From: Thermoproteota archaeon
GTDB lineage: Archaea; Thermoproteota; Thermoprotei_A; EX4484-217-1
Length of the DNA stretch: 64,000 nt
Reading direction: 5' to 3'
Assembly (NCBI GenBank): GCA_029258915.1
Contig: JAPDJU010000006.1
Location: forward strand, 101,183 to 165,182
Shown: piece by piece, positions 1 through 64,000 of the stretch
Layout: every line of letters begins with the position of its first letter
Position numbering within the stretch: position 1 is the stretch's first letter
The notes under the pieces: generated by a model
Database searches by the model: none
Told to the model about the DNA's origin: nothing
The model's input: the letters and a program-made list of their open reading frames with translations, nothing else
Program-made: the position numbers and the translations under genes

Positions 1-240
1 GCTACTGTTCTCATACATGATTCAACATTTGACCATACACTATCTAAGGAAGCACATGAGCAAGGACACTCTACATCGCTTGATGCAGCATTAATAGCTA
101 AAAAAGCTAATGTGAAATCTCTTTTCCTAACCCATATAAGTGCACGTTACGAATCAGAGAAACCTTTGCTTGAAAAAGCGGTAGAGATTTTTAAGAACAC
201 ATATGTTGCACAAGACTTTATGAGCGTATGGGTTTTTTAA
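1..240 (+). CDS. rnz: Ribonuclease Z (metallo-beta-lactamase fold), C-terminal fragment; 5' end lies outside the window
   Basis: In-frame translation from base 1 reads ATVLIHDSTFDHTLSKEAHEQGHSTS...LFLTHISARYE, the C-terminal His motifs of tRNase Z; stop at 238-240. Confidence 0.6.
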   Translation, partial: ATVLIHDSTFDHTLSKEAHEQGHSTSLDAALIAKKANVKSLFLTHISARYESEKPLLEKAVEIFKNTYVAQDFMSVWVF

Positions 241-671
241 TCCTTAGGCATTTCTATTTCCCATAATGGTTTTCCACGAGCAGTTTTTGGAGCCAACCAG
301 TCTATAAGTTTCTCAACATCAACATCCTCTACTATGAAGGTTATTGGCCCTAAAGGTGATTCACCGTATGCTTCAGTAAAAGACAGCCTACCTCGAAATG
401 CTGCTTGTTTATTCAAGTAAAATATTATTGAACGTTCGTGAACACTTTTCTTAAAGACCGTTCTAGCAGCATCTAATATTCTTTCAGCCCTTAAAAGCCT
501 ATGTAGCTTTGTAAGGCTTTTCAATGAATAAGCTTTAGCAACAATAACCTTACTTTTACCTCTAACCTCGATTTCTACGTGTTCAGGAATGAAAACGTTC
601 AATATTGCTTGTTTTACTTTGTTTTCATCTTCTGTAGGTCTGACTTCAGCTTCAACCTTAACTATGACCAT
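237..671 (-). CDS. Conserved archaeal UPF0201-family protein
   Basis: 144-aa ORF; N-terminus VEAEVRPTEDENKVKQAI and LHRLLRAERILDAAR resemble UPF0201 proteins that sit in RNA-processing neighbourhoods. Confidence 0.5.
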   Translation of the reverse strand: MVIVKVEAEVRPTEDENKVKQAILNVFIPEHVEIEVRGKSKVIVAKAYSLKSLTKLHRLLRAERILDAARTVFKKSVHERSIIFYLNKQAAFRGRLSFTEAYGESPLGPITFIVEDVDVEKLIDWLAPKTARGKPLWEIEMPKD

Positions 672-680
672 ATTTTACAC

Positions 681-1232
681 CTAGCAATGTTTGCTAAGTA
701 TCTCCTTTAATACTTTTTTCGCCATCTCTCTTAATTCTTCAATTGTTCCTTCATTAACAATCATGTAGTCTGCTAATGCAATAACGTTTCCTAAACCAAA
801 ACTTAACTCTACAAGATCTCTTTCTACAAACTCGTTCCAGCTTTTAGGATCTCCAGGCCTTTTTCTCTTTAAAATCCTCTTAAACCTCACCTGAGGGGAT
901 GCATGAACAGCTATAATCACTGTTTCTCCTAGATCTCTTTTATAACGTTCTAATTCTTTTAAACTTCTAACGCCATCAACTATGACAATATTGCTCCTTA
1001 TTTTCCCTATTTTCTTTACACATCTTTTTGCTATAACATCTTCACCCTCTTTATCTCTTAAATCCTTAGCAACCATGTTTAAGTTTTGAGGGGTTAAAGG
1101 TAAGCCTCTTTTTACAGTTTCCTCCCTAACAATGTCGCCCATAACAATTACTGGAAAACCCATTTTCTTAGCTTCTTTAACAACAATCCCTTTACCTGAG
1201 GCAGGCATGCCGACAACGCATATTACAAGCAT
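681..1232 (-). CDS. UPF0200-type P-loop nucleotide kinase (dephospho-CoA kinase-like)
   Basis: Walker A GMPASGKG right after the likely start MLVICVVG; GFPVIVMGDIVREE motif. The track ORF extends to 1253; the internal Met is preferred as start. Confidence 0.55.
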   Translation of the reverse strand: MLVICVVGMPASGKGIVVKEAKKMGFPVIVMGDIVREETVKRGLPLTPQNLNMVAKDLRDKEGEDVIAKRCVKKIGKIRSNIVIVDGVRSLKELERYKRDLGETVIIAVHASPQVRFKRILKRKRPGDPKSWNEFVERDLVELSFGLGNVIALADYMIVNEGTIEELREMAKKVLKEILSKHC

Positions 1233-1302
1233 TTTTATACTTACCTCGCACATTAGATAGTTTGAAAATGCGTTTAAAAGTATTAGCTCTTAGGTGAGCT
1301 AA

Positions 1303-1869
1303 TTGAGTGAAAGAGTGAGGTCTTTTATTTCAGTAGACGTTGAAGACTCTCTAATACTTGACAGGATAGAGAGAATTAAAGAAACACTGCTTTCAACAAG
1401 AGTATATATGAAACCTGTTGAAAAAGAAAACATACACTTAACACTTAAATTTCTAGGTGAAATACCGGTAGCATTAATTGATGAAATATATAGAGTACTG
1501 CTTAGTGTTAAAGCTAAACCTTTTGAAATGGAAATTAAAGGTTTAGGAGCATTTCCCAGAACATCAAATCCTAGAGTCATATGGGTAGGTGTAATTAAAG
1601 GTGCGGAGGAACTTAAAAACATACATAAGCAGATAGAGTCTGGTCTTAGAAAACTAGGTATAAGACCGGATACTAGAGGATTTGAACCGCACATAACCAT
1701 AGCCAGAGTAAAAAGTGGAAGAAACAAAAGTAAATTGGTTAAAATACTTAACCAGTTAGCTGATGTAGAAATAGGCGTAATGGAAGTTACAAGTATTAGG
1801 CTTAAGCAAAGTATTTTAACATCTAAAGGCCCCATATATAAAACGCTTAGGGAAGTAAAACTTGAATAA
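1303..1869 (+). CDS. thpR: RNA 2',3'-cyclic phosphodiesterase (2H phosphoesterase, ThpR/LigT family)
   Basis: Two H-x-T-x motifs (HLTLKF and HITIARV) at the expected spacing; TTG start; overlaps the downstream cca gene. Confidence 0.8.
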   Translation: MSERVRSFISVDVEDSLILDRIERIKETLLSTRVYMKPVEKENIHLTLKFLGEIPVALIDEIYRVLLSVKAKPFEMEIKGLGAFPRTSNPRVIWVGVIKGAEELKNIHKQIESGLRKLGIRPDTRGFEPHITIARVKSGRNKSKLVKILNQLADVEIGVMEVTSIRLKQSILTSKGPIYKTLREVKLE

Positions 1870-3268
1870 AGTTGAAGAAGAAGTTTTAAGAAAAATTAAG
1901 CCTAAGCCTTACGAAGTAGAAAAAGTAGAAAGAATATTTTCTTATGTTAAAGAAAAACTTGAAAATAAGATTAAAGAATACGGTATTGAAGCTTACGTTG
2001 AGCTTGAAGGCTCTACAGCTAAGGATACTTGGCTTTCCGGAGAATGGGATCTAGACATATTTGTATTGTATCCTAAACGTCTAGGTAAACTATGGGTTAA
2101 AAATGAAGGTTTTAAGATAATTTTTGAAGCACTAAAAGATATGCCCCATGAAATAGCTTATGCCGAACATCCTTACATAAGACTTAACGTTGAGAACGTA
2201 GAAGTCGATGTTGTTCCTGCTTTAAAACATGATTATGCATGGGAGGCAGAAACTGTAGTAGATAGAACACCATTCCATACAGCATATATTAGGTCTAAAC
2301 TTAGCGAGGAAGAAAGGGATCAGGTAAGGCTTCTTAAAAGATTTTTAAAAGGTATAGGGGTTTATGGTGCTGAAATAAAGGTCTCAGGGTTTTCAGGCTA
2401 TTTAACAGAACTCTTGATAGTGCAATATAAGACTTTTAGAAACACATTAGCCCATATAGCTAAAGACTGGAGAACAGGCTTTGTGATAGATGTTGAGAAA
2501 CATTATTCAAGTATAAGGGAGGTTAAAGAGAAGTTTAAAGAACATCCACTAATAGTTATCGACCCTGTAGATCCTAATAGAAATGTTGCTGCTGCTGTTT
2601 CTGAAAAATCTCTTTCAACATTTATTGCGGCTTCGAAATATTATCTAGGAGAACCTTCTTTAAACTTCTTTTACCCGCAGATAGGGGAAGTAACTATTAA
2701 AGATGTTATGAAAGAAATTTCTTCAAGAGATACAGATATTCTATGCTTAACCTTACCTATACCTAAAAAACCTTCAGATGTAATTTGGGGTCTGCTTAGG
2801 AGAAACCTTGTTAACACTGTAAATGTGCTTAAAAAATTTGACTTTAAAATAGTAGACTATGACGTATGGTGTGATGAAGAAAAACAAGCTGTTTTCATTA
2901 TTGAACTTGAGAAAGCAGTGCTGCCAAGCACTGTAAAGTCTATAGGCCCACCTGTATTTCTTGAGCCGAATGCTACGTATTTTCTAAAGAAGTATTTAGA
3001 ATCAAAGGAGACAATAGCTGGTCCATGGATTGAAAATTCACGTTGGGTTGTTCTTAAAAAGCGAAAATACAGAGAAGTTAAAGAACTTCTACTCAATAGA
3101 TTAGTATCTCAGTGTTTAAGTAGTGTTCTAAAAGAATATATTGAAAAGCATGGGTTCGAAATATATGTTAACAATGAAATCAGGAAGTATGTTGAAAAGT
3201 TAGGTTCAAAAGATTTCATCGTCTTCCTAACTAAATTCCTGAGGAAAAAACCTTTATGGCTAAAGTAA
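1862..3268 (+). CDS. cca: CCA-adding tRNA nucleotidyltransferase, archaeal class I
   Basis: Nucleotidyltransferase motif GSTAKDTWLSGEWDLDIF near the N-terminus; 468 aa is typical for archaeal CCA enzymes. Confidence 0.85.
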   Translation: MNKVEEEVLRKIKPKPYEVEKVERIFSYVKEKLENKIKEYGIEAYVELEGSTAKDTWLSGEWDLDIFVLYPKRLGKLWVKNEGFKIIFEALKDMPHEIAYAEHPYIRLNVENVEVDVVPALKHDYAWEAETVVDRTPFHTAYIRSKLSEEERDQVRLLKRFLKGIGVYGAEIKVSGFSGYLTELLIVQYKTFRNTLAHIAKDWRTGFVIDVEKHYSSIREVKEKFKEHPLIVIDPVDPNRNVAAAVSEKSLSTFIAASKYYLGEPSLNFFYPQIGEVTIKDVMKEISSRDTDILCLTLPIPKKPSDVIWGLLRRNLVNTVNVLKKFDFKIVDYDVWCDEEKQAVFIIELEKAVLPSTVKSIGPPVFLEPNATYFLKKYLESKETIAGPWIENSRWVVLKKRKYREVKELLLNRLVSQCLSSVLKEYIEKHGFEIYVNNEIRKYVEKLGSKDFIVFLTKFLRKKPLWLK

Positions 3269-4005
3269 GCATTTACTCTGAAACTATTAAGAAAGTACTT
3301 TGTTATCCAGATTATTCTGAAAAATGTTATTTTGAAAGGTTAAAGGAACTTGAAGAATTAAGTGTTAACTACGTTCTTCTTGAAGGTAAGAAGCTTGTCT
3401 ACGGCATAATACCTGTTTTGGGTAAAGGCTATGCTAGCATAGCTTTGAAAGCTATTACATCCAGTGGTAAAGTAGTAACACTTAAAATTAGAAGAACAGA
3501 CTCCAGAAGAAAGTCTATGGAAAATGAAGCTATATGCTTAGCTATAGCTAACACTGTTGATGTAGGGCCCCGTCTACTAGGTTTTACAGACAATATTTTA
3601 ATGTACACTTTTATAGATGGTAGGCCCTTAAGTGAATGGTTTAGTGAAAATATCGAACCAAATGTATTAAAGAACACTGTGAAGGATGTTTTAAAACAAT
3701 GCTTCAGACTAGATAGAGCACCATTAGACCATGGAGAACTAAGTAGACCGCATAAACACATAATCGTAGACTATGAAAAAAAGCCGTACATAGTAGATTT
3801 CGAATCAGCAAGTTACACTAGAAGACCGGCAAACCTTTCCTCAATTGTAAGCTTTTTCTTCATAAGAAAAAACCCTATATCGAAAACCCTAAAAGATGTT
3901 TTAAAATATGATGTTGATAGTGTTCTTAAAAGTGTAAGAGAATATAAAAGAAACATTTCAAGAGAAACATTTCTAACAGTACTGCGTACATTAAATCTAT
4001 TGTAA
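3256..4005 (+). CDS. Small atypical Ser/Thr protein kinase (Bud32/RIO-like)
   Basis: Gly-rich loop LGKGYASIA, VTLK lysine, HGEL catalytic-loop variant and DFE in place of DFG; overlaps the cca stop. Confidence 0.5.
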   Translation: MAKVSIYSETIKKVLCYPDYSEKCYFERLKELEELSVNYVLLEGKKLVYGIIPVLGKGYASIALKAITSSGKVVTLKIRRTDSRRKSMENEAICLAIANTVDVGPRLLGFTDNILMYTFIDGRPLSEWFSENIEPNVLKNTVKDVLKQCFRLDRAPLDHGELSRPHKHIIVDYEKKPYIVDFESASYTRRPANLSSIVSFFFIRKNPISKTLKDVLKYDVDSVLKSVREYKRNISRETFLTVLRTLNLL

Positions 4006-4023
4006 AATTAAATGTGGAAGGGC

Positions 4024-4127
4024 TGGTGGGGCCGCGGGGATTTGAACCCCGGACCACGGGCGTTCCGGAGCCGTCTACGGGGAAACGCTCCCCAGGCCCG
4101 CATCCTTCCAGGCTAGACGACGGCCCC
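4024..4127 (-). tRNA. tRNA-Pro (anticodon GGG) with a ~27-nt intron; CCA is genomically encoded
   Basis: Reverse complement folds as acceptor GGGGCCG/CGGCCCC, T-arm CGGGG-TTCAAAT-CCCCG, anticodon stem CGGGC/GCCCG and loop CTGGGGA (U33, GGG, G37); extra block GCGTTTCCCCGTAGACGGCTCCGGAAC (about 4062-4088) sits 3' of the anticodon. Confidence 0.75.
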
Positions 4128-4161
4128 GTTTCTTCTGCCCAAATATTGTTAGCTAAAGGTT

Positions 4162-4404
4162 TTAGGGTTGTGTTCTTTTTCTAATCTTTGTTAGTGTTGG
4201 TGGTGTCCATAGCAACCATGCTGGGATCTTTTTGAGTAATTCGTATGCTTCCTCCCATGATTCTAAACTAAGTTTTTCAGCTAGTTTTTCAAGAGTCATC
4301 TGTGTTCTGGCATACTCTCTCAAAATATTCAACGTTTCTTCAGTTATTGAGATTTCTTTTTCACCAATTTTAATCTTAATTTCCTCAGTTAACTTTGATC
4401 TCAT
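4162..4404 (-). CDS. Small hypothetical protein (80 aa)
   Basis: ORF only; charged helical sequence with no recognised motif. Confidence 0.3.
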   Translation of the reverse strand: MRSKLTEEIKIKIGEKEISITEETLNILREYARTQMTLEKLAEKLSLESWEEAYELLKKIPAWLLWTPPTLTKIRKRTQP

Positions 4405-4570
4405 ACTATACTTCCTCTGCCTTAGAATAAGAAAGAGTAAAGAATACTTAAATGTTACCTTTCTTTAAAGATATGGTTCAAATATGTGTTGGTTTAAACA
4501 TTATGGAATATAGGGAAAAGCAATAGGTATTTAAGACTTCAATAGTAGAAATGATATTTGGGAGAATGAT

Positions 4571-4981
4571 ATGCCTATTATTTCTTCAGGTGTTATGCGT
4601 TTAAAATATGCTGTTGATAAAATTAAGAGAAGCTTATTAGTGGGAGGCATAAAACCTGAAGTAGTTTCAGAAGCTACAGACATTCTTGACGCATTAATTA
4701 AGGATAAAATGTTAGAGCTTAAACTGTCAGATGAAGACATTGCCGAAGTGGAAGTATCATATACACTAGAAGAAGATAAGATAGTTTGGGATAAAGAGTC
4801 TTTAAAAATAACAGCATATAAGCCTATAACAGAACTGGAAGCGTTAGTGAAAGAGAAAGTAGAGGAAGAAGTTAAGAGAGTAAGTGAAGAGGTAGCTGAA
4901 CTTAAAAGTAAAATTGAAAAAACAAAGAAAGAACTTTCCGAAATAGTTAATAAGTTAAGTGAGTTAGAAAAGTCACTATAA
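4571..4981 (+). CDS. Hypothetical coiled-coil protein
   Basis: ORF with a Glu/Lys-rich heptad-like C-terminal half; no recognised domain. Confidence 0.35.
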   Translation: MPIISSGVMRLKYAVDKIKRSLLVGGIKPEVVSEATDILDALIKDKMLELKLSDEDIAEVEVSYTLEEDKIVWDKESLKITAYKPITELEALVKEKVEEEVKRVSEEVAELKSKIEKTKKELSEIVNKLSELEKSL

Positions 4982-6025
4982 TTTCCAATATTTTTTATGA
5001 ACCCTTAAAGCTTTTTCAATGCTTTTTCTTACGTAGTTCATATTTTCTTTAAGCACTACTTTCTCATAGTATAGAGGATTATCGGTGTTACATGCCAGTA
5101 TAAGGTTCATTATAGCTTTTGGTAGATAGTTTAAAGCATATCCTCCTTCGAGAACAGCTACTATACCTTCTACTTTTCTTCCAAATAGACTGTATATCGC
5201 TTTACCTATGTGCCAGTATGTTTTAAGCGTTAGGTTTATGTCGGTTAATGGGTCTTTATGATGAGTGTCGAAGCCTGCTGAAATAAACAATATTTCTGGT
5301 TTGTAAAGTTCAATAATAGGTAAGGCTATATCTCTAAGCGCTAAAGCATATCCTTTATCGCTAATACCTGGAGGTAAAGGTATGTTTATCGTATAGCCTT
5401 CTCCTTCCTTCTCACCTACTTCTTCAGGGAATCCCGTGCCAGGGTACAGTGTTTTGGGGTCTTGATGCAGTGAGACATAAAGTACTTTATCTGTCGTATA
5501 GAATATTTCTTGGGTTCCATCGCCATGATGAGCGTCTATGTCTAATATAGCTACTCTCTTGTAACCATAATTTTCTATAGCATACTTAGCTGCAATAGCC
5601 ACATTATTAAAAATGCAAAAACCTTTAGCCAAACCCTTATGTGCATGGTGGCCTGGCGGCCTAATAGCTGCAAAACCTATTTTATATCCGCCGAAAAGGA
5701 CTTTCCTAAGAACCTTTAAAGTAGTGCCTACAGCGTATAATGCAACTTCATATGTTCTTTTAGAAACAACAGTGTCTAAATCTCCCAGCGGATGACCTCC
5801 TCCTGCTTCTGAAAACACCTTTATATACTCAACATATCCAGGGTCATGTACTATTTCAACTATTTCTCTGCTAGCTTTCTCGGGCCCTATCAGTTCAAGT
5901 GCTTTATGTTTAAACGTTTTTAGGAAGTTCATGGTTATTTCTATTCTCTTAGGCGACTCAGGATGCGAAAACCCTGTATCATGTTGTTTAAATATTTCAC
6001 CTACAGCGAAAATCACTTTCTCCAT
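4976..6025 (-). CDS. Histone deacetylase-family enzyme (AcuC / acetylpolyamine amidohydrolase-like)
   Basis: Arginase/deacetylase motifs IRPPGHHA, DIDAHHGDGTQ and SAGFDTHHKDPL. Confidence 0.8.
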   Translation of the reverse strand: MEKVIFAVGEIFKQHDTGFSHPESPKRIEITMNFLKTFKHKALELIGPEKASREIVEIVHDPGYVEYIKVFSEAGGGHPLGDLDTVVSKRTYEVALYAVGTTLKVLRKVLFGGYKIGFAAIRPPGHHAHKGLAKGFCIFNNVAIAAKYAIENYGYKRVAILDIDAHHGDGTQEIFYTTDKVLYVSLHQDPKTLYPGTGFPEEVGEKEGEGYTINIPLPPGISDKGYALALRDIALPIIELYKPEILFISAGFDTHHKDPLTDINLTLKTYWHIGKAIYSLFGRKVEGIVAVLEGGYALNYLPKAIMNLILACNTDNPLYYEKVVLKENMNYVRKSIEKALRVHKKYWKL

Positions 6026-6126
6026 ACATCATCACTTCACAGTATATTTCTAATTAATGGTTTATTTTGTTTAAATCTTTATATACCTTTAAGGCTAATT
6101 CTCTTACTTGAACTGGGTGTTCTAAA

Positions 6127-7512
6127 ATGAGCATCAAAGAAATTTCTAAACTAACATCGAAGAAAATATCTAAGAATCTCGAAATTGCTGAAGAATATGA
6201 GAAATATGTTACTAAAGGATTTGCTTTCAAATACTTTCCTGTAGCTATTGTTAAAACTAAGGGGGCTAAAGTTTGGGATGCGGACGGAAACGAGTATATA
6301 GACTTTCTCTCCAGTGCCGCAAAATATAATATTGGCCATACAAACGAATATGTTGTTAAAGCTATTAAAGAGGGGTTAGAAAACTTCATACATTACTGCC
6401 TATACTTCTACCATGAACCAGCAGTTAAGTTTGCCAAGCTCTTAGTAGAGATAACGCCAGGCAACTTTAAGAAAAAAGTTGCTTTCGGATTAAGCGGATC
6501 AGAATCTTGCGATCACGCTATTAAAGCTTCTTTGTTATATACTGAAAGACCGAACATTGCTTCGTTTACATATTCTTATTATGGAACAACCTATGCTACA
6601 CTCTCGGCGTCGGGATCTTTTAGTCCTAAGCTTAGAAAGAGAATACATGCACTACCTAATGTCTACTTCTTCCAATATCCTGACACCTATAGGTGCCCCT
6701 TCAATTTAAGTGAAGAAGAATGCGGCGAATATTATTTAAGCCTAATCGAGGACTTCTTTAAGTCAACAATCGCAGGCGAGTCTTTCGCTATATTTCTTGC
6801 TGAACCTATACAAGGAGATGCTGGAGTGCTTGTTCCACCAAAGAACTTTATGCGAGGATTGCGCAAATTAACTAAAGAATACGGTATAATATTTGCTGAC
6901 GATGAAATACAGGCTGGAATGGCTAGAACGGGTAAAATGTTTGCGATAGAACATTTTAATGTAGAACCTGATCTGATCATAGTAGGGAAGGCTGTGGGCG
7001 GTGGTATGCCTGTTTCTGCTGTTGTTGGTAGGGAGGAAATACTTGATTCAGCGCTGCCACAAACATATTTCTCATCTTATGCTGCACATGCATTATCTCT
7101 ACGAGCTGCAATTGCAACCATAGAGTACATATTAAGAGAAAAACTTGCTGAAAGGGCAGAAAAGCTAGGCAATCACGCTAAAAAAAGATTCAATGAGCTT
7201 AAGGAAAAATATGAAATCGTAGGCGATGTTAGAGGTTTAGGATTGCTTTTAGGCGTAGAAATAGTTAAGAAAAAAGAAACAAAGGAGCCTGACAGGACTT
7301 CAGCACTAAAAATAATTTGGAGATGCTGGGAGAAAGGTCTTTTAATGATGACGTATGGTAAATACGGTAACGTACTTAGAATAGCCCCGCCATTAGTAAT
7401 TAGTAAGGAAGAGCTAGACAAGGCTATAGATATTATTGAAGAATCCATTAAGGACGTTATTGCTGGTAAGGTAACAGATGAAATAGTTAAGTATTTGAGA
7501 GCATGGGAGTAA
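6127..7512 (+). CDS. Class III (PLP-dependent) aminotransferase, 4-aminobutyrate/ornithine aminotransferase-like
   Basis: GLSGSES, the FADDEIQAGMARTGKMFA region and GDVRGLGLLLGVEIV are characteristic of class III aminotransferases. Confidence 0.8.
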   Translation: MSIKEISKLTSKKISKNLEIAEEYEKYVTKGFAFKYFPVAIVKTKGAKVWDADGNEYIDFLSSAAKYNIGHTNEYVVKAIKEGLENFIHYCLYFYHEPAVKFAKLLVEITPGNFKKKVAFGLSGSESCDHAIKASLLYTERPNIASFTYSYYGTTYATLSASGSFSPKLRKRIHALPNVYFFQYPDTYRCPFNLSEEECGEYYLSLIEDFFKSTIAGESFAIFLAEPIQGDAGVLVPPKNFMRGLRKLTKEYGIIFADDEIQAGMARTGKMFAIEHFNVEPDLIIVGKAVGGGMPVSAVVGREEILDSALPQTYFSSYAAHALSLRAAIATIEYILREKLAERAEKLGNHAKKRFNELKEKYEIVGDVRGLGLLLGVEIVKKKETKEPDRTSALKIIWRCWEKGLLMMTYGKYGNVLRIAPPLVISKEELDKAIDIIEESIKDVIAGKVTDEIVKYLRAWE

Positions 7513-7530
7513 TTTTTCCCCATACTTTAC

Positions 7531-10500
7531 TTACATTGTTCTAGCAATTTTACCTAGTCTAGGCTCGTATAGGCTTCCTTCTCTCCTCAGCTGGTCAAGT
7601 ATTTCCTCCACTTCCTTAGCATCTAAACCTGATTTTACGGCTTGCTCTATAACATCTGATTTCTTAACCTCGGCACCAGGGTATTCTTCAAGTTTTTCTA
7701 TGATCTCCATGACTTTCATGATTTTTAATCTTCTGCTGACAGGTTTACCTGTCATAATAATGTCTATATCTATAACCCCGGCTTCAATATCTAAACCTAC
7801 GTCTTTGAAGCTTCTAACCACTAGGTCTATTGCTGCCTTAGCGTCTTCAGCTGTTACTTCGTTTCTTAAAACCATTCTAGCATGTGCTTCTGCAAGCCTA
7901 ATTATTGCTTCCAGTTGTCTAGGTGTTATAGGTATTGGAGCATTTGGGTTTTCACTTGCCTTACTCCTTAAGTTAACGAAGAAATCTGAAATTATTTTTG
8001 CAGCCTCCTCAGTTAATCTTGGTTTCACATATTTCCTAGCATATCCGACATATTTTCTAAGTAACGATGGAGGTATTGGAGGTTTTACACGTTCATACTG
8101 CTTATGAACAGTAAGTATGTGAGACACTAGCTCCTCATCTGTTTGCGGCGCTGGCTTATCTCTCATTACAAATATTAGGTCAAACCTTGAGAGAATTGTT
8201 GGAGGCAAGTTTATGTTTTCAGTAAAGAGCCTGTCTTCAATGTACCTTCCAAACTTAGGATTACCTGCTGCAAGAATAGCTGTTCTAGCGTTAAGCCTAG
8301 CAACAATACCGGCTTTAGCTATACTTATGGTCTGCTGTTCCATTGCTTCATGAATAGCTACTCTATCTTCAGGCCTCATTTTGTCTATTTCATCGATAGC
8401 ACATATCCCTCCATCAGCTAAAACTAAGGCTCCAGCCTCTAAGAAGTAATCCCCAGTGGACTTATCTCTAATCACTGCTGCAGTTAATCCAGCGGCACTG
8501 CTACCCTTACCTGAAGTATATAGTCCTCTAGGAGCAATTCTTGCAATGTATTGGAGAATCTGGCTATTATGTAAGAATAGTAGGCCTAAGCCTCCTACGA
8601 AGTTTTCATTATCTTCAACTGAAATATCATAGACGAACCTATAATGTTCTGGTTCTATTTCTACTAGCGGTATTTCTTTTACTTCTTCTACAGTATCCCA
8701 CATTAAATTCTCATTTTTAACAATTTTCCTTAGACCATAAAGTAGTTCCTCACGTATATCTGTTAGCTGTGTGACGGTTCTAAGTATTTTTAGACCATAT
8801 TTTCTACCGACATAGCCTCTATAGATCTTTCCCCTAAACTCTGCACCTATTGGCCTAAGATCTCCTTTATTTAGACCTGCATTTTGTAGTATCCTTAAAA
8901 GTTCCTTACCTATAGGGACTCTGTCAACGTAGTCTGAAGACTTCTCCCTGGTTTTTCTAAGTTTTAATATTTTCTTTCCAACATTAATGTCGAATGTTTT
9001 CACAAGTTCTTCCATTTTAACAATATTTACTTCATAATACTCAATTTTTCTACCTTTATATTTAGTCTCTTTAATTCTTATTGTATATGGTAAGCCGAGT
9101 CTTGTAAGTAAAATGGTAATTCCATGAACAATGTTAATGCTTGTTGTTGATATTTTAACTTCCTTACACGTGGATTTATCTGAAATCCCTACATAACCAT
9201 CAGAATCTATGAGTCCAGAAAGTAATCCTATAACATAGTCTAAAGGAGCTATGTAAGAGAATTCTGGGATCTTCTTTAACCTTGACATGTAGCCTTTCTT
9301 TTTAACCTTATGCAGTATTGAGCAGTCTAAGTACATGTTTTTCTTGATCCATTCTACGAATTTAGCATCATCTACTATTAGCCTATAATTGTTAAGTTTA
9401 GATTCGTATATTTTACATTTGACTTTAAAGTATTTTTCAACTATGTTCTTTAATCTGTTAAGTGTAGTAGCATTATTAGATGATATTTCTATTCTTTCAC
9501 TACTAGAAATTAAGGTTAAGCTTCCATCTCCAAGAAAGTAGCCGAGGAAATAACCTATGTCTTCGTTTAACTTTATTTCCCCTAAGTTAGTATGTATAGT
9601 TGTTATTAATTGTTTCCTTAATATAGGAGCTTTCTTAAGCAATGGTATTAGTGATTTTTTCTCTAGTGCTTCTAGAGGTTTTACGGGTACTAATAAACCA
9701 TTTTCATACGCTATGAGACTATGGTCCTTTGTTATAATTGCCCTTCTACCATACTTGGTCTTCACAATTACAACTTTCTTGGGAGCTTTATGTCTGATAA
9801 GGCTCTTAATTGGCTTAATTTCAACCTTAAACGTTAAAGGATTAACAGAGAATGTGTAAAGGTTAACTCCTATCTTATTTAGGTTAAGTATTTCTGTTTC
9901 TTCATGTTTCTCAACAGCATATCTATGTTTTTCAATATATTTATCAACTAGTTTACCTATGGGTTCGTAATGTATGTAGCCGTTAGAATCCATGTATAAT
10001 ATCGGCTCACTAAACACTAAGCTCTTTGCTACACCGGGGTCTCCAACGAGGAGAATGTGTATATCTCCTCTTATCCTTGTTCCGTCAGGTAGTTCTTTAG
10101 GAACACCTCCGAAAAGCAGGAGTGCTATTGCTTTCTTAATATGGTTATAGCCGTGAATTGCGGGAGCTATTGACTGTACGATTTTCTCTCTAATTTTAAG
10201 ATCCTTAGCTAGCTCAAGTATTTTCCTTTCATCTTCTTTAGAAATCTCTATTTCTTCAAGAACCTTTTGTGAAACTTCAAGACTATTTGCCTCAATCTTC
10301 ATTTCAAACGTTAGTTTTGTTCCTTTCTTAACAGATCTTTCACCTTTAACCGTTAAAATTCCAACTACTGTAACTCTGTCTCCAGGCCTAGCTTTATCTA
10401 CAAGGTCCTCTAATAGTACGACTTCAACGGACCTAGGCATATGCCCTGGGGGTACATCTTCAGGTTTTTCTTGAACTATGATCTTCTGCATATTAATAAA

Positions 10501-11106
10501 TTTAGATTTGTGGAGGAGCAGTTTAAACTGAGGTCTAGCTTTACGGCTTTCTATTTTTGTTCTCTTTCTTTCCTCACAGAACCCGCAAAGTTCAGGGTAT
10601 TCTATGGTTTCTTCCTCCTGAAGAACTTCGGTTTCACTACCGCACTCTAGACATTTGAAAACAGCTTTGTACAATCTCTGGATAACAGGGGTCATTCTCG
10701 TAATAATACCTTCTATCTGAACAAGTCTCTCAATATGCTCCGCTCCTAATTTACGTATGGGTACTGTTCTAGGTAAATTCCTGAACCTTACATAGAATTT
10801 TTCTGTTCTTTCAACAAGTTCTGGGTTTTCGCCTCTAACAATATCTTTCAAGGCTTCAGAAGCATATTCTAAGGTTATTCTAGGTTCTTCTAAAACCTTT
10901 AAAGCTAGATCAGGTTTTGTAAGTAAAAGGTCAGGAAAATCAACTATGAGAGATTTCTCACCCTTAATAGCAATATCTAAAATTTTATTCCAATACTTTA
11001 GCTTACCTTGTTTGTCCTTGAATGTTTTAAAGAAGTCTCTAAACTGGAGTTTTAAATCTACTTCTTTGGCTTCAATCATAGGTGCTTCTACTTCTTCTAC
11101 CGTCAT
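7531..11106 (-). CDS. mcm: MCM replicative helicase, interrupted by an intein in the Walker A P-loop
   Basis: N-terminal zinc motif CLECG...CGFCEE; Walker A GDPGVAK split from [31 protein letters not shown] by 486 aa; Walker B and arginine-finger region follow. Confidence 0.9.
   Translation of the reverse strand: [1191 protein letters not shown]
8566..10023 (-). mobile_element. Intein with LAGLIDADG homing-endonuclease domain, inside mcm (residues 362-847)
   Basis: Begins with Ser after GDPGVAK, block B TKDH, two LAGLIDADG motifs ([10 protein letters not shown] and [10 protein letters not shown]), ends HN followed by Ser +1; removing it restores a canonical MCM P-loop. Confidence 0.8.
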
Positions 11107-11119
11107 TCCTTATGCGCAC

Positions 11120-11686
11120 CTAATATTCTAAACCTATAGTTTCTTTTACCCAAACTCTAACTATATCTCTTATTGCCCAATACAATACTTTTTCCTCAGG
11201 AGTCATTCTAGCTAGTGCTTCTTTAGGTTCTTCAGTAACTAAGGACAGTACCAAAATTTTCTTTATCCTACTTCTCATGAAACCTCTTAAATGTGTTTCC
11301 AGGTTCCTATATTCCTCTATAATTTCAGATGTAGGTTTTATCTTAAGTAGTGTTTCTAGGTTTTTCAGCATGATTTCCGCTTTTAAATAGAAATCCTGAG
11401 GTATTTCTTGAAGTTGAGAAGGCTTTGTTATTGTTAATGCTTCTAAATATTCTAGGTTAGCTAGTTTCTCAACATCTACTTTTTCATCTTCCGATAGCTC
11501 AACTTTACCTTTTCCAGCTAACATATAGGCTAGCCATCGGGGCAATTCTGTTTCAACATCTTTTCTAAGCTCATATGTTCCTTGAGAATCAACGACCATA
11601 TCTTCTAATGACCTTATCTTTACAGGAAGAGTAAGTAGTTCTCCTCTTGAAGAATCTATGAGTATTTTAAGCATTTCCTTAAACAA
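11120..11686 (-). CDS. GINS subunit (probably Gins23-type), immediately upstream of mcm
   Basis: 188-aa helical protein placed where crenarchaeal gins23 sits relative to mcm; assignment rests on gene order and size rather than a strong motif. Confidence 0.45.
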   Translation of the reverse strand: MFKEMLKILIDSSRGELLTLPVKIRSLEDMVVDSQGTYELRKDVETELPRWLAYMLAGKGKVELSEDEKVDVEKLANLEYLEALTITKPSQLQEIPQDFYLKAEIMLKNLETLLKIKPTSEIIEEYRNLETHLRGFMRSRIKKILVLSLVTEEPKEALARMTPEEKVLYWAIRDIVRVWVKETIGLEY

Positions 11687-11811
11687 TAGTAAACACCATT
11701 ATGAAACATTTTTCCTCTGCTAACTTATTATGCCCATAGAAATATATGTGTATTTAAAACTGTACTACTTATAACGTAGGATTTGTTAGGAAAAATAGTG
11801 GAGGGTTCAGT

Positions 11812-12792
11812 GTGGCTAGTGTTGAAGTAGAATTATTATGGGCTGAAAAATATAGGCCGAAAACACTAGATGAAATAGTTAATCAGGAAGAAATAGTTAG
11901 GAGGTTAAAACAGTTCGTTAAAAGTAGGAACATGCCTCACTGCTTATTTGCCGGACCTCCAGGTACAGGGAAAACTACTGCTGCCCTAGCGTTAGCCCAT
12001 GACTTATATGGTTCAGGCTATGCACGTTATGTTCTAGAGCTAAATGCTAGCGATGCTAGAGGTATAGATGTTATAAGAACGACTGTTAAAGAGTTTGCTA
12101 GAAGTGTTGTTCCAGGACCTATACCTTTCAAAATAATTATCTTAGATGAAGCAGATAATATGACGGCTGATGCTCAGCAAGCTCTTAGAAGAACTATGGA
12201 GCTTTTCACTTCAACATGTAGATTTATACTTATTGCAAACTATCCTAGTAAAATAATTGAACCAATACAGTCTAGAACAGCATTTTTCAGATTTACACCT
12301 TTAAAGAAAGAGGATGTAGTTGCAAGGCTGAAATGGATAGCTGACCAAGAAAACGTAAAATATGATATGGAGGCTTTGGAAACAATATTTGAGCTTTCTG
12401 AAGGAGATATGAGAAGAGCAATAAACATTCTACAAGCAGCCTCAGCTTTAGGTAGAGTAACTGTTGAAGCAGTATACAAGGTCATAGGTGCAGCACATCC
12501 TACAGAAGTTAGAGAAATGATTAAAGCCGCTTTAGCAGGCAGGTTTACTGAGGCAAGGGAGAAACTTAGAGCATTAATGATAAACTACGGTCTTTCAGGT
12601 GTAGATGTTGTAAAAGCTTTACATAGAGAAATATTCAGTGCTGAACTTAAAATCCCTGAAGAATTAAAGGTCATTATCGCAGACTATCTAGGCGAAGTAC
12701 AGTATAGGCTTGCTGAAGGAGCAGACGATGAAATCCAGTTAAGTGCACTTATTGCACGTTTAGCTATGCTAGGTAAGAGGCTAAGGGTATAA
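11812..12792 (+). CDS. rfcS: Replication factor C small subunit
   Basis: N-terminal KYRP, Walker [14 protein letters not shown]-like [10 protein letters not shown] and sensor motifs; GTG start. Confidence 0.9.
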
Positions 12793-12796
12793 TATA

Positions 12797-14080
12797 ATGT
12801 CTACACGATTACCTTGGATAATAAAGTATAGACCCAAGAAAGTAGCTGAAGTAGTAGACCAAGACAATGCTAAAAAACAGTTTATACCATGGATTAAAGC
12901 ATGGATTGAAGGGAAAAAACAGGAAAAGAAAGCAGCACTACTTTATGGTCCTGCAGGTTGTGGTAAAACGTCTCTAGTAGAAGCAACGGCTAAAGAGTTT
13001 GGTTTAGAACTCATAGAAATGAATGCAAGCGATTTTAGAACAAGAGAAGCTATTGAAAGAATAGCTAAAGTTGCAGCAACAAAGTACTCACTATTCGGAT
13101 TTAGAAGCAAAATAATACTCCTTGATGAAATAGATGGATTAAACGCTATTGCTGATAGAGGAGCACTAAGTGCCGTACTGGATTTAATAGAAGCAACAAC
13201 TCATCCAATAGTTCTTACAGCTAACGATCCATGGGATCCTAAGCTTAGAAGTCTTAGAGACAAGTGTCTCTTAATAGCGTTTAGAAGGCTTCCTAAAAGG
13301 GCAGTTATTTTAATGCTTAAGAGAATATGTGAAAGTGAAAAGCTTATATGCGAATATAATGCCCTATCCTTGATTGCAGATTACGCCGAAGGAGATTTAA
13401 GATCAGCAATAAATGACTTACAAAATGTTGCAAGCATTAGCAAACATATAACATTAGAGGTTACCAAACCAATTTTAGCTAGGAGAGACCGCCAATATAC
13501 ACCATTTGAAGCTCTTAGAAGCCTATTCTTTTCTAAATACGCATGGCAAGCTAAGAAGGCAGTAACCTCTGCCGATATAGACTATGAAACTATGATGTTA
13601 TGGATAGCTGAAAATCTACCCTATCAATACACAGACCCTGAAGATCTATGGAGAGCTTATGAAGCATTAGCAAGAGCCGATGTTTACCTAGGCAGAGTAA
13701 AGAGAACTCAAAATTGGGATTTACTAGCATATGTTTTCGATTTAATGGGAGCAGGTGTAGCATTAGCACGTAGAAAAACTAAGTTTAAGTGGGTGAAGTA
13801 TTCATTTCCTCAAAAAATACTTCTCCTAGCTAAAACCAGGGGGCAAAGAGAAATTAGAGATGCAATAGCAAAAGTATTAGCAGGAGCATTACATATATCA
13901 TCTATTATAGCTAAAAGAGAAGTACTACCATTCTTAAGAATTATTTTCAATGAAAACCCCGAATATGCTGCTAGAATAGCTTTAGGTCTAAACTTAACAG
14001 AGTCAATGATAAAATTCCTTACACCTAAAAGATATCGTGAAGTTTTAAGGGAATTAGCTAAGTTAAAGAAAACTGCTTAA
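12797..14080 (+). CDS. rfcL: Replication factor C large subunit
   Basis: KYRP motif, Walker [11 protein letters not shown] and ILLDEID; follows rfcS by 4 nt. Confidence 0.85.
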
Positions 14081-14921
14081 AAACCGGTTTATCGTATTTA
14101 AAGTCTACATGTTCATAGAGAAATTTGAAAAGCATATGCTTAGTTGATTTTTTCATCCAATACTCTTTCATCTCCCTTACACTTTCTGAAATTACTTTAA
14201 AAGAGAATGGGTAAGTAATATCAAACAATATTAAGTTCTTCGGCGTTGCTGGTTTAACATCAGCTACTTCACATATACCTTTAAATGCTGTATTAAGGTC
14301 TTTTATAGACTTTTTGCCTGCAACATAAAGCTCTGTAAAAGAAACTATCCTTCTAACCATTTGCCTTAAGAAACTATCAGCTACAATGTCGAAAATCACT
14401 ATGTCATCTGTCTTAAATATGTTAAAACCGAGAATAGTTCTTTCAGTACTAATAAATTCTGGAACTTGAGAGTAAAGATATGAGCTAAAACATTTAAAGT
14501 CATGTTTACCTATAAACCTTTTAGCTATTTCAGATGCTTTATGAACATTAAATCCTCTAGCATATCTTACGTAAACGTATCTCCTACATATAGCATTAAA
14601 TCTTGGATTGAATTCGAAGTTAACAATTCTATAACCCCAAATAATGATGTCTACTGGGAGCTCTTCACGTACCTTACCAATTACTTCTTCAACTTTCTCC
14701 TCACCTACATCACGTACGGTTAACATAAAAACCTGAGATAAAGCATGAACTCCTTTATCTGTTCTTCCAGAAGCAACAAATTTCTCAAAGTTTAAGCCTA
14801 TATTTCTAAAAGCCTTAATTACCTCGCCTTCAACCGTTCTTAACCTAGGCTGCCTTTGTGAACCATGGAATAATGTTCCATCGTAGAAAACTTTAATTAA
14901 TAAATTGAAGACAGTGCTCAT
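14058..14921 (-). CDS. truA: tRNA pseudouridine(38-40) synthase TruA
   Basis: [12 protein letters not shown] and catalytic GRTDKGVHA motifs. Confidence 0.8.
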
Positions 14922-15745
14922 TTTTCACTAAACCTGATATGTATGTCAACCTCATTTATTATTTCTGGAACGCCTTTCAATGTGGTTAAATATCCTTTTA
15001 AAATACTCGTCAAGACCCGTTTAGGATAGGGTGTTAAGTGTATTCTCTTACCATTAACCTTAATGTCTACTGAAAGTTTTACAGGGCAGTCTACAAGGTT
15101 CTTCTCTCCTTTAAGCATAGCATAGGTAAAGTCTTTACATGAGGAATAACCGCAAAGACCACAGTCGGTTCCCGGCAGGTCTGCTAGAATTTTGTTTATA
15201 GAATAATGAACTATATCGTCAACTAGCTGCTCTATATCATTGAATGTGTATTTTTTGCATGTAATGTTTTCCGGTAGTTCACATGGATATTTGCAAACGA
15301 TAGCCATACAGTCTTTCATAACGTTTACTAGGCCCTTTAATTCGCTAGGATTTTCTAGTACGATAATTTTAGGATATCCTTTAATCCTCTTGAAACCTTC
15401 AACTATAACTATATTTTCCTTTATCGGCAACATCTGGATAATAGACTCTACTTCCATATTTCTTTTAGTGAAAAAACCTATTTCGTCTTCAGACACTAGT
15501 ACAATGGTTTCTGCACCAGCTTTTTTATATCGTTCAGAATCTTTTCCATGAACATCTATTCTGTGGTATGCGTGTTTTATAATTGCGGTTCTGAAGCCTC
15601 TTACTTTAAGCTCATTAACTATTTTAGTACCTAATGCTGTTTTTCCAACACCCTTTTTCGCAGATATGATTTGTATAATGGCTTTACCTAGTATCAACCG
15701 TTCTCTCCTCGTTAAGAATTCAGTTAAAGTTATTTTAAATTTCAC
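14918..15745 (-). CDS. mobB: MobB-like P-loop protein with a C-terminal Cys-rich (putative Fe-S) domain
   Basis: P-loop SAKKGVGKT and MobB-like IVEGFK in the N-terminal half; C-terminal CxxC-rich segment TDCGLCGYSSC...DCP. Confidence 0.55.
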   Translation of the reverse strand: MKFKITLTEFLTRRERLILGKAIIQIISAKKGVGKTALGTKIVNELKVRGFRTAIIKHAYHRIDVHGKDSERYKKAGAETIVLVSEDEIGFFTKRNMEVESIIQMLPIKENIVIVEGFKRIKGYPKIIVLENPSELKGLVNVMKDCMAIVCKYPCELPENITCKKYTFNDIEQLVDDIVHYSINKILADLPGTDCGLCGYSSCKDFTYAMLKGEKNLVDCPVKLSVDIKVNGKRIHLTPYPKRVLTSILKGYLTTLKGVPEIINEVDIHIRFSEK

Positions 15746-15944
15746 CTAACTCTTCAAGAAACCTTTTAATAGCTAATGTAAACGGGTTTCCATAGTTTAT
15801 TTCGTAAATTAGTATTTTACCATACTTTTTCTTTTTTACAATACCATATTTTTCAAGAACATCTAAGTGTTCTTTAGCATTCTGATGGTGTATATCGAGT
15901 TTCTTAGCAATAGCTGTTATGTTTGCTGACTCATGTTTAATCAT
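15735..15944 (-). CDS. Small winged-helix transcriptional regulator (ArsR-like)
   Basis: 69-aa ORF with an HTH-like core IAKKLDIHHQNAKEHLDVLEKYGIV; overlaps the mobB-like start. Confidence 0.45.
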   Translation of the reverse strand: MIKHESANITAIAKKLDIHHQNAKEHLDVLEKYGIVKKKKYGKILIYEINYGNPFTLAIKRFLEELGEI

Positions 15945-16010
15945 AAACTTTAATATCCTTACTCTATTTTTTGACGATAAAATTTTTTCAATTATTTCTA
16001 ATCATCCCCA

Positions 16011-17276
16011 TTATCGCTTATGCGTATATTGTTCAATAAGTTTCAAAACCTCCTTTTCTAACTGATCTAATGGAACATTAAATATTCCTATAAGCGTACT
16101 TCTCCCTCTATAACCTTTGCCCGAAGTTTTTGTATCAATAAGTCCTCGTTGCTTAAGATCCCTTATGTACTCGTAAACTTGAGTATGACCCCTAGATCTT
16201 TCACCGAAAATTTCACATAACATTTCATATTCGCTCTCAACATCACCTATTCTAACATATTGTCTTCCAGAGCGTTTTAAGGCCTTAATCGCTGCAGCAT
16301 ATATGAGTAGTTCATGTAATGGTAGGTGAAGTATCATATCTTTAGCTATTATCATGTAGCTTGAGCTTTCAATTCCAGCTAAGCTTGCATATGCTTTCCT
16401 TAGATGCTCTAATGTAACTCGAGGGCTTCCTTCATAATCTGCAGCTTCACCTGCTCTAAGAAGAAGCTCAATTGCTGCTCTCGCGTTTCCATCACCTCCT
16501 TTATCAACACCCACTATTTCCGCAATAGCGCTGATTACATCTTCTTCAACTGTTCCTTCCCAGAAAGCAAGTTTCATACGTTGTTTTAAAATGTCTTTAA
16601 GTTCTTTTGAAGTATATGGTTTAAAAGCTATCATGTGTCTTAGAAGATAGCTTGATGTTGCCGAGTCTAAACTGTTAAGTTCTGTTAAACTTCTACCTAT
16701 AAGGACAAAGCTTATTCTTTTAGTGTATTCAGGATACTCATCATAGGTTCTTATAAAGAAGTATAGTGCATCGCTACCTGAAACTTTAACAAAGTAATCA
16801 AACTCGTCGAGAGCAAGTATTACGTAAATGTCGTTGTCTTCAAGGTATTCTAATATGGCTGCATAAAGTTCAAATGCTGAAAGACCTCTTTGGGGTAAAG
16901 GTATTCTTAAGTGTTTTGCTATTTCCATTACAACGTTATATACTGTTCTATCTCTATGGCAGTTAACGTGAATATACTGTAGGTTTATTCCTTTACTTTT
17001 AGCTTTAAGTGTAAAAACATTTCCGAAAGTCCTAGCAGTAACAGTTTTACCAACACCTACAGGTCCATGAAGGAAAACTCTCTGACTAATGCTTCCAGGA
17101 CTATAGAGCAAAGGTTTAAAATACTGTGCCAAAAGCCTAATTTGCTCTTCCCTATAAGGCAAGCTTGGAGGAATATATTCCGGATAAAGTTTTTCCTTAG
17201 CTTTAAACACTGAAGGTTTACTTAAAACACCCTCAATAATTTCCTCAGTACCAACAAACTTTTTATACTCACTCAC
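16011..17276 (-). CDS. orc1: Orc1/Cdc6 replication initiator
   Basis: AAA+ Walker A GPVGVGKT, Walker B LDEFD and a C-terminal winged-helix region; GTG start. Confidence 0.9.
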   Translation of the reverse strand: MSEYKKFVGTEEIIEGVLSKPSVFKAKEKLYPEYIPPSLPYREEQIRLLAQYFKPLLYSPGSISQRVFLHGPVGVGKTVTARTFGNVFTLKAKSKGINLQYIHVNCHRDRTVYNVVMEIAKHLRIPLPQRGLSAFELYAAILEYLEDNDIYVILALDEFDYFVKVSGSDALYFFIRTYDEYPEYTKRISFVLIGRSLTELNSLDSATSSYLLRHMIAFKPYTSKELKDILKQRMKLAFWEGTVEEDVISAIAEIVGVDKGGDGNARAAIELLLRAGEAADYEGSPRVTLEHLRKAYASLAGIESSSYMIIAKDMILHLPLHELLIYAAAIKALKRSGRQYVRIGDVESEYEMLCEIFGERSRGHTQVYEYIRDLKQRGLIDTKTSGKGYRGRSTLIGIFNVPLDQLEKEVLKLIEQYTHKR

Positions 17277-17442
17277 TAGTACCCACCATTCTATAGTTTC
17301 GGTAAACCCCTCATAGATTATTTAACGGTTTCTGCCAGTCTCCCCGTAATAATTTTTACCTTATTTAAAATAGACTATTCGCTTAAATGCATACTTAGAG
17401 TATTTTAGTAATTATGAAAACTTCCAAATATTATGAGAACCT

Positions 17443-17556
17443 CTATTCTGGTTCTATGATTACGATTACTTTCACTTTCTTTCCGTGATGTTTCTTTAGC
17501 TTCTCTTGGTACTCCTTCGGCGGGTATATAATATATCTTCCTCCACCATACTTCAT
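17443..17556 (-). CDS. Possible 37-aa AbrB/MazE-like small protein; unsupported short ORF
   Basis: Own translation MKYGGGRYIIYPPKEYQEKLKKHHGKKVKVIVIIEPE loosely matches the swapped-hairpin AbrB consensus; too short to appear in the ORF track. Confidence 0.25.
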   Translation of the reverse strand: MKYGGGRYIIYPPKEYQEKLKKHHGKKVKVIVIIEPE

Positions 17557-17617
17557 TATCTTGGCATCAAAACTGTATACGTAACTCATAGTGTCACCGA
17601 AGAAATAATTTGAGACT

Positions 17618-17632
17618 AAAGCTTATAAATTT
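17618..17632 (+). promoter_or_regulatory. Candidate BRE/TATA promoter for tnpB
   Basis: aaagcttataaattt lies about 30-45 nt upstream of the ATG at 17664 and is embedded in the inverted repeat TGAGAC...GTCTCA. Confidence 0.3.
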
Positions 17633-17663
17633 GTCTCACAAACTTATTATTGGTAGCCAGGGG

Positions 17664-18893
17664 ATGAGGGTCAGAGTAACTGCTAGGGTGAAAGCGGTTA
17701 TCCCTAACCCTAGCTACTATCATAAACTAATAGAGTTCTTAAGGGCATACCGTGATTGGACACAATACGTAGTAAATGAGATATGGAATTTAAACTATAT
17801 ACCATCAATGAAAGAATTACATTATAGATTCTACAAGGTATTGAGGCAACAAGGTTTTAGAGCACATCATTGTCATAAGATTGAGAGGAGAGCTAGAGAA
17901 GTAGTTAAAGCTACTAAGAAGAACAACGGAAGTAAACCAATTCTTAGGAAACTAACAGCTAGACTAGGTTGCCAAGATTACAAGTTAAACATGCAGGATA
18001 AAGTACTAAGAATAGCTGCCTTAAACAATGAATGGGTAGAGTTGGAACTACTATGGTATGAATATCTAGACAAATACTTTAACGATGGATGGAAGCTAAA
18101 GGAAATACTCGTTAGCTACCGTGAGAATGAAATGTGGGTCTACTTCACCTTCGAGAAGGAAGTAGTGCTTGGACAGCCGAGAACCGTTATGGGCGTAGAC
18201 ATTAATTTCAACAATATAACGTACACCATAATCGATATGAATGGTAAGCTCGTAACTATGGGTGTCATACCGTTTAATGGACTGAAGAAAGCGTTGGCTC
18301 ATAGGATTATTGCTGAGAAAATTCAGAGAAAGCATTCTAAGAAGTGGAGGTATGTCAAGGGGATAAGAGAATCCATAAGGAAGCACGGTAGGAGAGCAAG
18401 AAACATTCTTGTTGATTCATGCCACTACATATCAAGGAGGATAGTAGAGATAGCTAAGGAGTACAATACACTAACTGTCCTAGAGAACTTAAACAAACTT
18501 AGAATTAGAGCTAATGGGTCTAGGAGATATAATAAGAAGCTATCGCTGTGGACATACCGCAGAATACAGACCTATATCTACTACAAGGCATTAGTTAAGG
18601 GTGTTCCAGTAATTCATGCTGATCCGAGAAACACTTCTAAAAAATCACCCATAGGGAGAAAGCTTACGTTCAACAACTATAGATGGGCTAAGCTACCTAA
18701 CGGACATATTGTTACTAGAGATGCAGTTGCTTCATGGAATTTAGCACTTAAAGGTCTTAAGTTTCTAACCAGAGATGTGGGGTCTCGTGGTTTCGTGGAG
18801 ACCCCGAAAGCCCCTAACCAGATGCAAACCCAAGAAGGGATGAAGGGGATGCCCGAGCAAGTTTCCAAAATATCTATAATCACCAAAAGATAA
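17664..18893 (+). CDS. tnpB: IS200/IS605-family TnpB-like RuvC nuclease (OrfB) with degenerate zinc finger; no tnpA
   Basis: RuvC-I GVDINF, RuvC-II TVLENL and RuvC-III TRDAVASWNLA all present; the CxxC...CxxC zinc-finger cysteines are absent. ATG at 17664 preferred over the TTG at 17610. Confidence 0.7.
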   Translation: MRVRVTARVKAVIPNPSYYHKLIEFLRAYRDWTQYVVNEIWNLNYIPSMKELHYRFYKVLRQQGFRAHHCHKIERRAREVVKATKKNNGSKPILRKLTARLGCQDYKLNMQDKVLRIAALNNEWVELELLWYEYLDKYFNDGWKLKEILVSYRENEMWVYFTFEKEVVLGQPRTVMGVDINFNNITYTIIDMNGKLVTMGVIPFNGLKKALAHRIIAEKIQRKHSKKWRYVKGIRESIRKHGRRARNILVDSCHYISRRIVEIAKEYNTLTVLENLNKLRIRANGSRRYNKKLSLWTYRRIQTYIYYKALVKGVPVIHADPRNTSKKSPIGRKLTFNNYRWAKLPNGHIVTRDAVASWNLALKGLKFLTRDVGSRGFVETPKAPNQMQTQEGMKGMPEQVSKISIITKR

Positions 18894-18930
18894 AACACGG
18901 GCAACCACTAAGCTAAAAGCATGCTATAAG

Positions 18931-19440
18931 TCATCTACCTACTCTCCGTATGATATCTCCTCTTTTCAAAATAGAAACACAGGCTATATCGCCAACTATT
19001 TCAACTCTAACTATGTATTTAGGGTTCTTGAAGGAAACTTTAGCTTCCAGTTCCTTAGCTATTTTTGCACCTAATGTTCTCTCCACTATTACACTTGACT
19101 CTACAAATCTGCCTCTACGTATACAGTCTACAATAAATGTGTCATTTTTTCTGATATGCTTTTTAGCTAGTTGAAAACCTATTTCAACTATATTATCGAG
19201 GCTTGTTTTAACGCATTTCTCTAAAGGTATAATTTTAAAAATTACAGATGTAGGATTTTTCCGTATAATATCTAATGCTTTAAAGGGACTTAGACTAGTA
19301 AATATTAAAACTACGCCATCAAAACTTGTTTTTATACCATAAGCTTTCTGATCGTGTTCAAAAAGTATGTCAAGTATTTCAACTATTGCTTGGTTCTCTT
19401 TACCCTTACTCGTTGTTACCAATAACTTAGGGTATGACAC
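18931..19440 (-). CDS. THUMP-domain RNA-binding protein
   Basis: 169-aa ORF with a THUMP-like core; convergent with tnpB. Confidence 0.55.
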   Translation of the reverse strand: MSYPKLLVTTSKGKENQAIVEILDILFEHDQKAYGIKTSFDGVVLIFTSLSPFKALDIIRKNPTSVIFKIIPLEKCVKTSLDNIVEIGFQLAKKHIRKNDTFIVDCIRRGRFVESSVIVERTLGAKIAKELEAKVSFKNPKYIVRVEIVGDIACVSILKRGDIIRRVGR

Positions 19441-19600
19441 TATTTAACCCTTTCAAGACTTAAATAAGATAATGAACCTCTACACTAACTTGTACACATC
19501 TTCTAGAAAACTGTTTACTTCCTTCCTAACGAGAGTAAACTATAATAAGGTAACACTTTTCAATTCAACCAGTAAATGTAGAAATTGGATGTAAGAAGCA

Positions 19601-20746
19601 TTGAAAGTAACCCTGGTATCAGATTGGCATCCTTTAAGCATAGGTGGTGTTCAAAGTCACGTAAGGTATTTAGCCAAGTTTTTAAAGGAGCAAGAATTAG
19701 AAGTACATATTATTTCTAGGAAAACTCATGCAACTATGGAAACCATGCCTGGTTCCATGAGCCAGCATAAATTCATATTTATAGATGCATTATTCCCTTT
19801 AAACACTATTTTTATACCTCCTAAGAAATCTAGACTTGAGAAGGTATTACGTGAAATAAGACCTGACATAGTGCATTCACACCATGCGTTTACACTGCTT
19901 TCTCTGCTTTCCCTAGAATTGGCGAGTAAACATCGTATTCCACGTGTTTTAACAAATCATAGTATAACTTTAGGTTATGAATATAGTTACTTATGGAAGC
20001 CATCATCAATATTTTTCACCCCAATAAAGCAGTGGCTGTCACATGCCAATGTAGTTATTTCTGTAAGCAAAGCAGCTGATAAGTTTATTTCAAACTTTTT
20101 GAAAAATACCATTAAACGACTAATTATACCTAATGGTGTAGATACTGAAAAGTATAAACCCCCGAAAGAACCTCCTAAAACCCCTACAGTACTCTTCATA
20201 GGGAGACTTGTCCATAGGAAAGGACCTCACTTACTCTTAAAGTCCTTTAAAAATGTTATACGTGAAGTACCTGAAGCCAAGTTGATTATTGTAGGTAGAG
20301 GGTATATGGAGACTATTCTTAGATCTATGGCTGCAGTATTAGACTTAAGAAGAAATATCGTTTTTAAAGGATTTGTCTCCGAGGAAGAGAAAATAAGTTT
20401 ACTAGGAAAAAGCATGGTCGTAGCTATACCTAGTATCTACGGCGAAAGCTTCGGCATTGTAGCTGTTGAAGCTTTTGCCACAGGAAATCCTGTTGTCGCT
20501 TTTAAAGTCGGCGGATTATCCGAAATAGTAGACCATGGTGTAAACGGTTTTTTAGTAAATACATGGAACATTAAAAGGTTCTCAGACTACTTAATAACCT
20601 TATTGCTTGATAGAAAATTACGTAGAAAAATGTCAGAGAGAGCTCGTGTAAAAGCTGAAAGAAATTATTCATGGAAAATAATTTCTAAGAGAATTTATAA
20701 AGTTTATTTAGCGTTACATTCAGAAAAGAGTTTATCTTTATGTTAA
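19601..20746 (+). CDS. Glycosyltransferase family 4 (GT-B)
   Basis: C-terminal ESFGIVAVEAFATGNPVVA with the E-x7-E motif; TTG start. Confidence 0.8.
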   Translation: MKVTLVSDWHPLSIGGVQSHVRYLAKFLKEQELEVHIISRKTHATMETMPGSMSQHKFIFIDALFPLNTIFIPPKKSRLEKVLREIRPDIVHSHHAFTLLSLLSLELASKHRIPRVLTNHSITLGYEYSYLWKPSSIFFTPIKQWLSHANVVISVSKAADKFISNFLKNTIKRLIIPNGVDTEKYKPPKEPPKTPTVLFIGRLVHRKGPHLLLKSFKNVIREVPEAKLIIVGRGYMETILRSMAAVLDLRRNIVFKGFVSEEEKISLLGKSMVVAIPSIYGESFGIVAVEAFATGNPVVAFKVGGLSEIVDHGVNGFLVNTWNIKRFSDYLITLLLDRKLRRKMSERARVKAERNYSWKIISKRIYKVYLALHSEKSLSLC

Positions 20747-20772
20747 TATAGGAAGCTTTCAGGGTTATATTT

Positions 20773-21276
20773 ATGGAAATAGTTCTAAAACCCATAGGCA
20801 TAGTACATACTAAGCTTAGCGATGAAGAAGTTAAAAACTCTTGGGAAGGAGTCGAAGGTGTAGTTGAAGTTTTTAGGGAATACGTGGAAGGATTGGAAGG
20901 CATCGAGGATTTTTCACATATAATAATCCTTGCATACTTACATAAAACTACAGAAAAACAGAAGAAAGTGTTAAAGGTTAGACATAGGAGACTTTTAAGA
21001 TTCGGTATTAAAATAGGGGATATTCCTGAAGTAGGTGTTTTCTGCACTGATTCACCTCATAGACCTAATCCTATAGCTTTAACTATTGTAGAGCTTGTTA
21101 AAAGAGATGGTAGATTTTTACATGTTAGAGGATTGGATTTATTTGATGGAACACCAGTGTTAGATATTAAACCGTATACACCAGACAGAGTTGTTGAGAA
21201 AATCAATGTTCCACAATGGTATAAAGTACTTGAGCAGAGGATTTTTGAGAAGTTTGGTAAAAAACTTCCAGTGTAA
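20773..21276 (+). CDS. tsaA: TsaA/TrmO-like tRNA methyltransferase (YaeB/UPF0066 family)
   Basis: RPNPIALTIVEL and DGTPVLDIKPY motifs of the TsaA fold. Confidence 0.7.
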   Translation: MEIVLKPIGIVHTKLSDEEVKNSWEGVEGVVEVFREYVEGLEGIEDFSHIIILAYLHKTTEKQKKVLKVRHRRLLRFGIKIGDIPEVGVFCTDSPHRPNPIALTIVELVKRDGRFLHVRGLDLFDGTPVLDIKPYTPDRVVEKINVPQWYKVLEQRIFEKFGKKLPV

Positions 21277-21288
21277 ATTTAAGGTACA

Positions 21289-22116
21289 TTATTCACCATA
21301 CCTGCTTCTTTGCTCCATATAAAATTCTTTTAGATTCTCAAATGAAAGCTTATATGGTTCTTTAGCGTAACCTATAGGCATTATGTATAGTGGATGATAG
21401 TTTAAAGGCACACCTAATATTTCTCTTACTTGATCATCGTAGAACGCCCCTACAGCAACTGTGCCTAAACCTAAAACACAGGATTGCAGGTAAACGTTCT
21501 GTCCTACATGGCCAACTTCCATGTGAACATATCTATAACCTCTATCACCATACCTAGCAGTAGTTCTCTCATAAATAGCAACAATAATCAAATTAATCAT
21601 AGCATCCCTTACCCAGCGTTGGTTCAAAGCAGCTTTTGCTAACTCCTCACTAAAGTCACCTGTTTTTACAGGTTCCAAAGCATGAAGGAAAACATTGTAG
21701 TGATATATTCCGGCTTTTAAACCTATAACACCACCTTCCTTAACTACAACATATACTTCTAAAGGATAGGTTGCACCAGCTGAAGGCGCTGTTCTGAATC
21801 CTCGCCTAACCTCGTTAATGCCTTGTGCAGCCCATAATACTTGAGCTAAGACCTTCAGAGACAAAGGTTTATCAGAGTATCCTCTAATACTTCTTCTCAT
21901 GGATAAGGCTTCTTCTAAACTTACTTCACCTTTAAGCTTAGGTAGAGGCAAATAAACTAATGTCTTATTTTCCACATAAACTTCTCCAACTTCAGGTTTA
22001 CGTTCAGGAATAGAGAATATTTCTAAGACCTTATAAGTCACGATTACCAATGAAATACAAACTATAACCATAGCTAAGAGAGCCAAAAACTTTACAACTT
22101 TAATATCCCATATCAA
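21289..22116 (-). CDS. SagB-type dehydrogenase / nitroreductase-family protein with N-terminal membrane anchor
   Basis: Hydrophobic N-terminal helix, then nitroreductase-fold motifs RRSIRGY and PSAGATYPLEVY. Confidence 0.6.
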   Translation of the reverse strand: MIWDIKVVKFLALLAMVIVCISLVIVTYKVLEIFSIPERKPEVGEVYVENKTLVYLPLPKLKGEVSLEEALSMRRSIRGYSDKPLSLKVLAQVLWAAQGINEVRRGFRTAPSAGATYPLEVYVVVKEGGVIGLKAGIYHYNVFLHALEPVKTGDFSEELAKAALNQRWVRDAMINLIIVAIYERTTARYGDRGYRYVHMEVGHVGQNVYLQSCVLGLGTVAVGAFYDDQVREILGVPLNYHPLYIMPIGYAKEPYKLSFENLKEFYMEQRSRYGE

Positions 22117-22187
22117 ATTTCAAACCCTGACTTTTTTTTTACTTCATACAAAAATAGATAAAAGTAATTTAAAAATAGTTTAGAAAC

Positions 22188-22388
22188 GTGAAGAACATGG
22201 TAAGTTATCATTACATTGATGCTATAATAACCTTCATCCTCCTCTGCCTATCAATGATAACTGGTATACTCTTATTACTTGTAAAAAACCTTAAAGTAAG
22301 AAGAACTATACTGATATTACACATAATCTTCTCTATGTCAGCGTTCATAGCCTTTGTTATAACATTTCTAAGAGCTCCAAGAATCTAA
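22188..22388 (+). CDS. Small membrane protein (66 aa, two predicted TM helices)
   Basis: ORF only; hydrophobic. Confidence 0.3.
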   Translation: MKNMVSYHYIDAIITFILLCLSMITGILLLLVKNLKVRRTILILHIIFSMSAFIAFVITFLRAPRI

Positions 22389-22478
22389 TGAGAATTGTAA
22401 TTCATAGTTAAGGTTAAGTGTTCTTTTAAATATGCTCTACACTTATTTTGGAGTGAGAAAAATTATCTGGGGAAATAT

Positions 22479-23993
22479 ATGAAACTTATTGGTGTTGTAG
22501 GTAGCGGCTCTACAATAGTATACGCTCCTCTCATAGTTTATGAAGAAGCTGAAAAATATGCTAAGGAAGAACAGCTCGTTATTATTGAAGACACATGGAG
22601 AAACATAAAGTTTCTAGGTATTTTAAGAAATGTTAAAAGATATGAGCCATTCTTAAACATATACCGTAGAACGAGTTTCGTAGATAATCCATCGCTTGTA
22701 GAAAGTGGTACATTACCCCATACCGGAGCTTATATTTCAATCATAGGAGCACTTAGAGCTTTTAAGCTAGAGAGTGTAGAAATACCTCCAAATCCTGGTT
22801 CCAGAGTTTACGTTGTAGAGGGTAAAGAAGATTTGAAAGTTAACTTAGGTAGGGGTCTTGTAGTTGGTGTTCATAAGTATAGCGGTGTTGAAATACCTTT
22901 AACCCCTGAAAGCATACCTTTTCACGTAGCTGTTGTTGGAGCTACTGGAACAGGTAAGTCAAGACTTGTAAAAGCACTCATAGATGAAATACTTAACGAA
23001 ACAGGCTATAGAGTTATTGTTTTCGATCATGCAGGAGTAGATTATGTCCCATACTATAGAGACTACGTTGCCCAGGCTTCTAAAATAGTCTTAGATGTTT
23101 CGGTGATCTCTGATCTAATACTTGAGAGAACAGGGCTAGACCGTAGAACATATGAATCCTATATTTTACTTTCAACCCTATGGTATGCTTTTAACAAAGT
23201 ATTTCCAAAGCTGAGTAGAGAGGAAATAGAAAAGCTCGGAGTAGCTGAGCTTCGAAAAGGCTTTACATATAATGTTTTATCTAAATTAGTAAGCTTAATA
23301 GATTATGGTGAATTAACAAGGTTCATGGCGAAATACCCTATAGAATGGAGGTCATCAGAATATAGGGATTATGCTTTAAAAGTAATTGATCTTTTAAAGG
23401 GGAGAGAAAGTGCTAAAGTAAGACTTGGAATATCATTAGATGTTAGATTGGGTGAAGGGTTTTTCAAATCATTAAGCGGAAGAAATGTTCTGCCATCAGA
23501 CATAGTTGATTTAGCGTTTAGACAAAAACTTGTTGTCATAGATTTGAGCATGGAAGACCCTATTGTTAAGAAGTATGTTGTTTCAACAGTAATCAATGAA
23601 GTTTGGAAAAAAGTAGAAGAAAAACAAGAATCAGTAAACATTGTTGCTGTAATCGATGAAGCACACAACTATGCATGTAGATACTGCGGCGAACCACACA
23701 AAGCCATAACTAGAACATCTAGGGAAGGTAGGAAATGGGGTTTCGGATTAATACTTGCAACTCAAAGAGCAATAGACATAGACCCTGAGATTAGAGGAAA
23801 CATTAACACATGGTTCTTCAGTAAACTTCAAACACCATCGGACTTTAACGAAATATCGGCATTCATGAATCTTGCAGGAATAAGCGAATCTTCGCTAGCC
23901 ATTTTGGAGAAAAGAGAATTCTACATAGCAGGCCTCATGAACCCGTTAAGAATTCCTGTTTTAATTAAAGTAAAAGAGGTACCTTTACCATGA
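22479..23993 (+). CDS. herA: HerA-type (FtsK/HerA superfamily) hexameric DNA helicase/ATPase
   Basis: HAS-barrel-like N-terminus, Walker A VVGATGTGKSR, Walker B VIDEAHNY and C-terminal ILATQRAIDID. Confidence 0.7.
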   Translation: MKLIGVVGSGSTIVYAPLIVYEEAEKYAKEEQLVIIEDTWRNIKFLGILRNVKRYEPFLNIYRRTSFVDNPSLVESGTLPHTGAYISIIGALRAFKLESVEIPPNPGSRVYVVEGKEDLKVNLGRGLVVGVHKYSGVEIPLTPESIPFHVAVVGATGTGKSRLVKALIDEILNETGYRVIVFDHAGVDYVPYYRDYVAQASKIVLDVSVISDLILERTGLDRRTYESYILLSTLWYAFNKVFPKLSREEIEKLGVAELRKGFTYNVLSKLVSLIDYGELTRFMAKYPIEWRSSEYRDYALKVIDLLKGRESAKVRLGISLDVRLGEGFFKSLSGRNVLPSDIVDLAFRQKLVVIDLSMEDPIVKKYVVSTVINEVWKKVEEKQESVNIVAVIDEAHNYACRYCGEPHKAITRTSREGRKWGFGLILATQRAIDIDPEIRGNINTWFFSKLQTPSDFNEISAFMNLAGISESSLAILEKREFYIAGLMNPLRIPVLIKVKEVPLP

Positions 23994-25162
23994 TAAGTGA
24001 AGAACGTGTTCCTGAAGAGGTTTTCGAAGAACCAGTAGTTTCTCTAGCTAAAGAAACTGTAGCTTTAGAAGCTAAAAGAATAGCAAGTATTGCTAGTAGC
24101 GAAAGATTAAGGGAAATAAGGAGCAAACTTGAAAGCCAAGGACTAATATTTAGAATTTCCAAAAGAAAACCTCATAAAATATGTAGTGTTGCATTAGATA
24201 CAAGCTTCACGGATCCACCATTAGAACTAACTGGAGGTAAATTAATAACAGTTATAAGATCCCATATATTTTACGGCTGCAGGCCTAAGAAAAATTCTAG
24301 AGCAGATAGTAAAGGGTTTTTAAGATTTGTTCAAGAATTCGAAGATTTAGCTAAAGTGTACTCTAAAATTATTGAGAGAAAATTTGTGATAGAACTCCTC
24401 AGAGATGTTAAAAACGGAAGAGAACAATTAGACCTAGTAATGATTGATGGAGAAATTTTCCCAAGAATACCTCCTGCACTAAGATTTAGAAAGCATGGTA
24501 CAATATCTAGGTTATATCAGAAGTACTTAGATTTAACAGGGGAAATGCTTGAATTAGCAGATGAAACCGATGTAGCGATAGTCGGTATTGTTAAAAGAGC
24601 TTATGGACTAGATATACCTATTGTAGCGGATATGCCGGGTCTAAATATTAATGATAAAGCTCTCGCAACGTACATATTAAATCCTGGGGAATGGATTGAT
24701 CTAAAATCGTACTCTGAAGTAGCTTGCTACATAGAGGAGTTCATTAAGAAACATGAAAATGAACTTCCAAAAAGCACTCTTAGAAGACTTAGGGAGAGAG
24801 ATCGATGGATTGTTGGCGTACTTGAATATGTAGACCGTGCTCCAGATGTTGAGCTTGCCGTTTACAAGTCTTCTACACCAACTTTCTTCATGTTAGCTAC
24901 CAAGGTTGAATTATTTATAAGCCAGAAACTCCTGAAAGAACAAATAATATCTTATCTATCTAACATAACAGGAATCAATGGAGTACCTCATCCAATAGAC
25001 CTTGTAGATTCTATGTGTAGGATAACACCTGACTTGCTCCAAATATTTCAGCAACAACTGTACAAAGAGCTTATGGTTAAGCTTAAAGATCAAAAGTTGG
25101 CTATGAGCTTAGCTGGCTTAATAAACCCTGAAAAAATGTATAGAATAGGGTTTAAGGGTTAG
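23990..25162 (+). CDS. nurA: NurA-like 5'-3' nuclease
   Basis: NurA-type acidic motifs (VALDTSF, DLVMIDGEI); start overlaps the herA stop by 4 nt (ATGA). Confidence 0.6.
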   Translation: MISEERVPEEVFEEPVVSLAKETVALEAKRIASIASSERLREIRSKLESQGLIFRISKRKPHKICSVALDTSFTDPPLELTGGKLITVIRSHIFYGCRPKKNSRADSKGFLRFVQEFEDLAKVYSKIIERKFVIELLRDVKNGREQLDLVMIDGEIFPRIPPALRFRKHGTISRLYQKYLDLTGEMLELADETDVAIVGIVKRAYGLDIPIVADMPGLNINDKALATYILNPGEWIDLKSYSEVACYIEEFIKKHENELPKSTLRRLRERDRWIVGVLEYVDRAPDVELAVYKSSTPTFFMLATKVELFISQKLLKEQIISYLSNITGINGVPHPIDLVDSMCRITPDLLQIFQQQLYKELMVKLKDQKLAMSLAGLINPEKMYRIGFKG

Positions 25163-26787
25163 GTTTCCATATAAGGCCATTTCCATTTCTTTGACGGGTT
25201 AAGATTTTCTTTTATTGCTCTTAAAGTAACCCATTTAAGTAGGTTAAGCCACCATCCGGCTTTATCATTTGTACCTGAAGCTCTAGAGCCTCCAAAAGGC
25301 TGCCTATTAACTATTGCTCCAGTTGGTTTATCATTTATATAGAAGTTTCCGGCAGCCCATCTTAAAATTCTTTCAGCAATCATTATTGCTTCACGGTCTT
25401 TAGCAAAAATAGAGCCTGTTAAACCGTAGGGTGATGTTTCATTGCAAAGCCTTAGTGTCTCCCCATATTTATCATCATCATAAACATATACTGTAAGTAC
25501 TGGTCCGAAAATTTCTTCTTCCATAAGCTTTCCTTTAGGTTTCTTGGAAACTACTATCGTTGGCCATACGAAGTATCCTTTGCTATCATCGTATTTTCCA
25601 CCGTAAACTATTTCGTATTCTTCGGGATGTTCTTTAGCATATTCGATATAGCTTACAACTTTGTTAAAAGCTTCTCTAGTTATTAATGCTCCCATGAAGT
25701 TTGTAAAGTCTTCAACCTCGCCTACTTTAACTTTTCCAAGTTCTCTAAATAATTTCTCTTTAAGTTTAGGCCATAGGCTTTTCGGAACATATAGTCTTGA
25801 TGCTGCAGAGCATTTTTGGCCTTGATATTCAAAAGCTCCTCTAATAATAGCTACAACGGCTTCATCAATGTCTGCTGATTTATGCAAGAATATGAAGTCT
25901 TTGCCTCCTGTTTCTCCGACTATTCTTGGAAATGACTTATAAGTCCAGATATTTTCTCCAATAGTTTTCCATATTTTCTTAAATGTTTCAGTGCTTCCAG
26001 TAAAATGTACTCCGGCCAGGTTTGGATTGGAGAAAACTATTTTAGCTATTCTCTCAGCATTTCCCGGTATGAAGTTTATTACTCCTGGAGGTAAACCTGC
26101 TTCTTCAAGTATTTTCATTATGTAGTAGTTTGAATAAACAACTGGTGTTGAAGGCTTCCAGACAACAACATTTCCCATCAGTGCTGGCGCTGTTGGCAAA
26201 TTACCGCCTATTGAGAAGAAGTTAAACGGTGTTATTGCAAAAACAAATCCTTCAAGAGGTCTCCAGTCTATTCTATTAAGCTCTCCAGTAAGTGATTCAG
26301 GTTGTTGTTCGTAAAGAAATCTCATATAGTATGCGTTGAAACGCCAGAAATCAACAAGTTCAACAAGATCTATTTCAGCCTCTCTAGGTGTTTTGCTTTG
26401 GCAAAGCATTATTGCAGCGTTAACTTCAAAACGATATGGGCCTGCAAGCAGCTCTGCTGCTTTAAGGAAGATCATTGCTCTATAATACCAATCCATATTA
26501 GCCCATTTATCCCGCGCTTTAAGAGCTTCATCAATAGCTTTCTCAACATGCTCCTCTAACGCCTTATGGTAGTAGCCAAGTATTAATGATTTGTTATGTG
26601 GACAGCTGCAAACCCCAAGTTCTCCTGACTTAACTTTCTTACCTCCAATAACTAGAGGGACCTCCACTTTCCTACTTTTAAGTTCATTAAGCTTTTTCAA
26701 TAACTCCTCTCTTTCCTTGGTTCCTGGAGCGTACGTTAGGATAGGTTCATTCTTAGGTTTAGGTATTTGAAAAACTCCAGTGGACAA
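25159..26787 (-). CDS. Aldehyde dehydrogenase, 1-pyrroline-5-carboxylate dehydrogenase-like
   Basis: ALDH catalytic region EIFGPVL and P5CDH-like N-terminal segment; 542 aa. Confidence 0.75.
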   Translation of the reverse strand: MSTGVFQIPKPKNEPILTYAPGTKEREELLKKLNELKSRKVEVPLVIGGKKVKSGELGVCSCPHNKSLILGYYHKALEEHVEKAIDEALKARDKWANMDWYYRAMIFLKAAELLAGPYRFEVNAAIMLCQSKTPREAEIDLVELVDFWRFNAYYMRFLYEQQPESLTGELNRIDWRPLEGFVFAITPFNFFSIGGNLPTAPALMGNVVVWKPSTPVVYSNYYIMKILEEAGLPPGVINFIPGNAERIAKIVFSNPNLAGVHFTGSTETFKKIWKTIGENIWTYKSFPRIVGETGGKDFIFLHKSADIDEAVVAIIRGAFEYQGQKCSAASRLYVPKSLWPKLKEKLFRELGKVKVGEVEDFTNFMGALITREAFNKVVSYIEYAKEHPEEYEIVYGGKYDDSKGYFVWPTIVVSKKPKGKLMEEEIFGPVLTVYVYDDDKYGETLRLCNETSPYGLTGSIFAKDREAIMIAERILRWAAGNFYINDKPTGAIVNRQPFGGSRASGTNDKAGWWLNLLKWVTLRAIKENLNPSKKWKWPYMET

Positions 26788-26890
26788 TACGGTTTCACCA
26801 GAATAAACTATAGGTAAGTACCTCTTAAAATGTAATATTATTAGAAGAGAAATAGAAAACTAATTGACTATAAACATTGTTGTAAGCGAA

Positions 26891-27229
26891 TCACTCATAA
26901 CCAGCAACTTTTAAATAGTAGCCGAATTCTTTTTTAGGTCCGAAACTTTGAAGACCTTTTTCTTTAAGTTGTTTTCTAATTTTTTCTGCTTCCTTATGGG
27001 ATAGTTCTCCACGTTTTTCAAGGAAATCAACGACTTCAAGTGCTTGCTCTATAGTGTCTGCTCTCCTTATGAAATCGTAGACGTTAGGGTCGTATCCTCT
27101 CCAAGGGTCTTTAACTCTAACACCTATTCTAAAATGGGTACTGCCTTTACCACCAAGAACTTCTTTAGCTAGATGTGGAAAGCGCTTCTTAAACTCCTCA
27201 ATATCCCATATTTTGCTCATACCTTGCAT
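26891..27229 (-). CDS. Conserved hypothetical protein
   Basis: 112-aa charged ORF with no confident motif. Confidence 0.35.
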   Translation of the reverse strand: MQGMSKIWDIEEFKKRFPHLAKEVLGGKGSTHFRIGVRVKDPWRGYDPNVYDFIRRADTIEQALEVVDFLEKRGELSHKEAEKIRKQLKEKGLQSFGPKKEFGYYLKVAGYE

Positions 27230-27284
27230 ACCTATTTAAACTCGCGTAACCAAGACTAATAAGCTTATTAGCTTACAAAGTTTT

Positions 27285-27929
27285 CTAAACTATAGTTAAT
27301 ATGTCCTCAACTTTTTCAACAACATAATCAGGTCTATGCTTAAGTAGTTCATCCCTACTTGAAAAACCGTAAAGCACAGCTATAGTTTTTAGGTTAAGAA
27401 CTTTTCCTGCTTTAATGTCGTCTACACTGTCACCAATAATTACAGCGTTTTTAACATTAAATTTTCTTATAATTTCCTTTACTGTTCTTAATTTGTCAGG
27501 GCTATTAGGTACATAAACCATGTCAAAGTATTTATCTAAGTTTAAATGTTTAAGCTCATCTAGAACAAATTTAGAAACAAGTACACGGCCAGTAGTTAGA
27601 ACCAGTATGTAACCTTTCCTCTTAAGCTCTTCTAAAACCTTATAGACACCTGGTGTGGCTTTAATGTTTTCTAAGTGAGTTTTAGAATATATACGCGTAA
27701 AAACTTCTAACACTGTTTCCGGATTAGGTCTTCTATTAGGAGGAAACTTTGATAATATCATAGGAAGCCATATTTTTGGAGTGTGTTTAGCCATATATTC
27801 AAAATCTTCTTCGCTAAAACCTTTTAAACCAAGTTTTTTAACAAGCTCCTTTAAAGACTTTTTAAATACATCAAATGTCTGAACCACTGTACCATCATAG
27901 TCAAATATAATCAACTTTGCACCTTTCAT
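27285..27929 (-). CDS. HAD-superfamily hydrolase (phosphatase)
   Basis: Motif I FDYDGTVV and C-terminal GDSVDD motif. Confidence 0.7.
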   Translation of the reverse strand: MKGAKLIIFDYDGTVVQTFDVFKKSLKELVKKLGLKGFSEEDFEYMAKHTPKIWLPMILSKFPPNRRPNPETVLEVFTRIYSKTHLENIKATPGVYKVLEELKRKGYILVLTTGRVLVSKFVLDELKHLNLDKYFDMVYVPNSPDKLRTVKEIIRKFNVKNAVIIGDSVDDIKAGKVLNLKTIAVLYGFSSRDELLKHRPDYVVEKVEDILTIV

Positions 27930-28102
27930 GAAAACCCCTACTAAAAGCTACAGTATTATGGGTAATTGAATAATAAATAAACATAGCGCCTAACATTGTT
28001 TAAGCCGGAACCTCTCCACTTTATACTGTCGTACTAATGTGGCCTCTAATTCTTTGCCCTTGCTTCTACTTAAATGCCTTGTAAAGGTTAAGCTATTATC
28101 TA

Positions 28103-28672
28103 TTACCATACTCCAAGAATTCCCAGTAATAATCCTATTAGTGCCGATATTATTATTGAAAACAATGGATGTATTTTAAGCACTGACACTGAAATTATCA
28201 TAAATATAATTATTGATACAGCTGCTACTAATTGAGGTATTTTCGGTAGCGTTGTATATGTTCCTTTTACTGTCGTAATTAATGCCAGGATTATTAGCCC
28301 TATGACTGCTGCTTTTAGCCCATTTAATGTTGCTTGAACAAACCTGTTAGTAATGTATATTGCAAGCGCATAGGCTATCAGTGACACTATTGTAAATGGT
28401 GGTAATATAACAGCTAGAGTAGCTGTAAAAGCGCCTAATGGACCTGCAAGTTTGAAACCAACATAAGTAGCAGCGTTAACAGCCACAGGTCCTGGCGTAG
28501 AACCAGCAATAGCAACTAAGTCTAAATACTCTGACCTAGATAACCACCCTGTTTCTTCAACAACTTCCCTTTCAATAATCGGTAATATAGCCCAGCCACC
28601 GCCGAAACCGACAATACCAACCTTAAGAAACCTAACAAACAATTCTAAAAGTAACGGAAGCCCCATCACCAC
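28103..28672 (-). CDS. chrA: Chromate transporter ChrA-type half-size subunit
   Basis: GFGGGWAILPIIE signature in a polytopic membrane protein of about 190 aa. Confidence 0.7.
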   Translation of the reverse strand: MVMGLPLLLELFVRFLKVGIVGFGGGWAILPIIEREVVEETGWLSRSEYLDLVAIAGSTPGPVAVNAATYVGFKLAGPLGAFTATLAVILPPFTIVSLIAYALAIYITNRFVQATLNGLKAAVIGLIILALITTVKGTYTTLPKIPQLVAAVSIIIFMIISVSVLKIHPLFSIIISALIGLLLGILGVW

Positions 28673-28940
28673 TACCCTAGACTTGATTTTCTATCACAAG
28701 ATACTATTAAAGATTTCACGTAAAGATATAGTGTCTCAATTGTTTAATCCTTCATAGACAGGTATTCGAAGCAAAGGCATAAAGCTTAAAAATCATATAG
28801 TTAATCGAAATATAAAACTCATTTTATAGAATAATATTACCCGTATAGCTGGTAATTATAAGTGCTTAGAATTATAGGTGATACTGTTTAAAGCATAGTA
28901 AGGTTATTAAGAAATAAATAGAAGGTAGAGGACAGGTTTA

Positions 28941-29477
28941 ATGCCAGTATTGGATTCTGTTTTCTCACTTACTCCTTCAGCAAACACTACTTTTACCTTA
29001 CTAGCATACTTAATCCCAGTACTCGGAATATTAATTGCAACTAACATTATGATTATTAGGAGCAAGGCAATTAAAGGTTTATATCCCATATTAGTAGGCT
29101 ATTTAATAGTAGGTTTAGTTTTTGGTGCATGCTTAATCCCCCAACTTTACTTTTCAAAAATAATTGTAGGTGAGGGGTTCGTTGAAGCTTATGTTTCAGG
29201 AATAATTCCTCTACATAGGAAGGTGTTTAGAGAACACATTGAAAATGCCTATGTATGTGATGTAGATACATGTTTAGGAGGTTTCAGCTATAGAACTTGG
29301 GGAACAAGTATTGGAAACTTTGCTGTAGGGTATTTTAAACTTCCAAACGGCAAAGAAGCCTATGTTGCATCCATAGATTCTCATGGAGAGAACATAATTG
29401 TTGAACTTAAGGATGGAACATATTTAGTATTAAAACCTTCTAACTTCAAAGAATTCTTAAAAGTATTTTCAAAGTAA
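28941..29477 (+). CDS. Membrane protein with C-terminal soluble domain; unknown function
   Basis: Two N-terminal TM helices, then a Cys-containing domain ending EAYVASIDSHGENIIVELKDGTYLVLKPSNFKEFLKVFSK. Confidence 0.4.
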   Translation: MPVLDSVFSLTPSANTTFTLLAYLIPVLGILIATNIMIIRSKAIKGLYPILVGYLIVGLVFGACLIPQLYFSKIIVGEGFVEAYVSGIIPLHRKVFREHIENAYVCDVDTCLGGFSYRTWGTSIGNFAVGYFKLPNGKEAYVASIDSHGENIIVELKDGTYLVLKPSNFKEFLKVFSK

Positions 29478-29530
29478 AATTGTGGGAATAAAGTATTAGA
29501 GGTGATTTTTGAAAGAACATTTCCAAAAGC

Positions 29531-30010
29531 ATGTATTTTATCTTGTTCCTCCAGATAAGTACAAAGTTATCCGCCTATTGTTACTGTTAGCACCTCCCAT
29601 TTTCATGCTTGCTACTGCATTTGTTACGAACATACATGATACCCTACGATTTTTAGGTCGAAAATAATTTTGGAAAACGATTTAGTTAAGATAGTAATGC
29701 CGGGTCTAATAAGTTTTAGAGAAAGTGTTTCCAGAAGTGAAGTTAAGGAGACCTATATATGTGAAGTCAGTAAATGTATTGGAGCGTTCTATTTAAGGTT
29801 GTATGGATTATCTGTCCCGGGGATAATTGCTGTTGGATTGTTTAGGTTTTCGAAAGGTATTGAAGCTTATGTTGCTTCAGTGAAGCCGCTAGGTGAAAAC
29901 ATAGTTGCGAAAATACATGAAAAGTAATATCTCATTCTTAGACCGTACAATTTTTGAGGAATTCGTGAAAGTATTTTCAGAGAAAGTAGCTCCTGTTATG
30001 AAAAAGACGC
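29531..30010 (+). pseudogene. Decayed tandem paralog of the 28941-29477 gene
   Basis: Frame-shifted N-terminal similarity (LAPPIFMLATAFVTNI vs LIPVLGILIATNI); ORF 29670-29927 aligns to the parent C-terminus, then in-frame TAA and TGA interrupt YLILRPYNF (parent YLVLKPSNFK). Confidence 0.45.
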
Positions 30011-30112
30011 AGACTAAATATTTTGTTAGCTAAAATCGAATAGTGTTTTCTGTTTAGACTTCATTCTCTTATACATTTCCTCTAACGATCTTAGTCTATC
30101 CAGTAAATTCTA

Positions 30113-30499
30113 TGGGGGCTTAGGTTTTTCTCCTTTAGTAATTTCTAAGATAAAGCAGTCTCTCATAGGCTCATAGACTATTTTATAAAATTTCTGTGGG
30201 TCTTCAAGAACCCATTTAGGAAACTTACTAACACATTCTATTGCAGCTTCTCAAACCTTACTAGGATCAGCTACTTTACCTATTCTCTTAAGAACTTGGT
30301 AATCGAAGTCTTGTGGTGTTTGAGATTTTTCTCCAATAACGTAATATCCTAAACTATCTACTTGAACACATTCTCCAAGAACTTCAACATATCCTTCAGG
30401 ACGTTTTGTCTTCTTCTTTTCGACACCACTTGGCCTATTCGATATTTCCTCGATTTTCCAAACCCATTTACAACCTGCTACCGGGGGATTATGCCGTGA
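30113..30499 (-). pseudogene. Gene remnant of unknown family with an in-frame TGA and no start codon
   Basis: Own minus-strand translation ...CKWVWKIEEISNRPSGVEKKK...KRIGKVADPSKV*EAAIECVSKFPKWVLEDPQKFYKIVYEPMRDCFILEITKGEKPKPP; coordinates approximate. Confidence 0.35.
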
Positions 30500-30677
30500 T
30501 ATTGCTTATTGTAATATGTTTATGTATTATGCATTTAGCTAGTATATTTTAATCCTCTTCTAAAATAGGAAGCGTATATGGCGAGGTTATAAGGGAATGT
30601 AAGCTTAAGGGTTACTGTGTCATTTTAAAGTACTAGATATCCCCTTACGACTTAAACGCTATATTAATTCCATGTAG

Positions 30678-31157
30678 TTATGTGGTAATTTTACTTAAGA
30701 TTCTTAGGGATATGTAGAATAGGGGTAGTGCTATATATCCTAGTAGAGCTTCAGCTCTTAGAAAACCCATTACTAGCTCCTCGTAGGCTATAGGTTCACC
30801 TACAATAATACCGTCAAGCCATGAGGCTATAATGACAAGTACTTGCATCACCATAGCGGCTACAGCTAAACCTAAACCTAAAGTAGTTGCTGCTAAGCTC
30901 TTTACCGGTTTTCTCTTAAACCAGTAATATGCTGATAAAATCATTAAGAAACCTATAGATAACATTACTAAGCTTATACCTAAGTCTCCCGGTATATAAT
31001 CTGAGTACAAGAACTCTCCTGCCCCAGTAGTTCCTAAATACCAGTTAATAATAGCTATAAAACCTGCTACTGAGTACACTAAGCCTAGCACAACTTCTAT
31101 AGGAATTATAACATATATGTAACGTTTAAATATACCCTTACTATTTTCCATAATCAA
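30678..31157 (-). CDS. Membrane protein of unknown function, downstream of feoB
   Basis: 159-aa hydrophobic ORF with about four TM helices. Confidence 0.4.
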   Translation of the reverse strand: MIMENSKGIFKRYIYVIIPIEVVLGLVYSVAGFIAIINWYLGTTGAGEFLYSDYIPGDLGISLVMLSIGFLMILSAYYWFKRKPVKSLAATTLGLGLAVAAMVMQVLVIIASWLDGIIVGEPIAYEELVMGFLRAEALLGYIALPLFYISLRILSKITT

Positions 31158-31163
31158 TCACCT

Positions 31164-33239
31164 TTATCTAAAGCCAAGTACTGAGCCTATACTTATAATG
31201 CTTAGCGATACGATGTATGCCAATAAAACCTCGTAGATTAAAGCTAAGATTGCATACTTTAACCCTAACTCGTTTCTTACCATAGCGAGAGTTGCAATAC
31301 ATGGTACGTAGATTAAGACAAAAGCCATATAAGCATAAGCAGTTAATGGTGTAAACACATGTCTTTCAGCTATAACATCCACTATCTTTTCCTCCCCTAC
31401 ACCATACAGTATAGCCATTGAGCTAACTACGATCTCTTTAGCTACAAAGCCGAAAAATAATGCTACTGCCGCTCTCCAATCCCATCCCATTAACGAGAAT
31501 ACAGTTGAAGCTAACAATTGACCCAAAATGCCGGCCCAGCTTTCTCTAAGAAGCTGAGGGTCTTCAAGAGCTTCTGGTCCAAGGTATCCTTCCGGACCCG
31601 TTACCGATAACAGCCACACTATTACTGTGCCAAGAAATATTACCGTACCTGCTTTGAATAAGAACCTCTTAGTTCTCTCCCAAGTCTTTATAGCCACGTT
31701 GTCGAAACGGGGCATCATGTATGGCGGTAACTCCATAATGAAGCCGCTGCTAGCACCTTTAAAAAGCGTTTTTCTAAGCAATAAACCTACGATTAACGCT
31801 AAAATTATACCTAAAACATACAGGCTAAGTACAGCAAAGCCTGCCGAGGCTCCTAGAACAGCACCGCCAATTACCAAGTATACTGGTAAACGAGCATTAC
31901 ATGAAGCTAGAGGTGCTATTAGTGCCGTTGTTTTTCTCTCATTTTCATCCTCAATAGCTCTAGCAGCCATTACACCTGGAACGTTACATCCAAAACCTAT
32001 AATCAATGGTATTACAGCCTTCCCAGGTAAGTTGAACTTATGAAATACTTTATCTACCAGGAAAGCTACCCTTGCCATGTATCCTACATCCTCTAGTATA
32101 GCGAAACCTAGGAAGAAGAATGCGATAATAGGTAGAAATATAAGTACCGCACCTACACCGGCAATAACCCCATCAGCTAAGAATGAGGTAAGCCAGTCAG
32201 GTAGGCCATGAATGCCCAAGACTATATCATGTAAATAGCTGTTAATAGCCACATCTACTAGGTCTGCAAGAGGCACTGACACTTCAAATGCAAACCTAAA
32301 GAGCAGATATATTGCTGAGAGAGCAAGAGGTATTCCAACAATCTTATGCGTTAGAACACTATCTAGAAGATCTGTCATAGATACTCTTGGTACAGCTACT
32401 CTTTCCACAACAGCCTTAACAATTTCTAGAACCCTTTCATACTTTTGCTTAACAATATAAGATTCAGGGTCACCTATCTTTTTCCCAAGTATTTCTCTAA
32501 GTTGATTAGCTTTGTCTATTATTTCTTTACCTGCAGGTAGCTTTGAAACCTTACCTACAATATCACTATCTCCTTCTAAGAGTTTTAATGCAATCCACCT
32601 AGCAGGATATTTTTCTGCAAGTTCTGGAGCTAAATCCTTAATTACTTCCTCAATTTTAGATATTGCTTCCTCAACTATTCTACCATAATCTACAATACGT
32701 GCTTGCACCTTCTTTTCATGAATAGCCTTCACAATAGTCTCCTTTAGCTTGCCGATACCACGACCTGTAGTGGCTACGGTTGGTACGACAGGTACGCCTA
32801 TGAGAAATTCTAGTTTTTTATAGTCTATTTTGTAACCTTCCTTCTCAGCTAAATCAACCATATTAAGATCTATAACTACATTAGCACCGAGCTCTAACAG
32901 CGATAAGGCAAGGTAGAGGCTTCTTTCAAGATTTATTGCGCTAACTATACATACTACTACGTCAGGTTTTTCTTCGACAATAAAGTTCCTTGCAATAAGC
33001 TCGTCAACACTATAAGCTGTGAGACTATATATTCCTGGTAAATCCACTACCTCAATTTCTGCTCCATTCACCCTTAATGTACCAACTTTTTTCTCAACAG
33101 TTACGCCAGGCCAGTTTCCTACCCAAGCTCTACCCCCGGTTAACCTATTAAATATAAGCGACTTACCTACATTAGGTATACCTGCCAATGCTATCTTAAC
33201 ACGTCTACTTTCACGAGCCAAGAGACTATACCTCCTCAA
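31164..33239 (-). CDS. feoB: Ferrous iron transporter FeoB
   Basis: N-terminal G-domain (GIPNVGKS, DLPG) followed by a large polytopic membrane domain. Confidence 0.9.
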   Translation of the reverse strand: MRRYSLLARESRRVKIALAGIPNVGKSLIFNRLTGGRAWVGNWPGVTVEKKVGTLRVNGAEIEVVDLPGIYSLTAYSVDELIARNFIVEEKPDVVVCIVSAINLERSLYLALSLLELGANVVIDLNMVDLAEKEGYKIDYKKLEFLIGVPVVPTVATTGRGIGKLKETIVKAIHEKKVQARIVDYGRIVEEAISKIEEVIKDLAPELAEKYPARWIALKLLEGDSDIVGKVSKLPAGKEIIDKANQLREILGKKIGDPESYIVKQKYERVLEIVKAVVERVAVPRVSMTDLLDSVLTHKIVGIPLALSAIYLLFRFAFEVSVPLADLVDVAINSYLHDIVLGIHGLPDWLTSFLADGVIAGVGAVLIFLPIIAFFFLGFAILEDVGYMARVAFLVDKVFHKFNLPGKAVIPLIIGFGCNVPGVMAARAIEDENERKTTALIAPLASCNARLPVYLVIGGAVLGASAGFAVLSLYVLGIILALIVGLLLRKTLFKGASSGFIMELPPYMMPRFDNVAIKTWERTKRFLFKAGTVIFLGTVIVWLLSVTGPEGYLGPEALEDPQLLRESWAGILGQLLASTVFSLMGWDWRAAVALFFGFVAKEIVVSSMAILYGVGEEKIVDVIAERHVFTPLTAYAYMAFVLIYVPCIATLAMVRNELGLKYAILALIYEVLLAYIVSLSIISIGSVLGFR

Positions 33240-33507
33240 CCATAATTTTCATCGCGACGCCAAACCCTAAAAGAAGTCTCCCCCCAGTAGCAATAGGGCG
33301 GTAAGGGGGAAAGTTCCTTTTAGAAACGTATGGTGAATCATTAACGATTTCAATAATTACAGGTCCAGGACCTTGAGTTTTTATAACCCGAACCATTTTG
33401 CCTTCTATTATACCCAGCTCATGCAACCTCCTATGTAATCCCTTACCAGCCCTAATTGCAACAATTCGGACTAACTTACCTTCTTGAGCATAAGCTAAAG
33501 GCATCAT
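33226..33507 (-). CDS. feoA: FeoA-domain protein
   Basis: SH3-like FeoA pattern (LVRIVAI...RLHELGIIEG...); overlaps the feoB start. Confidence 0.65.
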   Translation of the reverse strand: MMPLAYAQEGKLVRIVAIRAGKGLHRRLHELGIIEGKMVRVIKTQGPGPVIIEIVNDSPYVSKRNFPPYRPIATGGRLLLGFGVAMKIMVEEV

Positions 33508-33737
33508 CCTTTAACCTCCTCTAAAATTATTTTTTCTGCTTCCGCCTTCCTAATGCTGATAGGGTTTCCCTTAGCTACGATCTCGATAGGGTCTCCTAAA
33601 GGAGCTTTACGAACTACCTTAATTTCTAAACCCGGTAATAGTCCTAAGTCAAGTATCCTTCTCTTAACCAAGCCTGCTCCTTCAACCCTAACTACTCTAT
33701 AGATTCTACCTACTTTTGCCATTGAAAGCCTAATCAT
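33504..33737 (-). CDS. feoA: FeoA-domain protein (second copy)
   Basis: VGRIYRVVRVEG...RRILDLGLLPG matches the FeoA domain. Confidence 0.7.
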   Translation of the reverse strand: MIRLSMAKVGRIYRVVRVEGAGLVKRRILDLGLLPGLEIKVVRKAPLGDPIEIVAKGNPISIRKAEAEKIILEEVKG

Positions 33738-34131
33738 TGTTAGATTACCCTAATTAAGTCAGACCATTCTAATAAAATTAGAATAATTGAATTATTTAAA
33801 TTTAATTATGAGCAATAACACATAAAGAAGCCATTTAAACAATTCTTAAAATTTTTCATTATTTAAGCAATTACATAACTATGTACTAAAGCTTCTTTTT
33901 GCCGTTTTAACTAAAACCTTTAGGCGCATTATAGTATTATCTTGTGAATTTTGTTCTTCACACCTAACATATTGGCTTTCCTCTGCTTGCATAGGTGGTG
34001 TTTTTAAAATCAAAATTGATAAGCTTCACAACACTTTATCAGTAGCTACTCCCTTCATTTGTGGGACGCTCATCAGTTTAAAATATAAAACTAAAGTATG
34101 GTGAAATCTATAGGTATTCTTAGGTAGCATC

Positions 34132-35526
34132 ATGGTGAAGATAACGTTAATAAGCCCTCCAGATTTTGGATCGAAGTATCGTGAATTTTTAGGCATGATT
34201 GTTCCTCCTTTAGGCTTAGCATATATTGCTGCTGTTCTTGAACAGCATGGTTATAAAGTTTCAATTATAGATTCTCCTGCTCTAAACTTAACATATAAGG
34301 ACATTGTTAAAATAGTTTATAAGGAAAAACCGGATATTGTAGGTATTCAAGCTTTAACTCCTACAATTTATAATGCATTTAATGTAGCAAAGCTTGTGAA
34401 GAAAGTTCTACCTGAAACAATAGTTGTTATGGGAGGTTATCATCCAACATTTGCGGACATTGCAACACTAAGAGAATGTAAGGAGGTAGATATTTGTGTT
34501 AGAGGTGAAGGAGAATATACAATGTTAGATATAGTGAAAACCGTAGAAGAGCATGGTGATTTCTCTAGAACCTTAGGAATAACGTTTAGGGATAGATCGG
34601 GAGATATTATAAGAAACCCTGATAGGCCTTTAATTAGAAACCTTGACAAACTACCTTTCCCCGCTAGACATTTACTTCCAATGGATAAGTACATGGTTTT
34701 CGGAATGAAAGTTCCAGCAACAACTATTGTTTGCAGTAGAGGATGTCCTATGAGATGCTCTTTCTGTGCTTCCTCAGCAATGTATAGAGGCATTGTTAGA
34801 TTTAGAAGCCCTGAAAACGTAGTTAAGGAAGTAGAACATGTTAAAGAAAAATATAAGGTAAAAATGATTGCCTTTGTTGATGATACTTTTACGCTATTTA
34901 GGAAATGGGTTAACAGGCTGTGTGATAAGATTTTAGAAAGAAAATTAGACATCATATGGGGTGCTGCAGCCAGAGTAGATACGCTGAATCTTCAAACCCT
35001 AATTAAAATGAGAGAATCAGGCTGCACCACGCTGTTTTTCGGTATAGAATCAGGTGTAGAATTTATTCTTAAAAACATAGGTAAAACGTTTACACTACGT
35101 AAGGTCATGAAGGTTTTCGAATGGTGTAGAAAACTTGGAATAAGGATAATTGCAAGTTTCGCCTTAGGTTTTCCAGGGGAAACATTAGAGACAATAAGGA
35201 AAACTATTGAATTCGCTAAGAAACTTAAACCGGATTTCGTAGTTTTCTCTATAGCAACACCTTATCCTGGAACAGCATTTTTTAAGGAGTGTTTAGACGG
35301 AGGTATTTTAAAGATAAAGGATTGGTCAAAATACACACTATTAACACCTATAATTGAAACTACAAGCCTAAAAATAGAAGAGGTTAAGAAAATGTTGATT
35401 AAAGCATATGAGGAGTTCTACTTTAGACCACTCTGGTGGGCTAAAACAATAGCTAGGGAGAAAAGTGTAGGTTTATCAATGTTTATCCATGTTTTCTCAA
35501 CAATACTTAGAAAAATGTTAATATAG
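34132..35526 (+). CDS. B12-binding-domain radical SAM protein
   Basis: N-terminal cobalamin-binding Rossmann-like domain, then radical SAM cluster motif CPMRCSFC. Confidence 0.8.
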   Translation: MVKITLISPPDFGSKYREFLGMIVPPLGLAYIAAVLEQHGYKVSIIDSPALNLTYKDIVKIVYKEKPDIVGIQALTPTIYNAFNVAKLVKKVLPETIVVMGGYHPTFADIATLRECKEVDICVRGEGEYTMLDIVKTVEEHGDFSRTLGITFRDRSGDIIRNPDRPLIRNLDKLPFPARHLLPMDKYMVFGMKVPATTIVCSRGCPMRCSFCASSAMYRGIVRFRSPENVVKEVEHVKEKYKVKMIAFVDDTFTLFRKWVNRLCDKILERKLDIIWGAAARVDTLNLQTLIKMRESGCTTLFFGIESGVEFILKNIGKTFTLRKVMKVFEWCRKLGIRIIASFALGFPGETLETIRKTIEFAKKLKPDFVVFSIATPYPGTAFFKECLDGGILKIKDWSKYTLLTPIIETTSLKIEEVKKMLIKAYEEFYFRPLWWAKTIAREKSVGLSMFIHVFSTILRKMLI

Positions 35527-35598
35527 AATAGGCTTAAAACTTTACAACATCTGCTCTTAGTAAATATAATATTCTAAAGAGAACATAGTTTTACCTAG

Positions 35599-37092
35599 GT
35601 GTTTTCTTTGAAGCACAGTGTTAAGATGCTGGTCTCTACATTGGGCCCATTAATATTCCTTATATTAGCTCTATTACCTCCCATCCCAGGAATGTATGAA
35701 GCATCTCTTTCCGTAAATGCTCACCCTAAAGCTGCACAAATTACCTTAGGCTTACTTTTCTGGGTTGTTGAATGGTGGGTTTTAGAAACAGTTCCGCTAG
35801 GTTTAACAGGCTTACTGCCTGCACTTATACTTCCCATGTTAGGTATTTTAAGCTGGAAGGAGGCCTTACCTACGTATTTAAGCCCTATAATATGGATTTT
35901 TATGGGAGCCTTCGCTTTAGCAAACGCTTTTAGAGCTTCCGGGTTAGATAAGAGGGTTGTTGCTTTTCTCTCAAACCTTTATAAAGGTAAGAGTTTTGCT
36001 TTATCAGTGCTTGCTACCATTTGTTTACCAACATTTTTCTTAAGCATGATAGGTTCAATAACAGGCGCTGCTAGCATAATGCTTCCCATAACCTTAGCTT
36101 ATCTTTCAGCAGTTAAGGGTAAAAGCAAAGAAGTCAACGAGATGACATTGCTTCTTATGGCTAATGCTGCAACAGCTGGTGCACTACTTTTCCTAATAAG
36201 CACACCTCCAAACCTTATAGGTAAAGCTGTTGTTGAACAGTTTACAGAATATACAGTAAGCTTCTTTGACTGGTTTACTTTCGGAACACCGCAAGCAATA
36301 TTTGGCTTAATTACATCATGGGCTATAATAATTTTCCTGTACCGTAAATTTCTAACCGCAATAGAAGCCCCTAAAAGCTATGCCGTAAGTAAGCCTATGG
36401 ACTTCGCCGAGAAAGCAGTTTTTATAGTGTTTTCGTTAGCCATTATTCTTTGGACTACTCCAGGCTTCCTTTCCATCGCAGCATCAATAATAAAGTCTCC
36501 TTTCTTAGTAAACCTAGCCTCAACAATGAAGAAGTATGTTCCAGAATATGCTCCAGCAATCTTAGTGCTAATACTGTTACCTTTAATTAAACATGAAGGT
36601 AAACGTGTGCTTCCTTTCGATGAAATGCTTAGAAAGATAAATTGGAATACGATATTTCTCTTCGGAGGAGGACTACTTTTAGGTAAAGGGATTTTAGCTA
36701 GTGGCTTAGCAGCATGGATAGCTTCAATAGTTGAGAAACAGGCTGGTGCAGAAGCATCTGCATGGCTTTTAACAGCAATTACAGCTACTTTAGCTTTCGG
36801 ACTTACACAGGTAGCCTCAAACACCGCAACAGCAAACATATTTTGCCCAATAGCTGCAACTATAGCTTTAGGTGCGAATATAAACCCAGCGATATCAGTA
36901 TTAATAACAGCAATGGCATGTTCAATAGCATGTACGCTACCAGCATCAACACCTCCAATGGCTATAGTTTATTCAACAAAAGCAATTAGAGTTAAAAGCA
37001 TGCTAAAAGTAGGCGTTATTGCAGGAAGTATAAGGCTTATATTTCTTCTTCTAACAGGGCCCCAGCTAATACACATTATATTCTACAGATAA
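35599..37092 (+). CDS. Anion permease (DASS / ArsB-NhaD superfamily)
   Basis: 497-aa polytopic membrane protein with internally repeated hydrophobic halves. Confidence 0.55.
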   Translation: MFSLKHSVKMLVSTLGPLIFLILALLPPIPGMYEASLSVNAHPKAAQITLGLLFWVVEWWVLETVPLGLTGLLPALILPMLGILSWKEALPTYLSPIIWIFMGAFALANAFRASGLDKRVVAFLSNLYKGKSFALSVLATICLPTFFLSMIGSITGAASIMLPITLAYLSAVKGKSKEVNEMTLLLMANAATAGALLFLISTPPNLIGKAVVEQFTEYTVSFFDWFTFGTPQAIFGLITSWAIIIFLYRKFLTAIEAPKSYAVSKPMDFAEKAVFIVFSLAIILWTTPGFLSIAASIIKSPFLVNLASTMKKYVPEYAPAILVLILLPLIKHEGKRVLPFDEMLRKINWNTIFLFGGGLLLGKGILASGLAAWIASIVEKQAGAEASAWLLTAITATLAFGLTQVASNTATANIFCPIAATIALGANINPAISVLITAMACSIACTLPASTPPMAIVYSTKAIRVKSMLKVGVIAGSIRLIFLLLTGPQLIHIIFYR

Positions 37093-37143
37093 TTCAGAGA
37101 TCCTTATAAATCAGAAACCATCTTTAATATTGCAGATAAGTAA

Positions 37144-37968
37144 TTAGTCTTGAAACTCTATTTTAATTTCACAATATGGATCTCCTTTTGCTACACACGA
37201 AGTTTCTTTTGCTTTAACTTTTCTCCCAGTAAATGCCTCTACTAAGCCAGCAATTATTCCTCGCAGTATATGGCCTGTTGGCCCCATTATCTCATATTTT
37301 CTAGCTAACTCACATTCCCAATAGTTAAATAGCCTAATCTTTATGAGATCTTTTCTTAGTAAGTGTCGGTAAGAGTAATAAGTTATTTTACCTTTACATA
37401 TACCTCTGGCAAAGCAACATATTAGAAAGGCCTTTAAGGCTTCTTCTAGGTCTTTTATCCCCAAGGTTTTTAGGTCTTGAGCATATAAACGACCTAAGCT
37501 AAGTCCGTGATGATACAGCGATGCCGCTGCTAATCTTCCAAATTTCTTTTTAAATAGAACAGCTAATAATTTCATGTCATCTTCTGTTAAAAGTAGCAGT
37601 CTTCTTCCAAAATCATCTATTATAGGAAAATGATGAAGATCAGCAAGAATTTGAGGCAACTGAGGATAATCTATTCTAACATCTATAACACTTTCAATTT
37701 TTATAATCTCTCTTTTAACCACATTCGGGTCAATACTAAGACCAGTAAAGTCGCATACAAAGAAGCCACCTTCAACATTCCCTACCCTAGCTCTCGTACT
37801 GAAGACTATGGCACAGATGTTTACCCTGTATTTTTCAAAAGTTTTAGCTATAGCAGACAATGTCCCAGGTTTATTGACGGCTTTTATGTAAAAGCCAATA
37901 AGTCTCCTGTCCTTAGTAAATATTAAGTTACTTAAACGTGCTCCCTCATATTCTTCAGCAGATTCCAT
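37144..37968 (-). CDS. ACT-domain plus V4R-domain protein (putative small-molecule sensor)
   Basis: N-terminal ACT-like IGFYIKAVNKPGTLSAI and C-terminal V4R Cys motif ETSCVAKGDPYCE; paralog of 42635-43441. Confidence 0.6.
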   Translation of the reverse strand: MESAEEYEGARLSNLIFTKDRRLIGFYIKAVNKPGTLSAIAKTFEKYRVNICAIVFSTRARVGNVEGGFFVCDFTGLSIDPNVVKREIIKIESVIDVRIDYPQLPQILADLHHFPIIDDFGRRLLLLTEDDMKLLAVLFKKKFGRLAAASLYHHGLSLGRLYAQDLKTLGIKDLEEALKAFLICCFARGICKGKITYYSYRHLLRKDLIKIRLFNYWECELARKYEIMGPTGHILRGIIAGLVEAFTGRKVKAKETSCVAKGDPYCEIKIEFQD

Positions 37969-38229
37969 TTTTAATAACCCCTATTCACTACGTCAATCTA
38001 GTTTTTCCCTATTATAAAAACTAATTCTAACAGAATGGTATCTAAACATTTATTCTTTGAAACAGAAAAGACCTCTCATAGGAAACCCATGTTTTCTTTT
38101 TTAAGTTTTAGCATTAATTACATAAAATACGTTTAGACAGACTTGCCGTTAAAGTGAAAATGACGGAATCAAGCTAATTAGTGGGATAATTTAAAGATAA
38201 GATAGAGTAGGTTAGGTGAAAGATTAACC

Positions 38230-38805
38230 ATGTATATTTATAGTGACTACCATGACGAATTTTTCACGTTTGAAGGTTACGCTAGAGATGTAGTAGGCGA
38301 TCCCATACTTCTCAGAAAAGTTGTAGAAAAATATATGCCTGTAGAGAAACTTGTAGACATACATGTTGGTGTTGAAATAGAAATAGAGGGTGTATATGCT
38401 GTTGAAATATGGGTTGTTCTCTCAGATGGCATAACAAGCCTAGTTCTTGCGGATTCACCCATACCTTTAACTCCTAAACAATGGCAAATAATAATAAACA
38501 AAGTAGATGAACAGTATAGAAGAGTCCGTGGATTATTAATAGAGCCTAAACCTAATGTCTCGTTTAAAGATCTTATGGAGGATCTAGAAAACTATATTAG
38601 CACTTTAGGTTTAAAACTTAAATTCCTAGCTAAAATGTCTAAAGCATTTTTAAGCAGGTCATTAAATCTTATAGGGTTAAGACCGTGGAACATAGTTTTA
38701 GCGCTGAGTAGAGACCATATTGTAGAAACGTATCTCATACCTAGAAAATTTCTTAAAGACGTTGAGAAATTGTTAAAGGATAAAGCAAAAATAACCTATG
38801 TTTAA
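38230..38805 (+). CDS. Hypothetical protein
   Basis: 191-aa ORF; no recognised motif. Confidence 0.35.
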   Translation: MYIYSDYHDEFFTFEGYARDVVGDPILLRKVVEKYMPVEKLVDIHVGVEIEIEGVYAVEIWVVLSDGITSLVLADSPIPLTPKQWQIIINKVDEQYRRVRGLLIEPKPNVSFKDLMEDLENYISTLGLKLKFLAKMSKAFLSRSLNLIGLRPWNIVLALSRDHIVETYLIPRKFLKDVEKLLKDKAKITYV

Positions 38806-38828
38806 ACACAATACATTACGTATTACCT

Positions 38829-39440
38829 ATGGGTACAGAGGCTAGATATGCTGAAATATTTGAAGCTAAAATCTCTATTACTGTAAACTTCATTATTTGG
38901 CTAATTAGGTTAATCATAGGTTTCACTATTGGGAGTATAGCTATTTTAGCTGATGCATGGCATGTAATAAGCGATGTTTTAACATCCATTGGTGTCTATG
39001 TTGCTGGAAAAATAGCTTCTAAACCTGCTGATAGAGAACATCCATATGGACATGGTAGAGTAGCAGTTTTAGCAGAACTATTCATTTCAGCAGTATTGGT
39101 GCTTGTATCCTTAGTAATAGTTTACGAAGTTTTCTATGGCATATTCATTACCGAATTTCTACATGAAATAGCGTTTTACGGCATATTCTTCGTCATAGCA
39201 ACAGCGATAGCTAAGGAACTCATGGCACGGTGGGCTGTTTCTTTAGGTAAAAAGTCAGGCTCAAATCTATGCATTGTAGATGGGTTACATCACAGACTAG
39301 ATGCTCTGATATCTTTAAGCATTTCTATAGCACTTTATATTGGAATAATATTTAACATCATGGTTCTTGATAAGTTAATAGCGTTAGCAGTAGTGGCTAT
39401 AATAGGTTTCGAAGCATTTAAAATAGCTAAAAATCAGTAG
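38829..39440 (+). CDS. Cation diffusion facilitator (CDF) transporter, transmembrane domain
   Basis: CDF signatures HVISDVLTSIGV and REHPYGHGR. Confidence 0.75.
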   Translation: MGTEARYAEIFEAKISITVNFIIWLIRLIIGFTIGSIAILADAWHVISDVLTSIGVYVAGKIASKPADREHPYGHGRVAVLAELFISAVLVLVSLVIVYEVFYGIFITEFLHEIAFYGIFFVIATAIAKELMARWAVSLGKKSGSNLCIVDGLHHRLDALISLSISIALYIGIIFNIMVLDKLIALAVVAIIGFEAFKIAKNQ

Positions 39441-39448
39441 ATACATTA

Positions 39449-39706
39449 ATGAAGAAGAGAATACCTGAAATAGAAAAACTAGTTGCTGAAGAAGCAGCTA
39501 AACACAGTAAAATACTATATATTCACGATGTAAATGCCAGGAATTTAGGAGGATACTACGTTGTTGAAACAACAGTACACTTAGCCCCATCCCTTACATT
39601 AAAGGAAGCACATAAAATAGCGCATGAATTAGAAGAAGCTGTAAGAAAAAGAAATTCAAAAATAATTAAACTAATAATCCATATAGAACCTGAAGGCGAA
39701 GACTAA
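39449..39706 (+). CDS. CDF transporter C-terminal cytoplasmic domain, encoded as a separate ORF
   Basis: YIHDVNARNLGGYYVVETTVHLAPSLTLKEAHKIAHELEEAV...HIEP matches the CDF C-terminal domain; starts 9 nt after the TMD stop. Confidence 0.65.
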   Translation: MKKRIPEIEKLVAEEAAKHSKILYIHDVNARNLGGYYVVETTVHLAPSLTLKEAHKIAHELEEAVRKRNSKIIKLIIHIEPEGED

Positions 39707-39901
39707 ATAGGGTTAATAATGTTTTAAGTAAAAATGATGACATTAGATTAAGAAGCTCAAATTCTACTTGTCTTTACAAGCTCTCTCGAGGTTAGAATAG
39801 AAATCTACTAAGTTTCTATCTTGAGTAAAACTTTCGAGATAGTAAGCTTTCAATATGAAGAGTATCAATATTGAATCTAGGCTGCTTGTTGGGTATAAGC
39901 C

Positions 39902-41344
39902 ATGCCTAAACCTGCCTTGACTCTACTATCGAAAGATGAAATAGAGGTAGTTCATGAACGCTCATTGGAAATTTTAAGTGAAATAGGTGTTAAAATAGAA
40001 GATGAAAATGTAGTAAACATGTTAAAAAGTAAGGGCTTAGATGTAGAAGGCAAAGTGGTTAAGATACCTGCATATATGGTTAAAGAGGCTTTAGCCAAAA
40101 CACCTAGAACCATAACATTATATGATAGAAACGGTAAGCCATATCATGTTTTAGGCGAAGGAAAAACACTATTTAATCCAGGCTCAGCTGCAATTAAAAT
40201 ATTAGATTATGGTTCTACAGAGCCTAGACCACCAATACTTAAAGATTTGAGAGATTTAGTAATAGTGGTTGATGCTTTAGAAAATATTAAAGCTCAAAGC
40301 ACAGCTTTAGTACCAATCGATATACCAATAGAAGTCAGCGACTTAGTTAGATTATATCCTGTATTAAAGTACTCTGAAAAACCAATAATAACGGGTGCTT
40401 TCAGTGTTGAAGGCCTACACTATATGGTTAAAGCTCTTTCAATAGTTGTAAATGACTTAGATAAAAAGCCTTTAGCAATATTTGATGTTTGTCCTTCACC
40501 ACCTTTACAGTGGAGCAAAATAGCTATAGGAAATCTTGTTGATGGGGCAAAATACCATGTACCTTTAGAGATAATACCTATGCCTCAAATAGGTGCTACG
40601 GGTCCCGTAACAATAGCTGGGTCTCTCATACAGCATAATGCCGAAATTCTTAGCGGTATAGTTATCGCTCAACTTACTTCCCCGGGAACACCAATAATCT
40701 ATGGGGGCTCACCTTCAACATTTGAAATGAGGCATGGAACATCATTGATCGCGGGCATAGAAGCACTGCTTCTGGTAACAGCATATGTAGACATGGCTAA
40801 ATACTATGGGATACCTGTTCACGGATATTTAGGGTTGAGTGATTCAAAACAAATAGACTACCAAGCAGGATTAGAAACCATGTTAGGAGCCCTAATTGCT
40901 ACGATTAAAGGTGTCGATGTTGCTTCAGGACCTGGAATGCTTGAATTTGAAAGTGTTCAAAGCTTAGAAAAATTAGTGTTAGATAATGAGATATGCGGTT
41001 TAGCATTTAGATACGCTAAGGGCTTTGAAATTTCTAAAGACACATTGGCAATAAATGTTGTAAGGAAAGTTAGACATGGAGGCCACTTTTTAGCTCAAAA
41101 ACATACCGTTAAATATCTAAGAAGAGAACTATATATGCCAAAAATACTGGATAGGGCGGGCAGAGGAACAGCAATAAAAAGTATTATTCAGAAGGCACAT
41201 GAAGAAGTAATTAGAGTTCTTAAAGAACATAAAGCACCCATACTGGATAAAGACATTGAAAAAGAGCTAGTTGAGTACATAAATTCAGTAACATTAAAAT
41301 ATGGTTGCAATTTAGACACTATAATCTCTAAATACCGCATATAG
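39902..41344 (+). CDS. MttB-superfamily methyltransferase (non-pyrrolysine trimethylamine/glycine betaine:corrinoid methyltransferase-like)
   Basis: 480-aa uninterrupted ORF whose length and composition recall MttB/MtgB TIM-barrel methyltransferases; family call is by overall resemblance and is unverified. Confidence 0.6.
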   Translation: MPKPALTLLSKDEIEVVHERSLEILSEIGVKIEDENVVNMLKSKGLDVEGKVVKIPAYMVKEALAKTPRTITLYDRNGKPYHVLGEGKTLFNPGSAAIKILDYGSTEPRPPILKDLRDLVIVVDALENIKAQSTALVPIDIPIEVSDLVRLYPVLKYSEKPIITGAFSVEGLHYMVKALSIVVNDLDKKPLAIFDVCPSPPLQWSKIAIGNLVDGAKYHVPLEIIPMPQIGATGPVTIAGSLIQHNAEILSGIVIAQLTSPGTPIIYGGSPSTFEMRHGTSLIAGIEALLLVTAYVDMAKYYGIPVHGYLGLSDSKQIDYQAGLETMLGALIATIKGVDVASGPGMLEFESVQSLEKLVLDNEICGLAFRYAKGFEISKDTLAINVVRKVRHGGHFLAQKHTVKYLRRELYMPKILDRAGRGTAIKSIIQKAHEEVIRVLKEHKAPILDKDIEKELVEYINSVTLKYGCNLDTIISKYRI

Positions 41345-41526
41345 TATCTAACATCGATAAGCAACCATGCTTTCTATTAGTGACCATTAATATTATTAGA
41401 AAATAATATCACATTACATGGGAGAAGCAGGACGGGAGTTTCTTTAAAGTAAAGTTTAAATTTAGAATGTGCGAATGTAGTGGTCAAAAACGTTTAACAT
41501 TAAACAGCGCTTAAAGGAAGATTATC

Positions 41527-42393
41527 TTGGTTCAAGAGGAAGTCTTAGGCCTTATGTATGCTGTCGGCGCACTGCTCTCATTCAGTTTTTCACCTATACT
41601 GTATAAAGTAGGGTTAAAGAATGAACTACATGTTTTAGAAGCCAATACCTTAAGAGCATGGGGTGCTTTCCTACTACTAACACCGATATATGCTCTGCAT
41701 GGTTTTACACATACTATACCGTTAGAGCTTATAGTGTTCTTAGTTATTTCAGCTATTTCAGGACCTATAGTTGGCGATACATTTTTTCTATTTTCTATCA
41801 GGAAAGTTGGTGCTTCGATAGCTACGCCTTTAGCTAATACGTACTCCTTAATTGTCGTTGTACTTTCTGTTATCTTATTTAGTGAGAAGATAACTTTGTT
41901 GAATACTTTAGGTGGGGCTCTTATATTGTCATCCATATGGCTAGTATATCTGGAGAGGAGAAGTATTAAAGGTGACGTTGTTCCAGGATTATTTGCTGGA
42001 CTCGGCGCTGCTTCCGGATATGCTTTATCAATAATTTCTATGAATGTTCTTTTAAATAGTAAAATAGATCCTGTAACTATAATTTACTTTAGAATAATAC
42101 TTGTAGGTATTTTACTTACTCTCATAGTTAGAACACTGAACTTTAGCTTTAGAACAGTAAGTAGGAGAACATTGTTAGCTCTGTCTGTTGGAGGATTTTT
42201 CGGTGTAGGTTTTGGAGTAATATTGTTGCTTACTGCAATAACGTATTTGGGCGCTGGAAAAGCATCATTAATTGCTTCAGCAGCACCCGTAATTACAAGC
42301 ACTATTGCAATGGCTTTACTTAAAGAGAAATTTAGAGCTAAAGTAATAATTGCAGCCATACTCGTTTCCATAGGGGCTATTATGCTAAAATAG
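41527..42393 (+). CDS. EamA/DMT-family transporter
   Basis: Ten-TM pattern with two internal repeats. Confidence 0.65.
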   Translation: MVQEEVLGLMYAVGALLSFSFSPILYKVGLKNELHVLEANTLRAWGAFLLLTPIYALHGFTHTIPLELIVFLVISAISGPIVGDTFFLFSIRKVGASIATPLANTYSLIVVVLSVILFSEKITLLNTLGGALILSSIWLVYLERRSIKGDVVPGLFAGLGAASGYALSIISMNVLLNSKIDPVTIIYFRIILVGILLTLIVRTLNFSFRTVSRRTLLALSVGGFFGVGFGVILLLTAITYLGAGKASLIASAAPVITSTIAMALLKEKFRAKVIIAAILVSIGAIMLK

Positions 42394-42634
42394 CCTAGCC
42401 GCATTTTGGTTTTAAAGCATATTAGAAAGAGGCTTTTATGGCACGCATACTAAGTAGTGATGGTATTCTTAAAAATAGCAAAGAAATGCATGGGTGGTTT
42501 TAGAAACTTCATTTATCTTTAATTAATTAAAAATAGAGAAATTGTGAAAAGCATTTTTTCAACAACTGATAAAATGACAATCTATATTAAGGTTAAGATA
42601 ATTATTTTCTATGAGCACTTGAGGTGTTTAGTGT

Positions 42635-43441
42635 TTGTGCGCTGCTTTAGCTCCATTACTTCTAAGTAACCTATACTTCATTCAACGCGAAAAACTTGTA
42701 GGCTTCCACATAGTTGCTGTAAACAAGCCTGGAGCTTTGGTTAAAATATCTTCTGTACTAGGTAAATACAATGTTAATATTGTAGCTATAGTTTTCTCTT
42801 CCAGAATAGAATTGGGTGAGAAAGCCTCAATATTCATAATAACTGATTTTACATACTCAGAAATGAAACCTAAGGAAATAGAGGATAAGCTTAAAGAACT
42901 CGATGTAGCTCAGCACGTTAACCTGGTTAAACCTCAATTACCTAAAATACTAGTTGATCCCCACCATTTTCCTGTAGTTGATGATTTAAATAGAAGATTT
43001 ATACTTCTTTCAGAAAGCGCTATGAAAAGCGTTGTTGTGAGATTAAGAGAAACATTCGGAACAGGTGGATTAGCTTTTCTTTACCATCAAGGGAAAATAG
43101 TGGGCACTGAACTTGCAGAAACATACAGGGAAATGGGAATATCTGATTTAAAAGATGCTATCAAAATGTTTTTACTTCATCTTCTAGCTTTGGGAAGGTA
43201 TTTGGGAGAAATCACATACTATAAAGAGGACAGAATAATTATTAGACTACATAGAAATTGGGAATGCGAAGTAGCTATGAAGCATAATGTGAAGGGACCT
43301 GCTTCATATTTTGAAAGAGGAGTAGTAGCAGGGTTCTTAGAAAAATTTACTGGGAGAAAGGTGTCTGTACATGAAATTAAATGTCTAGCGAAAGGAGATC
43401 CATATTGTGAATTCCTAGTCACCTTTCTCCCACATAGATAG
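42635..43441 (+). CDS. ACT-domain plus V4R-domain protein, paralog of 37144-37968
   Basis: VGFHIVAVNKPGAL and IKCLAKGDPYCEF mirror the paralog; TTG start. Confidence 0.6.
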   Translation: MCAALAPLLLSNLYFIQREKLVGFHIVAVNKPGALVKISSVLGKYNVNIVAIVFSSRIELGEKASIFIITDFTYSEMKPKEIEDKLKELDVAQHVNLVKPQLPKILVDPHHFPVVDDLNRRFILLSESAMKSVVVRLRETFGTGGLAFLYHQGKIVGTELAETYREMGISDLKDAIKMFLLHLLALGRYLGEITYYKEDRIIIRLHRNWECEVAMKHNVKGPASYFERGVVAGFLEKFTGRKVSVHEIKCLAKGDPYCEFLVTFLPHR

Positions 43442-43461
43442 ATTAAAAATTTCTAAACACG

Positions 43462-43992
43462 TTAGTGGCTAATAGTTTCTTCTTTCACCTTACTCCATGG
43501 ACCTTTAACACCGCTGAATATTGTAAGTAAGGTAGTGTATACTATGCCAGGCATTAGAATGAACGCTAAGTTTATGTGTTTAAGAATAATGCTTACCATT
43601 TTCGGTTCAATATACGTTAAAACTGCCATAGGAAGTACGGTAAGCGTTATTATGAATACTCCGCCTGTAAGTATTGCAGCTACCGATGCATTTAATTTAA
43701 ACCTGTTTATTATGAAACTTTCTAACGCACCAAACAACGCCCCTAAAATAAGCATTTGGAAAACATAGGCTGGTGGAGCTATCCATATTATATATGACAT
43801 TAGGTTTCCTATTTCTGTCAATGTTTTATCTATTACTTCTTGAGGAGCATTTGCAGCTGTTAACTGGTAGACTATGATCTCTCGAATCAATTCATTTAAT
43901 GTACCAGTAATAGATAAGAAAGATGCTCCTAGGACAACGCCTGTTATGGCGCCGGCAATTAATCCGTAGAAAACATATTTATTTTCAACCAT
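43462..43992 (-). CDS. Membrane protein of unknown function
   Basis: 176-aa hydrophobic ORF. Confidence 0.35.
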   Translation of the reverse strand: MVENKYVFYGLIAGAITGVVLGASFLSITGTLNELIREIIVYQLTAANAPQEVIDKTLTEIGNLMSYIIWIAPPAYVFQMLILGALFGALESFIINRFKLNASVAAILTGGVFIITLTVLPMAVLTYIEPKMVSIILKHINLAFILMPGIVYTTLLTIFSGVKGPWSKVKEETISH

Positions 43993-44064
43993 AGTTTTCT
44001 GAACACCACGTGTGAAAAATGTTAATGTATTTCTAGGATTAATATGTTTTCCTAGGTGTAGGCA

Positions 44065-44727
44065 TTGTTTTCTATATTGCTGACTATACCTATATTGCTA
44101 GCTATTTTACCTGGATTAATTGCTCTAATGCTTATAGCTAAGAAGAAGTTTAAGTTATGGTTAGATGGTTGTTTAGGTGGAGGAGGATGGTTATTAGCAT
44201 TAGTGCTAAGGTTACCTATATTACAGTTTTCAGCAAAGACATTAAACCCTACGCATTTAAGTTTACTAGCAGCCTTCATGGCCGGTATTTTTGAAGAAAC
44301 CTTTAGATACTTAGTATTAAAATATAGGCTTTTCAGCAAAGGAAGCCTATGCAAAACAGTTTTATCTGTAGGTCTAGGTTGGGGGTTAACAGAAGCATTT
44401 TTAATATACGCTTTACAAGTGCCTTTATCATACACGATAACAGGGTATGACTGGACAGTTTACCTTCCAGGCGCTTTTGAAAGGAACATTGCTATAATAC
44501 TTCATGTAGCGTTAACGTTTATTATTGCATACTCTTTAATCTCAAATATCAGATATGTCATTTTGGCAATATTCCTCCATGGTGCAGTTAATTCATTAAT
44601 TATACCTATACTCTACGTAACTAAAGACCCATGGATTATAGAGTTAATACTAGCGTTAATTACAGTACCCATAGCTACATGTATTATCATGGTGTTAAAG
44701 CCTAAAATAAGCAGCATCAAACAATAA
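44065..44727 (+). CDS. CPBP-family intramembrane metalloprotease (CAAX protease / Abi-like)
   Basis: EExxxR motif (FEETFRY) and HxxxN motif (HGAVN) within TM helices. Confidence 0.6.
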   Translation: MFSILLTIPILLAILPGLIALMLIAKKKFKLWLDGCLGGGGWLLALVLRLPILQFSAKTLNPTHLSLLAAFMAGIFEETFRYLVLKYRLFSKGSLCKTVLSVGLGWGLTEAFLIYALQVPLSYTITGYDWTVYLPGAFERNIAIILHVALTFIIAYSLISNIRYVILAIFLHGAVNSLIIPILYVTKDPWIIELILALITVPIATCIIMVLKPKISSIKQ

Positions 44728-44755
44728 GATATTATGAACACTTATTAGGTCGCAT

Positions 44756-45622
44756 TTAACGTAGTTTAGCGGTTCTAATGGTACTTAGCGCCATAGCTAA
44801 AAGTATAAATGCAGAGCCTGCCATTTGTTTTAAGGTGAAAACTTCGTTTAACATTAAATATGAAAGTATTGACGCAAAAACAGGTTCTAGTAAGTAAATT
44901 ATTGCTGCTTGCGTACTTGAAACATACTTTTGACCGTAAAGTTGTAGAGTATTTGTGATAATAGTACATGCTGTTGCTAAGTAGAACAGTGGAGGTAAAG
45001 CCAGCATAAATTTTTCAAATGTTGGCATAGGGAAAAACACTGCTATGGGTAAGGCACCTAACGAGGTAAATATTATTTCATAAAATACGAGCTGAACTAA
45101 ACTATATTTTTTAGTATATACTCCTACAGCAATTATTTGAAACGCCCAAAAAACTGCACCTAGAAAAACAATTAAATCACCTATTCTAAAGTATAATCCA
45201 TTTGTTGTTGAGAGAAGATAAACTCCTATAATAGATAGAAAAACCGCTAATGTTAGTTTTACAGTAAATTTCTCTCTTCCCAAAATAACTTCGAAAACAT
45301 ATACAAGAACAACGCTAAGCCCTGTTATAAAAGCAGCATTAGAAGCTGTAGTATATTCTATACCTAATCCTTGAAGCTCAATGCCGCCGAAAAAAAGCAT
45401 TCCAAGAATAAAACCGGGTTTAATTGCTTCCCTAAGATTAACTCTTAAAAGTTTAAAATAAGCCATTAGTATGAGGAAAAGCGAGGCAATAGCAAACCTT
45501 AGTAAAACATAGTAGCTAAAGCCGATATTCGAAACTATAATTTTTATAAAAGGAAAAGTTGTACCCCAGAGGAAAGTAAGCATGAACAAAGCTGCATAGC
45601 CGACAATGCTAAGTTGCTTCAT
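44756..45622 (-). CDS. EamA/DMT-family transporter
   Basis: 288-aa polytopic membrane ORF with the duplicated EamA pattern. Confidence 0.65.
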   Translation of the reverse strand: MKQLSIVGYAALFMLTFLWGTTFPFIKIIVSNIGFSYYVLLRFAIASLFLILMAYFKLLRVNLREAIKPGFILGMLFFGGIELQGLGIEYTTASNAAFITGLSVVLVYVFEVILGREKFTVKLTLAVFLSIIGVYLLSTTNGLYFRIGDLIVFLGAVFWAFQIIAVGVYTKKYSLVQLVFYEIIFTSLGALPIAVFFPMPTFEKFMLALPPLFYLATACTIITNTLQLYGQKYVSSTQAAIIYLLEPVFASILSYLMLNEVFTLKQMAGSAFILLAMALSTIRTAKLR

Positions 45623-45769
45623 AAACTGGCACCGAAGACTTAGAATAATTAGTAATCAATGTAAATAAAAGTATTGATATAAGTAATCAATGTATAATCT
45701 AGAGAATGCCTTCCCACATATGATGGGTACTTAAAACTTATTAGGGGTTAAAATAGATATTAGCCTACC

Positions 45770-46249
45770 ATGTATAGAAAGATAATGTTAGTGCTTGTAG
45801 CTGCTTTGTTAGTGGTGGTCTTGGTCTTAATGTCACCATTCAGAATACCTGAGGCTGAAACAATAGTACAGCCTGGAGAAGCAATAACATTAGACTTGGG
45901 CTCAATAGTTGAAGATAAGGGATGTAAAGAATACCCTGGTATAGCCGACCTAGTAATAGCTAAGGAGAAAACAAAGATAATGTTGAAAGCCGAAGGTGAG
46001 GTAACAGGGGATTTAAAAGTAGCAGCAAATGCTATAGTTCAAATAGGTAACGTAACTATTCTAATGCCATGTGCATACTATAATATCGAATCTTGCGTGA
46101 GAATAATGATGATCATACCTGGATATGATGAACCATTAGAGATAAGCAAAGGAACATATCCGGTGAGCGTAAAAATATGCTGGCTTAAAGAAAGCGGCAA
46201 TGGAACATTAAAGCTTAAACTAAAAGTAATTGAGCAGGAAAGCAGTTAA
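45770..46249 (+). CDS. Secreted or membrane-anchored Cys-containing protein of unknown function
   Basis: N-terminal signal/anchor helix MLVLVAALLVVVLVL, five Cys in the mature part. Confidence 0.35.
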   Translation: MYRKIMLVLVAALLVVVLVLMSPFRIPEAETIVQPGEAITLDLGSIVEDKGCKEYPGIADLVIAKEKTKIMLKAEGEVTGDLKVAANAIVQIGNVTILMPCAYYNIESCVRIMMIIPGYDEPLEISKGTYPVSVKICWLKESGNGTLKLKLKVIEQESS

Positions 46250-46393
46250 CAACTTAAACACAGCGCTCTGAATTTCTTATAAACACATGGTAAGCTGATG
46301 AATAAAAACAGTGTTTTAAGAATGTTTTCTGGAGTGAGTTTATATACTCTCTAACCTTATCTTTTAAGAGAGTGAGGAGGGAGAATATTTTGC

Positions 46394-47410
46394 GTGTTTG
46401 ACAATTCTCCTTATGTACCTTATGTTGTTGTTTGGCTAATTACCGCTAAATGTAATTTGAATTGTGGACACTGCTATGCCAAGCAGTTTCTTAGAATTAA
46501 TGAGTTAAATTTAAGGGAGAAGCTAAGATTAGCTGATGAAATTGGGGAATTAGGTGTAAGCTGGGTTGCTATTAGCGGTGGAGAACCATTAATTAGCAGT
46601 GATACGTTTCCTGTGATTAAGAGGTTAAGAGATTATGGTGTAGGGGTTTCCATATCAACAAACGCTACAATAGTAAACGACACTATAGCTAAGGAGCTTT
46701 CAAAGCTTGATGTTTACGTTTACGTTAGCATAGACGGACCCATAAATGTTCACGATAAAATTAGAGGTCTAGGTACGTTTAGTAGAGTTATTAGATTCAT
46801 AAATACTCTTAAGAAATGGGATGTTAAATTCGGAACAGTAATGGCTGTTGGAAAATATAACTACAAATATGTTAAAGACTATTTAGAAATAGCAAAAAAT
46901 ATCGGGGCAAACAGTATTTCAATAATCCCAATAATGCCTTCCAAGAGGTTAGTTACTAAAAAGTATTCTATATCCTCTAAGGAGTATATTGAAGCTATAA
47001 AAGCAGCTGAAGAATTTGCTAACGAAAATAGGCTGCTTGTTTCCCTGTGGTGTACACCTTTTGCTCCATTAATTACGAAGTCAAACTACATTGGCTATTA
47101 CTCTTGCAGAATTTATGACATTATTGATATAGATCCTTCAGGTAGGCTTTTAGCATGCGATGTTACCGGAATTCCTGTAGCAGAAACCCGTGGAAAAACA
47201 TTAGCTAAAGCTATAATCGAATATCAAAACAATCCCTTTATAAGAAACATAGTTAATCCACCAAACTTACCTGAAAAATGTTTAAAGTGTGAACTTTTCG
47301 ACTACTGTAGAGGAGGATGTTTTGCACGGGCATTAGCGGAGAAAGGAGATCCTAATGCCGGAGATCCGCTATGTCCTTTAATAAGCAATTTAAGAGAAGA
47401 TTTCTGTTAA
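46394..47410 (+). CDS. Radical SAM enzyme with C-terminal SPASM domain
   Basis: CNLNCGHC cluster motif, SGGEP SAM motif and C-terminal CLKCELFDYCRGGCFA SPASM cysteines. Confidence 0.75.
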   Translation: MFDNSPYVPYVVVWLITAKCNLNCGHCYAKQFLRINELNLREKLRLADEIGELGVSWVAISGGEPLISSDTFPVIKRLRDYGVGVSISTNATIVNDTIAKELSKLDVYVYVSIDGPINVHDKIRGLGTFSRVIRFINTLKKWDVKFGTVMAVGKYNYKYVKDYLEIAKNIGANSISIIPIMPSKRLVTKKYSISSKEYIEAIKAAEEFANENRLLVSLWCTPFAPLITKSNYIGYYSCRIYDIIDIDPSGRLLACDVTGIPVAETRGKTLAKAIIEYQNNPFIRNIVNPPNLPEKCLKCELFDYCRGGCFARALAEKGDPNAGDPLCPLISNLREDFC

Positions 47411-47543
47411 AATCATTTCTTTACTGTTTCAACATAGACTAAGTATAAGGAGATAATTATGTTGCTAATCATGTGTGCATTTTATTAGGAATTCTAAGTA
47501 AAAAATTTAAACCATATGTTTCATGAACAACTAATGGATTAGC

Positions 47544-47729
47544 ATGAAAACTGTGGTCATAGCATATATTACGTGGAGTTTGCTTGTAATAGCATTAATA
47601 TATATTATCCCTTATGTTCTACTTAAAAACGCTATGGACTTAAGCTTGTATGTATTTTGGCTACTAGCATCCATGATTCACATGTTAATCACCATTGCTT
47701 ATGTAAAGTTTAAGGAGCTAAAACCATGA
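47544..47729 (+). CDS. Small membrane protein, likely accessory subunit of the downstream symporter
   Basis: 61 aa with two TM helices; stop overlaps the symporter start. Confidence 0.4.
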   Translation: MKTVVIAYITWSLLVIALIYIIPYVLLKNAMDLSLYVFWLLASMIHMLITIAYVKFKELKP

Positions 47730-49186
47730 GTCTATTAATGTATTTAACTATGCTAGCTACGTACATAGTGGTAGGTACATTAATAGCTGTGGTTTCCAGA
47801 AGACTTGGTATTAGAACTGTTCAAGACTACTATGTAGCAGGCTATAGGTTGAGCGGTTTTTTAGCGTCAATGACCTATGCTGCAACGACGTATAGTGCTT
47901 TTATGATGATAGGGCTTGTAGGTTTAAGCTATGCTACAGGTGTTGGGGCATTAGGTTTTGAGTTAGCATATTTTGTAGCAACACTAACTTTCCTAGCATT
48001 ATTCTCTAAGAAAGTATGGTCTATGGCTAGAAAGAGAAAATGGGTTAGTCCAGCTGAAATGCTTTCAGACCTTTACGGTTCTAAAATACTTGGCATAATT
48101 GTTTCACTAATATACTTAGTAGCATTGGTACCTTACATATCAGCTCAGCTAATAGGTATTGGAAGATTATTAGAAGGCATTGGTGGCTATGAATACTATG
48201 TATATGGAGTGCTATTAGGTTCAATAATAATTTTTGCATGGACCTTCATAGCAGGTATTTGGAGTGTTGCAACAACAGATACTTACCAAGGCTTATGGAT
48301 GATCATTGCATCTTTAGCTTACATAGCTTGGTTATATTTAATCCTGTATCCTAGTGCAAATGTAAATTTAGCAGAAGTTTTTAGAGAACTCGGAAGCAAG
48401 AAGCTACTTGGTTTATCAGATTTTTGGGCACTACATGTGTTTTTAGCATTCACCATACCGTGGGTGTTTTTTGCTGTTACAAATCCGCAAGTTGTTCAGA
48501 GACTATACATGCCTAGAGATGAGAAAGCATTATTTAAAATGATTAGCTTATTCGCCCTATTTGGTTTCTCCTACACTATAATAGTTACATTAGTAGGTTT
48601 AGGAGCTAGGGGGCTTACAGAAGCTGGTGTTTTAGATTACATTGAAGTGAGAGATCTCGTTACACCAATACTTTTAGGGAAAATACATTCAGCACTAGCA
48701 GCATTCATATTTACAAGTATAGTAGCTGCCGCTGTTTCAACAGCTGACTCCATAATTTTAACCGTAGCTAGTACTATGTCTAAAGATTTATACATGAAAC
48801 TCTCTAGAAGGCCAAGTGAGAGAAAAGCATTAACCATAGGATACTTAACAATAGCCTCGTTAGTTATCATAACAGTCTGTATTGCATTAACGAAACCAGG
48901 TTTTATAGTTGAAATGTCTGTTCTATCTTCAGTAATATTACTGCCATTAGCACCAGTAACCATAGCGGCATGGATAACATTTAAAGTTCGTAATAAAGAA
49001 ATGAAATTGACTGCAATCACCAGCCTAGCGTTAGGAACAATAGTAAGCTTATATGTTGCAATAATTTACGGACCTAAGAAAGCATTCATAATGACATGGT
49101 ATGGACTACCTATATCATTCTGGACGTTAATAGTAACAACAGTCCTAATTCTAATAGGCTATTTAGTAGTTAAGATGAAAACATAG
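47726..49186 (+). CDS. Sodium:solute symporter (SSS family)
   Basis: About 13 TM helices with the SSS N-terminal pattern (YYVAGYRLSGF...). Confidence 0.75.
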   Translation: MSLLMYLTMLATYIVVGTLIAVVSRRLGIRTVQDYYVAGYRLSGFLASMTYAATTYSAFMMIGLVGLSYATGVGALGFELAYFVATLTFLALFSKKVWSMARKRKWVSPAEMLSDLYGSKILGIIVSLIYLVALVPYISAQLIGIGRLLEGIGGYEYYVYGVLLGSIIIFAWTFIAGIWSVATTDTYQGLWMIIASLAYIAWLYLILYPSANVNLAEVFRELGSKKLLGLSDFWALHVFLAFTIPWVFFAVTNPQVVQRLYMPRDEKALFKMISLFALFGFSYTIIVTLVGLGARGLTEAGVLDYIEVRDLVTPILLGKIHSALAAFIFTSIVAAAVSTADSIILTVASTMSKDLYMKLSRRPSERKALTIGYLTIASLVIITVCIALTKPGFIVEMSVLSSVILLPLAPVTIAAWITFKVRNKEMKLTAITSLALGTIVSLYVAIIYGPKKAFIMTWYGLPISFWTLIVTTVLILIGYLVVKMKT

Positions 49187-49244
49187 TAATATCTTATGTC
49201 TAACATAAGAAAGAACAGCATTTAAAAGTAGGAGTTTATTACAG

Positions 49245-50156
49245 CTAATTTCCATGCGCTAAACCTACAAGTTCACTTATTTTCTGGAAACCTTCTTTAT
49301 CCATGTATTCTTCAATACCCTTAATAATTTCGTCTATTACCTTAAGTCCTTTAATTGCTATTACTGAAGCTATAGCAACAGCTGAAGCACCTGCTAAAAA
49401 GAATTCTACAGCATCAACCCAGTCCGTAACACCCCCAATACCTATAATAGGTATTTCAATGTTTTTGTATAGGTCAAAAACTACTCTAACAGCTATAGGG
49501 TGAATTGCTGGTCCGCTAAGCCCACCGTAAATATTTGAGAGAATAGGTTTTCTCGCATACACATCAATGACTACCGAACGTATACTGTTTATGGCTGAAA
49601 CAGCATCTGCTCCAGCTTTTTCCGCTTTTAAAGCCGAGTCCACTATTCTATCTGTTAAACCAAGCTTCACTATCACGGGTATTTTAAGTACAGACCTAAC
49701 TTCGTGAACTATTTTACCAACATACTCCGGGTCCTGACCTATTTCTAAACCATGGCCTTTAACATGAGGACAGCTTAGGTTTAGTTCTACAGCATCCGCA
49801 CCGTTTTCTTCAGCGAAAGAAGCTATTTCCGCGTATTCCTTAGACGTTGAAGCAGCAATACTAACCACTATGGGTACATCGTTTTTAACTATGTTACCTA
49901 AAATTTCTTTTAAAGCCCTATATCCGGGATTAGTTAAGCCTACAGCATTTACAATACCTGCCTTAGTATAAGCTACTATAGGAGTGTTATAGCCGACTCT
50001 AGGTTCCCAAGTAAAACTTTTAGTTACTATTGCCCCGATTCTTGTCTCTCTAATAACCCTATTTATGGTACTATAGCTTGACCCTAAAACACCTGAAGCA
50101 AGTAATATAGGTGTTTTTAGCTTTAATTTTGAAATTGAAACTTTAAGGTTAACCAT
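49245..50156 (-). CDS. pyrD: Dihydroorotate dehydrogenase catalytic subunit (class 1B)
   Basis: TIM-barrel DHOD motifs (VTKSFT, NLSCPHV, GIGGV); last gene of the pyr operon. Confidence 0.85.
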   Translation of the reverse strand: MVNLKVSISKLKLKTPILLASGVLGSSYSTINRVIRETRIGAIVTKSFTWEPRVGYNTPIVAYTKAGIVNAVGLTNPGYRALKEILGNIVKNDVPIVVSIAASTSKEYAEIASFAEENGADAVELNLSCPHVKGHGLEIGQDPEYVGKIVHEVRSVLKIPVIVKLGLTDRIVDSALKAEKAGADAVSAINSIRSVVIDVYARKPILSNIYGGLSGPAIHPIAVRVVFDLYKNIEIPIIGIGGVTDWVDAVEFFLAGASAVAIASVIAIKGLKVIDEIIKGIEEYMDKEGFQKISELVGLAHGN

Positions 50157-50162
50157 AGAACA

Positions 50163-50963
50163 TCACTCAATAGGCTTTTTTATCCCAGGAGGGTATGTGT
50201 AGTACTTCCCGAACTCCGTGTTTGCAAGTTCTTCAGCATAGAAAACAGGGCCATCAGAGCATACACGTAATCCTTTAGGGTCTAGTACGCATGAACCACA
50301 AATACCTATACCGCATTTAATGTATCTTTCAATAGAGATTTGACATTTAACTCCTAGTTCTAAGCATTTAAGCATAATTTTATATAGCATTCTTTCAGGA
50401 CCGCAGGCTAAAACATTATCGTATTTTGCAATAAGTTTTTCAGCAACTTCAACGGCAGATCCTTTAAACCCTAATGACCCATCATCTGTAGCAATGTAAA
50501 CCTCAGCATTGAATTTTCTAGCTTCACTGACGAACAGGAGTTTATCCTTGCTTCTAGCACCGATAATGTATGCTACATTTTTTCCTTTCTTCCTAAGTTC
50601 ATGTAGTGCATAAATTATTGGGGCAGCACCATATCCTCCAGCTATAAGTAGAAAATTACCTTTTTCATCTAAATTAAAACCCCTTCCATAAGGCCCCCTT
50701 ATAAATAGTCTTTCACCAGGCTTTAAACTATGTATTTTTCTTGTTGTTTCACCTACTGTAGCTACTGTTAACCTTAAAACGTTCCTTTCATACATTGAAG
50801 GGCTTATGGGAATTTCTTCAAAACCTGGAACCCAAACCATAACAAACTGTCCTGGAATAGGTTTTTCAATAGACGTTTCTAATAGAAGAGATTTAATGCC
50901 CTCAGCTTCCTTTACAACCTTAACTATCTCTGCTTTACACATTTTCAGTGTTTCAAGAAACAT
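50163..50963 (-). CDS. pyrK: Dihydroorotate dehydrogenase electron-transfer subunit
   Basis: FAD/NAD-binding fold with C-terminal Fe-S motif CGIGICGSC. Internal Met chosen as start; the track ORF extends to 51002. Confidence 0.75.
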   Translation of the reverse strand: MFLETLKMCKAEIVKVVKEAEGIKSLLLETSIEKPIPGQFVMVWVPGFEEIPISPSMYERNVLRLTVATVGETTRKIHSLKPGERLFIRGPYGRGFNLDEKGNFLLIAGGYGAAPIIYALHELRKKGKNVAYIIGARSKDKLLFVSEARKFNAEVYIATDDGSLGFKGSAVEVAEKLIAKYDNVLACGPERMLYKIMLKCLELGVKCQISIERYIKCGIGICGSCVLDPKGLRVCSDGPVFYAEELANTEFGKYYTYPPGIKKPIE

Positions 50964-52248
50964 TTTCAAAAACACCACCATATTTCTTAACATTAATTCC
51001 ATATCCTTTCTTAGAAACTATTTCACCATCAATAAATACTGGTTTTCCTCTAACAAATGTTGCTTTAACCTTTCCCCTAACCTTCCATCCATTAAATGGA
51101 GAGTGTTTTGCTTTACTGAAAAACGTTTTTGAATTCACAGTATACTCTTCACTTAAATCTACAACTGCTAAGTTTGCAAACATGTCCTCCTTTATTTTCC
51201 CGACGTATCTATGTAGTTCTAAAATTTTAGCTGGATTTGAAGAATACAGTTTAACTACATCTTTTAAGCTAATAATGTTCTTTACAGTTAAAGTTAACAA
51301 TAGAGGTAAGGCTGTTTCTAAACCTGGGAAACCGGGTTTAGGTTTTTCAGAGAATTTTTCATCGGAACTATGTGGTGCATGGTCTGTGGTTATAGCATCT
51401 ATTTTTCCTAGAGAAAGAGTTTTCAAAAGATTTTCCTGAACATTTTTGCTTCTAAGAGGAGGGTTAACTCTGAAGTACTTGTTTTTCAAGTGAAACTCTT
51501 TATTAAGCAATAAGTAATGGGGGCAAGTGTCTATGGTTATGTTACCTTTGTGTTTAACTAGTTTTACAATGTAGCTTGTTGTGACATGTGTTATATGTGC
51601 TTTAACCCTGTATTTCCTATGCAATTCTAATACTTTAACAGCTCCTGAAATCTCTGCATCTAAAGGTCTTTCATCGTTTTTAAACAAATATGGGTTTTCA
51701 GCATGAAAAACTGTTAGTATGTTTTTTGAAGAAACGTATTTTATAAGCTCTTCAAATACTTCTCTACAATTATGGAATAAGTTTTCAGGATAGACTTTTA
51801 CACCTATGGCTTTTCTTTCAAACCCCATTATTTCTCTTTTAACGTTTGGAACACCATAGTATAGAGCATAGTCTACTACAGATTTCTCGGAAGCAACTTT
51901 ATCTCTCATTTCTAAAACTGGTAAGGTGTTTGTTTTAGGCTTAGTATTAGGCATATCAGCTACTATAGTTACTCCTCCTGCCGCTGCAGCTGAGGTTCCA
52001 CTATAGAAGTCTTCCTTATATGATTCTTTAAAATCTCTCATGTGCGTATGAATATCTATTGCTCCAGGCAGTATCAATAATCTGTTTTTTAGAAAATTGA
52101 AGGTTTCTTCTTTAAACCTGCCTTTAAATGTTCCCTTAGATATTTTAGTTATAATGCCTAAATCGTTAATCTCTATAGTGACGTTGTCAACTATTCTCCC
52201 TTCGATAAACGCTTTCCCTATAATGACTGTTGCCACAATACCACACAT
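50953..52248 (-). CDS. pyrC: Dihydroorotase
   Basis: Amidohydrolase metal-binding DIHTHMRDF motif. Confidence 0.8.
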   Translation of the reverse strand: MCGIVATVIIGKAFIEGRIVDNVTIEINDLGIITKISKGTFKGRFKEETFNFLKNRLLILPGAIDIHTHMRDFKESYKEDFYSGTSAAAAGGVTIVADMPNTKPKTNTLPVLEMRDKVASEKSVVDYALYYGVPNVKREIMGFERKAIGVKVYPENLFHNCREVFEELIKYVSSKNILTVFHAENPYLFKNDERPLDAEISGAVKVLELHRKYRVKAHITHVTTSYIVKLVKHKGNITIDTCPHYLLLNKEFHLKNKYFRVNPPLRSKNVQENLLKTLSLGKIDAITTDHAPHSSDEKFSEKPKPGFPGLETALPLLLTLTVKNIISLKDVVKLYSSNPAKILELHRYVGKIKEDMFANLAVVDLSEEYTVNSKTFFSKAKHSPFNGWKVRGKVKATFVRGKPVFIDGEIVSKKGYGINVKKYGGVFENVS

Positions 52249-52249
52249 T

Positions 52250-52723
52250 CTAAAGCTGTTTAAACTGTTTAACTACATCCTCTCTAGTCGTATATCTTTC
52301 ACAGTATGAACATTGGAGAATTAAAGGCTCCTCCGATACCACCTTGAACCGAGGTTTAACATGCTCTCTAGGCCTGTTTGTTATACAGTTAGGGTTAGAA
52401 CATTTAACAATTCCATCGATTATTCTTGGAAGTTTTACTCTAACCTTCTTTACAACTTTGTAATCTCTTATGATGTTTATCGTAGCTTTAGGTGCTATTA
52501 AAGCTATCATGTTTACTTCTTTAGGAGCTAATTCTCTGCCTTCAACTTTAACTATATCCTTAAGTCCTAGTTTCTTACTTTCAACATTCATAACTATAGC
52601 TACTCTATATCCTTCAGATCCCTTTATACCTAAGATCTTTAAAACGTTAAGTGCGTTACCGGCAGATATATGGTCTATTACTGTTCCGTTCCTTATTTTT
52701 CTAACCAAGAGTTCTTCTTCCAT
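52250..52723 (-). CDS. pyrI: Aspartate carbamoyltransferase regulatory subunit
   Basis: C-terminal zinc domain with CSNPNC...CSYCE cysteines. Confidence 0.85.
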
Positions 52724-52725
52724 AC

Positions 52726-53646
52726 TTAATCACCACTAAGTATTAGTTTTAAAAGAGCCATTCTCACAGGAACACCATAAGATGCTTGTTTAAAATAGTA
52801 AGCATACCTTGTCACATCAACATCGAAGGATATTTCCTCAACTCTAGGCAGCGGATGTAATATCATTAGATCTTCTTTAGCATATTTTAAAATATTAGAG
52901 GTTACCCTATAGCTTCCTTTAACTTTTTCATATTCTGCTAGATCCGGAAATCTTTCCCTCTGAATTCTTGTAACGTAAAGTACATCAAGTCCCCCTAGAA
53001 CTTCTTTCAGGTTTTGTGTTTCTACGTATTTTACATTATGTTCTTCAAGAAATTCTCTTATCTCAGGCTTTACTCTGAGTTCCTGTGGAGATATGAGGTA
53101 TAGTTTTTTAGGTTTAAATATTGTTGAAGCTAAGATGAATGAGGAAGCTGCTCTACCATACTTGAGATCACCTAGAACACCTAAGGTTAAACCTTCAATA
53201 CCTCCTTTTTCCCTCCATATAGTATAGTAGTCTATCATGGCTTGTGTAGGGTGGTGATGTGTTCCATCTCCAGCATTTATAACAGGCGATTCAGCTATTT
53301 CCGCAGCGTAGCTGGCTGCTCCTTCTATCCTATGTCTAATAACTATCGCATTAGCGTAGGAGTCAAGCATTCTTATAGTGTCACCTAAATTTTCTCCTTT
53401 AGCTATAGACGTTTTTTCAACTTCTGAAAACACTAAAACTGACCCTCCAAGCCTAAGCATTGCTGTTTGAAAACTAAACATTGTTCTTGTACTTGGTTCA
53501 AAAAATGCTAGAGCTAAAACCTTACCTTGAAGAATGTTTATCCTTGATTTAGCATACTTCTCCATTTCCCTTGCTTCTTTGAATAATGTTATAAGATCTT
53601 CTTTTGTAAAATCGAGTATTGAAATAACATCTCTACCTTTAAACAT
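52726..53646 (-). CDS. pyrB: Aspartate carbamoyltransferase catalytic subunit
   Basis: STRT carbamoyl-phosphate-binding motif and HPLP motif. Start placed at the [13 protein letters not shown] Met; the track ORF extends to 53664. Confidence 0.85.
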
Positions 53647-54247
53647 GGTTAAACACCCTAACATAATCTATTATTTCACGATATTTTGTTTCAGAAATAA
53701 AACCTAAACTCCTAATATATTTGAGGAGCTCAGTAACTGTAAATATTGAAATTAACTTTACATTTTCCTTCTCCAAATTCCTTTTAGCACCCTGTTCTCT
53801 ATCAACAAATACTACAGCATATTCCGTTTTTACACTGTTTTCCCGCAGTATTCTAGTAGCTCTTAGTAAGCTACCTCCAGTAGTTGATACATCATCAACT
53901 ACTATAGCATATTTGCCTTCAGATATTTCTCCTTCAATAAGCTTCATAGCTCCATGCTCCTTAGGTTTCTTTCTAACATATGCTAAAGGCTTATTGAGAA
54001 TATAAGCTAAAATTGCAGCCCAAGGTATGCTTCCCGTTTCGATACCTACGATAACATCGACTTCAGGTATTTTCTCGACCACATTTTTATATGCTTCAAT
54101 TATTTCCCTAAGTAAATGGGGTTTTGAAAGCGCTTTTCTTAAATCTATGTAGTACGGGCTTTCAATACCTGATGCCAACTTGAATTTGCCAAAAAGAATT
54201 ATTCCCTCCTCGTAAAGTTTTTTAGCAAGCTCAGCCTTCTTCACCAT
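53639..54247 (-). CDS. pyrE: Orotate phosphoribosyltransferase
   Basis: PRPP-binding motif [11 protein letters not shown]. Confidence 0.85.
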
Positions 54248-54250
54248 AAT

Positions 54251-54970
54251 TTACCACCTCAACTTTTTTGCAAAGAACTCCGCAGATTTTTTAGGGTCTT
54301 TAGCCAGGTAAATGGATCTACCAATTATTTCAAAATCTGCTCCAGCACTAACAGCCGCTCCGGGTTCAGCACCTTGAACACCTACACCTGGGGATACTAT
54401 GATTTTATCCTTAGCTAGACTTCTTGCTTCTTTAATTAATTGAGGTCTTGTAGCAGGCAAAATTAATCCATCAACACCTGCCTTAAGTGAGGTATTAATG
54501 TTTTCATTAAACAACTTATTTATTGCTTCATCTGCTCCTTTATGCGTCATCGCACATACCGTTAAAAACCCCAGCCCGTTTCTTTTAGCTTCATCGACTA
54601 TTGTTTTCACAGCATCGTACCCTATTACTGCATGAGCTATTATAGCGTTAAAACCCATGAAAGCAGCTTCTTTAACGAGAAAGCTTGAAACATAGCCTAT
54701 ATCTGCTACTTTCATGTCTGCTATGAAAAAGCAGTTCCATGCTTTATTTGTAATCAGTTCTTTAACGGCATCCGGTGTAAGTGAAAGTATTGTTGGTAAC
54801 CCTATTTTCACGCCTGCAACATATTCTTCAACAGATGAAAGCAGCTTCTCCAATTTATCAGCTATTTTAAACCTATGTTCTCTATGTTCCGCATAGAGGT
54901 CTACGGCTAGAATTAACCTGCTATTCTTTCGAGAAGCTATCTTTAGAGCCTTCGAGACAAAAACTGACAA
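54251..54970 (-). CDS. pyrF: Orotidine 5'-phosphate decarboxylase
   Basis: LILAVDL and DMKVADIG motifs. Confidence 0.8.
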   Translation of the reverse strand: MSVFVSKALKIASRKNSRLILAVDLYAEHREHRFKIADKLEKLLSSVEEYVAGVKIGLPTILSLTPDAVKELITNKAWNCFFIADMKVADIGYVSSFLVKEAAFMGFNAIIAHAVIGYDAVKTIVDEAKRNGLGFLTVCAMTHKGADEAINKLFNENINTSLKAGVDGLILPATRPQLIKEARSLAKDKIIVSPGVGVQGAEPGAAVSAGADFEIIGRSIYLAKDPKKSAEFFAKKLRW

Positions 54971-55146
54971 GAGCCCGCACTAAATAATGGTTTTAGGGGG
55001 TTTTAAATTTTAACCTTTAAAATACACCTTGAAAAACCAATATGCTATTCAACCATAAACATTGTAGCCAATATTTTAAAGAAAAATCATTTAAAATATT
55101 TAGTAGGTGAACCAAAATAGGAGTTCTTGAAGAAATTAAAAGAATA

Positions 55147-55779
55147 ATGAGTACTGTAGAGGAAATTGACATCAGCAAATTAGAGAAGCTTGTTGAAGAA
55201 GCTTTAGAAAAGTATGAACCCTATGATGTTATTGAAAAAGCTTTAAGACCTGCTATGGAAGAGGTTGGCAGGAAGTTTGAACGTGGAGAATACTTTATTG
55301 CAGAACTTGTTTTAGTTGCTGATGTGTTTAAAGAGATTTTTAACAAATTCTTTAAACCAAGAGTTTCTAAGGTAAGTAAAGCTAAACCTATGGGTAAAGT
55401 AGTCATAGGAACTATTGAAGGAGATATTCACGATATAGGTAAAAGCATTGTAGCTGCAATTTTGGAAGCATCAGGATTCGAAGTTATAGACTTAGGTGTA
55501 GATGTTTCCGCTGATAAATTTGTTAAGGAAGCGGAAAAACATAGTGCAGATGTTATAGCTATGTCTTCTCTTCTAACAACAACAATGCTTAACATGGGCA
55601 AAGTTACTGAGTTGTTGAAAGAGAAGGGCATAAGAGATAAGTACATTGTTATTATTGGTGGGGCAGCTGCTTCAGAAGAGTTCGCTAGAAAAATTGGAGC
55701 AGATGCTTACGGCATAGACGCATATGATGGTTTAAAGAAATTAAAGAAACTTATTGCTGAAAAGCGGAAACAACAATAG
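55147..55779 (+). CDS. Corrinoid (cobalamin-binding) protein of a methyltransferase system
   Basis: B12-binding DxHxxG motif (GDIHDIGK) with an N-terminal helical cap. Confidence 0.75.
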   Translation: MSTVEEIDISKLEKLVEEALEKYEPYDVIEKALRPAMEEVGRKFERGEYFIAELVLVADVFKEIFNKFFKPRVSKVSKAKPMGKVVIGTIEGDIHDIGKSIVAAILEASGFEVIDLGVDVSADKFVKEAEKHSADVIAMSSLLTTTMLNMGKVTELLKEKGIRDKYIVIIGGAAASEEFARKIGADAYGIDAYDGLKKLKKLIAEKRKQQ

Positions 55780-55791
55780 ATTAAACTAGCT

Positions 55792-56850
55792 CTATAGTGA
55801 AACCTCAGGTAAGCCAATAAGTTTTCTAACAGCATTAACCTTAGCTAGTGCAAGTTTTTCTCCGAAACTTCTTTTAGGATATGGCCTATGAGTTACGCTT
55901 AACACTATTTTCCTGGGCCCATGCTTATCTAGCATTTTCTTAACAACTTTAACAAAGTCTTTAACATCAATGCTATCGTTTAAGACGAGGTCTATTGAAA
56001 CACCTGTATGGAAAACTGCTTTCCAACCTATATCCCTTCTAGCTTTAGAAACTCTATTTACCCAGTTTAATGCTGCTTCCACGGTGCTTTTACTGCAAAG
56101 ATCTAAAGGATGTATTCCATCATATATTTCAGCTAGTTTCCGTATGTATCCTAACTTAGTAACATCACCATCACAATGTAGGATGGCTTTTTTACCTTTG
56201 GCTTTAACAGCATTGACAAATATTCTATGCCATTTAAGATAGCAATTATCCATAAACCATGTAGGATATATTGGACTACTATAGGTAAACGCGTCATCAG
56301 CTATTCTAACAGCATCAACGATATCTAGTTCTCTAGCATATTTTATTACCTCTAAAATATACTTCGCCAGTTTATCATACAGTTTAATTGCTTTTTTACG
56401 GTTAAGCAGGAGTAGTTTTGAAAAATCTAAGTTATGATAAGCTAAATCATACTTATAGCCGCTTTCAGGCCTAGGAGGCATCATAGAATATTCAGAGTAT
56501 TCTGTAGGACCCACTACTTCAAAAACTATAAACAAATCCTTCCCATAGAAAGGTTCAACATTTTCCTTAAACCCCTTAACACAAGAATCTACTACATCAC
56601 TTTCACTAGGCCAGCTATAATCTGTTTCAACATCTAATCTCTCAACCCATTCAAGTAAACTTTCACCTTCACGCCTACGAAACGGTCCGCCACTGTAAAA
56701 CCAGTCTTCCCATAGATAAACCCATCCATGGCCTAAAAGCACATCCCCAAGTTTTGCTTCATGATTCTTCTCAATACTTTCAAAATGCAATGGCAAACGA
56801 TCGTAAAAAACATCTTCATAAACAGCATATACCAAGTCTCTACTTTTCAC
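55792..56850 (-). CDS. Uroporphyrinogen decarboxylase-family protein (MtaA/CmuA-like methylcobamide methyltransferase)
   Basis: N-terminal DRLP motif and ILHCDGD segment consistent with the URO-D fold. Confidence 0.55.
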   Translation of the reverse strand: MKSRDLVYAVYEDVFYDRLPLHFESIEKNHEAKLGDVLLGHGWVYLWEDWFYSGGPFRRREGESLLEWVERLDVETDYSWPSESDVVDSCVKGFKENVEPFYGKDLFIVFEVVGPTEYSEYSMMPPRPESGYKYDLAYHNLDFSKLLLLNRKKAIKLYDKLAKYILEVIKYARELDIVDAVRIADDAFTYSSPIYPTWFMDNCYLKWHRIFVNAVKAKGKKAILHCDGDVTKLGYIRKLAEIYDGIHPLDLCSKSTVEAALNWVNRVSKARRDIGWKAVFHTGVSIDLVLNDSIDVKDFVKVVKKMLDKHGPRKIVLSVTHRPYPKRSFGEKLALAKVNAVRKLIGLPEVSL

Positions 56851-57037
56851 ATCAAACCCCGTAAGCTAAACCTTCAAAAATACTTCTATTAAGACAGCTA
56901 TTAAATATTTAAAACGTAGGTATGCTTTTACATCTCATAAACATGTAAGTAAAAAATATAGCTTCTTAGATTATTTAAGGAAAAACTTTAATTAAAGTTT
57001 TTTCTTTAACAATCTGAACATATGTTGGTGTTATAAT

Positions 57038-58057
57038 ATGGTTGGTAAGCTTTCCCCTTCATTTTTAAGCAAATACGTTTTTTCCAGGATAGGTGTTAAA
57101 GATCCATCGGTTATTGTCGGTCCTTCCATCGGTGAAGACTCTGCAATCATCGATTTACATGATGGCAGGGTTTTGGTTGCCCACGTAGATCCTATAACAG
57201 GTGCCGTTGAGTTTCTCGGCTGGCTTGCCGTACATATATCCTGTAACGATGTTGCTGTAACTGGGGCTAAACCTCAATGGCTCCTATCTGTACTTTATCT
57301 TCCGGAAAACGCTAGTGAAGAACTTATAGATAAAATAACTAAACAAATAGATTCAGCTGCTAAGGAATTAGGATCTATGATTGTAGGAGGACATTCAGAA
57401 TATACCCCTGGACTAAATAGGCCATTAATATCCATGACAGCTCTCGGTATTGTAGATAAAGATAAGGCCGTAAGAACAGGCGGTGCTAGAGTAGGTGACG
57501 CTATTATAATGACTAAAACAGCTGCTATAGAGGGAACAGCAATACTTTCCACGGATTTTGCCGATCAGCTATTGTCTAAAGGAGTATCTCACGACGTTAT
57601 TAAACGCGGTGCTGAATTCATTAGAAAAGTTAGTGTTGTTAAGGAAGCATTATTACTTGCTAAAGAAGGTTATGCTACATCAATGCATGACCCTACTGAG
57701 GGAGGAATACTTGGAGGCTTAACCGAAATAGCATTTGCTTCTAATAAAACCATAGAGGTTTGGGAAGAAAAAATACCTGTAGCTGAAGAAACAGAGGTAA
57801 TGGCTAAAGCTCTTAACGTTGACATCCTTAAGCTCATAAGTTCTGGAGTATTAGTAGCAGCTGTCCCTAAGGCTCTTGCGGATGAAGCAGTATCGCTGCT
57901 TAGAAAACATGGAATTAAAGCATCTATAATAGGGTTAGTACATGAACACAAACATGGCCTAGTAGTTTTACATAGAAAAGATGGTAGAAAAGAAGTTTAC
58001 GATGAAGTTTATGTTGAAGATGAACTTGTTAGGTTATGGAAGGAGCTTAAAAGGTAA
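57038..58057 (+). CDS. PurM-like (AIR synthase-related) protein, HypE/ThiL-like
   Basis: PurM-fold N-domain motif GPSIGEDSAII...VAHVDP and SCNDVAVTGAKP; lacks the HypE C-terminal PRIC. Confidence 0.6.
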   Translation: MVGKLSPSFLSKYVFSRIGVKDPSVIVGPSIGEDSAIIDLHDGRVLVAHVDPITGAVEFLGWLAVHISCNDVAVTGAKPQWLLSVLYLPENASEELIDKITKQIDSAAKELGSMIVGGHSEYTPGLNRPLISMTALGIVDKDKAVRTGGARVGDAIIMTKTAAIEGTAILSTDFADQLLSKGVSHDVIKRGAEFIRKVSVVKEALLLAKEGYATSMHDPTEGGILGGLTEIAFASNKTIEVWEEKIPVAEETEVMAKALNVDILKLISSGVLVAAVPKALADEAVSLLRKHGIKASIIGLVHEHKHGLVVLHRKDGRKEVYDEVYVEDELVRLWKELKR

Positions 58058-58062
58058 GGCTT

Positions 58063-58884
58063 ATGGAAGTTCTTCCATTTGCAAAATGCAGATTAGACGG
58101 TAACTGTCTCAAATGCCCATTTAGAGGCAAAGCTATAGTTTATGGGCCATTTAAATCTCATAGAAGAGGAATCTCCATAGGGATAAACCTATTCCCATGT
58201 AGGAAAGTATGTAGTTTTAACTGTGTATACTGTTTTCGAGGATTTACAGAAGTAAAAACTTTAAAACCCGCTATTCCACCATACAGCCTTTCACCTGCTA
58301 TTCTTAGAGAAGCCTTAGAGAAAGCTATTAACACTATAGGTAGTGTTGATGCCATAGACTTTTCAGGTAGCGGTGAACCAACACTTCATCCTAAACTTAA
58401 ATCATACATAAATACAGTTAAAGAATTTGCTAAAGAAAAGAGCTTAAATGCAAGCATAGGTATATTTACAAATTCTACAACATTATTTAGAAACAACATT
58501 GTAAAGGTCTTAAAAGAATTAGATCATGTTGAAGCAAAACTTGATACCGTTATTGAGTGGAAGTTTAGAGTAATAAATAGACCTCACAAATTATTGTCGA
58601 TTAAGAAAATTATTGAAGGCCTATTTAGTTTTAGAAAAGTTTTCGAAGGAACATTAGCAATACAGATTATGCTGCTTAAATATAATAGGGTAAACAATTA
58701 TGGTTTAAAAGATGCAAGGCTTATTGGAGAAACATTGTTAACCATAGAACCCGACATAGTCCATGTATATGTTCCATACCGTATACCCCGCCTATCTAGT
58801 GTTTCAAAACCATCTAAACAGGAAGTTGTAGAGTTCTCTAAAATCCTAAGAGAATACGGCCTCAAAGTTAAATCGTTTATATGA
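58063..58884 (+). CDS. Radical SAM protein (activase-like)
   Basis: CSFNCVYC cluster motif and SGSGEPTLHP SAM-binding motif; additional N-terminal Cys pairs. Confidence 0.7.
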   Translation: MEVLPFAKCRLDGNCLKCPFRGKAIVYGPFKSHRRGISIGINLFPCRKVCSFNCVYCFRGFTEVKTLKPAIPPYSLSPAILREALEKAINTIGSVDAIDFSGSGEPTLHPKLKSYINTVKEFAKEKSLNASIGIFTNSTTLFRNNIVKVLKELDHVEAKLDTVIEWKFRVINRPHKLLSIKKIIEGLFSFRKVFEGTLAIQIMLLKYNRVNNYGLKDARLIGETLLTIEPDIVHVYVPYRIPRLSSVSKPSKQEVVEFSKILREYGLKVKSFI

Positions 58885-58899
58885 CCGCAGGCGAAGGTA

Positions 58900-60144
58900 A
58901 TGGGCGAAGAAGTTTTAAAGCCCATTCCAAGAGGTAAGAGAGTTTTCAAAGGCATAGATGTGTTTTTACTATGGGCTGGCGGTAATACTTGTCTTGCAAC
59001 AATATTTACAGGCGGTATTATAGGTCCTAAACTTGGAATACTTTATTCAATAGCCATAATACTTATTGGTTCAACTATAGGAGGGTTCTTACTAGGTTTA
59101 GTTGCATTACTAGGTGAACGGAAAGGTCTACCAACAATGGTTCTTACGAGAAAAGTCGTTACAACGAAAGGCTCCTATATCGCATCAGTTCTTAACGCTA
59201 TTCAGCTTATCGGCTGGACTTCAATACTTCTCTATGCAAGTGCTGAAGCAGCTGCGAGCGCTATGGAAGCTTTGCTTGGAGAAACAGTGCTTGTAAATAC
59301 TATAGTATGGGTTATTGTAATAGGTGTGGTTGAAACAGTATATACGTTAATAGGGCCTAAAAGATGGGTTCTATGTCAGAGAATAGCTGTTACTACATTA
59401 ATTATCGTGCTATGTTATGAAGCATATGCATTATTTAATTACATGCTATCTCAACCTGTGAGCCTTACGTCTCCCCCTAGCCGTGCTGATGTTCTTTGGG
59501 GTTTCGACATGGTTTTAGCTACAGCAGTTTCTTGGGCACCTCTTGTAGCAGACTATTCTAGACTTGCCAAATCCAGTTTAGGAGCTATTATAGGAACTTG
59601 GTGGGGATATACTACAACAAGCTACGTACTATACTCTATAGGTACGTTGGCCGCAGTAATTACAGGAGCTTATCTTGGTGATCCTACGCAGGTTGCAATA
59701 AGCTTAGGTCTTAGCGCAGTAGTTTTCATATTTATTGCTATAAGTGCTGTAACTACGAATCTACTAAATCTATATTCAGCAGTAGTATCAACAATGAACG
59801 TGTTCCCAAGAACTAGCTATAGGAGCCTCGTAATATTTTTCGGCACCATATCCACTGTTTTAGCAGCATTCCCCGTGTTCTTTATTTACTTTGAAGAATT
59901 CCTTTACTACATAGGCTCAGTATTTGTACCATTAATAGCAGTCCTAATAATACATTATATTTACGGGAAAAAGAAAATCATTACGTTAAGGTCTGCTGAA
60001 ACCGTTGGACTCATAAGCTGGATTATTGGTGTACTAATCAGCGGATTTGTTATTGAAAATATAGGGTTTGGAGCCACCATAGTAGCATTACTAACAACAG
60101 CTTGTGTAGATGCATTACTACTAACAATTATATCTACAAAGTAG
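58900..60144 (+). CDS. NCS1-family nucleobase/vitamin-precursor:cation symporter (cytosine/HMP permease-like)
   Basis: Twelve-TM pattern with N-terminal WAGGNT motif. Confidence 0.65.
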   Translation: MGEEVLKPIPRGKRVFKGIDVFLLWAGGNTCLATIFTGGIIGPKLGILYSIAIILIGSTIGGFLLGLVALLGERKGLPTMVLTRKVVTTKGSYIASVLNAIQLIGWTSILLYASAEAAASAMEALLGETVLVNTIVWVIVIGVVETVYTLIGPKRWVLCQRIAVTTLIIVLCYEAYALFNYMLSQPVSLTSPPSRADVLWGFDMVLATAVSWAPLVADYSRLAKSSLGAIIGTWWGYTTTSYVLYSIGTLAAVITGAYLGDPTQVAISLGLSAVVFIFIAISAVTTNLLNLYSAVVSTMNVFPRTSYRSLVIFFGTISTVLAAFPVFFIYFEEFLYYIGSVFVPLIAVLIIHYIYGKKKIITLRSAETVGLISWIIGVLISGFVIENIGFGATIVALLTTACVDALLLTIISTK

Positions 60145-60440
60145 CTTCAATTCATTGCAGATTGTTCATGATTTATACACATAAAATAGTGTTTTCTTCA
60201 TTACTTTAACATGTGATGTTATTTGACTTTTTAGTTGCGAATAACTTTGAGCATGTTTTAAAGCGTAGAATTCATGGTAATGGGAAAATCAAGTTCCTTA
60301 TTAAATAGCTAATACATACACAGTCTGTACCATTTTAATATTTAAACGTTTACATCAAAGTAATACCGGGATGGATTAATAAAGGTTTAAATATTTGTGT
60401 AAATCCCTACATATGTGGGGGGCTAACTATTAAAGTAGAT

Positions 60441-61961
60441 GTGGTTCTTGTTGTTAATTTTGGTGGGCAATACGCTCATTTAATATCTCGAAGGCTAAGG
60501 GAACTAAATATTTATACTGAAGTTGTTTCGCATAGGAGTCTAAAAAGCGTAATTGCCCAGAAAAATGTTAAAGCCCTTATTCTTTCAGGAGGACCTGCTA
60601 GCGTATATGATAATGAGGAAGACATTAAGAATTTAGACTTCATATTAAACCTTAACATACCAGTTTTAGGTATTTGTTACGGTCACCAACTCCTAGCTAA
60701 GCTTGTCAGCGGCGACGTTAAAAGGGGTAAAGGGGAGTTTGGACGTACAGAAATTAAAATACTAAAAGACGATCCTCTGTTTAAAGGATGGGAGCAGAAA
60801 GAAAATGTATGGATGAGCCATAGAGACTACGTAGCAGAATTACCAGATATAGCTGAAGTTTTAGCTGTTTCTGAAAGAGACTATATTGCAGCTTTTAAGC
60901 TTAAAAACAAGCCCATATATGGTGTACAGTTCCATCCCGAAGTTCATCATACTGCTAAAGGCAGGAAACTCCTCAACAATTTCATAGAGGTTTCAGGAAT
61001 TAAAAAACGTTGGAAACTTAAAGACATAGTAGAGGATATTATTAACTACATTAGTAGAACTATTGAACCTAACGCTAAAGCCTTAGCAGCTATCAGCGGT
61101 GGCATAGACTCAACGGTTGCTGCAGTATTAGTTAAGAAGATTATTGGTGACAGATTAGTTCCTATATTAGTAGATCATGGATTGTTCCGTAAAGGAGAAG
61201 TTGAGGAATCAATTAAATGTTTAAGAAAGATAGGTTTAGAACCTGTTGTAGTAGATGCTAGAGAAAGGTTTCTCAAGAAACTCTGGGGTACTAGAGATTG
61301 TGAAGAGAGAAGGAGAATCATAGGCAACACATTTGCTGAAATATTTAGCGAACTTGCAGAAGAAGATTCAAACATAAAATACTTAGTTCAAGGAACAACA
61401 TATCCAGATGTTATTGAAAGCGGGCATGTAGAAAAAGCAGATAAAATAAAAAGCCACCATAATGTTGCTGCTCTTCCATCGTGGCTTAAGCTTAAAGTAG
61501 TAGAGCCTCTTAAATTCCTCTATAAAGATGAAGTAAGAAGAATAGCTAAAATAATTGGAGTTCCTAACGAAATAATTAGTAAACACCCATTTCCGGGGCC
61601 AGGGTTTGCGGTAAGAGTTATTGGAGTTTTTACACCTGAAAAGCTTGAGATTTCTAGAAATGCTTCTAAAATACTTGAAGATGAGCTTAGAAAAGAAAAC
61701 CTTTACAATAATGTTTGGCAAGCTTTTGCAGTAGTAGGCGATGACACTTGGGTTGGGATTAAGGGAGATTCTAGAGATGTAGGGTACATAGTTACGTTGA
61801 GAATTGTTGTTAGTGAAGATGCTATGACAGCTGACTGGTATAGAATACCTTACGATGTTCTCGATAGAGTTTCGAGAAGAATAGTAAGCGAGTTAGATAG
61901 GGTAACAATGGTAACATATGCTATATCATCTAAACCCCCCAGCACCATAGAACCTTGCTAA
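60441..61961 (+). CDS. guaA: GMP synthase (glutamine-hydrolysing), fused GATase and ATP-pyrophosphatase domains
   Basis: GATase GICYGHQLL and PP-loop SGGIDSTV motifs; GTG start. Confidence 0.9.
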   Translation: MVLVVNFGGQYAHLISRRLRELNIYTEVVSHRSLKSVIAQKNVKALILSGGPASVYDNEEDIKNLDFILNLNIPVLGICYGHQLLAKLVSGDVKRGKGEFGRTEIKILKDDPLFKGWEQKENVWMSHRDYVAELPDIAEVLAVSERDYIAAFKLKNKPIYGVQFHPEVHHTAKGRKLLNNFIEVSGIKKRWKLKDIVEDIINYISRTIEPNAKALAAISGGIDSTVAAVLVKKIIGDRLVPILVDHGLFRKGEVEESIKCLRKIGLEPVVVDARERFLKKLWGTRDCEERRRIIGNTFAEIFSELAEEDSNIKYLVQGTTYPDVIESGHVEKADKIKSHHNVAALPSWLKLKVVEPLKFLYKDEVRRIAKIIGVPNEIISKHPFPGPGFAVRVIGVFTPEKLEISRNASKILEDELRKENLYNNVWQAFAVVGDDTWVGIKGDSRDVGYIVTLRIVVSEDAMTADWYRIPYDVLDRVSRRIVSELDRVTMVTYAISSKPPSTIEPC

Positions 61962-61973
61962 AGGTGAGTAATT

Positions 61974-62579
61974 ATGGATGTAGTTTACATATCATGGGAT
62001 AAAGCAATAAAGATGTGCTATAAGTTAGCTGAAAAAGTGTTAAAATCTAATCAAGGATTCGATGTAGTAGTGGCTATTTCACGTGGTGGCTTAATACCTG
62101 CACGTATAATTAGCGATATTCTAGGCATCGATGAACTGTACACTATTAGGTCAAAATTTTGGGGTACAGGAGGAACTATAGCCTCAGAACCCTTAGTTAA
62201 GGTTCCCCAAAACATTGATGTAAAAAATAAAGATATCTTAGTTGTTGACGAAGTTGTTGATACTGGAGCTACAATGACGAAAACTGTGAAAATAATTAAA
62301 AATTTAGGAGCAAGGAAGGTGAGAGCAGCTACATTACATTACAAGTTAAGAAGCAAATTTATACCAGATTACTATGTGGAGAAGGTTAAAAAATGGGTAT
62401 GGATCTTCTATCCCTGGTCTTTCTCTGAAACACTCTTCGGCCTAGCTAAAATGCGCGGCTACAAAGATGTCATTCATGGTGCCTCCGAGATAATTAGGGA
62501 GTTAAGAATAAAAGAAGTGCTAATAGATTCTGAAAGCTTAAAACTATCATTAAAAGCCTATTTGGAAGGGGGAATGTGA
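61974..62579 (+). CDS. Purine phosphoribosyltransferase (hypoxanthine/guanine PRTase-like)
   Basis: PRPP-binding motif LVVDEVVDTGAT. Confidence 0.65.
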   Translation: MDVVYISWDKAIKMCYKLAEKVLKSNQGFDVVVAISRGGLIPARIISDILGIDELYTIRSKFWGTGGTIASEPLVKVPQNIDVKNKDILVVDEVVDTGATMTKTVKIIKNLGARKVRAATLHYKLRSKFIPDYYVEKVKKWVWIFYPWSFSETLFGLAKMRGYKDVIHGASEIIRELRIKEVLIDSESLKLSLKAYLEGGM

Positions 62580-62582
62580 GAA

Positions 62583-63938
62583 ATGACTACACATTATTCG
62601 TCAATATGTCCTTTTACCTACAGATATGGCTCCGTTGAAATGAGGAAAATATTGGAAAGACGCAATATTTTAAGAAAGTTTATAGAAGCAGAAGCCGCAT
62701 TAATGAAAGCCTTGGAAACCGTTGGTATTGCTCCTAAAGAATGCTATAAGAAAGTATTAGATACAATACCGGAAATAAGGCCTGAAGATATAGATGAATT
62801 GGAGAAGATAATAGGTCATGACATAGCATCTTTAGCTATCCTAATTGCTAAACGCTGCGGCGAATGTGGTAAATATGTGCATTTAGGCGCTACTAGTTAC
62901 GATATAGTCGATACTGCATGGGCTCTTATAGTAAGAGATGCTTTAGGAATAATTAAAAGCAAGTTAAGAAAAATTATTGAGAAAACTATTGAACTTGCTA
63001 TTAAGCATCAAGACACATTAGTTGTTGGTAGAACACATGGCCAACACGCACTACCTATAACGTTTGGTTTTAAACTTGCCAACTATATTTATGAACTGTC
63101 AAGAAGCTATGAAAGACTATGTGAGCTTGAAAAAAGAGTTTTAAGATGTAAAATGTCTGGAGCTGTAGGTACCATGGCTGCGTGGGGCGATAAAGGTTTA
63201 CACGTAGAGTCTACAGTGAGCCAAGTACTTCAACTAGAGCCCCATGTAATAGCTACACAGGTTGCTCCAAGAGATGGATTTGCAGAACTTATATCATCTC
63301 TAGCTATTTTAGCTAGTCAAATGGATAGATTGGCTCTTGAAGCTAGAGAATTAAGCCGGCCTGAAATAGCCGAATTAGATGTAGCTTATACTAAAGTAGG
63401 CAGTAGCACTATGCCTCATAAGAAAAACCCTGTAATAGCTGAGAGAATATCAGGTTTAGCTAAAATAGCTAGAGCCCTAGTTACTGTAGCTTTAGAAAAC
63501 ATTCCACTAATGCATGAAAGAGATTTAACTAATAGTAGTAGTGAAAGATTCCTAATTCCACATGCATTACTTGTTGTAGATCAAATATTAATTGATACTT
63601 ACAACATGTTAGAAGTCCTTAAAATTAATGAGAAAGCTATGAAGAAAAACCTTGAACTAAGCAAAGACACTATAGCATCGGAATGTTTAATGGTAAAGCT
63701 AGTGTTAAAAGCCAATATTCCACGACATGAAGCACACATGTTGTTGGTTAACCTTTCAAATAAGGCTTTAAATGAAAAAAGAAGTTTCAAAGAAATAGTA
63801 TTTGAAAGCAATATTGCAGCTCTTTTAACTAAGAAAGATATTGAAGAATGTTTTGACTTAAGCAGCTATCTGGGTAGCTATAAGCAGCTTATCTATAGAG
63901 CAATAAACTATGCTAAAAACGTTATGAAGAGGTGTTGA
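62583..63938 (+). CDS. purB: Adenylosuccinate lyase
   Basis: Fumarase/ASL signature region GSSTMPHKKNP. Confidence 0.85.
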   Translation: MTTHYSSICPFTYRYGSVEMRKILERRNILRKFIEAEAALMKALETVGIAPKECYKKVLDTIPEIRPEDIDELEKIIGHDIASLAILIAKRCGECGKYVHLGATSYDIVDTAWALIVRDALGIIKSKLRKIIEKTIELAIKHQDTLVVGRTHGQHALPITFGFKLANYIYELSRSYERLCELEKRVLRCKMSGAVGTMAAWGDKGLHVESTVSQVLQLEPHVIATQVAPRDGFAELISSLAILASQMDRLALEARELSRPEIAELDVAYTKVGSSTMPHKKNPVIAERISGLAKIARALVTVALENIPLMHERDLTNSSSERFLIPHALLVVDQILIDTYNMLEVLKINEKAMKKNLELSKDTIASECLMVKLVLKANIPRHEAHMLLVNLSNKALNEKRSFKEIVFESNIAALLTKKDIEECFDLSSYLGSYKQLIYRAINYAKNVMKRC

Positions 63939-63940
63939 CA

Positions 63941-64000
63941 GTGTTATCCATAGTTGTGGGTGGGTTTTTCGGAGACGAAGGAAAAGGGAAAATAGTTGCT
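63941..64000 (+). CDS. purA: Adenylosuccinate synthetase, N-terminal fragment; 3' end lies outside the window
   Basis: Translation VLSIVVGGFFGDEGKGKIVA contains the PurA P-loop GDEGKGK; GTG start. Confidence 0.55.
   Translation, partial: MLSIVVGGFFGDEGKGKIVA

Follow-up and report, generated by a model that had tools for sequence, protein, structure and literature searches.

A putative class 1 intein with a nested LAGLIDADG endonuclease in the Walker A motif of a Desulfurococcales MCM helicase

The replicative helicase gene mcm of a metagenome-assembled genome of the Desulfurococcales (Thermoproteota), a hyperthermophilic archaeon, encodes a precursor in which the Walker A lysine and serine are 486 residues apart. 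The locus raises the question of what the intervening sequence is, whether a helicase can still be made from such a gene, and whether the insert is still mobile. The first-pass annotation had read the insert as an intein that splits the MCM Walker A motif, and the junction GDPGVAK/S that this reading implies was confirmed. Coordinates below are those of the window, that is, the whole 64,000-nucleotide stretch of DNA that was analyzed.

The interrupted mcm gene and its intein-free counterpart

The precursor is encoded by one ORF, and its parts are as follows.

7531..11106, minus strand: MCM precursor ORF (N-extein, intein and C-extein in one frame), 1191 aa plus stop, uninterrupted
10024..11106, minus strand: N-extein, MCM residues 1-361, with Walker A GDPGVAK at its end (Lys361 codon AAG, 10024..10026)
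8566..10023, minus strand: intein, 486 aa, precursor residues 362-847, delimited by blocks, profiles and fold and equal to the indel against the intein-free contig L001
7534..8565, minus strand: C-extein, 344 aa, beginning with the +1 nucleophile Ser of SQILQY (Ser codon AGC, 8563..8565; stop, 7531..7533)

Pfam placed MCM_N, MCM_OB, a split MCM P-loop domain, MCM_lid and WH domains on the precursor, and the NCBIfam profile minchrom_main_MCM scored 954.5 bits against a cut-off of 940. The gene lies in a conserved GINS-MCM / RFC replication gene cluster and is the only MCM gene seen in that cluster. The insert extends from SLVFSEP... (Ser362) to ...LFLHN (residue 847), between GDPGVAK and SQILQY. 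Since Ser1 and the +1 Ser are both encoded by AGC, excision alone leaves the boundary ambiguous by one codon; it was fixed as listed because the C-terminal His-Asn is obligatory.

Excision of the insert in silico, the check that had been set in advance, gave a 705-aa MCM with a restored P-loop (GDPGVAKSQILQY). The spliced protein was identical at 698 of 705 positions, with zero gaps, to the intein-free MCM P0019, which is encoded on a metagenomic contig (L001) that is syntenic with the window and 95-97% identical to it at the DNA level (approximately 96% over the spliced mcm coding DNA). The DNA indel between the two contigs had its breakpoints at window positions 10022/8568, with a 5-nt ambiguity from the repeated AGC codon, and fits 8566..10023. 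The earlier placement of a 486-aa insert at 8566-10023 between GDPGVAK and SQILQY was therefore exact, as judged by both the minus-strand frame and the L001 indel. For annotation purposes, the 1191-aa product is an intein-containing MCM precursor leading to a 705-aa mature helicase and a 486-aa intein endonuclease, and it would be wrong to label it a "hypothetical protein" or an MCM of unusual length.

Splicing domain and nested endonuclease

The features within the insert, in order from the N terminus of the intein, are as follows.

9604..10023, minus strand: N-terminal HINT (splicing) subdomain, intein aa 1-140, with invariant S1, T98 and H101 and the predicted fold
9988..10023, minus strand: block A with Ser1, SLVFSEPILYMD, within the N-terminal HINT subdomain
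9709..9741, minus strand: block B, AIITKDHSLIA, with T98 and H101 (T98-K-D-H101), within the N-terminal HINT subdomain
8989..9576, minus strand: LAGLIDADG homing-endonuclease core, approximately intein aa 150-345 (Pfam LAGLIDADG_3 in two stretches, Hom_end, Foldseek)
9520..9558, minus strand: LAGLIDADG motif 1, IGYFLGYFLGDGS, aa 156-168, with Asp166
9193..9234, minus strand: LAGLIDADG motif 2, VIGLLSGLIDSDGY, aa 264-277, with Asp275
8710..8976, minus strand: helical module, approximately intein aa 350-438, boundaries approximate (predicted helices 350-435, pLDDT 64-86)
8566..8706, minus strand: C-terminal HINT subdomain, intein aa 440-486, with invariant D466, H485 and N486 (NCBIfam intein_Cterm)
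8596..8637, minus strand: block F, FVYDISVEDNENFV, within the C-terminal HINT subdomain
8566..8586, minus strand: block G, GLLFLHN, with His485-Asn486 and then Ser+1, within the C-terminal HINT subdomain

The Pfam profile Intein_splicing matched the insert at E=1.5e-15 (57.8 bits; cut-off, 35.8), and the NCBIfam profiles intein_Nterm and intein_Cterm scored 34.3 bits (cut-off, 24.5) and 29.3 bits (cut-off, 15.6), respectively. The top PDB sequence match of the intein was PI-PkoII (E=5.9e-22). Residues S1, T98, H101, D466, H485 and N486 were unchanged across an alignment of 15 full-length inteins from the same insertion position (site a). Class 1 features were all present, namely, the nucleophiles Ser1 and Ser+1, the TxxH of block B, block F, and a penultimate His with a terminal Asn. 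Class 2 inteins are without an N-terminal nucleophile (having, for example, Ala1), and class 3 inteins combine the lack of a position-1 nucleophile with a Trp(B)-Cys(F4)-Thr(G5) triplet. Both of these classes were ruled out, and the intein was filed as class 1, because Ser1 is present and invariant and block F is without Cys. The hallmarks named in the first-pass annotation (Ser1, TKDH, two LAGLIDADG motifs, and HN followed by Ser) were thus all located, in agreement with the Pfam, NCBIfam and PDB matches and with the predicted fold.

The AlphaFold model of the intein (pLDDT 86.6; pTM 0.89) predicts a HINT fold with an alpha-beta-beta-alpha-beta-beta-alpha endonuclease inserted at the canonical site. 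In Foldseek, the top matches over the whole chain were PI-PkoII (E=7e-26), the TliVMA intein (TM 0.70/0.78), PI-PfuI and PI-SceI; matches to solved inteins had a probability of 1.00, with mini-inteins superposed over the HINT part at an rmsd of 2.3-3.0 A. The HINT part matched the Pab/Pho CDC21-1 inteins, and the endonuclease core matched I-DmoI and I-Tsp061I (TMt 0.60-0.70). The core was likewise recognized by Pfam LAGLIDADG_3 (E=2.9e-16, two stretches) and Hom_end (E=1.6e-6), and both D166 and D275 are kept, each at the C-terminal end of its predicted helix (154-166 and 261-275, respectively), as in double-motif endonucleases of the PI-SceI / PI-PfuI / PI-PkoII type. The helical module follows the endonuclease core and precedes the C-terminal HINT strands. 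It is probably an accessory or DNA-binding domain of the kind found in endonuclease-associated inteins, since the TliVMA intein, which gave the best global match to the model, is likewise built of HINT, endonuclease and accessory domain.

Selection was estimated from the comparison between the window and its 89%-identical homologue (P0017, contig L002). Extein dN/dS was 0.058 and 0.028, and that of the HINT subdomains was 0.07 (N-terminal) and 0.15 (C-terminal). The endonuclease core reached 0.34 and the accessory region 0.54, the latter being the fastest-evolving part. On these ratios, the splicing domain is strongly constrained and the endonuclease under relaxed selection, and the low values for exteins and HINT suggest that the gene product is functional and hence would be spliced. 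The same data bear on the idea that the insert might be an insertion domain that does not splice, or else an inactive element within an MCM pseudogene. No observation was found that supports it, and we consider it extremely improbable: the frame is intact, the catalytic residues are all present and invariant in the family, the model predicts a HINT fold, purifying selection on the exteins is very strong, excision leaves a gap-free MCM, and the gene keeps its place in the GINS-MCM / RFC cluster. An ordinary MCM insertion domain was ruled out by Ser1, TxxH, HN and the fold.

Together, the sequence and model data support, with a probability of about 0.93, the reading of the insert as a class 1 (canonical) intein at the MCM-a site, with a nested double-motif LAGLIDADG endonuclease, that takes part in a homing cycle. 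The element is real and ordinary, a textbook case at a well-known insertion site. From the conserved residues and established intein chemistry, splicing would proceed as follows. The whole 1191-aa precursor would be translated, and Ser1 would attack the Lys361-Ser362 bond in an N-O acyl shift, aided by Thr98 and His101, to give an ester; the hydroxyl of the +1 Ser would then receive the N-extein by transesterification. Cyclization of Asn486 to a succinimide, with help from His485, would free the intein, and an O-N shift would form the native Lys-Ser bond, yielding the 705-aa MCM with P-loop GDPGVAKSQ and the free 486-aa intein. The precursor should be helicase inactive until spliced, because 486 residues separate the Walker A Lys from the Ser; the dependence of helicase activity on splicing is thus a sound, if sequence-derived, expectation.

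The MCM-a site, related inteins and signs of movement

The MCM-a (CDC21-a) site lies directly after the Walker A lysine of MCM (PMC10643990, PMC4760082), and the junction found here is that site. MCM is the most frequent archaeal intein host, and its MCM-a P-loop site is well described. The earlier description of the MCM P-loop as a known intein hotspot thus agrees with the literature and with our sample of 40 MCM homologues, picked by similarity, that carry an intein at the same position. In this similarity-selected sample, 38 of the 40 inteins begin with Ser and 39 are then followed by Ser. Identity of the window intein to those of the 39 other MCMs ranged from 27 to 80%; full-length relatives (39-72% identity) came from Desulfurococcales and Pyrodictiaceae genomes assembled from metagenomes, and mini-inteins of 174-248 aa occupy the same position. 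When only the intein served as the query, a word-indexed search gave no hits at E<=1e-5 even though the database holds the precursor, the candidate step being limited for this Lys/Ile-rich query. An exhaustive search with the intein recovered 1214 relatives, and a full-length MCM query also recovered the family.

Among described systems, the haloarchaeal MCM-a inteins (e.g., that of Hfx. mediterranei; PMC10643990) share with the present intein the host protein, the insertion point, the LAGLIDADG endonuclease, presence in some close relatives but not in others, and the occurrence of both mini and full-size forms. Homing of the haloarchaeal element into empty alleles has been demonstrated experimentally (PMC10643990). 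They differ in belonging to Halobacteria rather than Thermoproteota/Desulfurococcales, the likeness being one of site and description and not of sequence alignment, and the Ser1 prevalent in our sampled family is a further difference. The Pyrococcus inteins PabCDC21-1 and PhoCDC21-1 (PDB 6RPP and 6RPQ; PMC6801210) share the MCM/Cdc21 P-loop site and a hyperthermophilic archaeal host, and they resemble the HINT part structurally (Foldseek E=3.4e-7 and 4e-6; rmsd 2.5 A) with a weak sequence match (E=1.3e-3). However, they are mini-inteins of 164-168 aa with no endonuclease and with Cys1 (crystallized as C1A; PMC6801210), whereas the window intein has 486 aa, an endonuclease, an extra helical module and Ser1.

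The TliVMA intein (PDB 7QSS; VMA-b; PMC8966425; sequence E=2.7e-8), with the best global fit to the model, has the same P-loop insertion and domain order of HINT, LAGLIDADG endonuclease and accessory domain and also keeps its active-site Asp residues; the VMA-b position has been called the same as MCM-a (PMC10643990). It differs in its host, subunit A of an A-type ATPase, in Cys1 (crystallized as C1A), and in its length of 429 aa, and identity in the structural alignment is only approximately 22%. PI-PkoII (the Tko Pol-2 intein; PDB 2CW7) has a near-identical block F/G (VYDLSVEDNENFL..HN versus VYDISVEDNENFV..HN). Like PI-PfuI (1DQ3), it is a bifunctional archaeal intein endonuclease, but both of these top Foldseek matches have other host genes, other accessory domains and 16-18% identity outside the splicing blocks.

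Evidence on movement came from comparing inteins with their exteins. In P0136, the site-a intein is 78% identical to that of the window, as against approximately 67-70% for the exteins; P0018 and P0137 lie at the same extein distance, and their inteins are 45% identical. In the vertical comparison, with P0017, intein divergence was approximately 3-fold that of the exteins. The incongruence in P0136 indicates, by comparison of sequence divergence, horizontal transfer in the lineage of the window intein. The window/L002 pair itself looks vertically inherited, because the intein dS (0.40) is close to that of the exteins (0.48-0.50).

Among the closest readable alleles (exteins about 90-99% identical), site a held the intein in the window and L002 and was empty in L001, L003 and L004. 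At the junction, the window reads GCA AAG/AGC CAG and the empty L001 allele reads GCC AAA AGT CAA, giving four consecutive synonymous differences; a junction-spanning run of at least that length occurred in 107 of 200,000 permutations, with one empty allele compared. The junction DNA types were GTAGCCAAAAGTCAAATT in empty L001, GTAGCAAAGAGCCAGATT for the fused window type, and GTAGCTAAATCACAGATA for the L003 type. Between -108 and +43 nt around the junction, L002 sided with the window at 9 of 11 window/L001 differences, compared to a ratio of approximately 1:1 elsewhere, a count that is only nominally significant and is based on one empty and one other intein-bearing allele. With L002 as the outgroup, the empty L001 allele is the odd one out near the junction (9/11), which is predicted both by a gain of the intein in the window lineage and by its loss in the L001 lineage.

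In the proposed homing step, the free intein would cut an intein-less mcm gene at the fused junction, and repair of the double-strand break would copy the intein in. The four silent differences might then mark an endonuclease-resistant target and an ongoing arms race between intein and host, with live homing, within one hydrothermal Desulfurococcales population, although we regard this as unlikely; a more ordinary reading takes them as a co-conversion scar. A degenerate-pattern metagenome scan for empty junctions returned three contigs, L001 and two with junctions identical to those of L003/L004, which are too few for an immune allele and co-conversion to be separated. The natural allele pair, with and without the intein (exteins 99% identical as protein, approximately 96% as coding DNA) and joined by a second intein-bearing allele at 89%, lends itself to work on the homing cycle in hyperthermophilic Thermoproteota that are uncultured and on telling target-site immunity from co-conversion. 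The locus is also a source of a thermostable Ser1/Ser+1 intein and possibly of an active, rare-cutting LAGLIDADG enzyme.

State of the endonuclease and possible role for the host

The comparative data fit the usual homing cycle, with patchy presence, apparent transfer between diverged hosts, a relaxed endonuclease, and loss of an active-site Asp in one relative. Some of the same observations could instead mean that the intein is competent for splicing while its endonuclease is inactive or decaying, leaving a vertically inherited, immobile remnant that is kept since imprecise loss would destroy MCM. This possibility deserves weight, although we hold it somewhat doubtful. It draws on the elevated dN/dS of the core and accessory region (0.34 and 0.54, versus 0.07-0.15 for HINT), on the similar dS of intein and exteins between the window and L002, and on the mini-inteins at the same site, which speak for repeated endonuclease loss. 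In the closest relative, P0017, the motif 1 Asp has become Asn (GNG), and in other members the active-site positions are occupied by H, K, I or N; inactivating changes outside D166 and D275 could exist as well. However, in the window copy the two catalytic Asp residues are still in place where their helices end, and dN/dS well below 1 suggests that purifying selection persists. An immobile remnant also sits poorly with the empty allele in an approximately 96%-identical lineage, with silent changes clustered at the target, and with the transfer suggested by P0136. The decayed-endonuclease account and the reading of an intein in its homing cycle differ in present-day endonuclease activity only.

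The position of the intein in the catalytic P-loop of a replicative helicase could also suggest a conditional-splicing switch by which the host turns MCM and replication on under permissive conditions, e.g., of temperature, and regulatory roles have been proposed for RadA and DnaB P-loop inteins (PMC4513877, PMC6195587, PMC4760082). Such a role would be compatible with a selfish element. We nevertheless judge it improbable, for the sequence indicates no sensor, the Ser/Ser nucleophiles make Cys-based redox or zinc traps inapplicable, and a 99%-identical MCM lives without the intein, so that the host has no need of it. A weaker suggestion would be that Ser1/Ser+1, near-universal in the crenarchaeal MCM-a family, is adaptive and leaves helicase maturation redox insensitive and dependent on temperature only.

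With Pfam, no other intein was found in the window among eight longer ORFs outside the MCM cluster and two short ones (the set being exclusive of 60441..61961 and 62583..63938). An ORF antisense to the mcm gene (9557..9859, plus strand) was considered as a real gene and rejected as spurious, having no Pfam match and lying opposite a coding region under selection. The intein DNA has a G+C content of 32.2%, compared to 38.8% for the exteins.

An intein at the MCM-a site and its removal in silico

The first-pass annotation had placed a 486-residue insert in the Walker A motif of the MCM helicase, and such an insert was found at exactly 8566..10023. Its DNA has a G+C content of 32.2%, versus 38.8% for the exteins (the host MCM parts on either side). 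The features of the gene are as follows.

7531..11106, minus strand: MCM precursor, a single long ORF of 1191 aa
8566..10023, minus strand: intein, 486 residues between GDPGVAK (precursor residues 355-361) and SQILQY (848-853)
Intein aa 156-168: IGYFLGYFLGDGS, first LAGLIDADG-type motif of the insert
Intein aa 264-277: VIGLLSGLIDSDGY, second LAGLIDADG-type motif of the insert
Block F of the intein: FVYDISVEDNENFV

The insert begins with SLVFSEP, carries T98 and H101 in the block AIITKDHSLIA, and ends with LFLHN. These residues, together with Ser1, Ser+1, the two motifs, and family matches, bear out the earlier assignment to class 1 inteins with LAGLIDADG motifs. Pfam matches to the intein were Intein_splicing (E=1.5e-15), LAGLIDADG_3 in two stretches (E=2.9e-16), and Hom_end (E=1.6e-6), and the curated NCBIfam cut-offs were exceeded by both intein_Nterm and intein_Cterm. 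The extein flanks matched MCM_N, MCM_OB, the MCM P-loop domain (split), MCM_lid, and a winged helix, and the whole precursor scored 954.5 bits with the NCBIfam MCM model (cut-off, 940). The element is thus a Ser1/Ser+1, LAGLIDADG-type class 1 intein at the known MCM-a site.

Deletion of precursor residues 362-847 in silico gave a 705-aa protein, which was compared with P0019, a 705-aa intein-free MCM in the protein database. The two were identical at 698 of 705 positions with zero gaps, and both read GDPGVAKSQILQY at the junction, so that in-frame excision regained the conserved P-loop. The contig encoding P0019 (L001; JGI sample 3300021472) has the same neighbors as the window, namely, Cdc6, RFC large, RFC small, GINS-like, MCM, aminotransferase, and deacetylase genes. 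Nucleotide identity was 97.1% on one side of the intein and 94.9% on the other. Since the alignment blocks stop at window positions 10022 and 8568, the two genomes differ here by the intein alone; the blocks overlap by 5 nt because an AGC Ser codon occurs at both intein ends.

From the invariant residues and standard intein chemistry, Ser1 would form an ester by an N-O shift assisted by T98/H101, Ser+1 would then carry out transesterification, cyclization of Asn486 assisted by His485 would free the intein, and an O-N shift would rebuild the Lys-Ser bond of MCM. Because 486 residues part the Walker A Lys from the Ser in the precursor, its ATP binding and helicase activity should depend on splicing.

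Predicted fold and constraint on the splicing and endonuclease domains

The closest solved structure by sequence was PI-PkoII (E=5.9e-22), whose block F/G is almost identical to that of the window intein, followed by the TliVMA, TFIIB, KlbA, and PolII inteins and the Pyrococcus CDC21-1 intein. An AlphaFold model of the intein, built from an alignment of 15 same-site inteins, had a mean pLDDT of 86.6 and a pTM of 0.89. In Foldseek searches of the PDB, the whole chain of the model matched PI-PkoII, TliVMA (TM 0.70/0.78), PI-PfuI, PhoVMA, and PI-SceI; the endonuclease core matched I-DmoI and I-Tsp061I; and the splicing (HINT) part matched mini-inteins including PabCDC21-1 and PhoCDC21-1. Catalytic acids of LAGLIDADG enzymes are located at the C-terminal ends of the motif helices, and Asp166 and Asp275 occupy these positions in both predicted helices of the model. 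The TliVMA and PhoVMA structures, solved by Beyer et al., have a HINT, homing endonuclease, and accessory-domain architecture, and PhoVMA is inactive because its active-site Asp residues are missing (PMC8966425).

Selection was estimated against P0017, the closest intein-bearing relative (contig L002), which is 89% identical.

dN/dS of MCM and intein parts, window versus P0017
N-extein: 0.058
C-extein: 0.028
N-terminal HINT: 0.07
C-terminal HINT: 0.15
Endonuclease core: 0.34
Helical region, intein 351-440: 0.54

This pattern of selection supports a functional window mcm gene. The values indicate that the splicing domain is constrained almost like the helicase and that the endonuclease and probable accessory domain are relaxed, yet not neutral. 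The window intein is very probably splicing competent and, with both active-site Asp residues retained, may still have an active endonuclease. Substitutions to H, K, I, or N at these active-site positions occur in other family members of the site-a intein alignment. In P0017 (L002 1061..4642), motif 1 reads GYFIGNGS versus GYFLGDGS in the window; with this Asp-to-Asn change, one catalytic Asp of the pair is lost, so the P0017 endonuclease is probably dead.

Distribution of MCM inteins and indirect traces of mobility

The description of this site as an intein hotspot agrees with earlier work: MCM ranks first among archaeal intein hosts, with 116 inteins and Crenarchaeota among the carriers, and insertion point a was placed in its P-loop (Novikova et al., PMC4760082). 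We extracted 40 inteins from homologues at the same position (361|362 in P0019 numbering); their lengths of 174-536 aa indicate that mini and full-size forms are both present. Terminal His-Asn was found in 40/40, a +1 Ser in 39/40, and Ser1 in 38/40, although the sample was chosen by query similarity and the Ser1 frequency may not hold across all MCM-a inteins. Pyrococcus CDC21-1 inteins, also at this site, have Cys1 (PMC6801210). Among species-representative genomes, full-length relatives (39-72% identical) came only from Desulfurococcales, Desulfurococcaceae, and Pyrodictiaceae MAGs. MCM homologues have at least four intein sites, at 361|362, 388|389, one or two at ~424-440, and 487. The precursors P0136 (2766 aa), P0137 (2256 aa), P0141 (2309 aa), and P0034 (1987 aa), 2-4x the mature MCM length, each have at least three inteins at these sites in the ATPase domain. 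For Haloferax MCM inteins, homing experiments have been reported, and so has frequent gain and loss (PMC10643990). Since the P-loop site and its inteins are well characterized, the window intein is a further example and not a new kind.

Among the nearest related alleles available for comparison (exteins ~90-99% identical to those of the window), occupancy of site a varies: the intein is present in the window and L002 and absent from L001, L003, and L004; L004 has an intein at a downstream MCM site instead. In the apparently vertical pair of the window and P0017, the inteins are 80% and the exteins 92-94% identical, a roughly 3x faster divergence of the intein. The P0136 intein is 78% identical to that of the window and its exteins only ~67-70%; P0018 and P0137 are at the same extein distance, yet their site-a inteins are only 45% identical. 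Greater conservation of intein than host in P0136, against the vertical P0017 pattern, therefore indicates a probable transfer between diverged hosts.

Of the 705 codons in the spliced window coding sequence, 85 differ from L001, and 78 of these differences are silent. The longest uninterrupted stretch of differing codons, Ala360-Lys361|Ser362-Gln363, straddles the junction exactly (four consecutive synonymous differences; window 10018..10026 and 8560..8568 versus L001 ~7077..7088), and a junction-spanning run this long arose in 107/200000 permutations. L001 diverges by 6.3% at distances up to 150 nt from the junction and by 3.7% elsewhere. From -108 to +43 nt, L002 sides with the window at 9/11 window/L001 differences; elsewhere the split is even. 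Among 12 intein-bearing alleles the junction Lys is AAG in 9/12 and the +1 Ser AGY in 12/12; the three empty alleles, a tiny sample, have Lys AAA and Ser AGT or TCA. These patterns would be compatible with homing in which short extein flanks were co-converted, or with intein loss through recombination with an empty allele; a further possibility is that the empty target resists cleavage. Between the window and L002, dS was 0.40 for the intein and 0.48-0.50 for the exteins; given this closeness, the signs of mobility concern the lineage and not recent movement of the window copy. As a near-identical natural allele pair with and without intein, and with a silent cluster at the homing site, the locus has modest added value for study of the homing cycle in uncultured hyperthermophilic Thermoproteota.

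Surroundings of the gene

11120..11686, minus strand: GINS-like gene directly upstream of mcm, same strand, 188-aa ORF
11812..12792, plus strand: RFC small subunit, 326 aa, GPPGTGKT intact, without intein
9557..9859, plus strand: antisense ORF inside the intein coding region, 100 aa, hydrophobic

The position of the GINS-like gene suggests a GINS subunit cotranscribed with MCM; its match to the Sld5/GINS helical bundle is weak (E=3e-4, under the Pfam cut-off). Its product with a TTG start was absent as an exact sequence from the protein collection, and in both L001 and L002 the orthologue is annotated with 184 aa; translation may therefore begin downstream of that codon. The antisense ORF, without a Pfam match, was rejected as spurious and is most likely an artifact of the A/T-rich, Lys-rich coding strand.

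RFC small and large subunit genes lie near mcm, divergently transcribed, in a replication cluster. No other inteins were found in the longer window ORFs scanned with Pfam. Four 903-aa proteins in the same 90%-identity cluster as the window RFC small subunit (P0006, P0009, P0011, and P0012) each carry, immediately behind the Walker A lysine, a 577-aa intein (GPPGTGK|C...HN|TTAALA; Cys1...HN|Thr). This is a second P-loop intein with presence/absence variation among these close relatives. The window RFC small subunit is an NCBI protein of a 'Thermoprotei archaeon' MAG and clusters with a protein of 'Desulfurococcales archaeon ex4484_217_2'. The genome appears to be that of a hyperthermophilic member of the Desulfurococcales, and it also encodes, at 39902..41344 on the plus strand, an MttB-family protein of 480 aa from the trimethylamine methyltransferase superfamily (Pfam E=3.8e-86).

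Follow-up and report, generated by a model that had tools for sequence, protein, structure and literature searches.

The open reading frame at 17664-18893 of the 64,000-nucleotide stretch of Thermoproteota DNA analysed here (contig JAPDJU010000006.1; hereafter the window) most probably encodes the TnpB protein of an intact, recently inserted and non-autonomous element of the IS200/IS605 type (tnpB-only, IS1341-like), which occupies positions 17376-18908 in a Desulfurococcales-type hyperthermophilic archaeon. The protein has lost the zinc finger of its TNB domain. The loss of this finger is as such known; what is new is an independent and recent loss in a mobile element whose TnpB keeps the canonical catalytic triad. 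The features of the element are the following, with positions given in the window.

17372-17375, + strand: target (TAM-like) motif AGAC, which belongs to the flank and not to the element, adjoins the left end on its 5' side and is also present in empty alleles (…AAAATAGAC followed directly by TAAGC…)
17376-18908, + strand: whole element, 1533 bp, delimited by filled versus empty alleles and by the limits of conservation between copies
17376-17442, + strand: left end, with two direct repeats ATTATGARAACYTC at 17411-17424 and 17430-17443
17443-17589, - strand: gene for a basic protein of 48 aa (MSYVYSFDAKIMKYGGGRYIIYPPKEYQEKLKKHHGKKVKVIVIIEPE), divergent from tnpB and conserved beside almost every copy
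17611-17638, no strand: inverted repeat TGAGAC-N16-GTCTCA centred on the TATA-like CTTATAAAT, a candidate operator
17664-18893, + strand: tnpB, 409 aa, identified by profiles, AlphaFold2 (AF2) model, Foldseek and family alignment
18198-18200, 18483-18485 and 18720-18722, + strand: codons of the tnpB triad, D179, E274 and D353, respectively
18621-18716, + strand: Cys-less TNB segment, residues 320-351, located by alignment with Cys-bearing relatives
18775-18908 (approx.), + strand: omega-RNA-like scaffold, from the last 39 tnpB codons to the right end
18778-18806 and 18811-18848, + strand: stems 1 and 2 of the scaffold; 18851-18856 with 18897-18902, + strand: its long-range stem
18909-18928, + strand: putative guide, the flank TAAGCTAAAAGCATGCTATA directly 3' of the right end, which follows AGAC in empty alleles

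The initial annotation had described an OrfB layout with the RuvC motifs GVDIN, LENL and RDAVASWN, and this description was found to be exact. The 409-aa tnpB frame is intact, is the only tnpB copy in the window, and contains D179, E274 and D353 within the three motifs, respectively. Its start at ATG 17664 is favoured by the family alignment over the TTG at 17610 chosen by gene callers. A search of the protein database yielded 540 TnpB homologues at E <= 0.001; among the window TnpB and the best 120 of these homologues, D179 occurs in 120 of 121 sequences, E274 in 118 of 121, and D353 in 113 of 115. The profile search that had been proposed as a check matched TnpB/Cas12f families, with scores above the cut-off for Pfam PF07282, the Cas12f1-like TNB domain (36 bits, cut-off 26, residues 298-360), and for TIGR01766 (58 bits, cut-off 32). 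The NCBIfam profile guided_TnpB gave 85 bits, under its curated cut-off of 100, of which one Cys-bearing sister protein likewise fell short (91.7). The family profile also matched solved TnpB/Cas12f chains, in an alignment covering RuvC-I, RuvC-II and the start of the TNB segment. The AF2 model of the protein (mean pLDDT 84.9) had AsCas12f, ISFba1 TnpB and ISDra2 TnpB as its top Foldseek matches (E 7e-17 to 5e-11, TM ~0.5-0.64), and the overall TnpB/Cas12f fold is thus predicted for the window protein.

The ends of the element were defined by comparing alleles. In five metagenome contigs, an identical THUMP protein is encoded directly beside orc1, with a spacer of 121 nt. At this empty junction …TTTAAAATAGAC passes directly into TAAGCTAAAAGC… (…ATAGAC into TAAGC…), while the filled junction of the window reads …AAAATAGAC, then the element (TATTCGC … GGGCAACCAC), and then TAAGC…. 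Five of the six THUMP-orc1 places shown are empty and one is filled (L065), the filled allele being present on three contigs in all. The comparison of empty and filled alleles therefore places the element at 17376-18908, give or take the 4 nt of an ACTA overlap, which makes the boundaries ambiguous and leaves the exact cut point not fixed. When the flanks of the copies were aligned, conservation started at the step from GAC to TATT and broke off sharply after CACGGGCAACCAC. Terminal inverted repeats were looked for at the element ends and none were found, nor was there a clear target duplication at the filled and empty junctions. The 5' flank of 23 copies was GAC in 20 cases, GAT in two and AAC in one, with A or G at position -4 in 20 of the 23; the TAM-like motif of the family is RGAC, a behaviour like that of IS200/IS605 elements. 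The left-end direct repeats have a counterpart in a more distant subfamily, where CTGTGAATA repeats with ~11-nt spacing occupy the same place. A conserved left-end hairpin was sought by eye among the copies, and none was convincing.

A count of copies had also been recommended for defining the ends, and a scan in which each species was represented by one genome revealed 57 loci. By their titles, nearly all of these belong to Desulfurococcales, Staphylothermus, Thermosphaera, Ignisphaera or related Thermoprotei MAGs. Copy number reaches 3-4 in several genomes, on different contigs, and Staphylothermus marinus F1 has at least three copies (P0099, P0100, P0103); frameshifts or truncations affect ~16 of the 57 loci. 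The neighbourhood of a 94%-identical copy (P0001) is a different one, with a radical-SAM gene on one side, an unannotated gene on the other and, just upstream, genes for 2-oxoacid dehydrogenase; the exact window TnpB protein was found only at the THUMP-orc1 site. No relative of the element was found among the IMG/VR viral contigs. The window copy was recently inserted upstream of orc1 and is polymorphic within the population.

The tnpB gene had been taken to be solo, a term that had to be abandoned, as the 48-aa partner gene lies inside the same element. This gene accompanies nearly every copy of the family, including those of the Cys-bearing sister clades, and in other contigs it has been called by gene callers. 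A mean pN/pS of 0.23 points to purifying selection on its product, a protein with a pI of 9.6 and with 54 database homologues, every one of them unannotated. The AF2 model (pLDDT 92) predicts two strands and a helix (E10-14, E18-22 and H25-32, beta-beta-alpha) followed by an extended C-terminus. Comparisons of the sequence and fold of the 48-aa protein gave nothing significant and no family match. Weak, non-significant matches were to DUF1905 and, with Foldseek, to MazE, VapB and a RIFT-barrel dimer; they hint at a dimerising half-barrel, and membership of any of these groups is not claimed. Between the 48-aa gene and tnpB lies a divergent promoter region of 74 nt (17590-17663). A TATA-centred inverted repeat is found in most of 32 copies, with an arm sequence that varies by subfamily, and has the look of a candidate operator. 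By analogy with known elements, the 48-aa product is probably a transposon-encoded DNA-binding regulator.

The same gene pair could also be seen as a toxin-antitoxin-like module, in which a small antitoxin of the AbrB/MazE type would restrain the TnpB toxin, and the locus would persist by addiction and not by homing. Such a proposal has been made for archaeal TnpBs that are devoid of the zinc finger and have a small AbrB/MazE or RHH gene upstream (Altae-Tran 2023, PMC10691335); however, the published clade has a D->H change in RuvC-III and is called non-mobile, neither of which is true of the window clade. The 48-aa gene is linked to tnpB in Cys-less and Cys-bearing clades alike, as a module would be, but the two genes are divergent and form no operon. 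MazE, VapB and the RIFT-barrel dimer among the top Foldseek matches, together with the weak match to DUF1905, would suit an antitoxin, although they are non-significant, no test assigns the 48-aa protein to AbrB/MazE, and the protein has no extra segment with which to wrap a toxin. A plain toxin-antitoxin module would, moreover, have no need of the transposon ends, the target motif and the empty site seen here, and this explanation appears unlikely.

A TnpB active within its own mobile element remains the preferred reading. The statement that a Cys-free segment replaces the zinc finger between RuvC-II and RuvC-III was accurate, and applies clade-wide. In the window protein this segment reads NTSKKSPIGRKLTFNNYRWAKLPNGH, and the just three cysteines of the protein (residues 70, 103 and 253) are all outside it. 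No Cys is present in the segment in 113 of 115 family members (from the best 120 homologues plus the window protein), for which the consensus is TSKTSPIGGKLxFINYRWVKLPNGxIVTRDxVASWN; to judge from this alignment, the absence of the cysteines is a feature of the clade and not a lesion of the window copy. The hosts of the family are Desulfurococcales and related Thermoprotei archaea. Relatives with 34-44% identity, from other Desulfurococcales genomes, keep all four Cys (TSSACPRCGSRL…KCTRCGFTGDRDVVAC). In the alignment with their CxxC motifs, S328 and L344 therefore take the place of the leading Cys of the two knuckles, and the trailing one is deleted in both (SPI-G and LPN-G).

When 1.84 billion cluster representatives were searched exhaustively, only two full-length Cys-less clusters of this lineage were recovered at 50% identity, P0121 and P0122. 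P0129 is an intermediate, with two of the four cysteines retained, and the ASWN motif is already present in P0124, the nearest four-Cys relative. Read together, these sequences indicate that the loss of the zinc finger is recent, stepwise and restricted to a narrow archaeal lineage. The TNB segment has dN/dS values of 0.05-0.28 (computable for 8 of 10 pairs), and its values in diverged pairs, 0.05-0.23, are similar to those of the TnpB core (0.05-0.16 for the diverged pairs where computable); the Cys-less segment is under purifying selection and is not decaying. Structure prediction of the C-terminal region, which had been advised earlier, gave this segment a pLDDT of ~88-91 in a model whose top matches are the Cas12f and TnpB proteins mentioned above.

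The suggested search for an omega-RNA was also productive, as a covarying structure was found at the 3' end of the element; a scan of 17000-19500 against Rfam gave no match. In the consensus fold, 95% of the cells are paired, compared with ~45% when the partners are slid. Compensatory change affected both partners in 30 cells, whereas shuffles gave 8.9, and none of 500 shuffles reached the observed value in a control that ignores phylogeny. Many G-U pairs occur in the 3' structure on the + strand. Folded singly, the 3' RNA of the window is unremarkable (z = -1.05). In the tail of tnpB, synonymous change is depressed and dN/dS is raised to 0.3-1.7; early stops occur there in several copies, and AF2 predicts disorder for this part of the protein. 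The constraint on the tail is therefore on RNA and not on protein. With nhmmer, stems 1 and 2 can still be picked up in the Cys-bearing sister clade, so the RNA is older than the loss of the finger; the window contains a single omega-RNA-like segment. By its position, size, covariation and nucleotide-level constraint, the 3' structure is identified as the putative omega-RNA of the element. A pseudoknot between UGGUU (18791-18795) and AACCA (18903-18907), both sides of which are invariant, is plausible. The length given to the guide, ~16-20 nt, is an assumption taken from characterised TnpBs.

The initial annotation had offered two possibilities, an active RNA-guided nuclease of an unusual clade or a domesticated derivative. 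The first is favoured by the selection on the Cys-less segment, the covarying 3' RNA and the recent mobility; the second is left unsupported by the polymorphic insertion, the 94%-identical copy elsewhere and the multiple copies, many of which are decayed. A different outcome would be that zinc loss crippled cleavage, so that TnpB is now a nuclease-dead or weakened passenger, either an RNA- or DNA-binding survivor (with a role in omega-RNA protection or processing, or as a TldR-like guided repressor) or a member of a clade near extinction. All four zinc ligands are indeed gone, and nuclease-dead TnpB relatives with RNA-guided DNA binding are known. Nevertheless, 98-99% of the members with a residue at the triad positions retain D, E and D, and a binding-only protein would not need the triad. 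Many copies are pseudogenes, as a dying clade would have them, but some decayed copies are normal for insertion sequences, the members of this diverse clade share about 50-94% identity, and young insertions are still found in it. Strong purifying selection on both the core and the TNB segment likewise speaks against a passenger, and the two features of TldR-like proteins are missing from the window TnpB, as its catalytic residues are not lost and its position is not fixed. This explanation likewise seems unlikely.

A transposase gene was also sought. The earlier statement that no tnpA is present in the window holds for the 20 ORFs scanned (19 of 112-220 aa and one of 80 aa), none of which encodes a Y1 transposase or a serine recombinase. 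Likewise, no tnpA was found within ~6 kb of 70 related loci, in a low-sensitivity search that used tblastn with IS608 TnpA and regular expressions for the HUH and Y motifs. By the criteria for IS200/IS605 elements, the insertion pattern and the mobility are present, and a Y1 (HUH) TnpA was found neither in the window nor at the 70 loci. The element is non-autonomous or is served by another enzyme. It is also conceivable, if quite improbable, that the 48-aa protein, the Cys-less TnpB and the RNA together suffice for mobility, as a unit that needs no Y1 or serine transposase; the basis for this idea is the precise recent insertions 3' of RGAC, together with the lack of tnpA in the window and the 70 loci searched. 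If the carrier genomes proved to be without any tnpA, excision and integration would fall to TnpB, the small protein or host enzymes.

The element lies between orc1/cdc6 (16011-17276, - strand) and a THUMP-domain gene (18931-19440, - strand), a position that was at first considered unusual. The copy has merely landed in the 121-nt spacer, 3' of GAC like the others, and the adjacency to orc1 is an accident of insertion, because empty alleles exist, P0001 is located elsewhere, and the exact protein occurs at a single site. Domestication, and a link with orc1 or a replication origin, were dropped as candidates once the empty alleles were found. A TnpB fixed next to orc1 as a host gene with a cellular, possibly replication-linked role can be virtually dismissed, since the single-copy state of the exact protein and its proximity to orc1 and other replication genes are outweighed by a polymorphic insertion (five of the six places shown are empty, which refutes it), by homologues in unrelated neighbourhoods and by the complete transposon ends retained.

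For the preferred reading of a mobile element with an active TnpB, the following mechanism is proposed. TnpB would bind the 3' omega-RNA, whose extension into the flank (TAAGCTAAAAGC…) would act as a guide. The complex would then cut RGAC followed by a guide match (TAAGCTAAAAGCATGC), that is, empty or excised sites, and recombinational repair from a filled copy would restore or spread the element, by analogy with bacterial IS200/IS605 elements. The cut-and-restore model of IS200/IS605 transposons provides the basis for these steps (PMC8612924, PMC10097598). The donor would be protected, because its right end reads CCAC and not RGAC. In the TNB domain, zinc would be replaced by the packing of S328, G331, L344 and G347, and the fold would be kept metal-free. 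Both genes would be repressed when the 48-aa protein binds to the inverted repeat that surrounds their common TATA box, in a manner analogous to Arc. As a default assumption, a Y1 TnpA from elsewhere in the genome would mobilise the element in trans.

The clade may be regarded as a natural experiment on the zinc finger of TnpB and Cas12 proteins: a young clade has dropped the four ligands that its close relatives keep, and despite this it retains the triad, the predicted TNB fold, a putative guide RNA and mobility. The filled and empty alleles provide a natural target (RGAC plus TAAGCTAAAAGC…) for a 409-aa nuclease that is predicted to be free of the metal finger and probably very thermostable. 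The pairing of a small protein with TnpB, earlier interpreted as a non-mobile toxin-antitoxin system, here occurs within a mobile element, in a layout that parallels that of Arc in bacterial IS605 elements. Current understanding is not overturned by these findings, and in other respects the element is an ordinary insertion sequence of the tnpB-only type, of a very common kind.

A loss of the zinc finger is not known for archaeal IS1341-type elements or for the TnpB of Sulfolobus islandicus, and these have no 48-aa partner gene. The window element resembles these archaeal elements (Gomes-Filho 2015, PMC4615843) and the S. islandicus TnpB (PMC10640517) in being tnpB-only and in having an RNA that comes from the 3' end of the gene. 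With ISDra2-type TnpB (Karvelis 2021, PMC8612924; Nakagawa 2023, PMC10097598) it shares a size of ~400 aa, the WED-REC-RuvC-TNB fold and the D-E-D triad, as well as a TNB insert of ~32 residues between beta5 and alpha4 and a disordered C-terminal tail. Both elements have a structured RNA that shares the 3' end of tnpB and stops at the right end; both lack terminal inverted repeats and insert on the 3' side of a short motif. Unlike ISDra2, whose zinc ligands are C331, C334, C351 and C354, the window clade has none of these ligands. The window element also differs in having no tnpA, in using the motif RGAC instead of TTGAT, in its extra divergent 48-aa gene, and in its archaeal, hyperthermophilic host.

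Arc is an RHH repressor of the bidirectional promoter of bacterial IS605 elements (Moon et al. 2026, bioRxiv 10.64898/2026.09.24.754181). As with Arc, a tiny transposon-encoded protein is encoded on the strand opposite to tnpB, with a bidirectional promoter in between, to which the window element adds an inverted repeat over the promoter. In contrast, the predicted 48-aa fold is beta-beta-alpha with an extended C-terminus and not beta-alpha-alpha, so that it does not appear to be an RHH protein. Neither the sequence nor the fold of the 48-aa protein matches Arc, and no tnpA stands alongside; what is seen is the layout of divergent genes and the TATA-centred inverted repeat.

Branches of TnpB that have lost the zinc finger have already been published, the finger being usual and not universal (Altae-Tran 2023, PMC10691335), and the role of the finger itself is unclear (PMC10691335). 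Against this background, the two findings that would have made the window protein less unusual, its placement in a well-characterised finger-less clade or copies with a tnpA partner, were not encountered. The RIIIr-4 clade has no zinc finger and a D->H change in RuvC-III, and includes archaeal TnpBs with small AbrB/MazE or RHH genes (PMC10691335); the RHH/MazE-TnpB pairs were interpreted as non-mobile toxin-antitoxin systems (Altae-Tran 2023, PMC10691335). These systems and the window element are alike in being archaeal, in lacking the C4 finger, in having a tiny gene for a putative DNA-binding protein upstream, and in leaving room for a 3' guide RNA. They differ in RuvC-III, since the window family has a TRD motif with D in 113 of 115 members and H in just two, and in mobility, which is directly shown for the window element, whereas those systems were scored as non-mobile. 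One family copy (L011) has a RIIIr-4-like gene (GLDRHTASAY, no TNB finger) nested in it, with an identity of only 25%. The retention of D353, the mobility and the low identity of this nested gene together argue that the finger was lost here independently of RIIIr-4.

The element in the window (17376-18908) is inserted among replication and repair genes (11120-17276 and 22479-25162), which include:

11120-11686, GINS-like gene with a weak Sld5 match
11812-14080, genes for the small and large RFC subunits
within 11120-17276, orc1
22479-25162, genes for a HerA-like DUF87 ATPase and a NurA-like protein, a few kb from the insertion

The element lies upstream of orc1, at a distance of 99 nt from its start codon, and being this close to the gene may alter the orc1 promoter context. 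In public gene calls the tnpB gene of the element begins at a TTG codon (17610), giving a 427-aa product; the family alignment favors the ATG at 17664. Since a TATA box occurs about 35 nt upstream of this ATG, the tnpB transcript is probably leaderless.

The left end of the element carries the following repeats:

17411-17443, ATTATGARAACYTC as a pair of direct repeats with 19-nt spacing

In a more distant subfamily (related loci L018, L021, L023, L024, and L048), CTGTGAATA-type repeats with a spacing of about 11 nt occupy the same left-end place. These left-end direct repeats are candidate sites that may be bound by a transposase or by the small protein.

Two related loci, L011 and L002, contain composite arrangements. 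In L011, one family copy is interrupted by a 1.36-kb nested insertion (6966-8328), and in L002 a Cys-less copy is followed in tandem by a Cys-bearing relative (5779-9241), each element with its own 48-aa gene.

L011, 6992-8116, minus strand, second TnpB-like gene (374 aa), inside the nested insertion
L002, 6001-7218, Cys-less tnpB
L002, 8009-9241, Cys-bearing relative, 33% identical

The nested L011 protein shares only 25% identity with the window protein; it wholly lacks the zinc finger and its RuvC-III motif reads GLDRHTASAY (D to H), thus matching the description of the RIIIr-4 clade (Altae-Tran 2023, PMC10691335). Of the four cysteines, just two are retained in P0129, a relative from the representative library (TDPYCGTEV…KLCNG), which looks like an intermediate in zinc finger loss.

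Right-end, omega-RNA-like remnants were also found isolated, with no adjacent tnpB, in L010 (11-130, minus strand) and L013 (5175-5277, minus strand), and are likely relics of deleted copies. In L008 (7176-7229), GCCCGTGC and GCACGGGC form the arms of the long-range 3' stem and enclose a loop of about 36 nt that is inverted compared with its orientation in the window and the other copies; the nhmmer match to this loop is on the other strand. Either there is no constraint on the loop sequence or the inverted repeat promotes flipping.

In the window, stem 1 carries at its tip the motif UGGUU (18791-18795), whose complement AACCA (18903-18907) directly precedes the putative guide. Both motifs are invariant, so their pairing gives no covariation signal, and it could be a pseudoknot. 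This candidate pseudoknot would resemble the guide-pseudoknot-stem module of known omega-RNAs.

Follow-up and report, generated by a model that had tools for sequence, protein, structure and literature searches.

The window analysed here is a 64 kb stretch of Thermoproteota DNA. It carries a herA-like gene followed by a nurA-like gene, and the junction between them is overlapping. The main features of the locus are:

22188..22388, + strand: small ORF of 66 aa with two hydrophobic segments, from the ORF list, uncalled in two independent gene calls
22424..22433, + strand: candidate archaeal TATA box TTTTAAATAT, 46-55 nt before the herA-like start codon
22479..23993, + strand: herA-like ATPase gene (ORF A), 504 aa
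23976-23979, + strand: GAGG Shine-Dalgarno-like motif before the ORF B start, read from the sequence
23990..23993, + strand: ATGA stop/start overlap of ORF A and ORF B, read from the sequence
23990..25162, + strand: nurA-like nuclease gene (ORF B), 390 aa

Both ORFs and their ATGA overlap are as the initial annotation had given them.

The ATPase passed the Pfam model of the HerA central domain (PF01935) with 59 bits against a gathering cutoff of 23.2. It has a beta-barrel at the N-terminus (about residues 1-112), a RecA-type core and an inserted helical bundle (about 207-349). Walker A (GATGTGKS, 154-161), Walker B (DEAH, 393-396) and the arginine-finger region (REGRKWG, 415-420) were invariant in the family alignment, and a near-invariant Cys pair (C400, C403) was found downstream of Walker B. 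The AF2 monomer model (pLDDT 91.5) contains the HerA architecture, namely a HAS-type beta-barrel at the N-terminus, the RecA core and the helical bundle; the Pfam HAS-barrel model PF09378 gave no match to the window ATPase. The best Foldseek matches to the model were HerA of S. solfataricus (4d2i, E 3e-25, 20% identity) and HerA of T. kodakarensis (9x1m_A), with E about 1e-25 and TM of 0.60-0.66. Judged from profile matches and the predicted structure, the ATPase is a distant HerA paralog of the hexameric-translocase type at the level of superfamily and fold.

The nuclease passed the Pfam NurA model (PF09376) marginally, with 25 bits against a cutoff of 21, while other nucleases of the family reached 42.7-91.5 bits. 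Neither its sequence nor its family profile matched any NurA among PDB sequences, so the link with NurA was made through Pfam and fold comparison; a confident structure model has the NurA-type RNase-H-like fold. The names herA and nurA given in the initial annotation thus hold for superfamily and fold, and do not extend beyond those levels.

Invariant residues of the nuclease were D70, E129, D153-G154, K202-R203, N221-D222-K223 and P333/D337/D340, the last three falling inside the motif GVPHPIDLVD. In the model, D70 lies on strand 1, E129 on helix 1, D153 on strand 4, K202 on strand 5 and D337/D340 on the last helix. The order D70/E129/D153/K202/D337-D340 is that of D58, E116, D133, K202 and H306 in S. 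solfataricus NurA (PMC3326311, PMC3300031). Comparison by hhalign with four canonical NurAs gave a short, weak match (probability 14.5%), which pairs K202 with K202 of the S. solfataricus protein. Because profile HMM similarity was undetectable and the hhalign match weak, the residue-level equivalence of the active sites is drawn from motif order and fold, and D70, E129, D153, K202 and D337/D340 are proposed as a candidate catalytic set.

The same data bear on whether the pair could be what is left of a duplicated repair pair that is decaying or has lost its catalytic activity. Such decay would be consistent with an ATPase only 21-24% identical to canonical HerAs and a nuclease that shows no profile-HMM link to solved NurAs. 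However, the ATPase motifs and candidate nuclease residues are invariant over 40-44 diverse sequences, the reading frames of the pair are unbroken in nearly all family loci, and both structure models are confident. Codon comparison with the closest relative also indicates that both genes are under purifying selection, with synonymous to non-synonymous changes of 86:31 and 76:31 in the two genes (about 2.5-2.8 to 1). We consider a dead remnant highly improbable.

The two genes belong together also outside the window. Among the 71 related Thermoproteota loci with enough flanking sequence to be informative, herA-like and nurA-like genes were adjacent in 64, far more than chance would produce. In 59 of these the NurA-like gene directly followed on the same strand, and in 5 it adjoined in another orientation. 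In 51 of the 59 same-strand loci, a candidate nurA-like start overlapped the herA-like stop or lay within 30 nt of it. The remaining seven loci, from Pyrodictiaceae and Vulcanisaeta, had the ATPase gene without an adjoining NurA-like gene, so the ATPase of this family may in some cases work by itself or with a partner encoded elsewhere.

The small ORF upstream had been described as a membrane-protein gene preceding the pair. The ORF does exist and encodes two hydrophobic stretches, yet it does not accompany the pair as a conserved element: a small hydrophobic ORF of any kind was found upstream in 5 of 68 testable family loci, window included, and no homolog cluster of the small ORF existed among the family loci. 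It was kept only in the closest relative (L095), with six synonymous and four non-synonymous changes (P=0.014). It is possibly a real, lineage-specific small membrane protein, and by its distribution it belongs outside the conserved module. The 90 nt between it and the herA-like gene contain the TATA-like box, and the sequence of the box was unchanged in the closest relative. The position of the candidate box would give the pair its own putative promoter downstream of the small ORF.

With such an ORF upstream, the pair might be read as a membrane-associated pump for DNA import or export, of the Ced, conjugation or FtsK type, for which the small membrane protein would serve as anchor. This is consistent with weak matches of the ATPase to TrwB, FtsK, VirB4, CedB and CedD models, and with two transmembrane segments in a small ORF under apparent purifying selection in this lineage. 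But the scores are 51.1 bits for CedD (NF053655, cutoff 600) and 31.5 bits for CedB (NF041017, cutoff 700), and in the structure search soluble HerA rings ranked highest. What is conserved beside the ATPase gene codes for a nuclease and no membrane protein, and the small ORF is neither conserved with the pair nor joined to it, being set off by the promoter-like element. A pump is therefore very unlikely.

HerA-NurA is usually taken as one system tied to Mre11-Rad50, and annotation tends to call such pairs "DSB repair". No Metallophos (Mre11) or SMC/Rad50 domain was detected in the scanned ORFs of at least 188 aa across the 64 kb, the only ORFs of at least 600 aa being MCM and FeoB, and tblastn with Mre11, Rad50 and canonical NurA found no match in the window. 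Both searches thus bear out the earlier statement that mre11 and rad50 are missing from this stretch. The same was seen in the family at large, with mre11 or rad50 within 10 kb of family genes in none of 81 loci checked, while canonical-clade HerAs adjoined mre11-rad50 in all nine loci examined.

One reading left by the initial annotation was that this is the canonical double-strand break repair pair, whose mre11 and rad50 partners would sit at another place in the genome. HerA and NurA folds are present in both proteins, one NCBI record calls a family member "DNA double-strand break repair nuclease NurA", and the linkage evidence for this organism comes from one metagenome-assembled contig, all of which could be accommodated by this reading. 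It is opposed by the scores on the curated model HerA_Thermprot (NCBIfam NF040937). The window ATPase gave a partial match of 71.9 bits (cutoff 800), and other family members gave 59-66 bits or no match. By contrast, the operon-linked HerAs from other Thermoproteota reached 457-498 bits, and the S. solfataricus protein 881 bits. On the model helicase_HerA (NF040819) the window ATPase was again a partial match, with 46.5 bits. Moreover, PF09378 and PF05872, present in most canonical HerAs, are missing from the family members listed.

The phylogeny agrees with these scores. The nearest outgroup clades from a search of 1.84 billion proteins held no canonical HerA by NCBIfam, and the canonical set for comparison was therefore obtained with PDB-derived segments of S. 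solfataricus HerA as queries. In a neighbour-joining tree with 100 bootstraps, the family was supported at 99/100, the family plus its sister clade at 100/100 and the canonical HerA clade at 100/100. The window HerA thus groups outside the canonical repair clade. From the low HerA_Thermprot score and the separate clade, the reading as a canonical pair with merely unlinked partners is rejected, and we leave it almost no probability.

Coexistence of both types also speaks against a canonical pair. One related MAG holds a canonical herA-mre11-rad50 operon on CAZTIR010000002 and a family member on CAZTIR010000005; the tetranucleotide correlation between the two contigs is r=0.87, and the MAG could be mis-binned. 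Pyrobaculum genomes have at least three nurA-herA paralog pairs each, with a separate homologous recombination ortholog among them (Bernick et al. 2012, PMC3396285). The alternative of a paralogous module, raised in the earlier note, is supported by both the tree and this MAG. Most likely, the family and the Mre11-Rad50-linked repair pair are distinct and coexist. A further contig with a canonical operon, L085, from the metagenome assembly of the closest relative, was rejected as belonging to the same organism (tetranucleotide r 0.73 vs 0.985 for the true relative).

The family comprises about 55 representative clusters at 50% identity and covers most orders of Thermoproteota. Among species-representative genomes, the best match was 61% identical. 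Branching within the family roughly tracks taxonomy, the flanks hold housekeeping genes whose synteny is specific to each lineage, and a survey of 2.9 million viral contigs gave only one weak relative. From these three observations, the family appears to be old, chromosomal and roughly vertically inherited. A third conserved gene was sought around the family loci, and only lineage-specific synteny and generic ABC transporters recurred.

Another reading is a defence module against viruses or plasmids, which would degrade linear DNA as it enters the cell and be comparable with the bacterial systems Sir2-HerA and HerA-DUF4297, with TdpAB or with the nurA-csm6-herA cluster. However, the window ATPase scored 59.1 and 51.7 bits on the anti-phage HerA equivalogs NF042943 and NF042944, whose cutoffs are 800 and 850, and searches of the surroundings gave no Sir2, DUF4297, csm6 or dnd-type gene and no CRISPR array. 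The housekeeping neighbours, the local synteny kept within lineages, the family tree roughly following taxonomy and the near absence from viral contigs do not favour it either. A defence module is therefore unlikely, and the genomic context suggests genome maintenance as the putative role.

Our preferred reading, to which we give a probability of roughly 0.7, is that the pair encodes a paralogous HerA-type ATPase and NurA-type nuclease, forming a translocase-nuclease of an old, vertically inherited Thermoproteota family that is separate from the Mre11-Rad50-linked pair and occurs alongside it. The two proteins would most likely assemble as an ATP-driven DNA translocase-nuclease. By analogy with solved HerA-NurA complexes, the ATPase ring would take up a DNA end and feed the duplex through its central channel, and the NurA-like dimer would dock on the face of the N-terminal barrel and cut the strands there. 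Complex formation, stoichiometry and DNA substrate of the pair are likewise proposed from these solved complexes.

It may further be suggested, tentatively and at somewhat less than even odds, that this is a second ancient HerA-NurA machine of Thermoproteota, independent of Mre11-Rad50, with its own non-redundant job distinct from those of the canonical repair and CRISPR-linked pairs. Processing of replication-associated or recombination DNA ends, or clearing of linear foreign DNA, are examples of the jobs such a machine could have. On this reading, the virus-like sister clade hints that the module passed from chromosomes to mobile elements, or the other way, at an early stage.

Recognition of a well-delimited, conserved paralog family helps to avoid mis-annotation of its members as DSB repair proteins. 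The family is also a natural comparison in the current debate on the role of archaeal HerA-NurA, which may be end resection or the wholesale destruction of DNA. In the literature searched, we found no biochemistry or genetics for family members, and Pyrobaculum members were mentioned once. Multiple nurA-herA paralogs in Thermoproteales have been known since 2012, and this is no new kind of system; what is added here is the spread of the family over most Thermoproteota orders and its coexistence with the canonical operon in one MAG.

The canonical HerA-NurA is represented by SSO2251/SSO2248 of S. solfataricus (PDB 4d2i, 2ygk) and the T. kodakarensis complex (PDB 9x1l-9x1n). The family pair resembles it in the barrel, RecA core and helical bundle of the ATPase, the RNase-H-like fold of the nuclease, the candidate acidic D-E-D set with Lys, the C-terminal (G)xPxP...H/D motif and the tight gene coupling. 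It differs in its low identity (about 20-24% in the ATPase, 10-13% in the nuclease), its separate clade, the lack of mre11-rad50 linkage over the 81 loci, and the herA to nurA order with overlapping junction. In addition, the last candidate catalytic position of the family is Asp (D337/D340) and not His, and its ATPase has the Cys pair C400/C403.

Sir2-HerA and HerA-DUF4297 systems are unlike the window pair, whose partner is NurA-like and which has a housekeeping context and apparently vertical inheritance. On the PADLOC HerA models the window ATPase gave partial matches of 49-76 bits, and the nuclease had no PADLOC match. Membership in TdpAB was ruled out, no phosphorothioation genes being found, and so was membership among the Ced DNA-import ATPases, given equivalog scores far under the cutoffs.

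The CRISPR-associated cluster PAE0122-PAE0128 has csm6 between nurA and herA and lies beside CRISPR arrays (PMC3396285). It is, like the window pair, a non-canonical HerA/NurA paralog pair of the same phylum, but the window genes overlap directly and have no csm6 between them. Array-like tandem repeats were found neither in the window nor in the Pyrobaculum family locus (L056), and the scanned window ORFs contained no cas or CARF domains.

The same study, which covers Thermoproteales only, described a third, uncharacterised nurA-herA group (PAE2154/PAE2155, Vdis_1272/Vdis_1306). As in the family loci L056 and L055, the genes of this group are adjacent in Pyrobaculum, with no csm6 or CRISPR array, and unlinked in Vulcanisaeta; similarity to SSO2251 is weak and the NurA Pfam match comparatively strong. 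It is matched with the Pyrobaculum family locus, whose ATPase is 23% identical to SSO2251 (pairwise E 3e-9, about 1e-5 when scaled to a proteome) and whose NurA Pfam match is 8e-26. Judged from the published description of PAE2154/PAE2155, the window pair best fits this third group. The published range of the group is Thermoproteales, whereas the family here reaches also Desulfurococcales, Ignisphaera, Pyrodictiaceae and Thermofilaceae.

The gene for a herA-like ATPase (ORF A), that for a nurA-like nuclease (ORF B) and a small ORF were read from the sequence as follows:

22188-22388, forward strand: small ORF, 66 aa, with two hydrophobic stretches
22479-23993, forward strand: ORF A, herA-like ATPase, 504 aa
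23990-25162, forward strand: ORF B, nurA-like nuclease, 390 aa

Coordinates of both main genes agreed with the initial annotation, and so did their overlap: the ORF A stop and the ORF B start share an ATGA at 23990-23993. A GAGG motif lies 10 nt upstream of this junction, and the 3' end of ORF B is overlapped by 4 nt by a convergent aldehyde dehydrogenase gene. The window is archaeal chromosome with a GC content of ~35-36%, and its other genes include an intein-containing MCM, RFC small and large subunits, Orc1/Cdc6 and many biosynthetic and transport genes. An identical ATPase protein is carried by a 58.9-kb metagenome-assembled contig (ERZ25515786); the nearest relatives, with 91-92% identity, are also metagenomic and have the same synteny as the window. 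The absence of mre11 and rad50 from the 64 kb, as claimed earlier, holds. Domain scans of the window ORFs revealed no Mre11-type phosphoesterase or Rad50/SMC protein, only MCM and FeoB reach 600 aa or more, and tblastn of the window with Mre11, Rad50 and canonical NurA sequences gave 0 matches. The window also showed no tRNAs, no Rfam RNAs and no CRISPR-like arrays.

Several other features were observed in this region. RFC small and large subunits, Orc1/Cdc6 and MCM cluster within ~10 kb (11812-17276), which suggests that an origin of replication is close by; a quick search for repeats in 15700-17650 did not turn up a convincing set of ORB-like repeats. In the MCM helicase gene (1191 aa, 7531-11106, reverse strand), the P-loop domain is interrupted by an intein that contains a LAGLIDADG homing-endonuclease domain. 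A TnpB/Cas12f-like (IS200/605 OrfB-type) gene at 17610-18893, forward strand, lies between Orc1/Cdc6 and a THUMP gene; it is a recent insertion, since it is missing from the 91%-identical relative (L095, 1-1400), whose synteny is otherwise the same, and it adjoins the probable origin region. In that relative, the aldehyde dehydrogenase and DUF2095 genes are separated by an extra two-gene insert (8984-10050; DUF6036 and a 129-aa ORF) that resembles a toxin-antitoxin pair; it is missing from the window at the counterpart site (about 26790-26890). Three window ORFs had no Pfam match at E <=1e-5:

28941-29477, forward strand: 178-aa ORF
30678-31157, reverse strand: 159-aa ORF
55792-56850, reverse strand: 352-aa ORF

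ORF A passed the Pfam HerA central-domain model with 59 bits, and its best PDB sequence match was Sulfolobus solfataricus (Sso) HerA (E 1e-17). One reading in the initial annotation was a canonical repair pair whose mre11 and rad50 partners are simply unlinked. We reject it. Against the NCBIfam equivalog for Thermoprotei repair HerA, ORF A scored only 72 bits versus a cutoff of 800, which was calibrated with known HerAs on the same model: Sso HerA obtained 881 bits, operon-linked HerAs of other Thermoproteota 457-498 bits with the full model covered, and members of the ORF A family 59-66 bits or no score. Anti-phage HerA, CedB and CedD models gave similarly low scores to ORF A. Full-length canonical HerAs were gathered by searching with Sso HerA segments from the PDB matches, and in 9/9 loci examined they were found as herA-mre11-rad50-nurA, nurA-herA-mre11-rad50, mre11-rad50-nurA-herA or herA-mre11-rad50. 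In a neighbor-joining tree (47 sequences, 444 columns, 100 bootstraps), the window ATPase did not group with these repair-type HerAs. Support was 99% for its own family and 100% both for the canonical clade and for the group that joins the family to an unnamed sister clade; the closest of the other clades are also unnamed HerA-like groups, none of them canonical. Identity was 37-92% to family members versus 21-24% to canonical HerAs.

The alternative of a paralogous module is supported by this separate clade and by one metagenome-assembled genome (MAG), GCA_964613695.1, which holds both types: a canonical herA-mre11 operon with a 911-aa gene after it lies on contig CAZTIR010000002, and a family member on CAZTIR010000005; the two contigs are compatible in composition (r 0.87). 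A canonical-operon contig from a close relative's assembly was rejected as the same organism because its composition differs.

The 44 family ATPases compared show no variation in Walker A (GATGTGKS), Walker B (DEAH) or REGRKWG and almost none in a Cys pair, C400/C403. This Cys-x-x-Cys lies directly past the DEAH (23676-23687, DEAHNYACRYCGEP), whereas canonical HerA has no such pair at that site (IEEAHVFLSKNEN); the pair may be a family-specific metal or redox site.

ORF B barely passed Pfam NurA (25 bits versus a cutoff of 21) and matched no NCBIfam or PADLOC model and no PDB sequence. D70, E129, D153-G154, K202-R203, N221-D222-K223 and P333/D337/D340 are invariant in 40 family nucleases, and in a structure model they sit on strand 1, helix 1, strand 4, strand 5 and the last helix. 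Their order and approximate spacing are the same as those of D58, E116, D133, K202 and H306 in Sso NurA (PMC3326311, PMC3300031). The canonical GYPYPLxxAH motif becomes GVPHPIDLVD in ORF B, with Asp in place of His; this replacement is also present in other RNase-H-fold relatives, and His411 is conserved only in T. maritima EndoV (PMC3300031). Profile-profile comparison with canonical NurAs pairs K202 with Sso K202 at a probability of 14.5%. Because the residue order fits but the profile match is weak, we consider ORF B a likely, not certain, nuclease.

In a set of 5.8 billion proteins the ATPase had 354 detectable relatives, the best 91% identical and the rest 36-62% (Desulfurococcaceae, Ignisphaera, Thermogladius, Thermosphaera and others); the names they carry go no further than 'ATP-binding protein' or 'HerA-like ATPase'. 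When 1.84 billion representatives were searched exhaustively with a profile, the edge of the family was sharp, with 55 at E <=1e-30 and a long tail beyond. Scanning species-representative genomes revealed 80 family loci in Desulfurococcales, Ignisphaera, Thermogladius, Pyrodictiaceae, Caldivirga, Vulcanisaeta, Thermocladium, Pyrobaculum, Thermoproteus and Thermofilaceae. A NurA-like gene follows the ATPase immediately on the same strand in 59 loci (in 51 its candidate start overlaps the ATPase stop or is <=30 nt away) and adjoins it in other orientation in five. Seven loci, all Pyrodictiaceae or Vulcanisaeta, lack it in the flanks and have neighbours such as ABC transporters. No third gene is co-conserved with the pair, and recurring neighbours reflect genus-level synteny only. 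The NurA-like gene is divergently upstream in L075 (an uncultured Thermoproteaceae MAG) and in L067 and L078 (MAGs labelled Woesearchaeota and Undinarchaeota); these last two, DPANN bins, represent either horizontal transfer or mis-binning.

Against the closest relative, synonymous to non-synonymous codon changes were 86:31 and 76:31 for the two genes. Both are clearly under purifying selection, which, together with the conserved motifs, contradicts pseudogenisation.

The small membrane-protein gene described upstream exists as an ORF, but it is not conserved with the pair: a hydrophobic small ORF precedes the ATPase in 5/68 testable family loci, window included, and no homolog cluster was found in other family loci. 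It was left out of two independent gene calls, both of which had a short antisense ORF in its place. Its conservation in the 91% relative, with 6 synonymous against 4 non-synonymous changes (P=0.014), lends modest support to coding. The interval between the small ORF and the ATPase gene contains a TATA-like box, TTTTAAATAT (22424-22433), which is perfectly conserved in the relative. The small ORF may be a lineage-specific gene, and we conclude that it is not part of the module. A DNA pump formed by the pair and this ORF is unlikely, given the missing co-conservation and the low CedB and CedD scores.

The best-supported mechanism is an ATP-driven translocase-nuclease of HerA-NurA build that would work without Mre11-Rad50, and the best-supported reading of its history is an old pair, vertically inherited in Thermoproteota. 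Housekeeping neighbours, lineage-stable synteny, branching that roughly tracks taxonomy and essential absence from viral contigs favour genome maintenance as its predicted role over defence. A defence module is possible: anti-phage HerAs and TdpAB are structural neighbours of the pair, the canonical complex of T. kodakarensis degrades both strands and is proposed to be antiviral (PMC12977600), and the sister clade's pair sits in an apparent mobile element. In that clade (P0192 group, 23-27% identical to the family) a NurA-domain gene follows too; one pair (L097, a Logan ERR15087786 contig, 5001-7732) lies in a unidirectional block of short hypotheticals (DUF2201, DUF6166, HD) with the appearance of a virus or integrated element.

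Pyrobaculum species carry at least three nurA-herA pairs, namely the HR ortholog, one in a CRISPR-associated nurA-csm6-herA cluster, and a third group, PAE2154/PAE2155, whose genes are unlinked in Vulcanisaeta (PMC3396285). We found no mention of the PAE2154/2155 genes beyond that paper in the literature searched. The Pyrobaculum locus of our family has both genes directly adjacent with no array near, a NurA Pfam E-value of 8e-26 and 23% identity to SSO2251 (Sso HerA), and the Vulcanisaeta locus has no adjacent NurA. Since these features agree with the description, the Pyrobaculum and Vulcanisaeta members fit the third group. Paralogous HerA-NurA modules have already been reported in Thermoproteales, and the pair in the window is a further member of that kind.

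Follow-up and report, generated by a model that had tools for sequence, protein, structure and literature searches.

Two outward-facing ACT–V4R paralogs around a transporter and methyltransferase gene block in a Thermoproteota archaeon: probably long-diverged members of a large archaeal family in a lineage-specific layout

The stretch of Thermoproteota archaeon DNA analysed here (64,000 nucleotides, referred to as the window) carries two related genes, paralog A and paralog B, whose products combine an ACT and a V4R domain and which lie in opposite orientation on either side of a block of transporter and methyltransferase genes (Table 1). In the first-pass annotation, it was hypothesised that the two proteins could be sensors controlling the enclosed genes, or that the arrangement could record an inverted duplication. 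The locus therefore raises the question of whether its layout reflects a regulatory unit, a structural event or neither of these. Our analysis favours the last: A and B are probably long-diverged copies from a single subfamily within a large family of archaeal ligand-binding proteins that stand alone, and their layout is probably lineage-specific, representing neither a sensor/regulon unit nor a recent inverted duplication or a mobile element.

Table 1. Features of the ACT–V4R locus, with positions counted from the first letter of the window.
Feature	Position	Strand	Remarks
Paralog A, ACT–V4R	37144..37968	−	ORF, 274 aa
Intergenic A/hyp191, divergent	37969..38229		Within the most diverged stretch between strains
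hyp191, heads the enclosed + strand gene block	38230..38805	+	No Pfam or NCBIfam match
CDF metal-efflux transporter, transmembrane part	38829..39440	+	Pfam Cation_efflux 1.8e-29
CDF cytoplasmic dimerisation domain, separate ORF	39449..39706	+	Pfam ZT_dimer 8.1e-15
MttB-superfamily methyltransferase	39902..41344	+	Pfam MTTB 3.8e-86
EamA-family transporter	41527..42393	+	Pfam EamA 1.8e-33
Intergenic 5' of B	42394..42634		TATA-like box and GAGGTG, sequence inspection
Paralog B, ACT–V4R	42635..43441	+	ORF, 268 aa, TTG start
Paralog B ACT domain	42671-42928		About aa 13-98
Paralog B V4R domain	42947-43426		About aa 105-264
Paralog B predicted Zn/redox-site codons	C211 43265-43267; E247 43373-43375; C250 43382-43384; C258 43406-43408
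hyp176, membrane protein (−), and YhfC-like intramembrane protease (+)	43462..44727		Pfam YhfC 2.6e-11

The two oppositely oriented paralogous genes were both recovered as exact ORFs, and their products are 44% identical (61% positives) over 261 aa by BLASTP, with an E-value of 1e-79, so their similarity is far above chance. The ACT and V4R architecture initially assigned to them was also borne out. The Pfam V4R scores of 47.7 bits in A and 55.1 bits in B are both above the gathering score of 31, while for ACT the gathering score of 27 was passed in B (28.3) but not in A (19.6), in which the region aligns to B throughout. In the AlphaFold model of B (pLDDT 86.6), residues 13-98 adopt the βαββαβ fold of an ACT domain and residues 105-264 a V4R fold of the V4R/Bet3 α/β type. 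ACT and V4R were the only matches of the two proteins in Pfam and NCBIfam; no HTH, wHTH or RHH DNA-binding domain was detected in either database, nor was such a fold present in the model. Both genes are transcribed outward from the enclosed segment: A is divergent from hyp191, and a 241-bp gap separates B from EamA, which lies upstream of it in the same orientation.

The segment between A and B is 4666 bp long and, as first described, contains a hypothetical gene (hyp191), a split CDF transporter, an MttB-like gene and an EamA gene. The hyp191 gene is kept in five related genomes (L081, L082 and L087-L089) and is missing from all 80 ACT–V4R loci of other genomes that were compared. The CDF reading frame is broken where one nucleotide has been lost from a run of As (39429-39433), which has five As in the window and six in the aligned sequence of L081, where the orthologue is one uninterrupted ORF of 302 aa. 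The gene is split likewise in L087, and the dN/dS of the ZT_dimer ORF is 0.13-0.17. The MttB-like protein scored 378.6 against TIGR02369, under the cutoff of 525, and its gene has no in-frame amber codon. Upstream of B, an AT-rich TATA-like box (TATATTAAGG, at about 42583-42592) and a GAGGTG motif 8 nt ahead of the TTG start, both read from the sequence, suggest that B is probably transcribed as a unit of its own. Among the neighbours of B, only hyp176 and YhfC recur close to ACT–V4R genes in other MAGs of the Desulfurococcales, where tblastn located both of them 2-3 kb downstream of these genes in L003, L004 and L011. An Rfam scan of the entire window gave no matches, and a scan for σ70 promoters and terminators, the models of which are not applicable to archaea, gave no excess over shuffled expectation.

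Clustered at 50% identity, the family to which A and B belong comprises at least 294 clusters at E<=1e-30 and 1065 at E<=1e-10, and nearly all of its members are about 260-280 aa long. Species-representative genomes contained 189 matches, 2-4 in each of the genomes listed, and the family is spread over Bathyarchaeia, Methanomethylicia, Brockarchaeota, Culexarchaeia and Desulfurococcales/Thermofilaceae MAGs. A full-text search of a paper library turned up no description of an ACT–V4R fusion. Over 151 family sequences, the invariant residues (in B numbering) are E210, C211, E247, C250, C258, G153/G157, G229/G233 and R121, all of which are present in A and B; those kept in A include E218, C219, E255, C258, C266, G155/G159 and G237/G241. 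The Gly-x3-Gly pairs G153/G157 and G229/G233 are conserved in 97-100% of the 151 members, and two conserved pairs of this kind, in helices α2 and α5, are described for V4R (PMC2253512). When the family profile was compared with the PDB, MopR was matched at 6.5e-8 over profile positions 101-267, and the E-x2-C-x7-C of the family aligned with MopR E178/C181/C189. Based on this alignment to the MopR ligands, the conserved Cys/Glu/Cys/Cys is predicted to form a putative zinc site.

The sensor part of the initial proposal therefore stands, as it is supported that A and B are two-domain ligand-binding sensor modules. ACT–V4R proteins are most likely dimeric small-molecule sensors and possibly thiol/zinc redox sensors. 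As no DNA-binding or enzymatic output domain is present, they would most likely signal by protein contacts, with the signal relayed by binding another protein, a step which we infer within a mechanism drawn from fold homology only.

The effector-binding domain of PoxR, DmpR and MopR, which together with XylR are σ54 activators (XylR_N + V4R), has the same fold as the V4R sensor module, and the Cys/Glu/Cys/Cys site, to which ACT–V4R has equivalent residues, binds zinc in PoxR, DmpR and MopR. However, activators of the XylR/DmpR/MopR type are proteobacterial, whereas the ACT–V4R family is archaeal, and A and B lack their AAA+ σ54-interaction domain and HTH and have an N-terminal ACT domain instead. 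The first zinc-ligand Cys is at a different position (C211 in a WECE motif, compared to C155 in MopR), and in the profile-MopR alignment the family consensus has Leu/Leu at the positions of the phenol-anchoring MopR residues His106 and Trp134. Within archaea, the best NCBIfam match of the V4R half of B was MsvR (E 3.7e-13), with the match limited to profile positions 130-236 (V4R) and with MsvR scores of 49.7 and 26.8, where the cutoff is 220. Three cysteines, two of them forming a C-x7-C pair, are conserved in the V4R of MsvR, and C206, C232 and C240 of MaMsvR mediate its redox-dependent behaviour (PMC3729527). It has an N-terminal HTH where A and B have ACT, and the hosts of A and B are not methanogens. 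The Msr methyltransferase regulators of Methanosarcina also carry V4R; a full-text search brought no confirmation of this, and it is given here as background and not as evidence.

An N-terminal ACT domain and a conserved linker (P113, R121) set the A/B family apart from V4R proteins that stand alone (MJ1460, the Ignicoccus V4R expansion and COG1719) and from the eukaryotic/Asgard Bet3/TRAPPC3 proteins, and ACT–V4R proteins have no known membrane or vesicle role. Compared to ACT regulatory subunits (the AHAS small subunit IlvN/IlvH, and the ACT of PGDH and RelA), ACT–V4R has ACT in one copy only, joined to V4R, and there is no conserved neighbouring catalytic subunit at its loci.

For the age of the pair, alignment of A with B showed that the copies are anciently diverged: A-B dS, measured against B orthologues, is 1.6-1.9 and saturated. 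At the DNA level, A and B share two coding HSPs only (69-74% identity), and the sole long inverted repeat, of 95 nt and 75% complementary, is inside the conserved 3' coding ends of both genes. With saturated dS and one alignable coding stretch of 95 nt, it is plausible that the A/B duplication is old. The suggestion of an inverted duplication is not borne out for a recent event, given the dS, the confinement of inverted repeats to coding sequence and the result that neither flanking repeats nor a transposase were found by a repeat search of 36900-44200 and Pfam of the ORFs.

It is also possible, but rather unlikely, that the arrangement was left behind by a structural event, whether an in-place inverted duplication or the splitting of an adjacent head-to-head pair by insertion of the 4.7-kb block. 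In a neighbour-joining tree, A and B are nearest neighbours within one subfamily, which would fit such an event, and the wider clade has 98% bootstrap support; their sister node, however, has 32%, so the duplication is not firmly placed and A may be a more ancient paralog that has disappeared from other genomes. Head-to-head ACT–V4R pairs, 100-630 bp apart and with hyp176/YhfC downstream, do occur in three Desulfurococcales MAGs (L003, L004 and L011), but their members are distant paralogs (27% identical). A and B are both closer to the (+) than to the (−) member (96 vs 60 bits for A, 161 vs 90 bits for B), indicating that these pairs are not orthologous to A/B, and descent of A and B from them was rejected. 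Furthermore, the block edges are without repeats, transposase or composition shift, and the nearest single-copy relatives, P0003 (59% identical to B) and P0004, are, like P0010, in gene contexts unrelated to that of the window, so the ancestral state is not reconstructable.

The long-diverged copies have not fared equally in related genomes. A is present only in close relatives of the window: the layout with both paralogs is also found in at least one other sampled lineage, L087, and A's side in L088 and L089 too. L081 and L082, in which B is 85% identical, keep symporter–hyp191–CDF (intact)–MttB–EamA–B, and at A's position there are three collinear A remnants of about 250 bp in all (76% over 95 nt, E 1e-14; 70% over 103 nt, E 1e-8; 74% over 47 nt, E 3e-4). 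The branch of A is 1.5-2.6 times the length of B's when compared with 8 out of 10 outgroups. A is the faster-evolving, dispensable copy, and it has been deleted in this sister species (L081/L082). Both copies are under purifying selection where present, as shown by dN/dS of 0.11 for A (against the L087 orthologue) and 0.13-0.25 for B.

Relaxed selection on A, which is 88% identical to its L087 orthologue, was ruled out by the dN/dS of 0.11; the low identity is due to a high dS (0.58) in a local island of strain-level divergence. The intergenic region between A and hyp191 is 80-90% identical between the window and L087, and its flanks are 98-100% identical.

The loss of A in L081 may be compensated by B, which would be compatible with a redundant regulatory role.

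Another reading, which we consider improbable, is that A and B are the subunits of one heterodimeric sensor, as Bet3-family paralogs are in TRAPP, and are linked for co-expression. V4R/Bet3 and ACT domains dimerise in solved structures (PMC2253512, PMC10933270), and adjacent ACT–V4R pairs, 36-1056 bp apart in divergent, tandem or convergent orientation, were found in 6 of the 80 loci, where about 8 paralogs placed at random in a 1.8-Mb genome (approximate size) would, as a rough estimate, give roughly one pair. The three pairs that were compared (L003, L004 and L011) are of distant paralogs. However, most members of the family occur singly, the 4.7 kb between A and B and their opposite strands mean that they are not co-transcribed, and in L081/L082 B is still under purifying selection after the loss of A. 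In L087, B has a 1-nt insertion that would remove its Zn-site residues and that may reflect an error in the assembly.

Control of the enclosed genes, the other part of the initial proposal, did not hold up when other genomes were compared. By tblastn of the window proteins at the 80 ACT–V4R loci, MttB was found in 1, CDF in 0 and a homologue of the enclosed EamA in 1, so the neighbourhood is not conserved. Clustering of ORFs within ±5 kb of these loci gave no recurrent partner gene (best cluster 11/80), and no Pfam family occurred above 3 times in 131 immediate neighbours. The nearest MttB orthologues outside the clade (73% and 59% identity) are in unrelated contexts, without ACT–V4R, CDF or EamA neighbours. 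The shared promoter motifs that had been envisaged in front of the enclosed genes were likewise missing from the intergenic regions, as a repeat search of 36900-44200 detected no intergenic repeat family that could represent a shared promoter or operator motif. A metal theme was considered and set aside, since FeoB within 10 kb of 3 of the 80 loci and in the window is too few for enrichment. Outside one genus-level clade, A and B are essentially distant paralogs that are unlinked in other genomes and are not consistently associated with these transporters, the outcome that the first-pass annotation had named as counting against its own reading. The layout around the 4.7-kb hyp191–CDF–MttB–EamA block is a gene order limited to the genus-level clade of the window, and a local accident.

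It is thus very unlikely that the enclosed genes are co-regulated by A, B or both as ligand sensors (e.g. the divergent hyp191–CDF by A and MttB/EamA by B), acting via a DNA-binding partner or directly on the transporters. In favour of this reading, A and hyp191–CDF have a classical regulator/operon layout, B follows EamA, the region is transporter-rich, L087-L089 share the gene order (as do L081, L082 and L086 on B's side) and V4R is the sensing module of the known regulators MsvR (PMC3729527) and PoxR/DmpR/MopR. However, A and B have no DNA-binding domain, the intergenic regions have no common motif, no association was seen in the 80 loci or around MttB orthologues, and L081/L082 have lost A although their enclosed genes are intact and under purifying selection, with CDF even unsplit.

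Beyond the reading of A and B as long-diverged members of a stand-alone ligand-binding family, we tentatively suggest that ACT–V4R proteins may be an unrecognised, widespread Thermoproteota class of output-less two-pocket sensors (an ACT site and a V4R cavity with a Zn/thiol site), whose paralogs could form homo- or heterodimers docking on varied partners such as transporters, enzymes and transcription factors, and of which A/B may be a young, partly redundant pair still diverging. Dimers of paralogs would then account for the repeated occurrence of distant paralogs side by side.

The arrangement itself is of little weight, being the lineage-specific order of two old paralogs. In Thermoproteota, the combination of ACT and V4R has many members, and a genome carries several paralogs. 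It is the archaeal equivalent, as a stand-alone protein, of the module with which bacteria sense phenol, and it is related to the V4R through which MsvR senses redox state. The ligands and partners of ACT–V4R proteins would inform signalling in archaea that are poor in classical two-component systems.

The two ACT–V4R proteins, A and B, form the oppositely oriented paralogous pair that the first-pass annotation had noticed; each is an exact ORF, and they share 44% identity over 261 residues (BLASTP, E 1e-79). Both are transcribed outward from a segment of 4666 bp in which every gene lies on the + strand, and Pfam agreed with the earlier list of its contents: a hypothetical gene (hyp191), a split CDF transporter, an MttB-like gene and an EamA gene. 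hyp191 is divergent from A; at the other end, EamA is followed after 241 bp by B in the same orientation. The sequence upstream of B contains a TATA-like, AT-rich box and GAGGTG, and a promoter of its own is predicted there. Base composition is flat over the region. A and B probably represent an old duplication within a family of stand-alone sensors, their arrangement being incidental.

Genes of the A–B segment in the window, and adjacent ACT–V4R gene pairs at loci from other genomes (L-handles)
Feature	Position	Strand	Description
A, ACT–V4R paralog	37144-37968	−	ORF, 274 aa
hyp191	inside A–B segment	+	no family match
Cation_efflux ORF	38829-39440	+	Pfam
ZT_dimer ORF	39449-39706	+	Pfam; separate, after Cation_efflux ORF
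MttB-family gene	39902-41344	+	Pfam
EamA gene	41527-42393	+	Pfam
B, ACT–V4R paralog	42635-43441	+	ORF, 268 aa, TTG start
Divergent pair	L003:8076-10308		
Divergent pair	L004:8530-10762		
Divergent pair	L011:9018-10687		
Tandem pair	L045:9968-11598		
Convergent pair	L070:9971-11919		
Convergent pair	L072:703-3278		

A deletion of 1 nt in an A-run (39429-39433, A5 in the window versus A6 in the sister species L081, where the CDF is a single intact ORF of 302 aa) divides the CDF gene (38829-39706) into two ORFs, one transmembrane and one ZT_dimer. The same split is found in the close relative L087. As dN/dS is 0.13-0.19 in both halves, the split gene may still function, and could work as two polypeptides or via slippage.

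V4R scored above the Pfam gathering threshold in both proteins, and ACT did so in B (28.3 versus 27), with A below it (19.6). B was modelled with AlphaFold from a 20-sequence alignment (pLDDT 86.6, pTM 0.80), giving a βαββαβ domain (residues 13-98) and an α/β domain (105-264). Foldseek against the PDB matched the C-terminal domain best to the aromatic-effector sensor domains of MopR, PoxR and DmpR (E 5e-9 to 1e-7), followed by Bet3/TRAPPC3, YslB and MJ1460, and returned no solved chain spanning both domains. The family profile also matched MopR (6.5e-8) over profile positions 101-267, indicating that the whole XylR_N+V4R sensor module is present in the family. In this profile alignment the family E-x2-C-x7-C is aligned with the MopR ligands E178/C181/C189, as numbered by counting in the alignment. 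Leu stands opposite both phenol-anchoring residues of MopR, His106 and Trp134, in the family, so the ligand need not be a phenol. Near-invariant among 151 full-length members, and all present in both A and B, are E210, C211, E247, C250, C258, G153/G157, G229/G233, R121 and D71. The two Gly-x3-Gly pairs among these residues are the V4R/Bet3 signature (Podar et al., PMC2253512), and the Zn sites of Asgard TRAPPC3 and PoxR vary in ligand position (PMC10933270). The nearest sequence model to the V4R half of B in NCBIfam was MsvR (E 3.7e-13), far under cutoff because the HTH half is absent. In MaMsvR, three conserved V4R cysteines, C206, C232 and C240, mediate redox-dependent DNA binding (PMC3729527), and the x7 spacing of C232 and C240 is that of the family C-x7-C.

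Searching 1.84 billion representatives with the family profile returned 294 clusters at E<=1e-30 and, at E<=1e-10, 1065; almost all are 250-285 aa long and aligned over their full length. Relatives were encoded in 189 stretches of species-representative genomes, with no B orthologue above 49% and no A orthologue above 44%. The best 80 of these came from MAGs of Bathyarchaeia, Desulfurococcales, Thermoproteales and Thermofilaceae, together with Methanomethylicia, Brockarchaeota, Culexmicrobium, Nezhaarchaeota and Hecatellales, one assembly often contributing 2-4 loci.

Within the clade (the genus-level group of the window), the close relatives L087, L088 and L089 carry an 88% identical A adjoining the symporter and hyp191; of these contigs, L087 alone extends as far as B, and it retains the entire layout. 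L086, like L087 from a hydrothermal-sediment sample, retains the B side on a contig beginning inside MttB. In the sister species L081 and L082, where B is 85% identical, the order is symporter–hyp191–CDF–MttB–EamA–B–hyp176–YhfC and gene A is absent. Its place, flanked by hyp191 and the symporter, is a 315-bp gap in which A survives as three collinear remnants (L081:5278-5531 and L082:2675-2928), with 76% identity over 95 nt (E 1e-14), 70% over 103 nt (E 1e-8) and 74% over 47 nt (E 3e-4). The common ancestor therefore carried A, which was deleted in the L081/L082 lineage by in-situ decay. Purifying selection persists there on the enclosed genes (dN/dS 0.09-0.19), and the CDF is unsplit. Upstream in both sister loci, the radical SAM gene with B12-binding domain is likewise broken into fragments (gene calls of 112 and 71 aa).

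Alignment of the two paralogs, proposed earlier as a way of dating their duplication, showed it to be old: orthologues of A and of B have reached saturation in dS (1.6-1.9), and the DNA match is restricted to two coding stretches of 69-74% identity. A structural origin, by inverted duplication in place or from a split pair, seems unlikely. In the family tree, built by neighbour joining from 106 members, the A–B sister node had only 32% support. Both proteins fell within a subfamily with L009, L001, P0005 and P0011-14 (84-98%), A grouping with P0019 (100%) and B within its own clade (98%). B lay 0.84 from L009 versus 0.99 from A, and the branch of A was 1.5-2.6 times that of B against 8 of 10 outgroups. 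Either A arose locally as a duplicate of B and then accelerated, or it is a paralog of somewhat greater age that was lost elsewhere; the former is favoured, as no A-type orthologue occurs outside the clade.

The window and L087 are 98-100% identical across most of 32-47.8 kb, falling to 80-91% over 36300-38700; A and the sequence upstream of it lie at the centre of this interval, and dS of A reaches 0.58 (versus 0.02-0.3 in neighbours). Decay of A, which this divergence suggested, was rejected on its dN/dS of 0.11; the combination points to a divergence or recombination island, and the interval looks like a strain-level recombination mosaic. In the B orthologue of L087 (L087:4530-5334), an A5 run (window equivalent 43341-43345) carries an insertion of 1 nt that would drop the last 30 residues, including E247, C250 and C258; this may be true pseudogenisation or a homopolymer assembly error.

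Adjacent ACT–V4R gene pairs, 36-1056 bp apart, occur in 6 of the 80 family loci and hint at a paired function in some lineages. The three that were compared (L003, L004 and L011) are distant paralogs of ~27% identity. Their orthology to A and B was rejected, since both A and B are nearer to the (+) member. A heterodimer of A and B is quite unlikely; the sister species keep B with A deleted.

Local regulation of the enclosed genes by A and B, suggested in the first-pass annotation, is very unlikely. In tblastn of window proteins within ±10 kb of the 80 loci, MttB lay near ACT–V4R in 1, CDF in 0 and the enclosed EamA in 1. ORF clustering within ±5 kb gave no partner family above 11/80 loci, Pfam gave no family above 3 of 131 non-redundant immediate neighbours, and neighbouring genes were randomly oriented. 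Outside the clade, P0003 (59% identical to B), P0004 (49%) and P0010 (45%) come nearest, each a single copy in an unrelated context. Neither MttB orthologue, 73% or 59% identical, had an ACT–V4R, CDF or EamA neighbour; immediately before the former (L093:5599-7692) lies a gene for a B12-binding_2/B12-binding corrinoid protein. A repeat search of 36900-44200 found no motif common to the intergenic regions, the sole long inverted repeat (95 nt, 75%) lying within the conserved 3' coding ends. Taken together, the family, the enclosed genes, the clade and the repeats argue against sensing for the enclosed genes by the standard that the first-pass annotation had itself set, leaving the earlier observation real and its interpretation right only in part.

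The window MttB-like gene lacks in-frame amber codons, falls under the TIGR02369 cutoff and stands without an adjacent corrinoid-protein gene. The only residual synteny found was a divergent pair of hyp176 (membrane protein) and a YhfC-like intramembrane protease (window 43462-44727), also present ~2-3 kb downstream of ACT–V4R genes in L003, L004 and L011 (Desulfurococcales MAGs). FeoB/FeoA lie within 10 kb of ACT–V4R in 3/80 loci (L006:7989-9959, where FeoB is immediately upstream, L045 and L038) and in the window (31164-33737), too few cases for an association but a lead on metal sensing. Window 27285-49186 is unusually transporter-rich: besides a chromate transporter, FeoAB, a DASS symporter, CDF and an SSS symporter, it encodes a pair of EamA paralogs (41527-42393 and 44756-45622). 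Of the two radical SAM genes in this interval, one includes a B12-binding domain.

The local-regulation, structural-origin and heterodimer readings are partly compatible with one another and with that of an old duplicate pair; the arrangement itself is ordinary and lineage-specific. Pfam, NCBIfam and the B model gave no DNA-binding, catalytic or other output domain in A or B, and no conserved genomic partner was found. The B model has two ligand-binding folds; both proteins have the conserved Cys/Glu site residues, and both copies are under purifying selection. A full-text literature search found no paper describing the ACT–V4R fusion; the family is uncharacterised yet assembled from known domains. 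Its members would be dimeric sensors, either taking a small-molecule ligand at the ACT interface, in the V4R cavity or in both, or sensing redox through the Zn/thiol site in an MsvR-like manner, and may act by binding other proteins.
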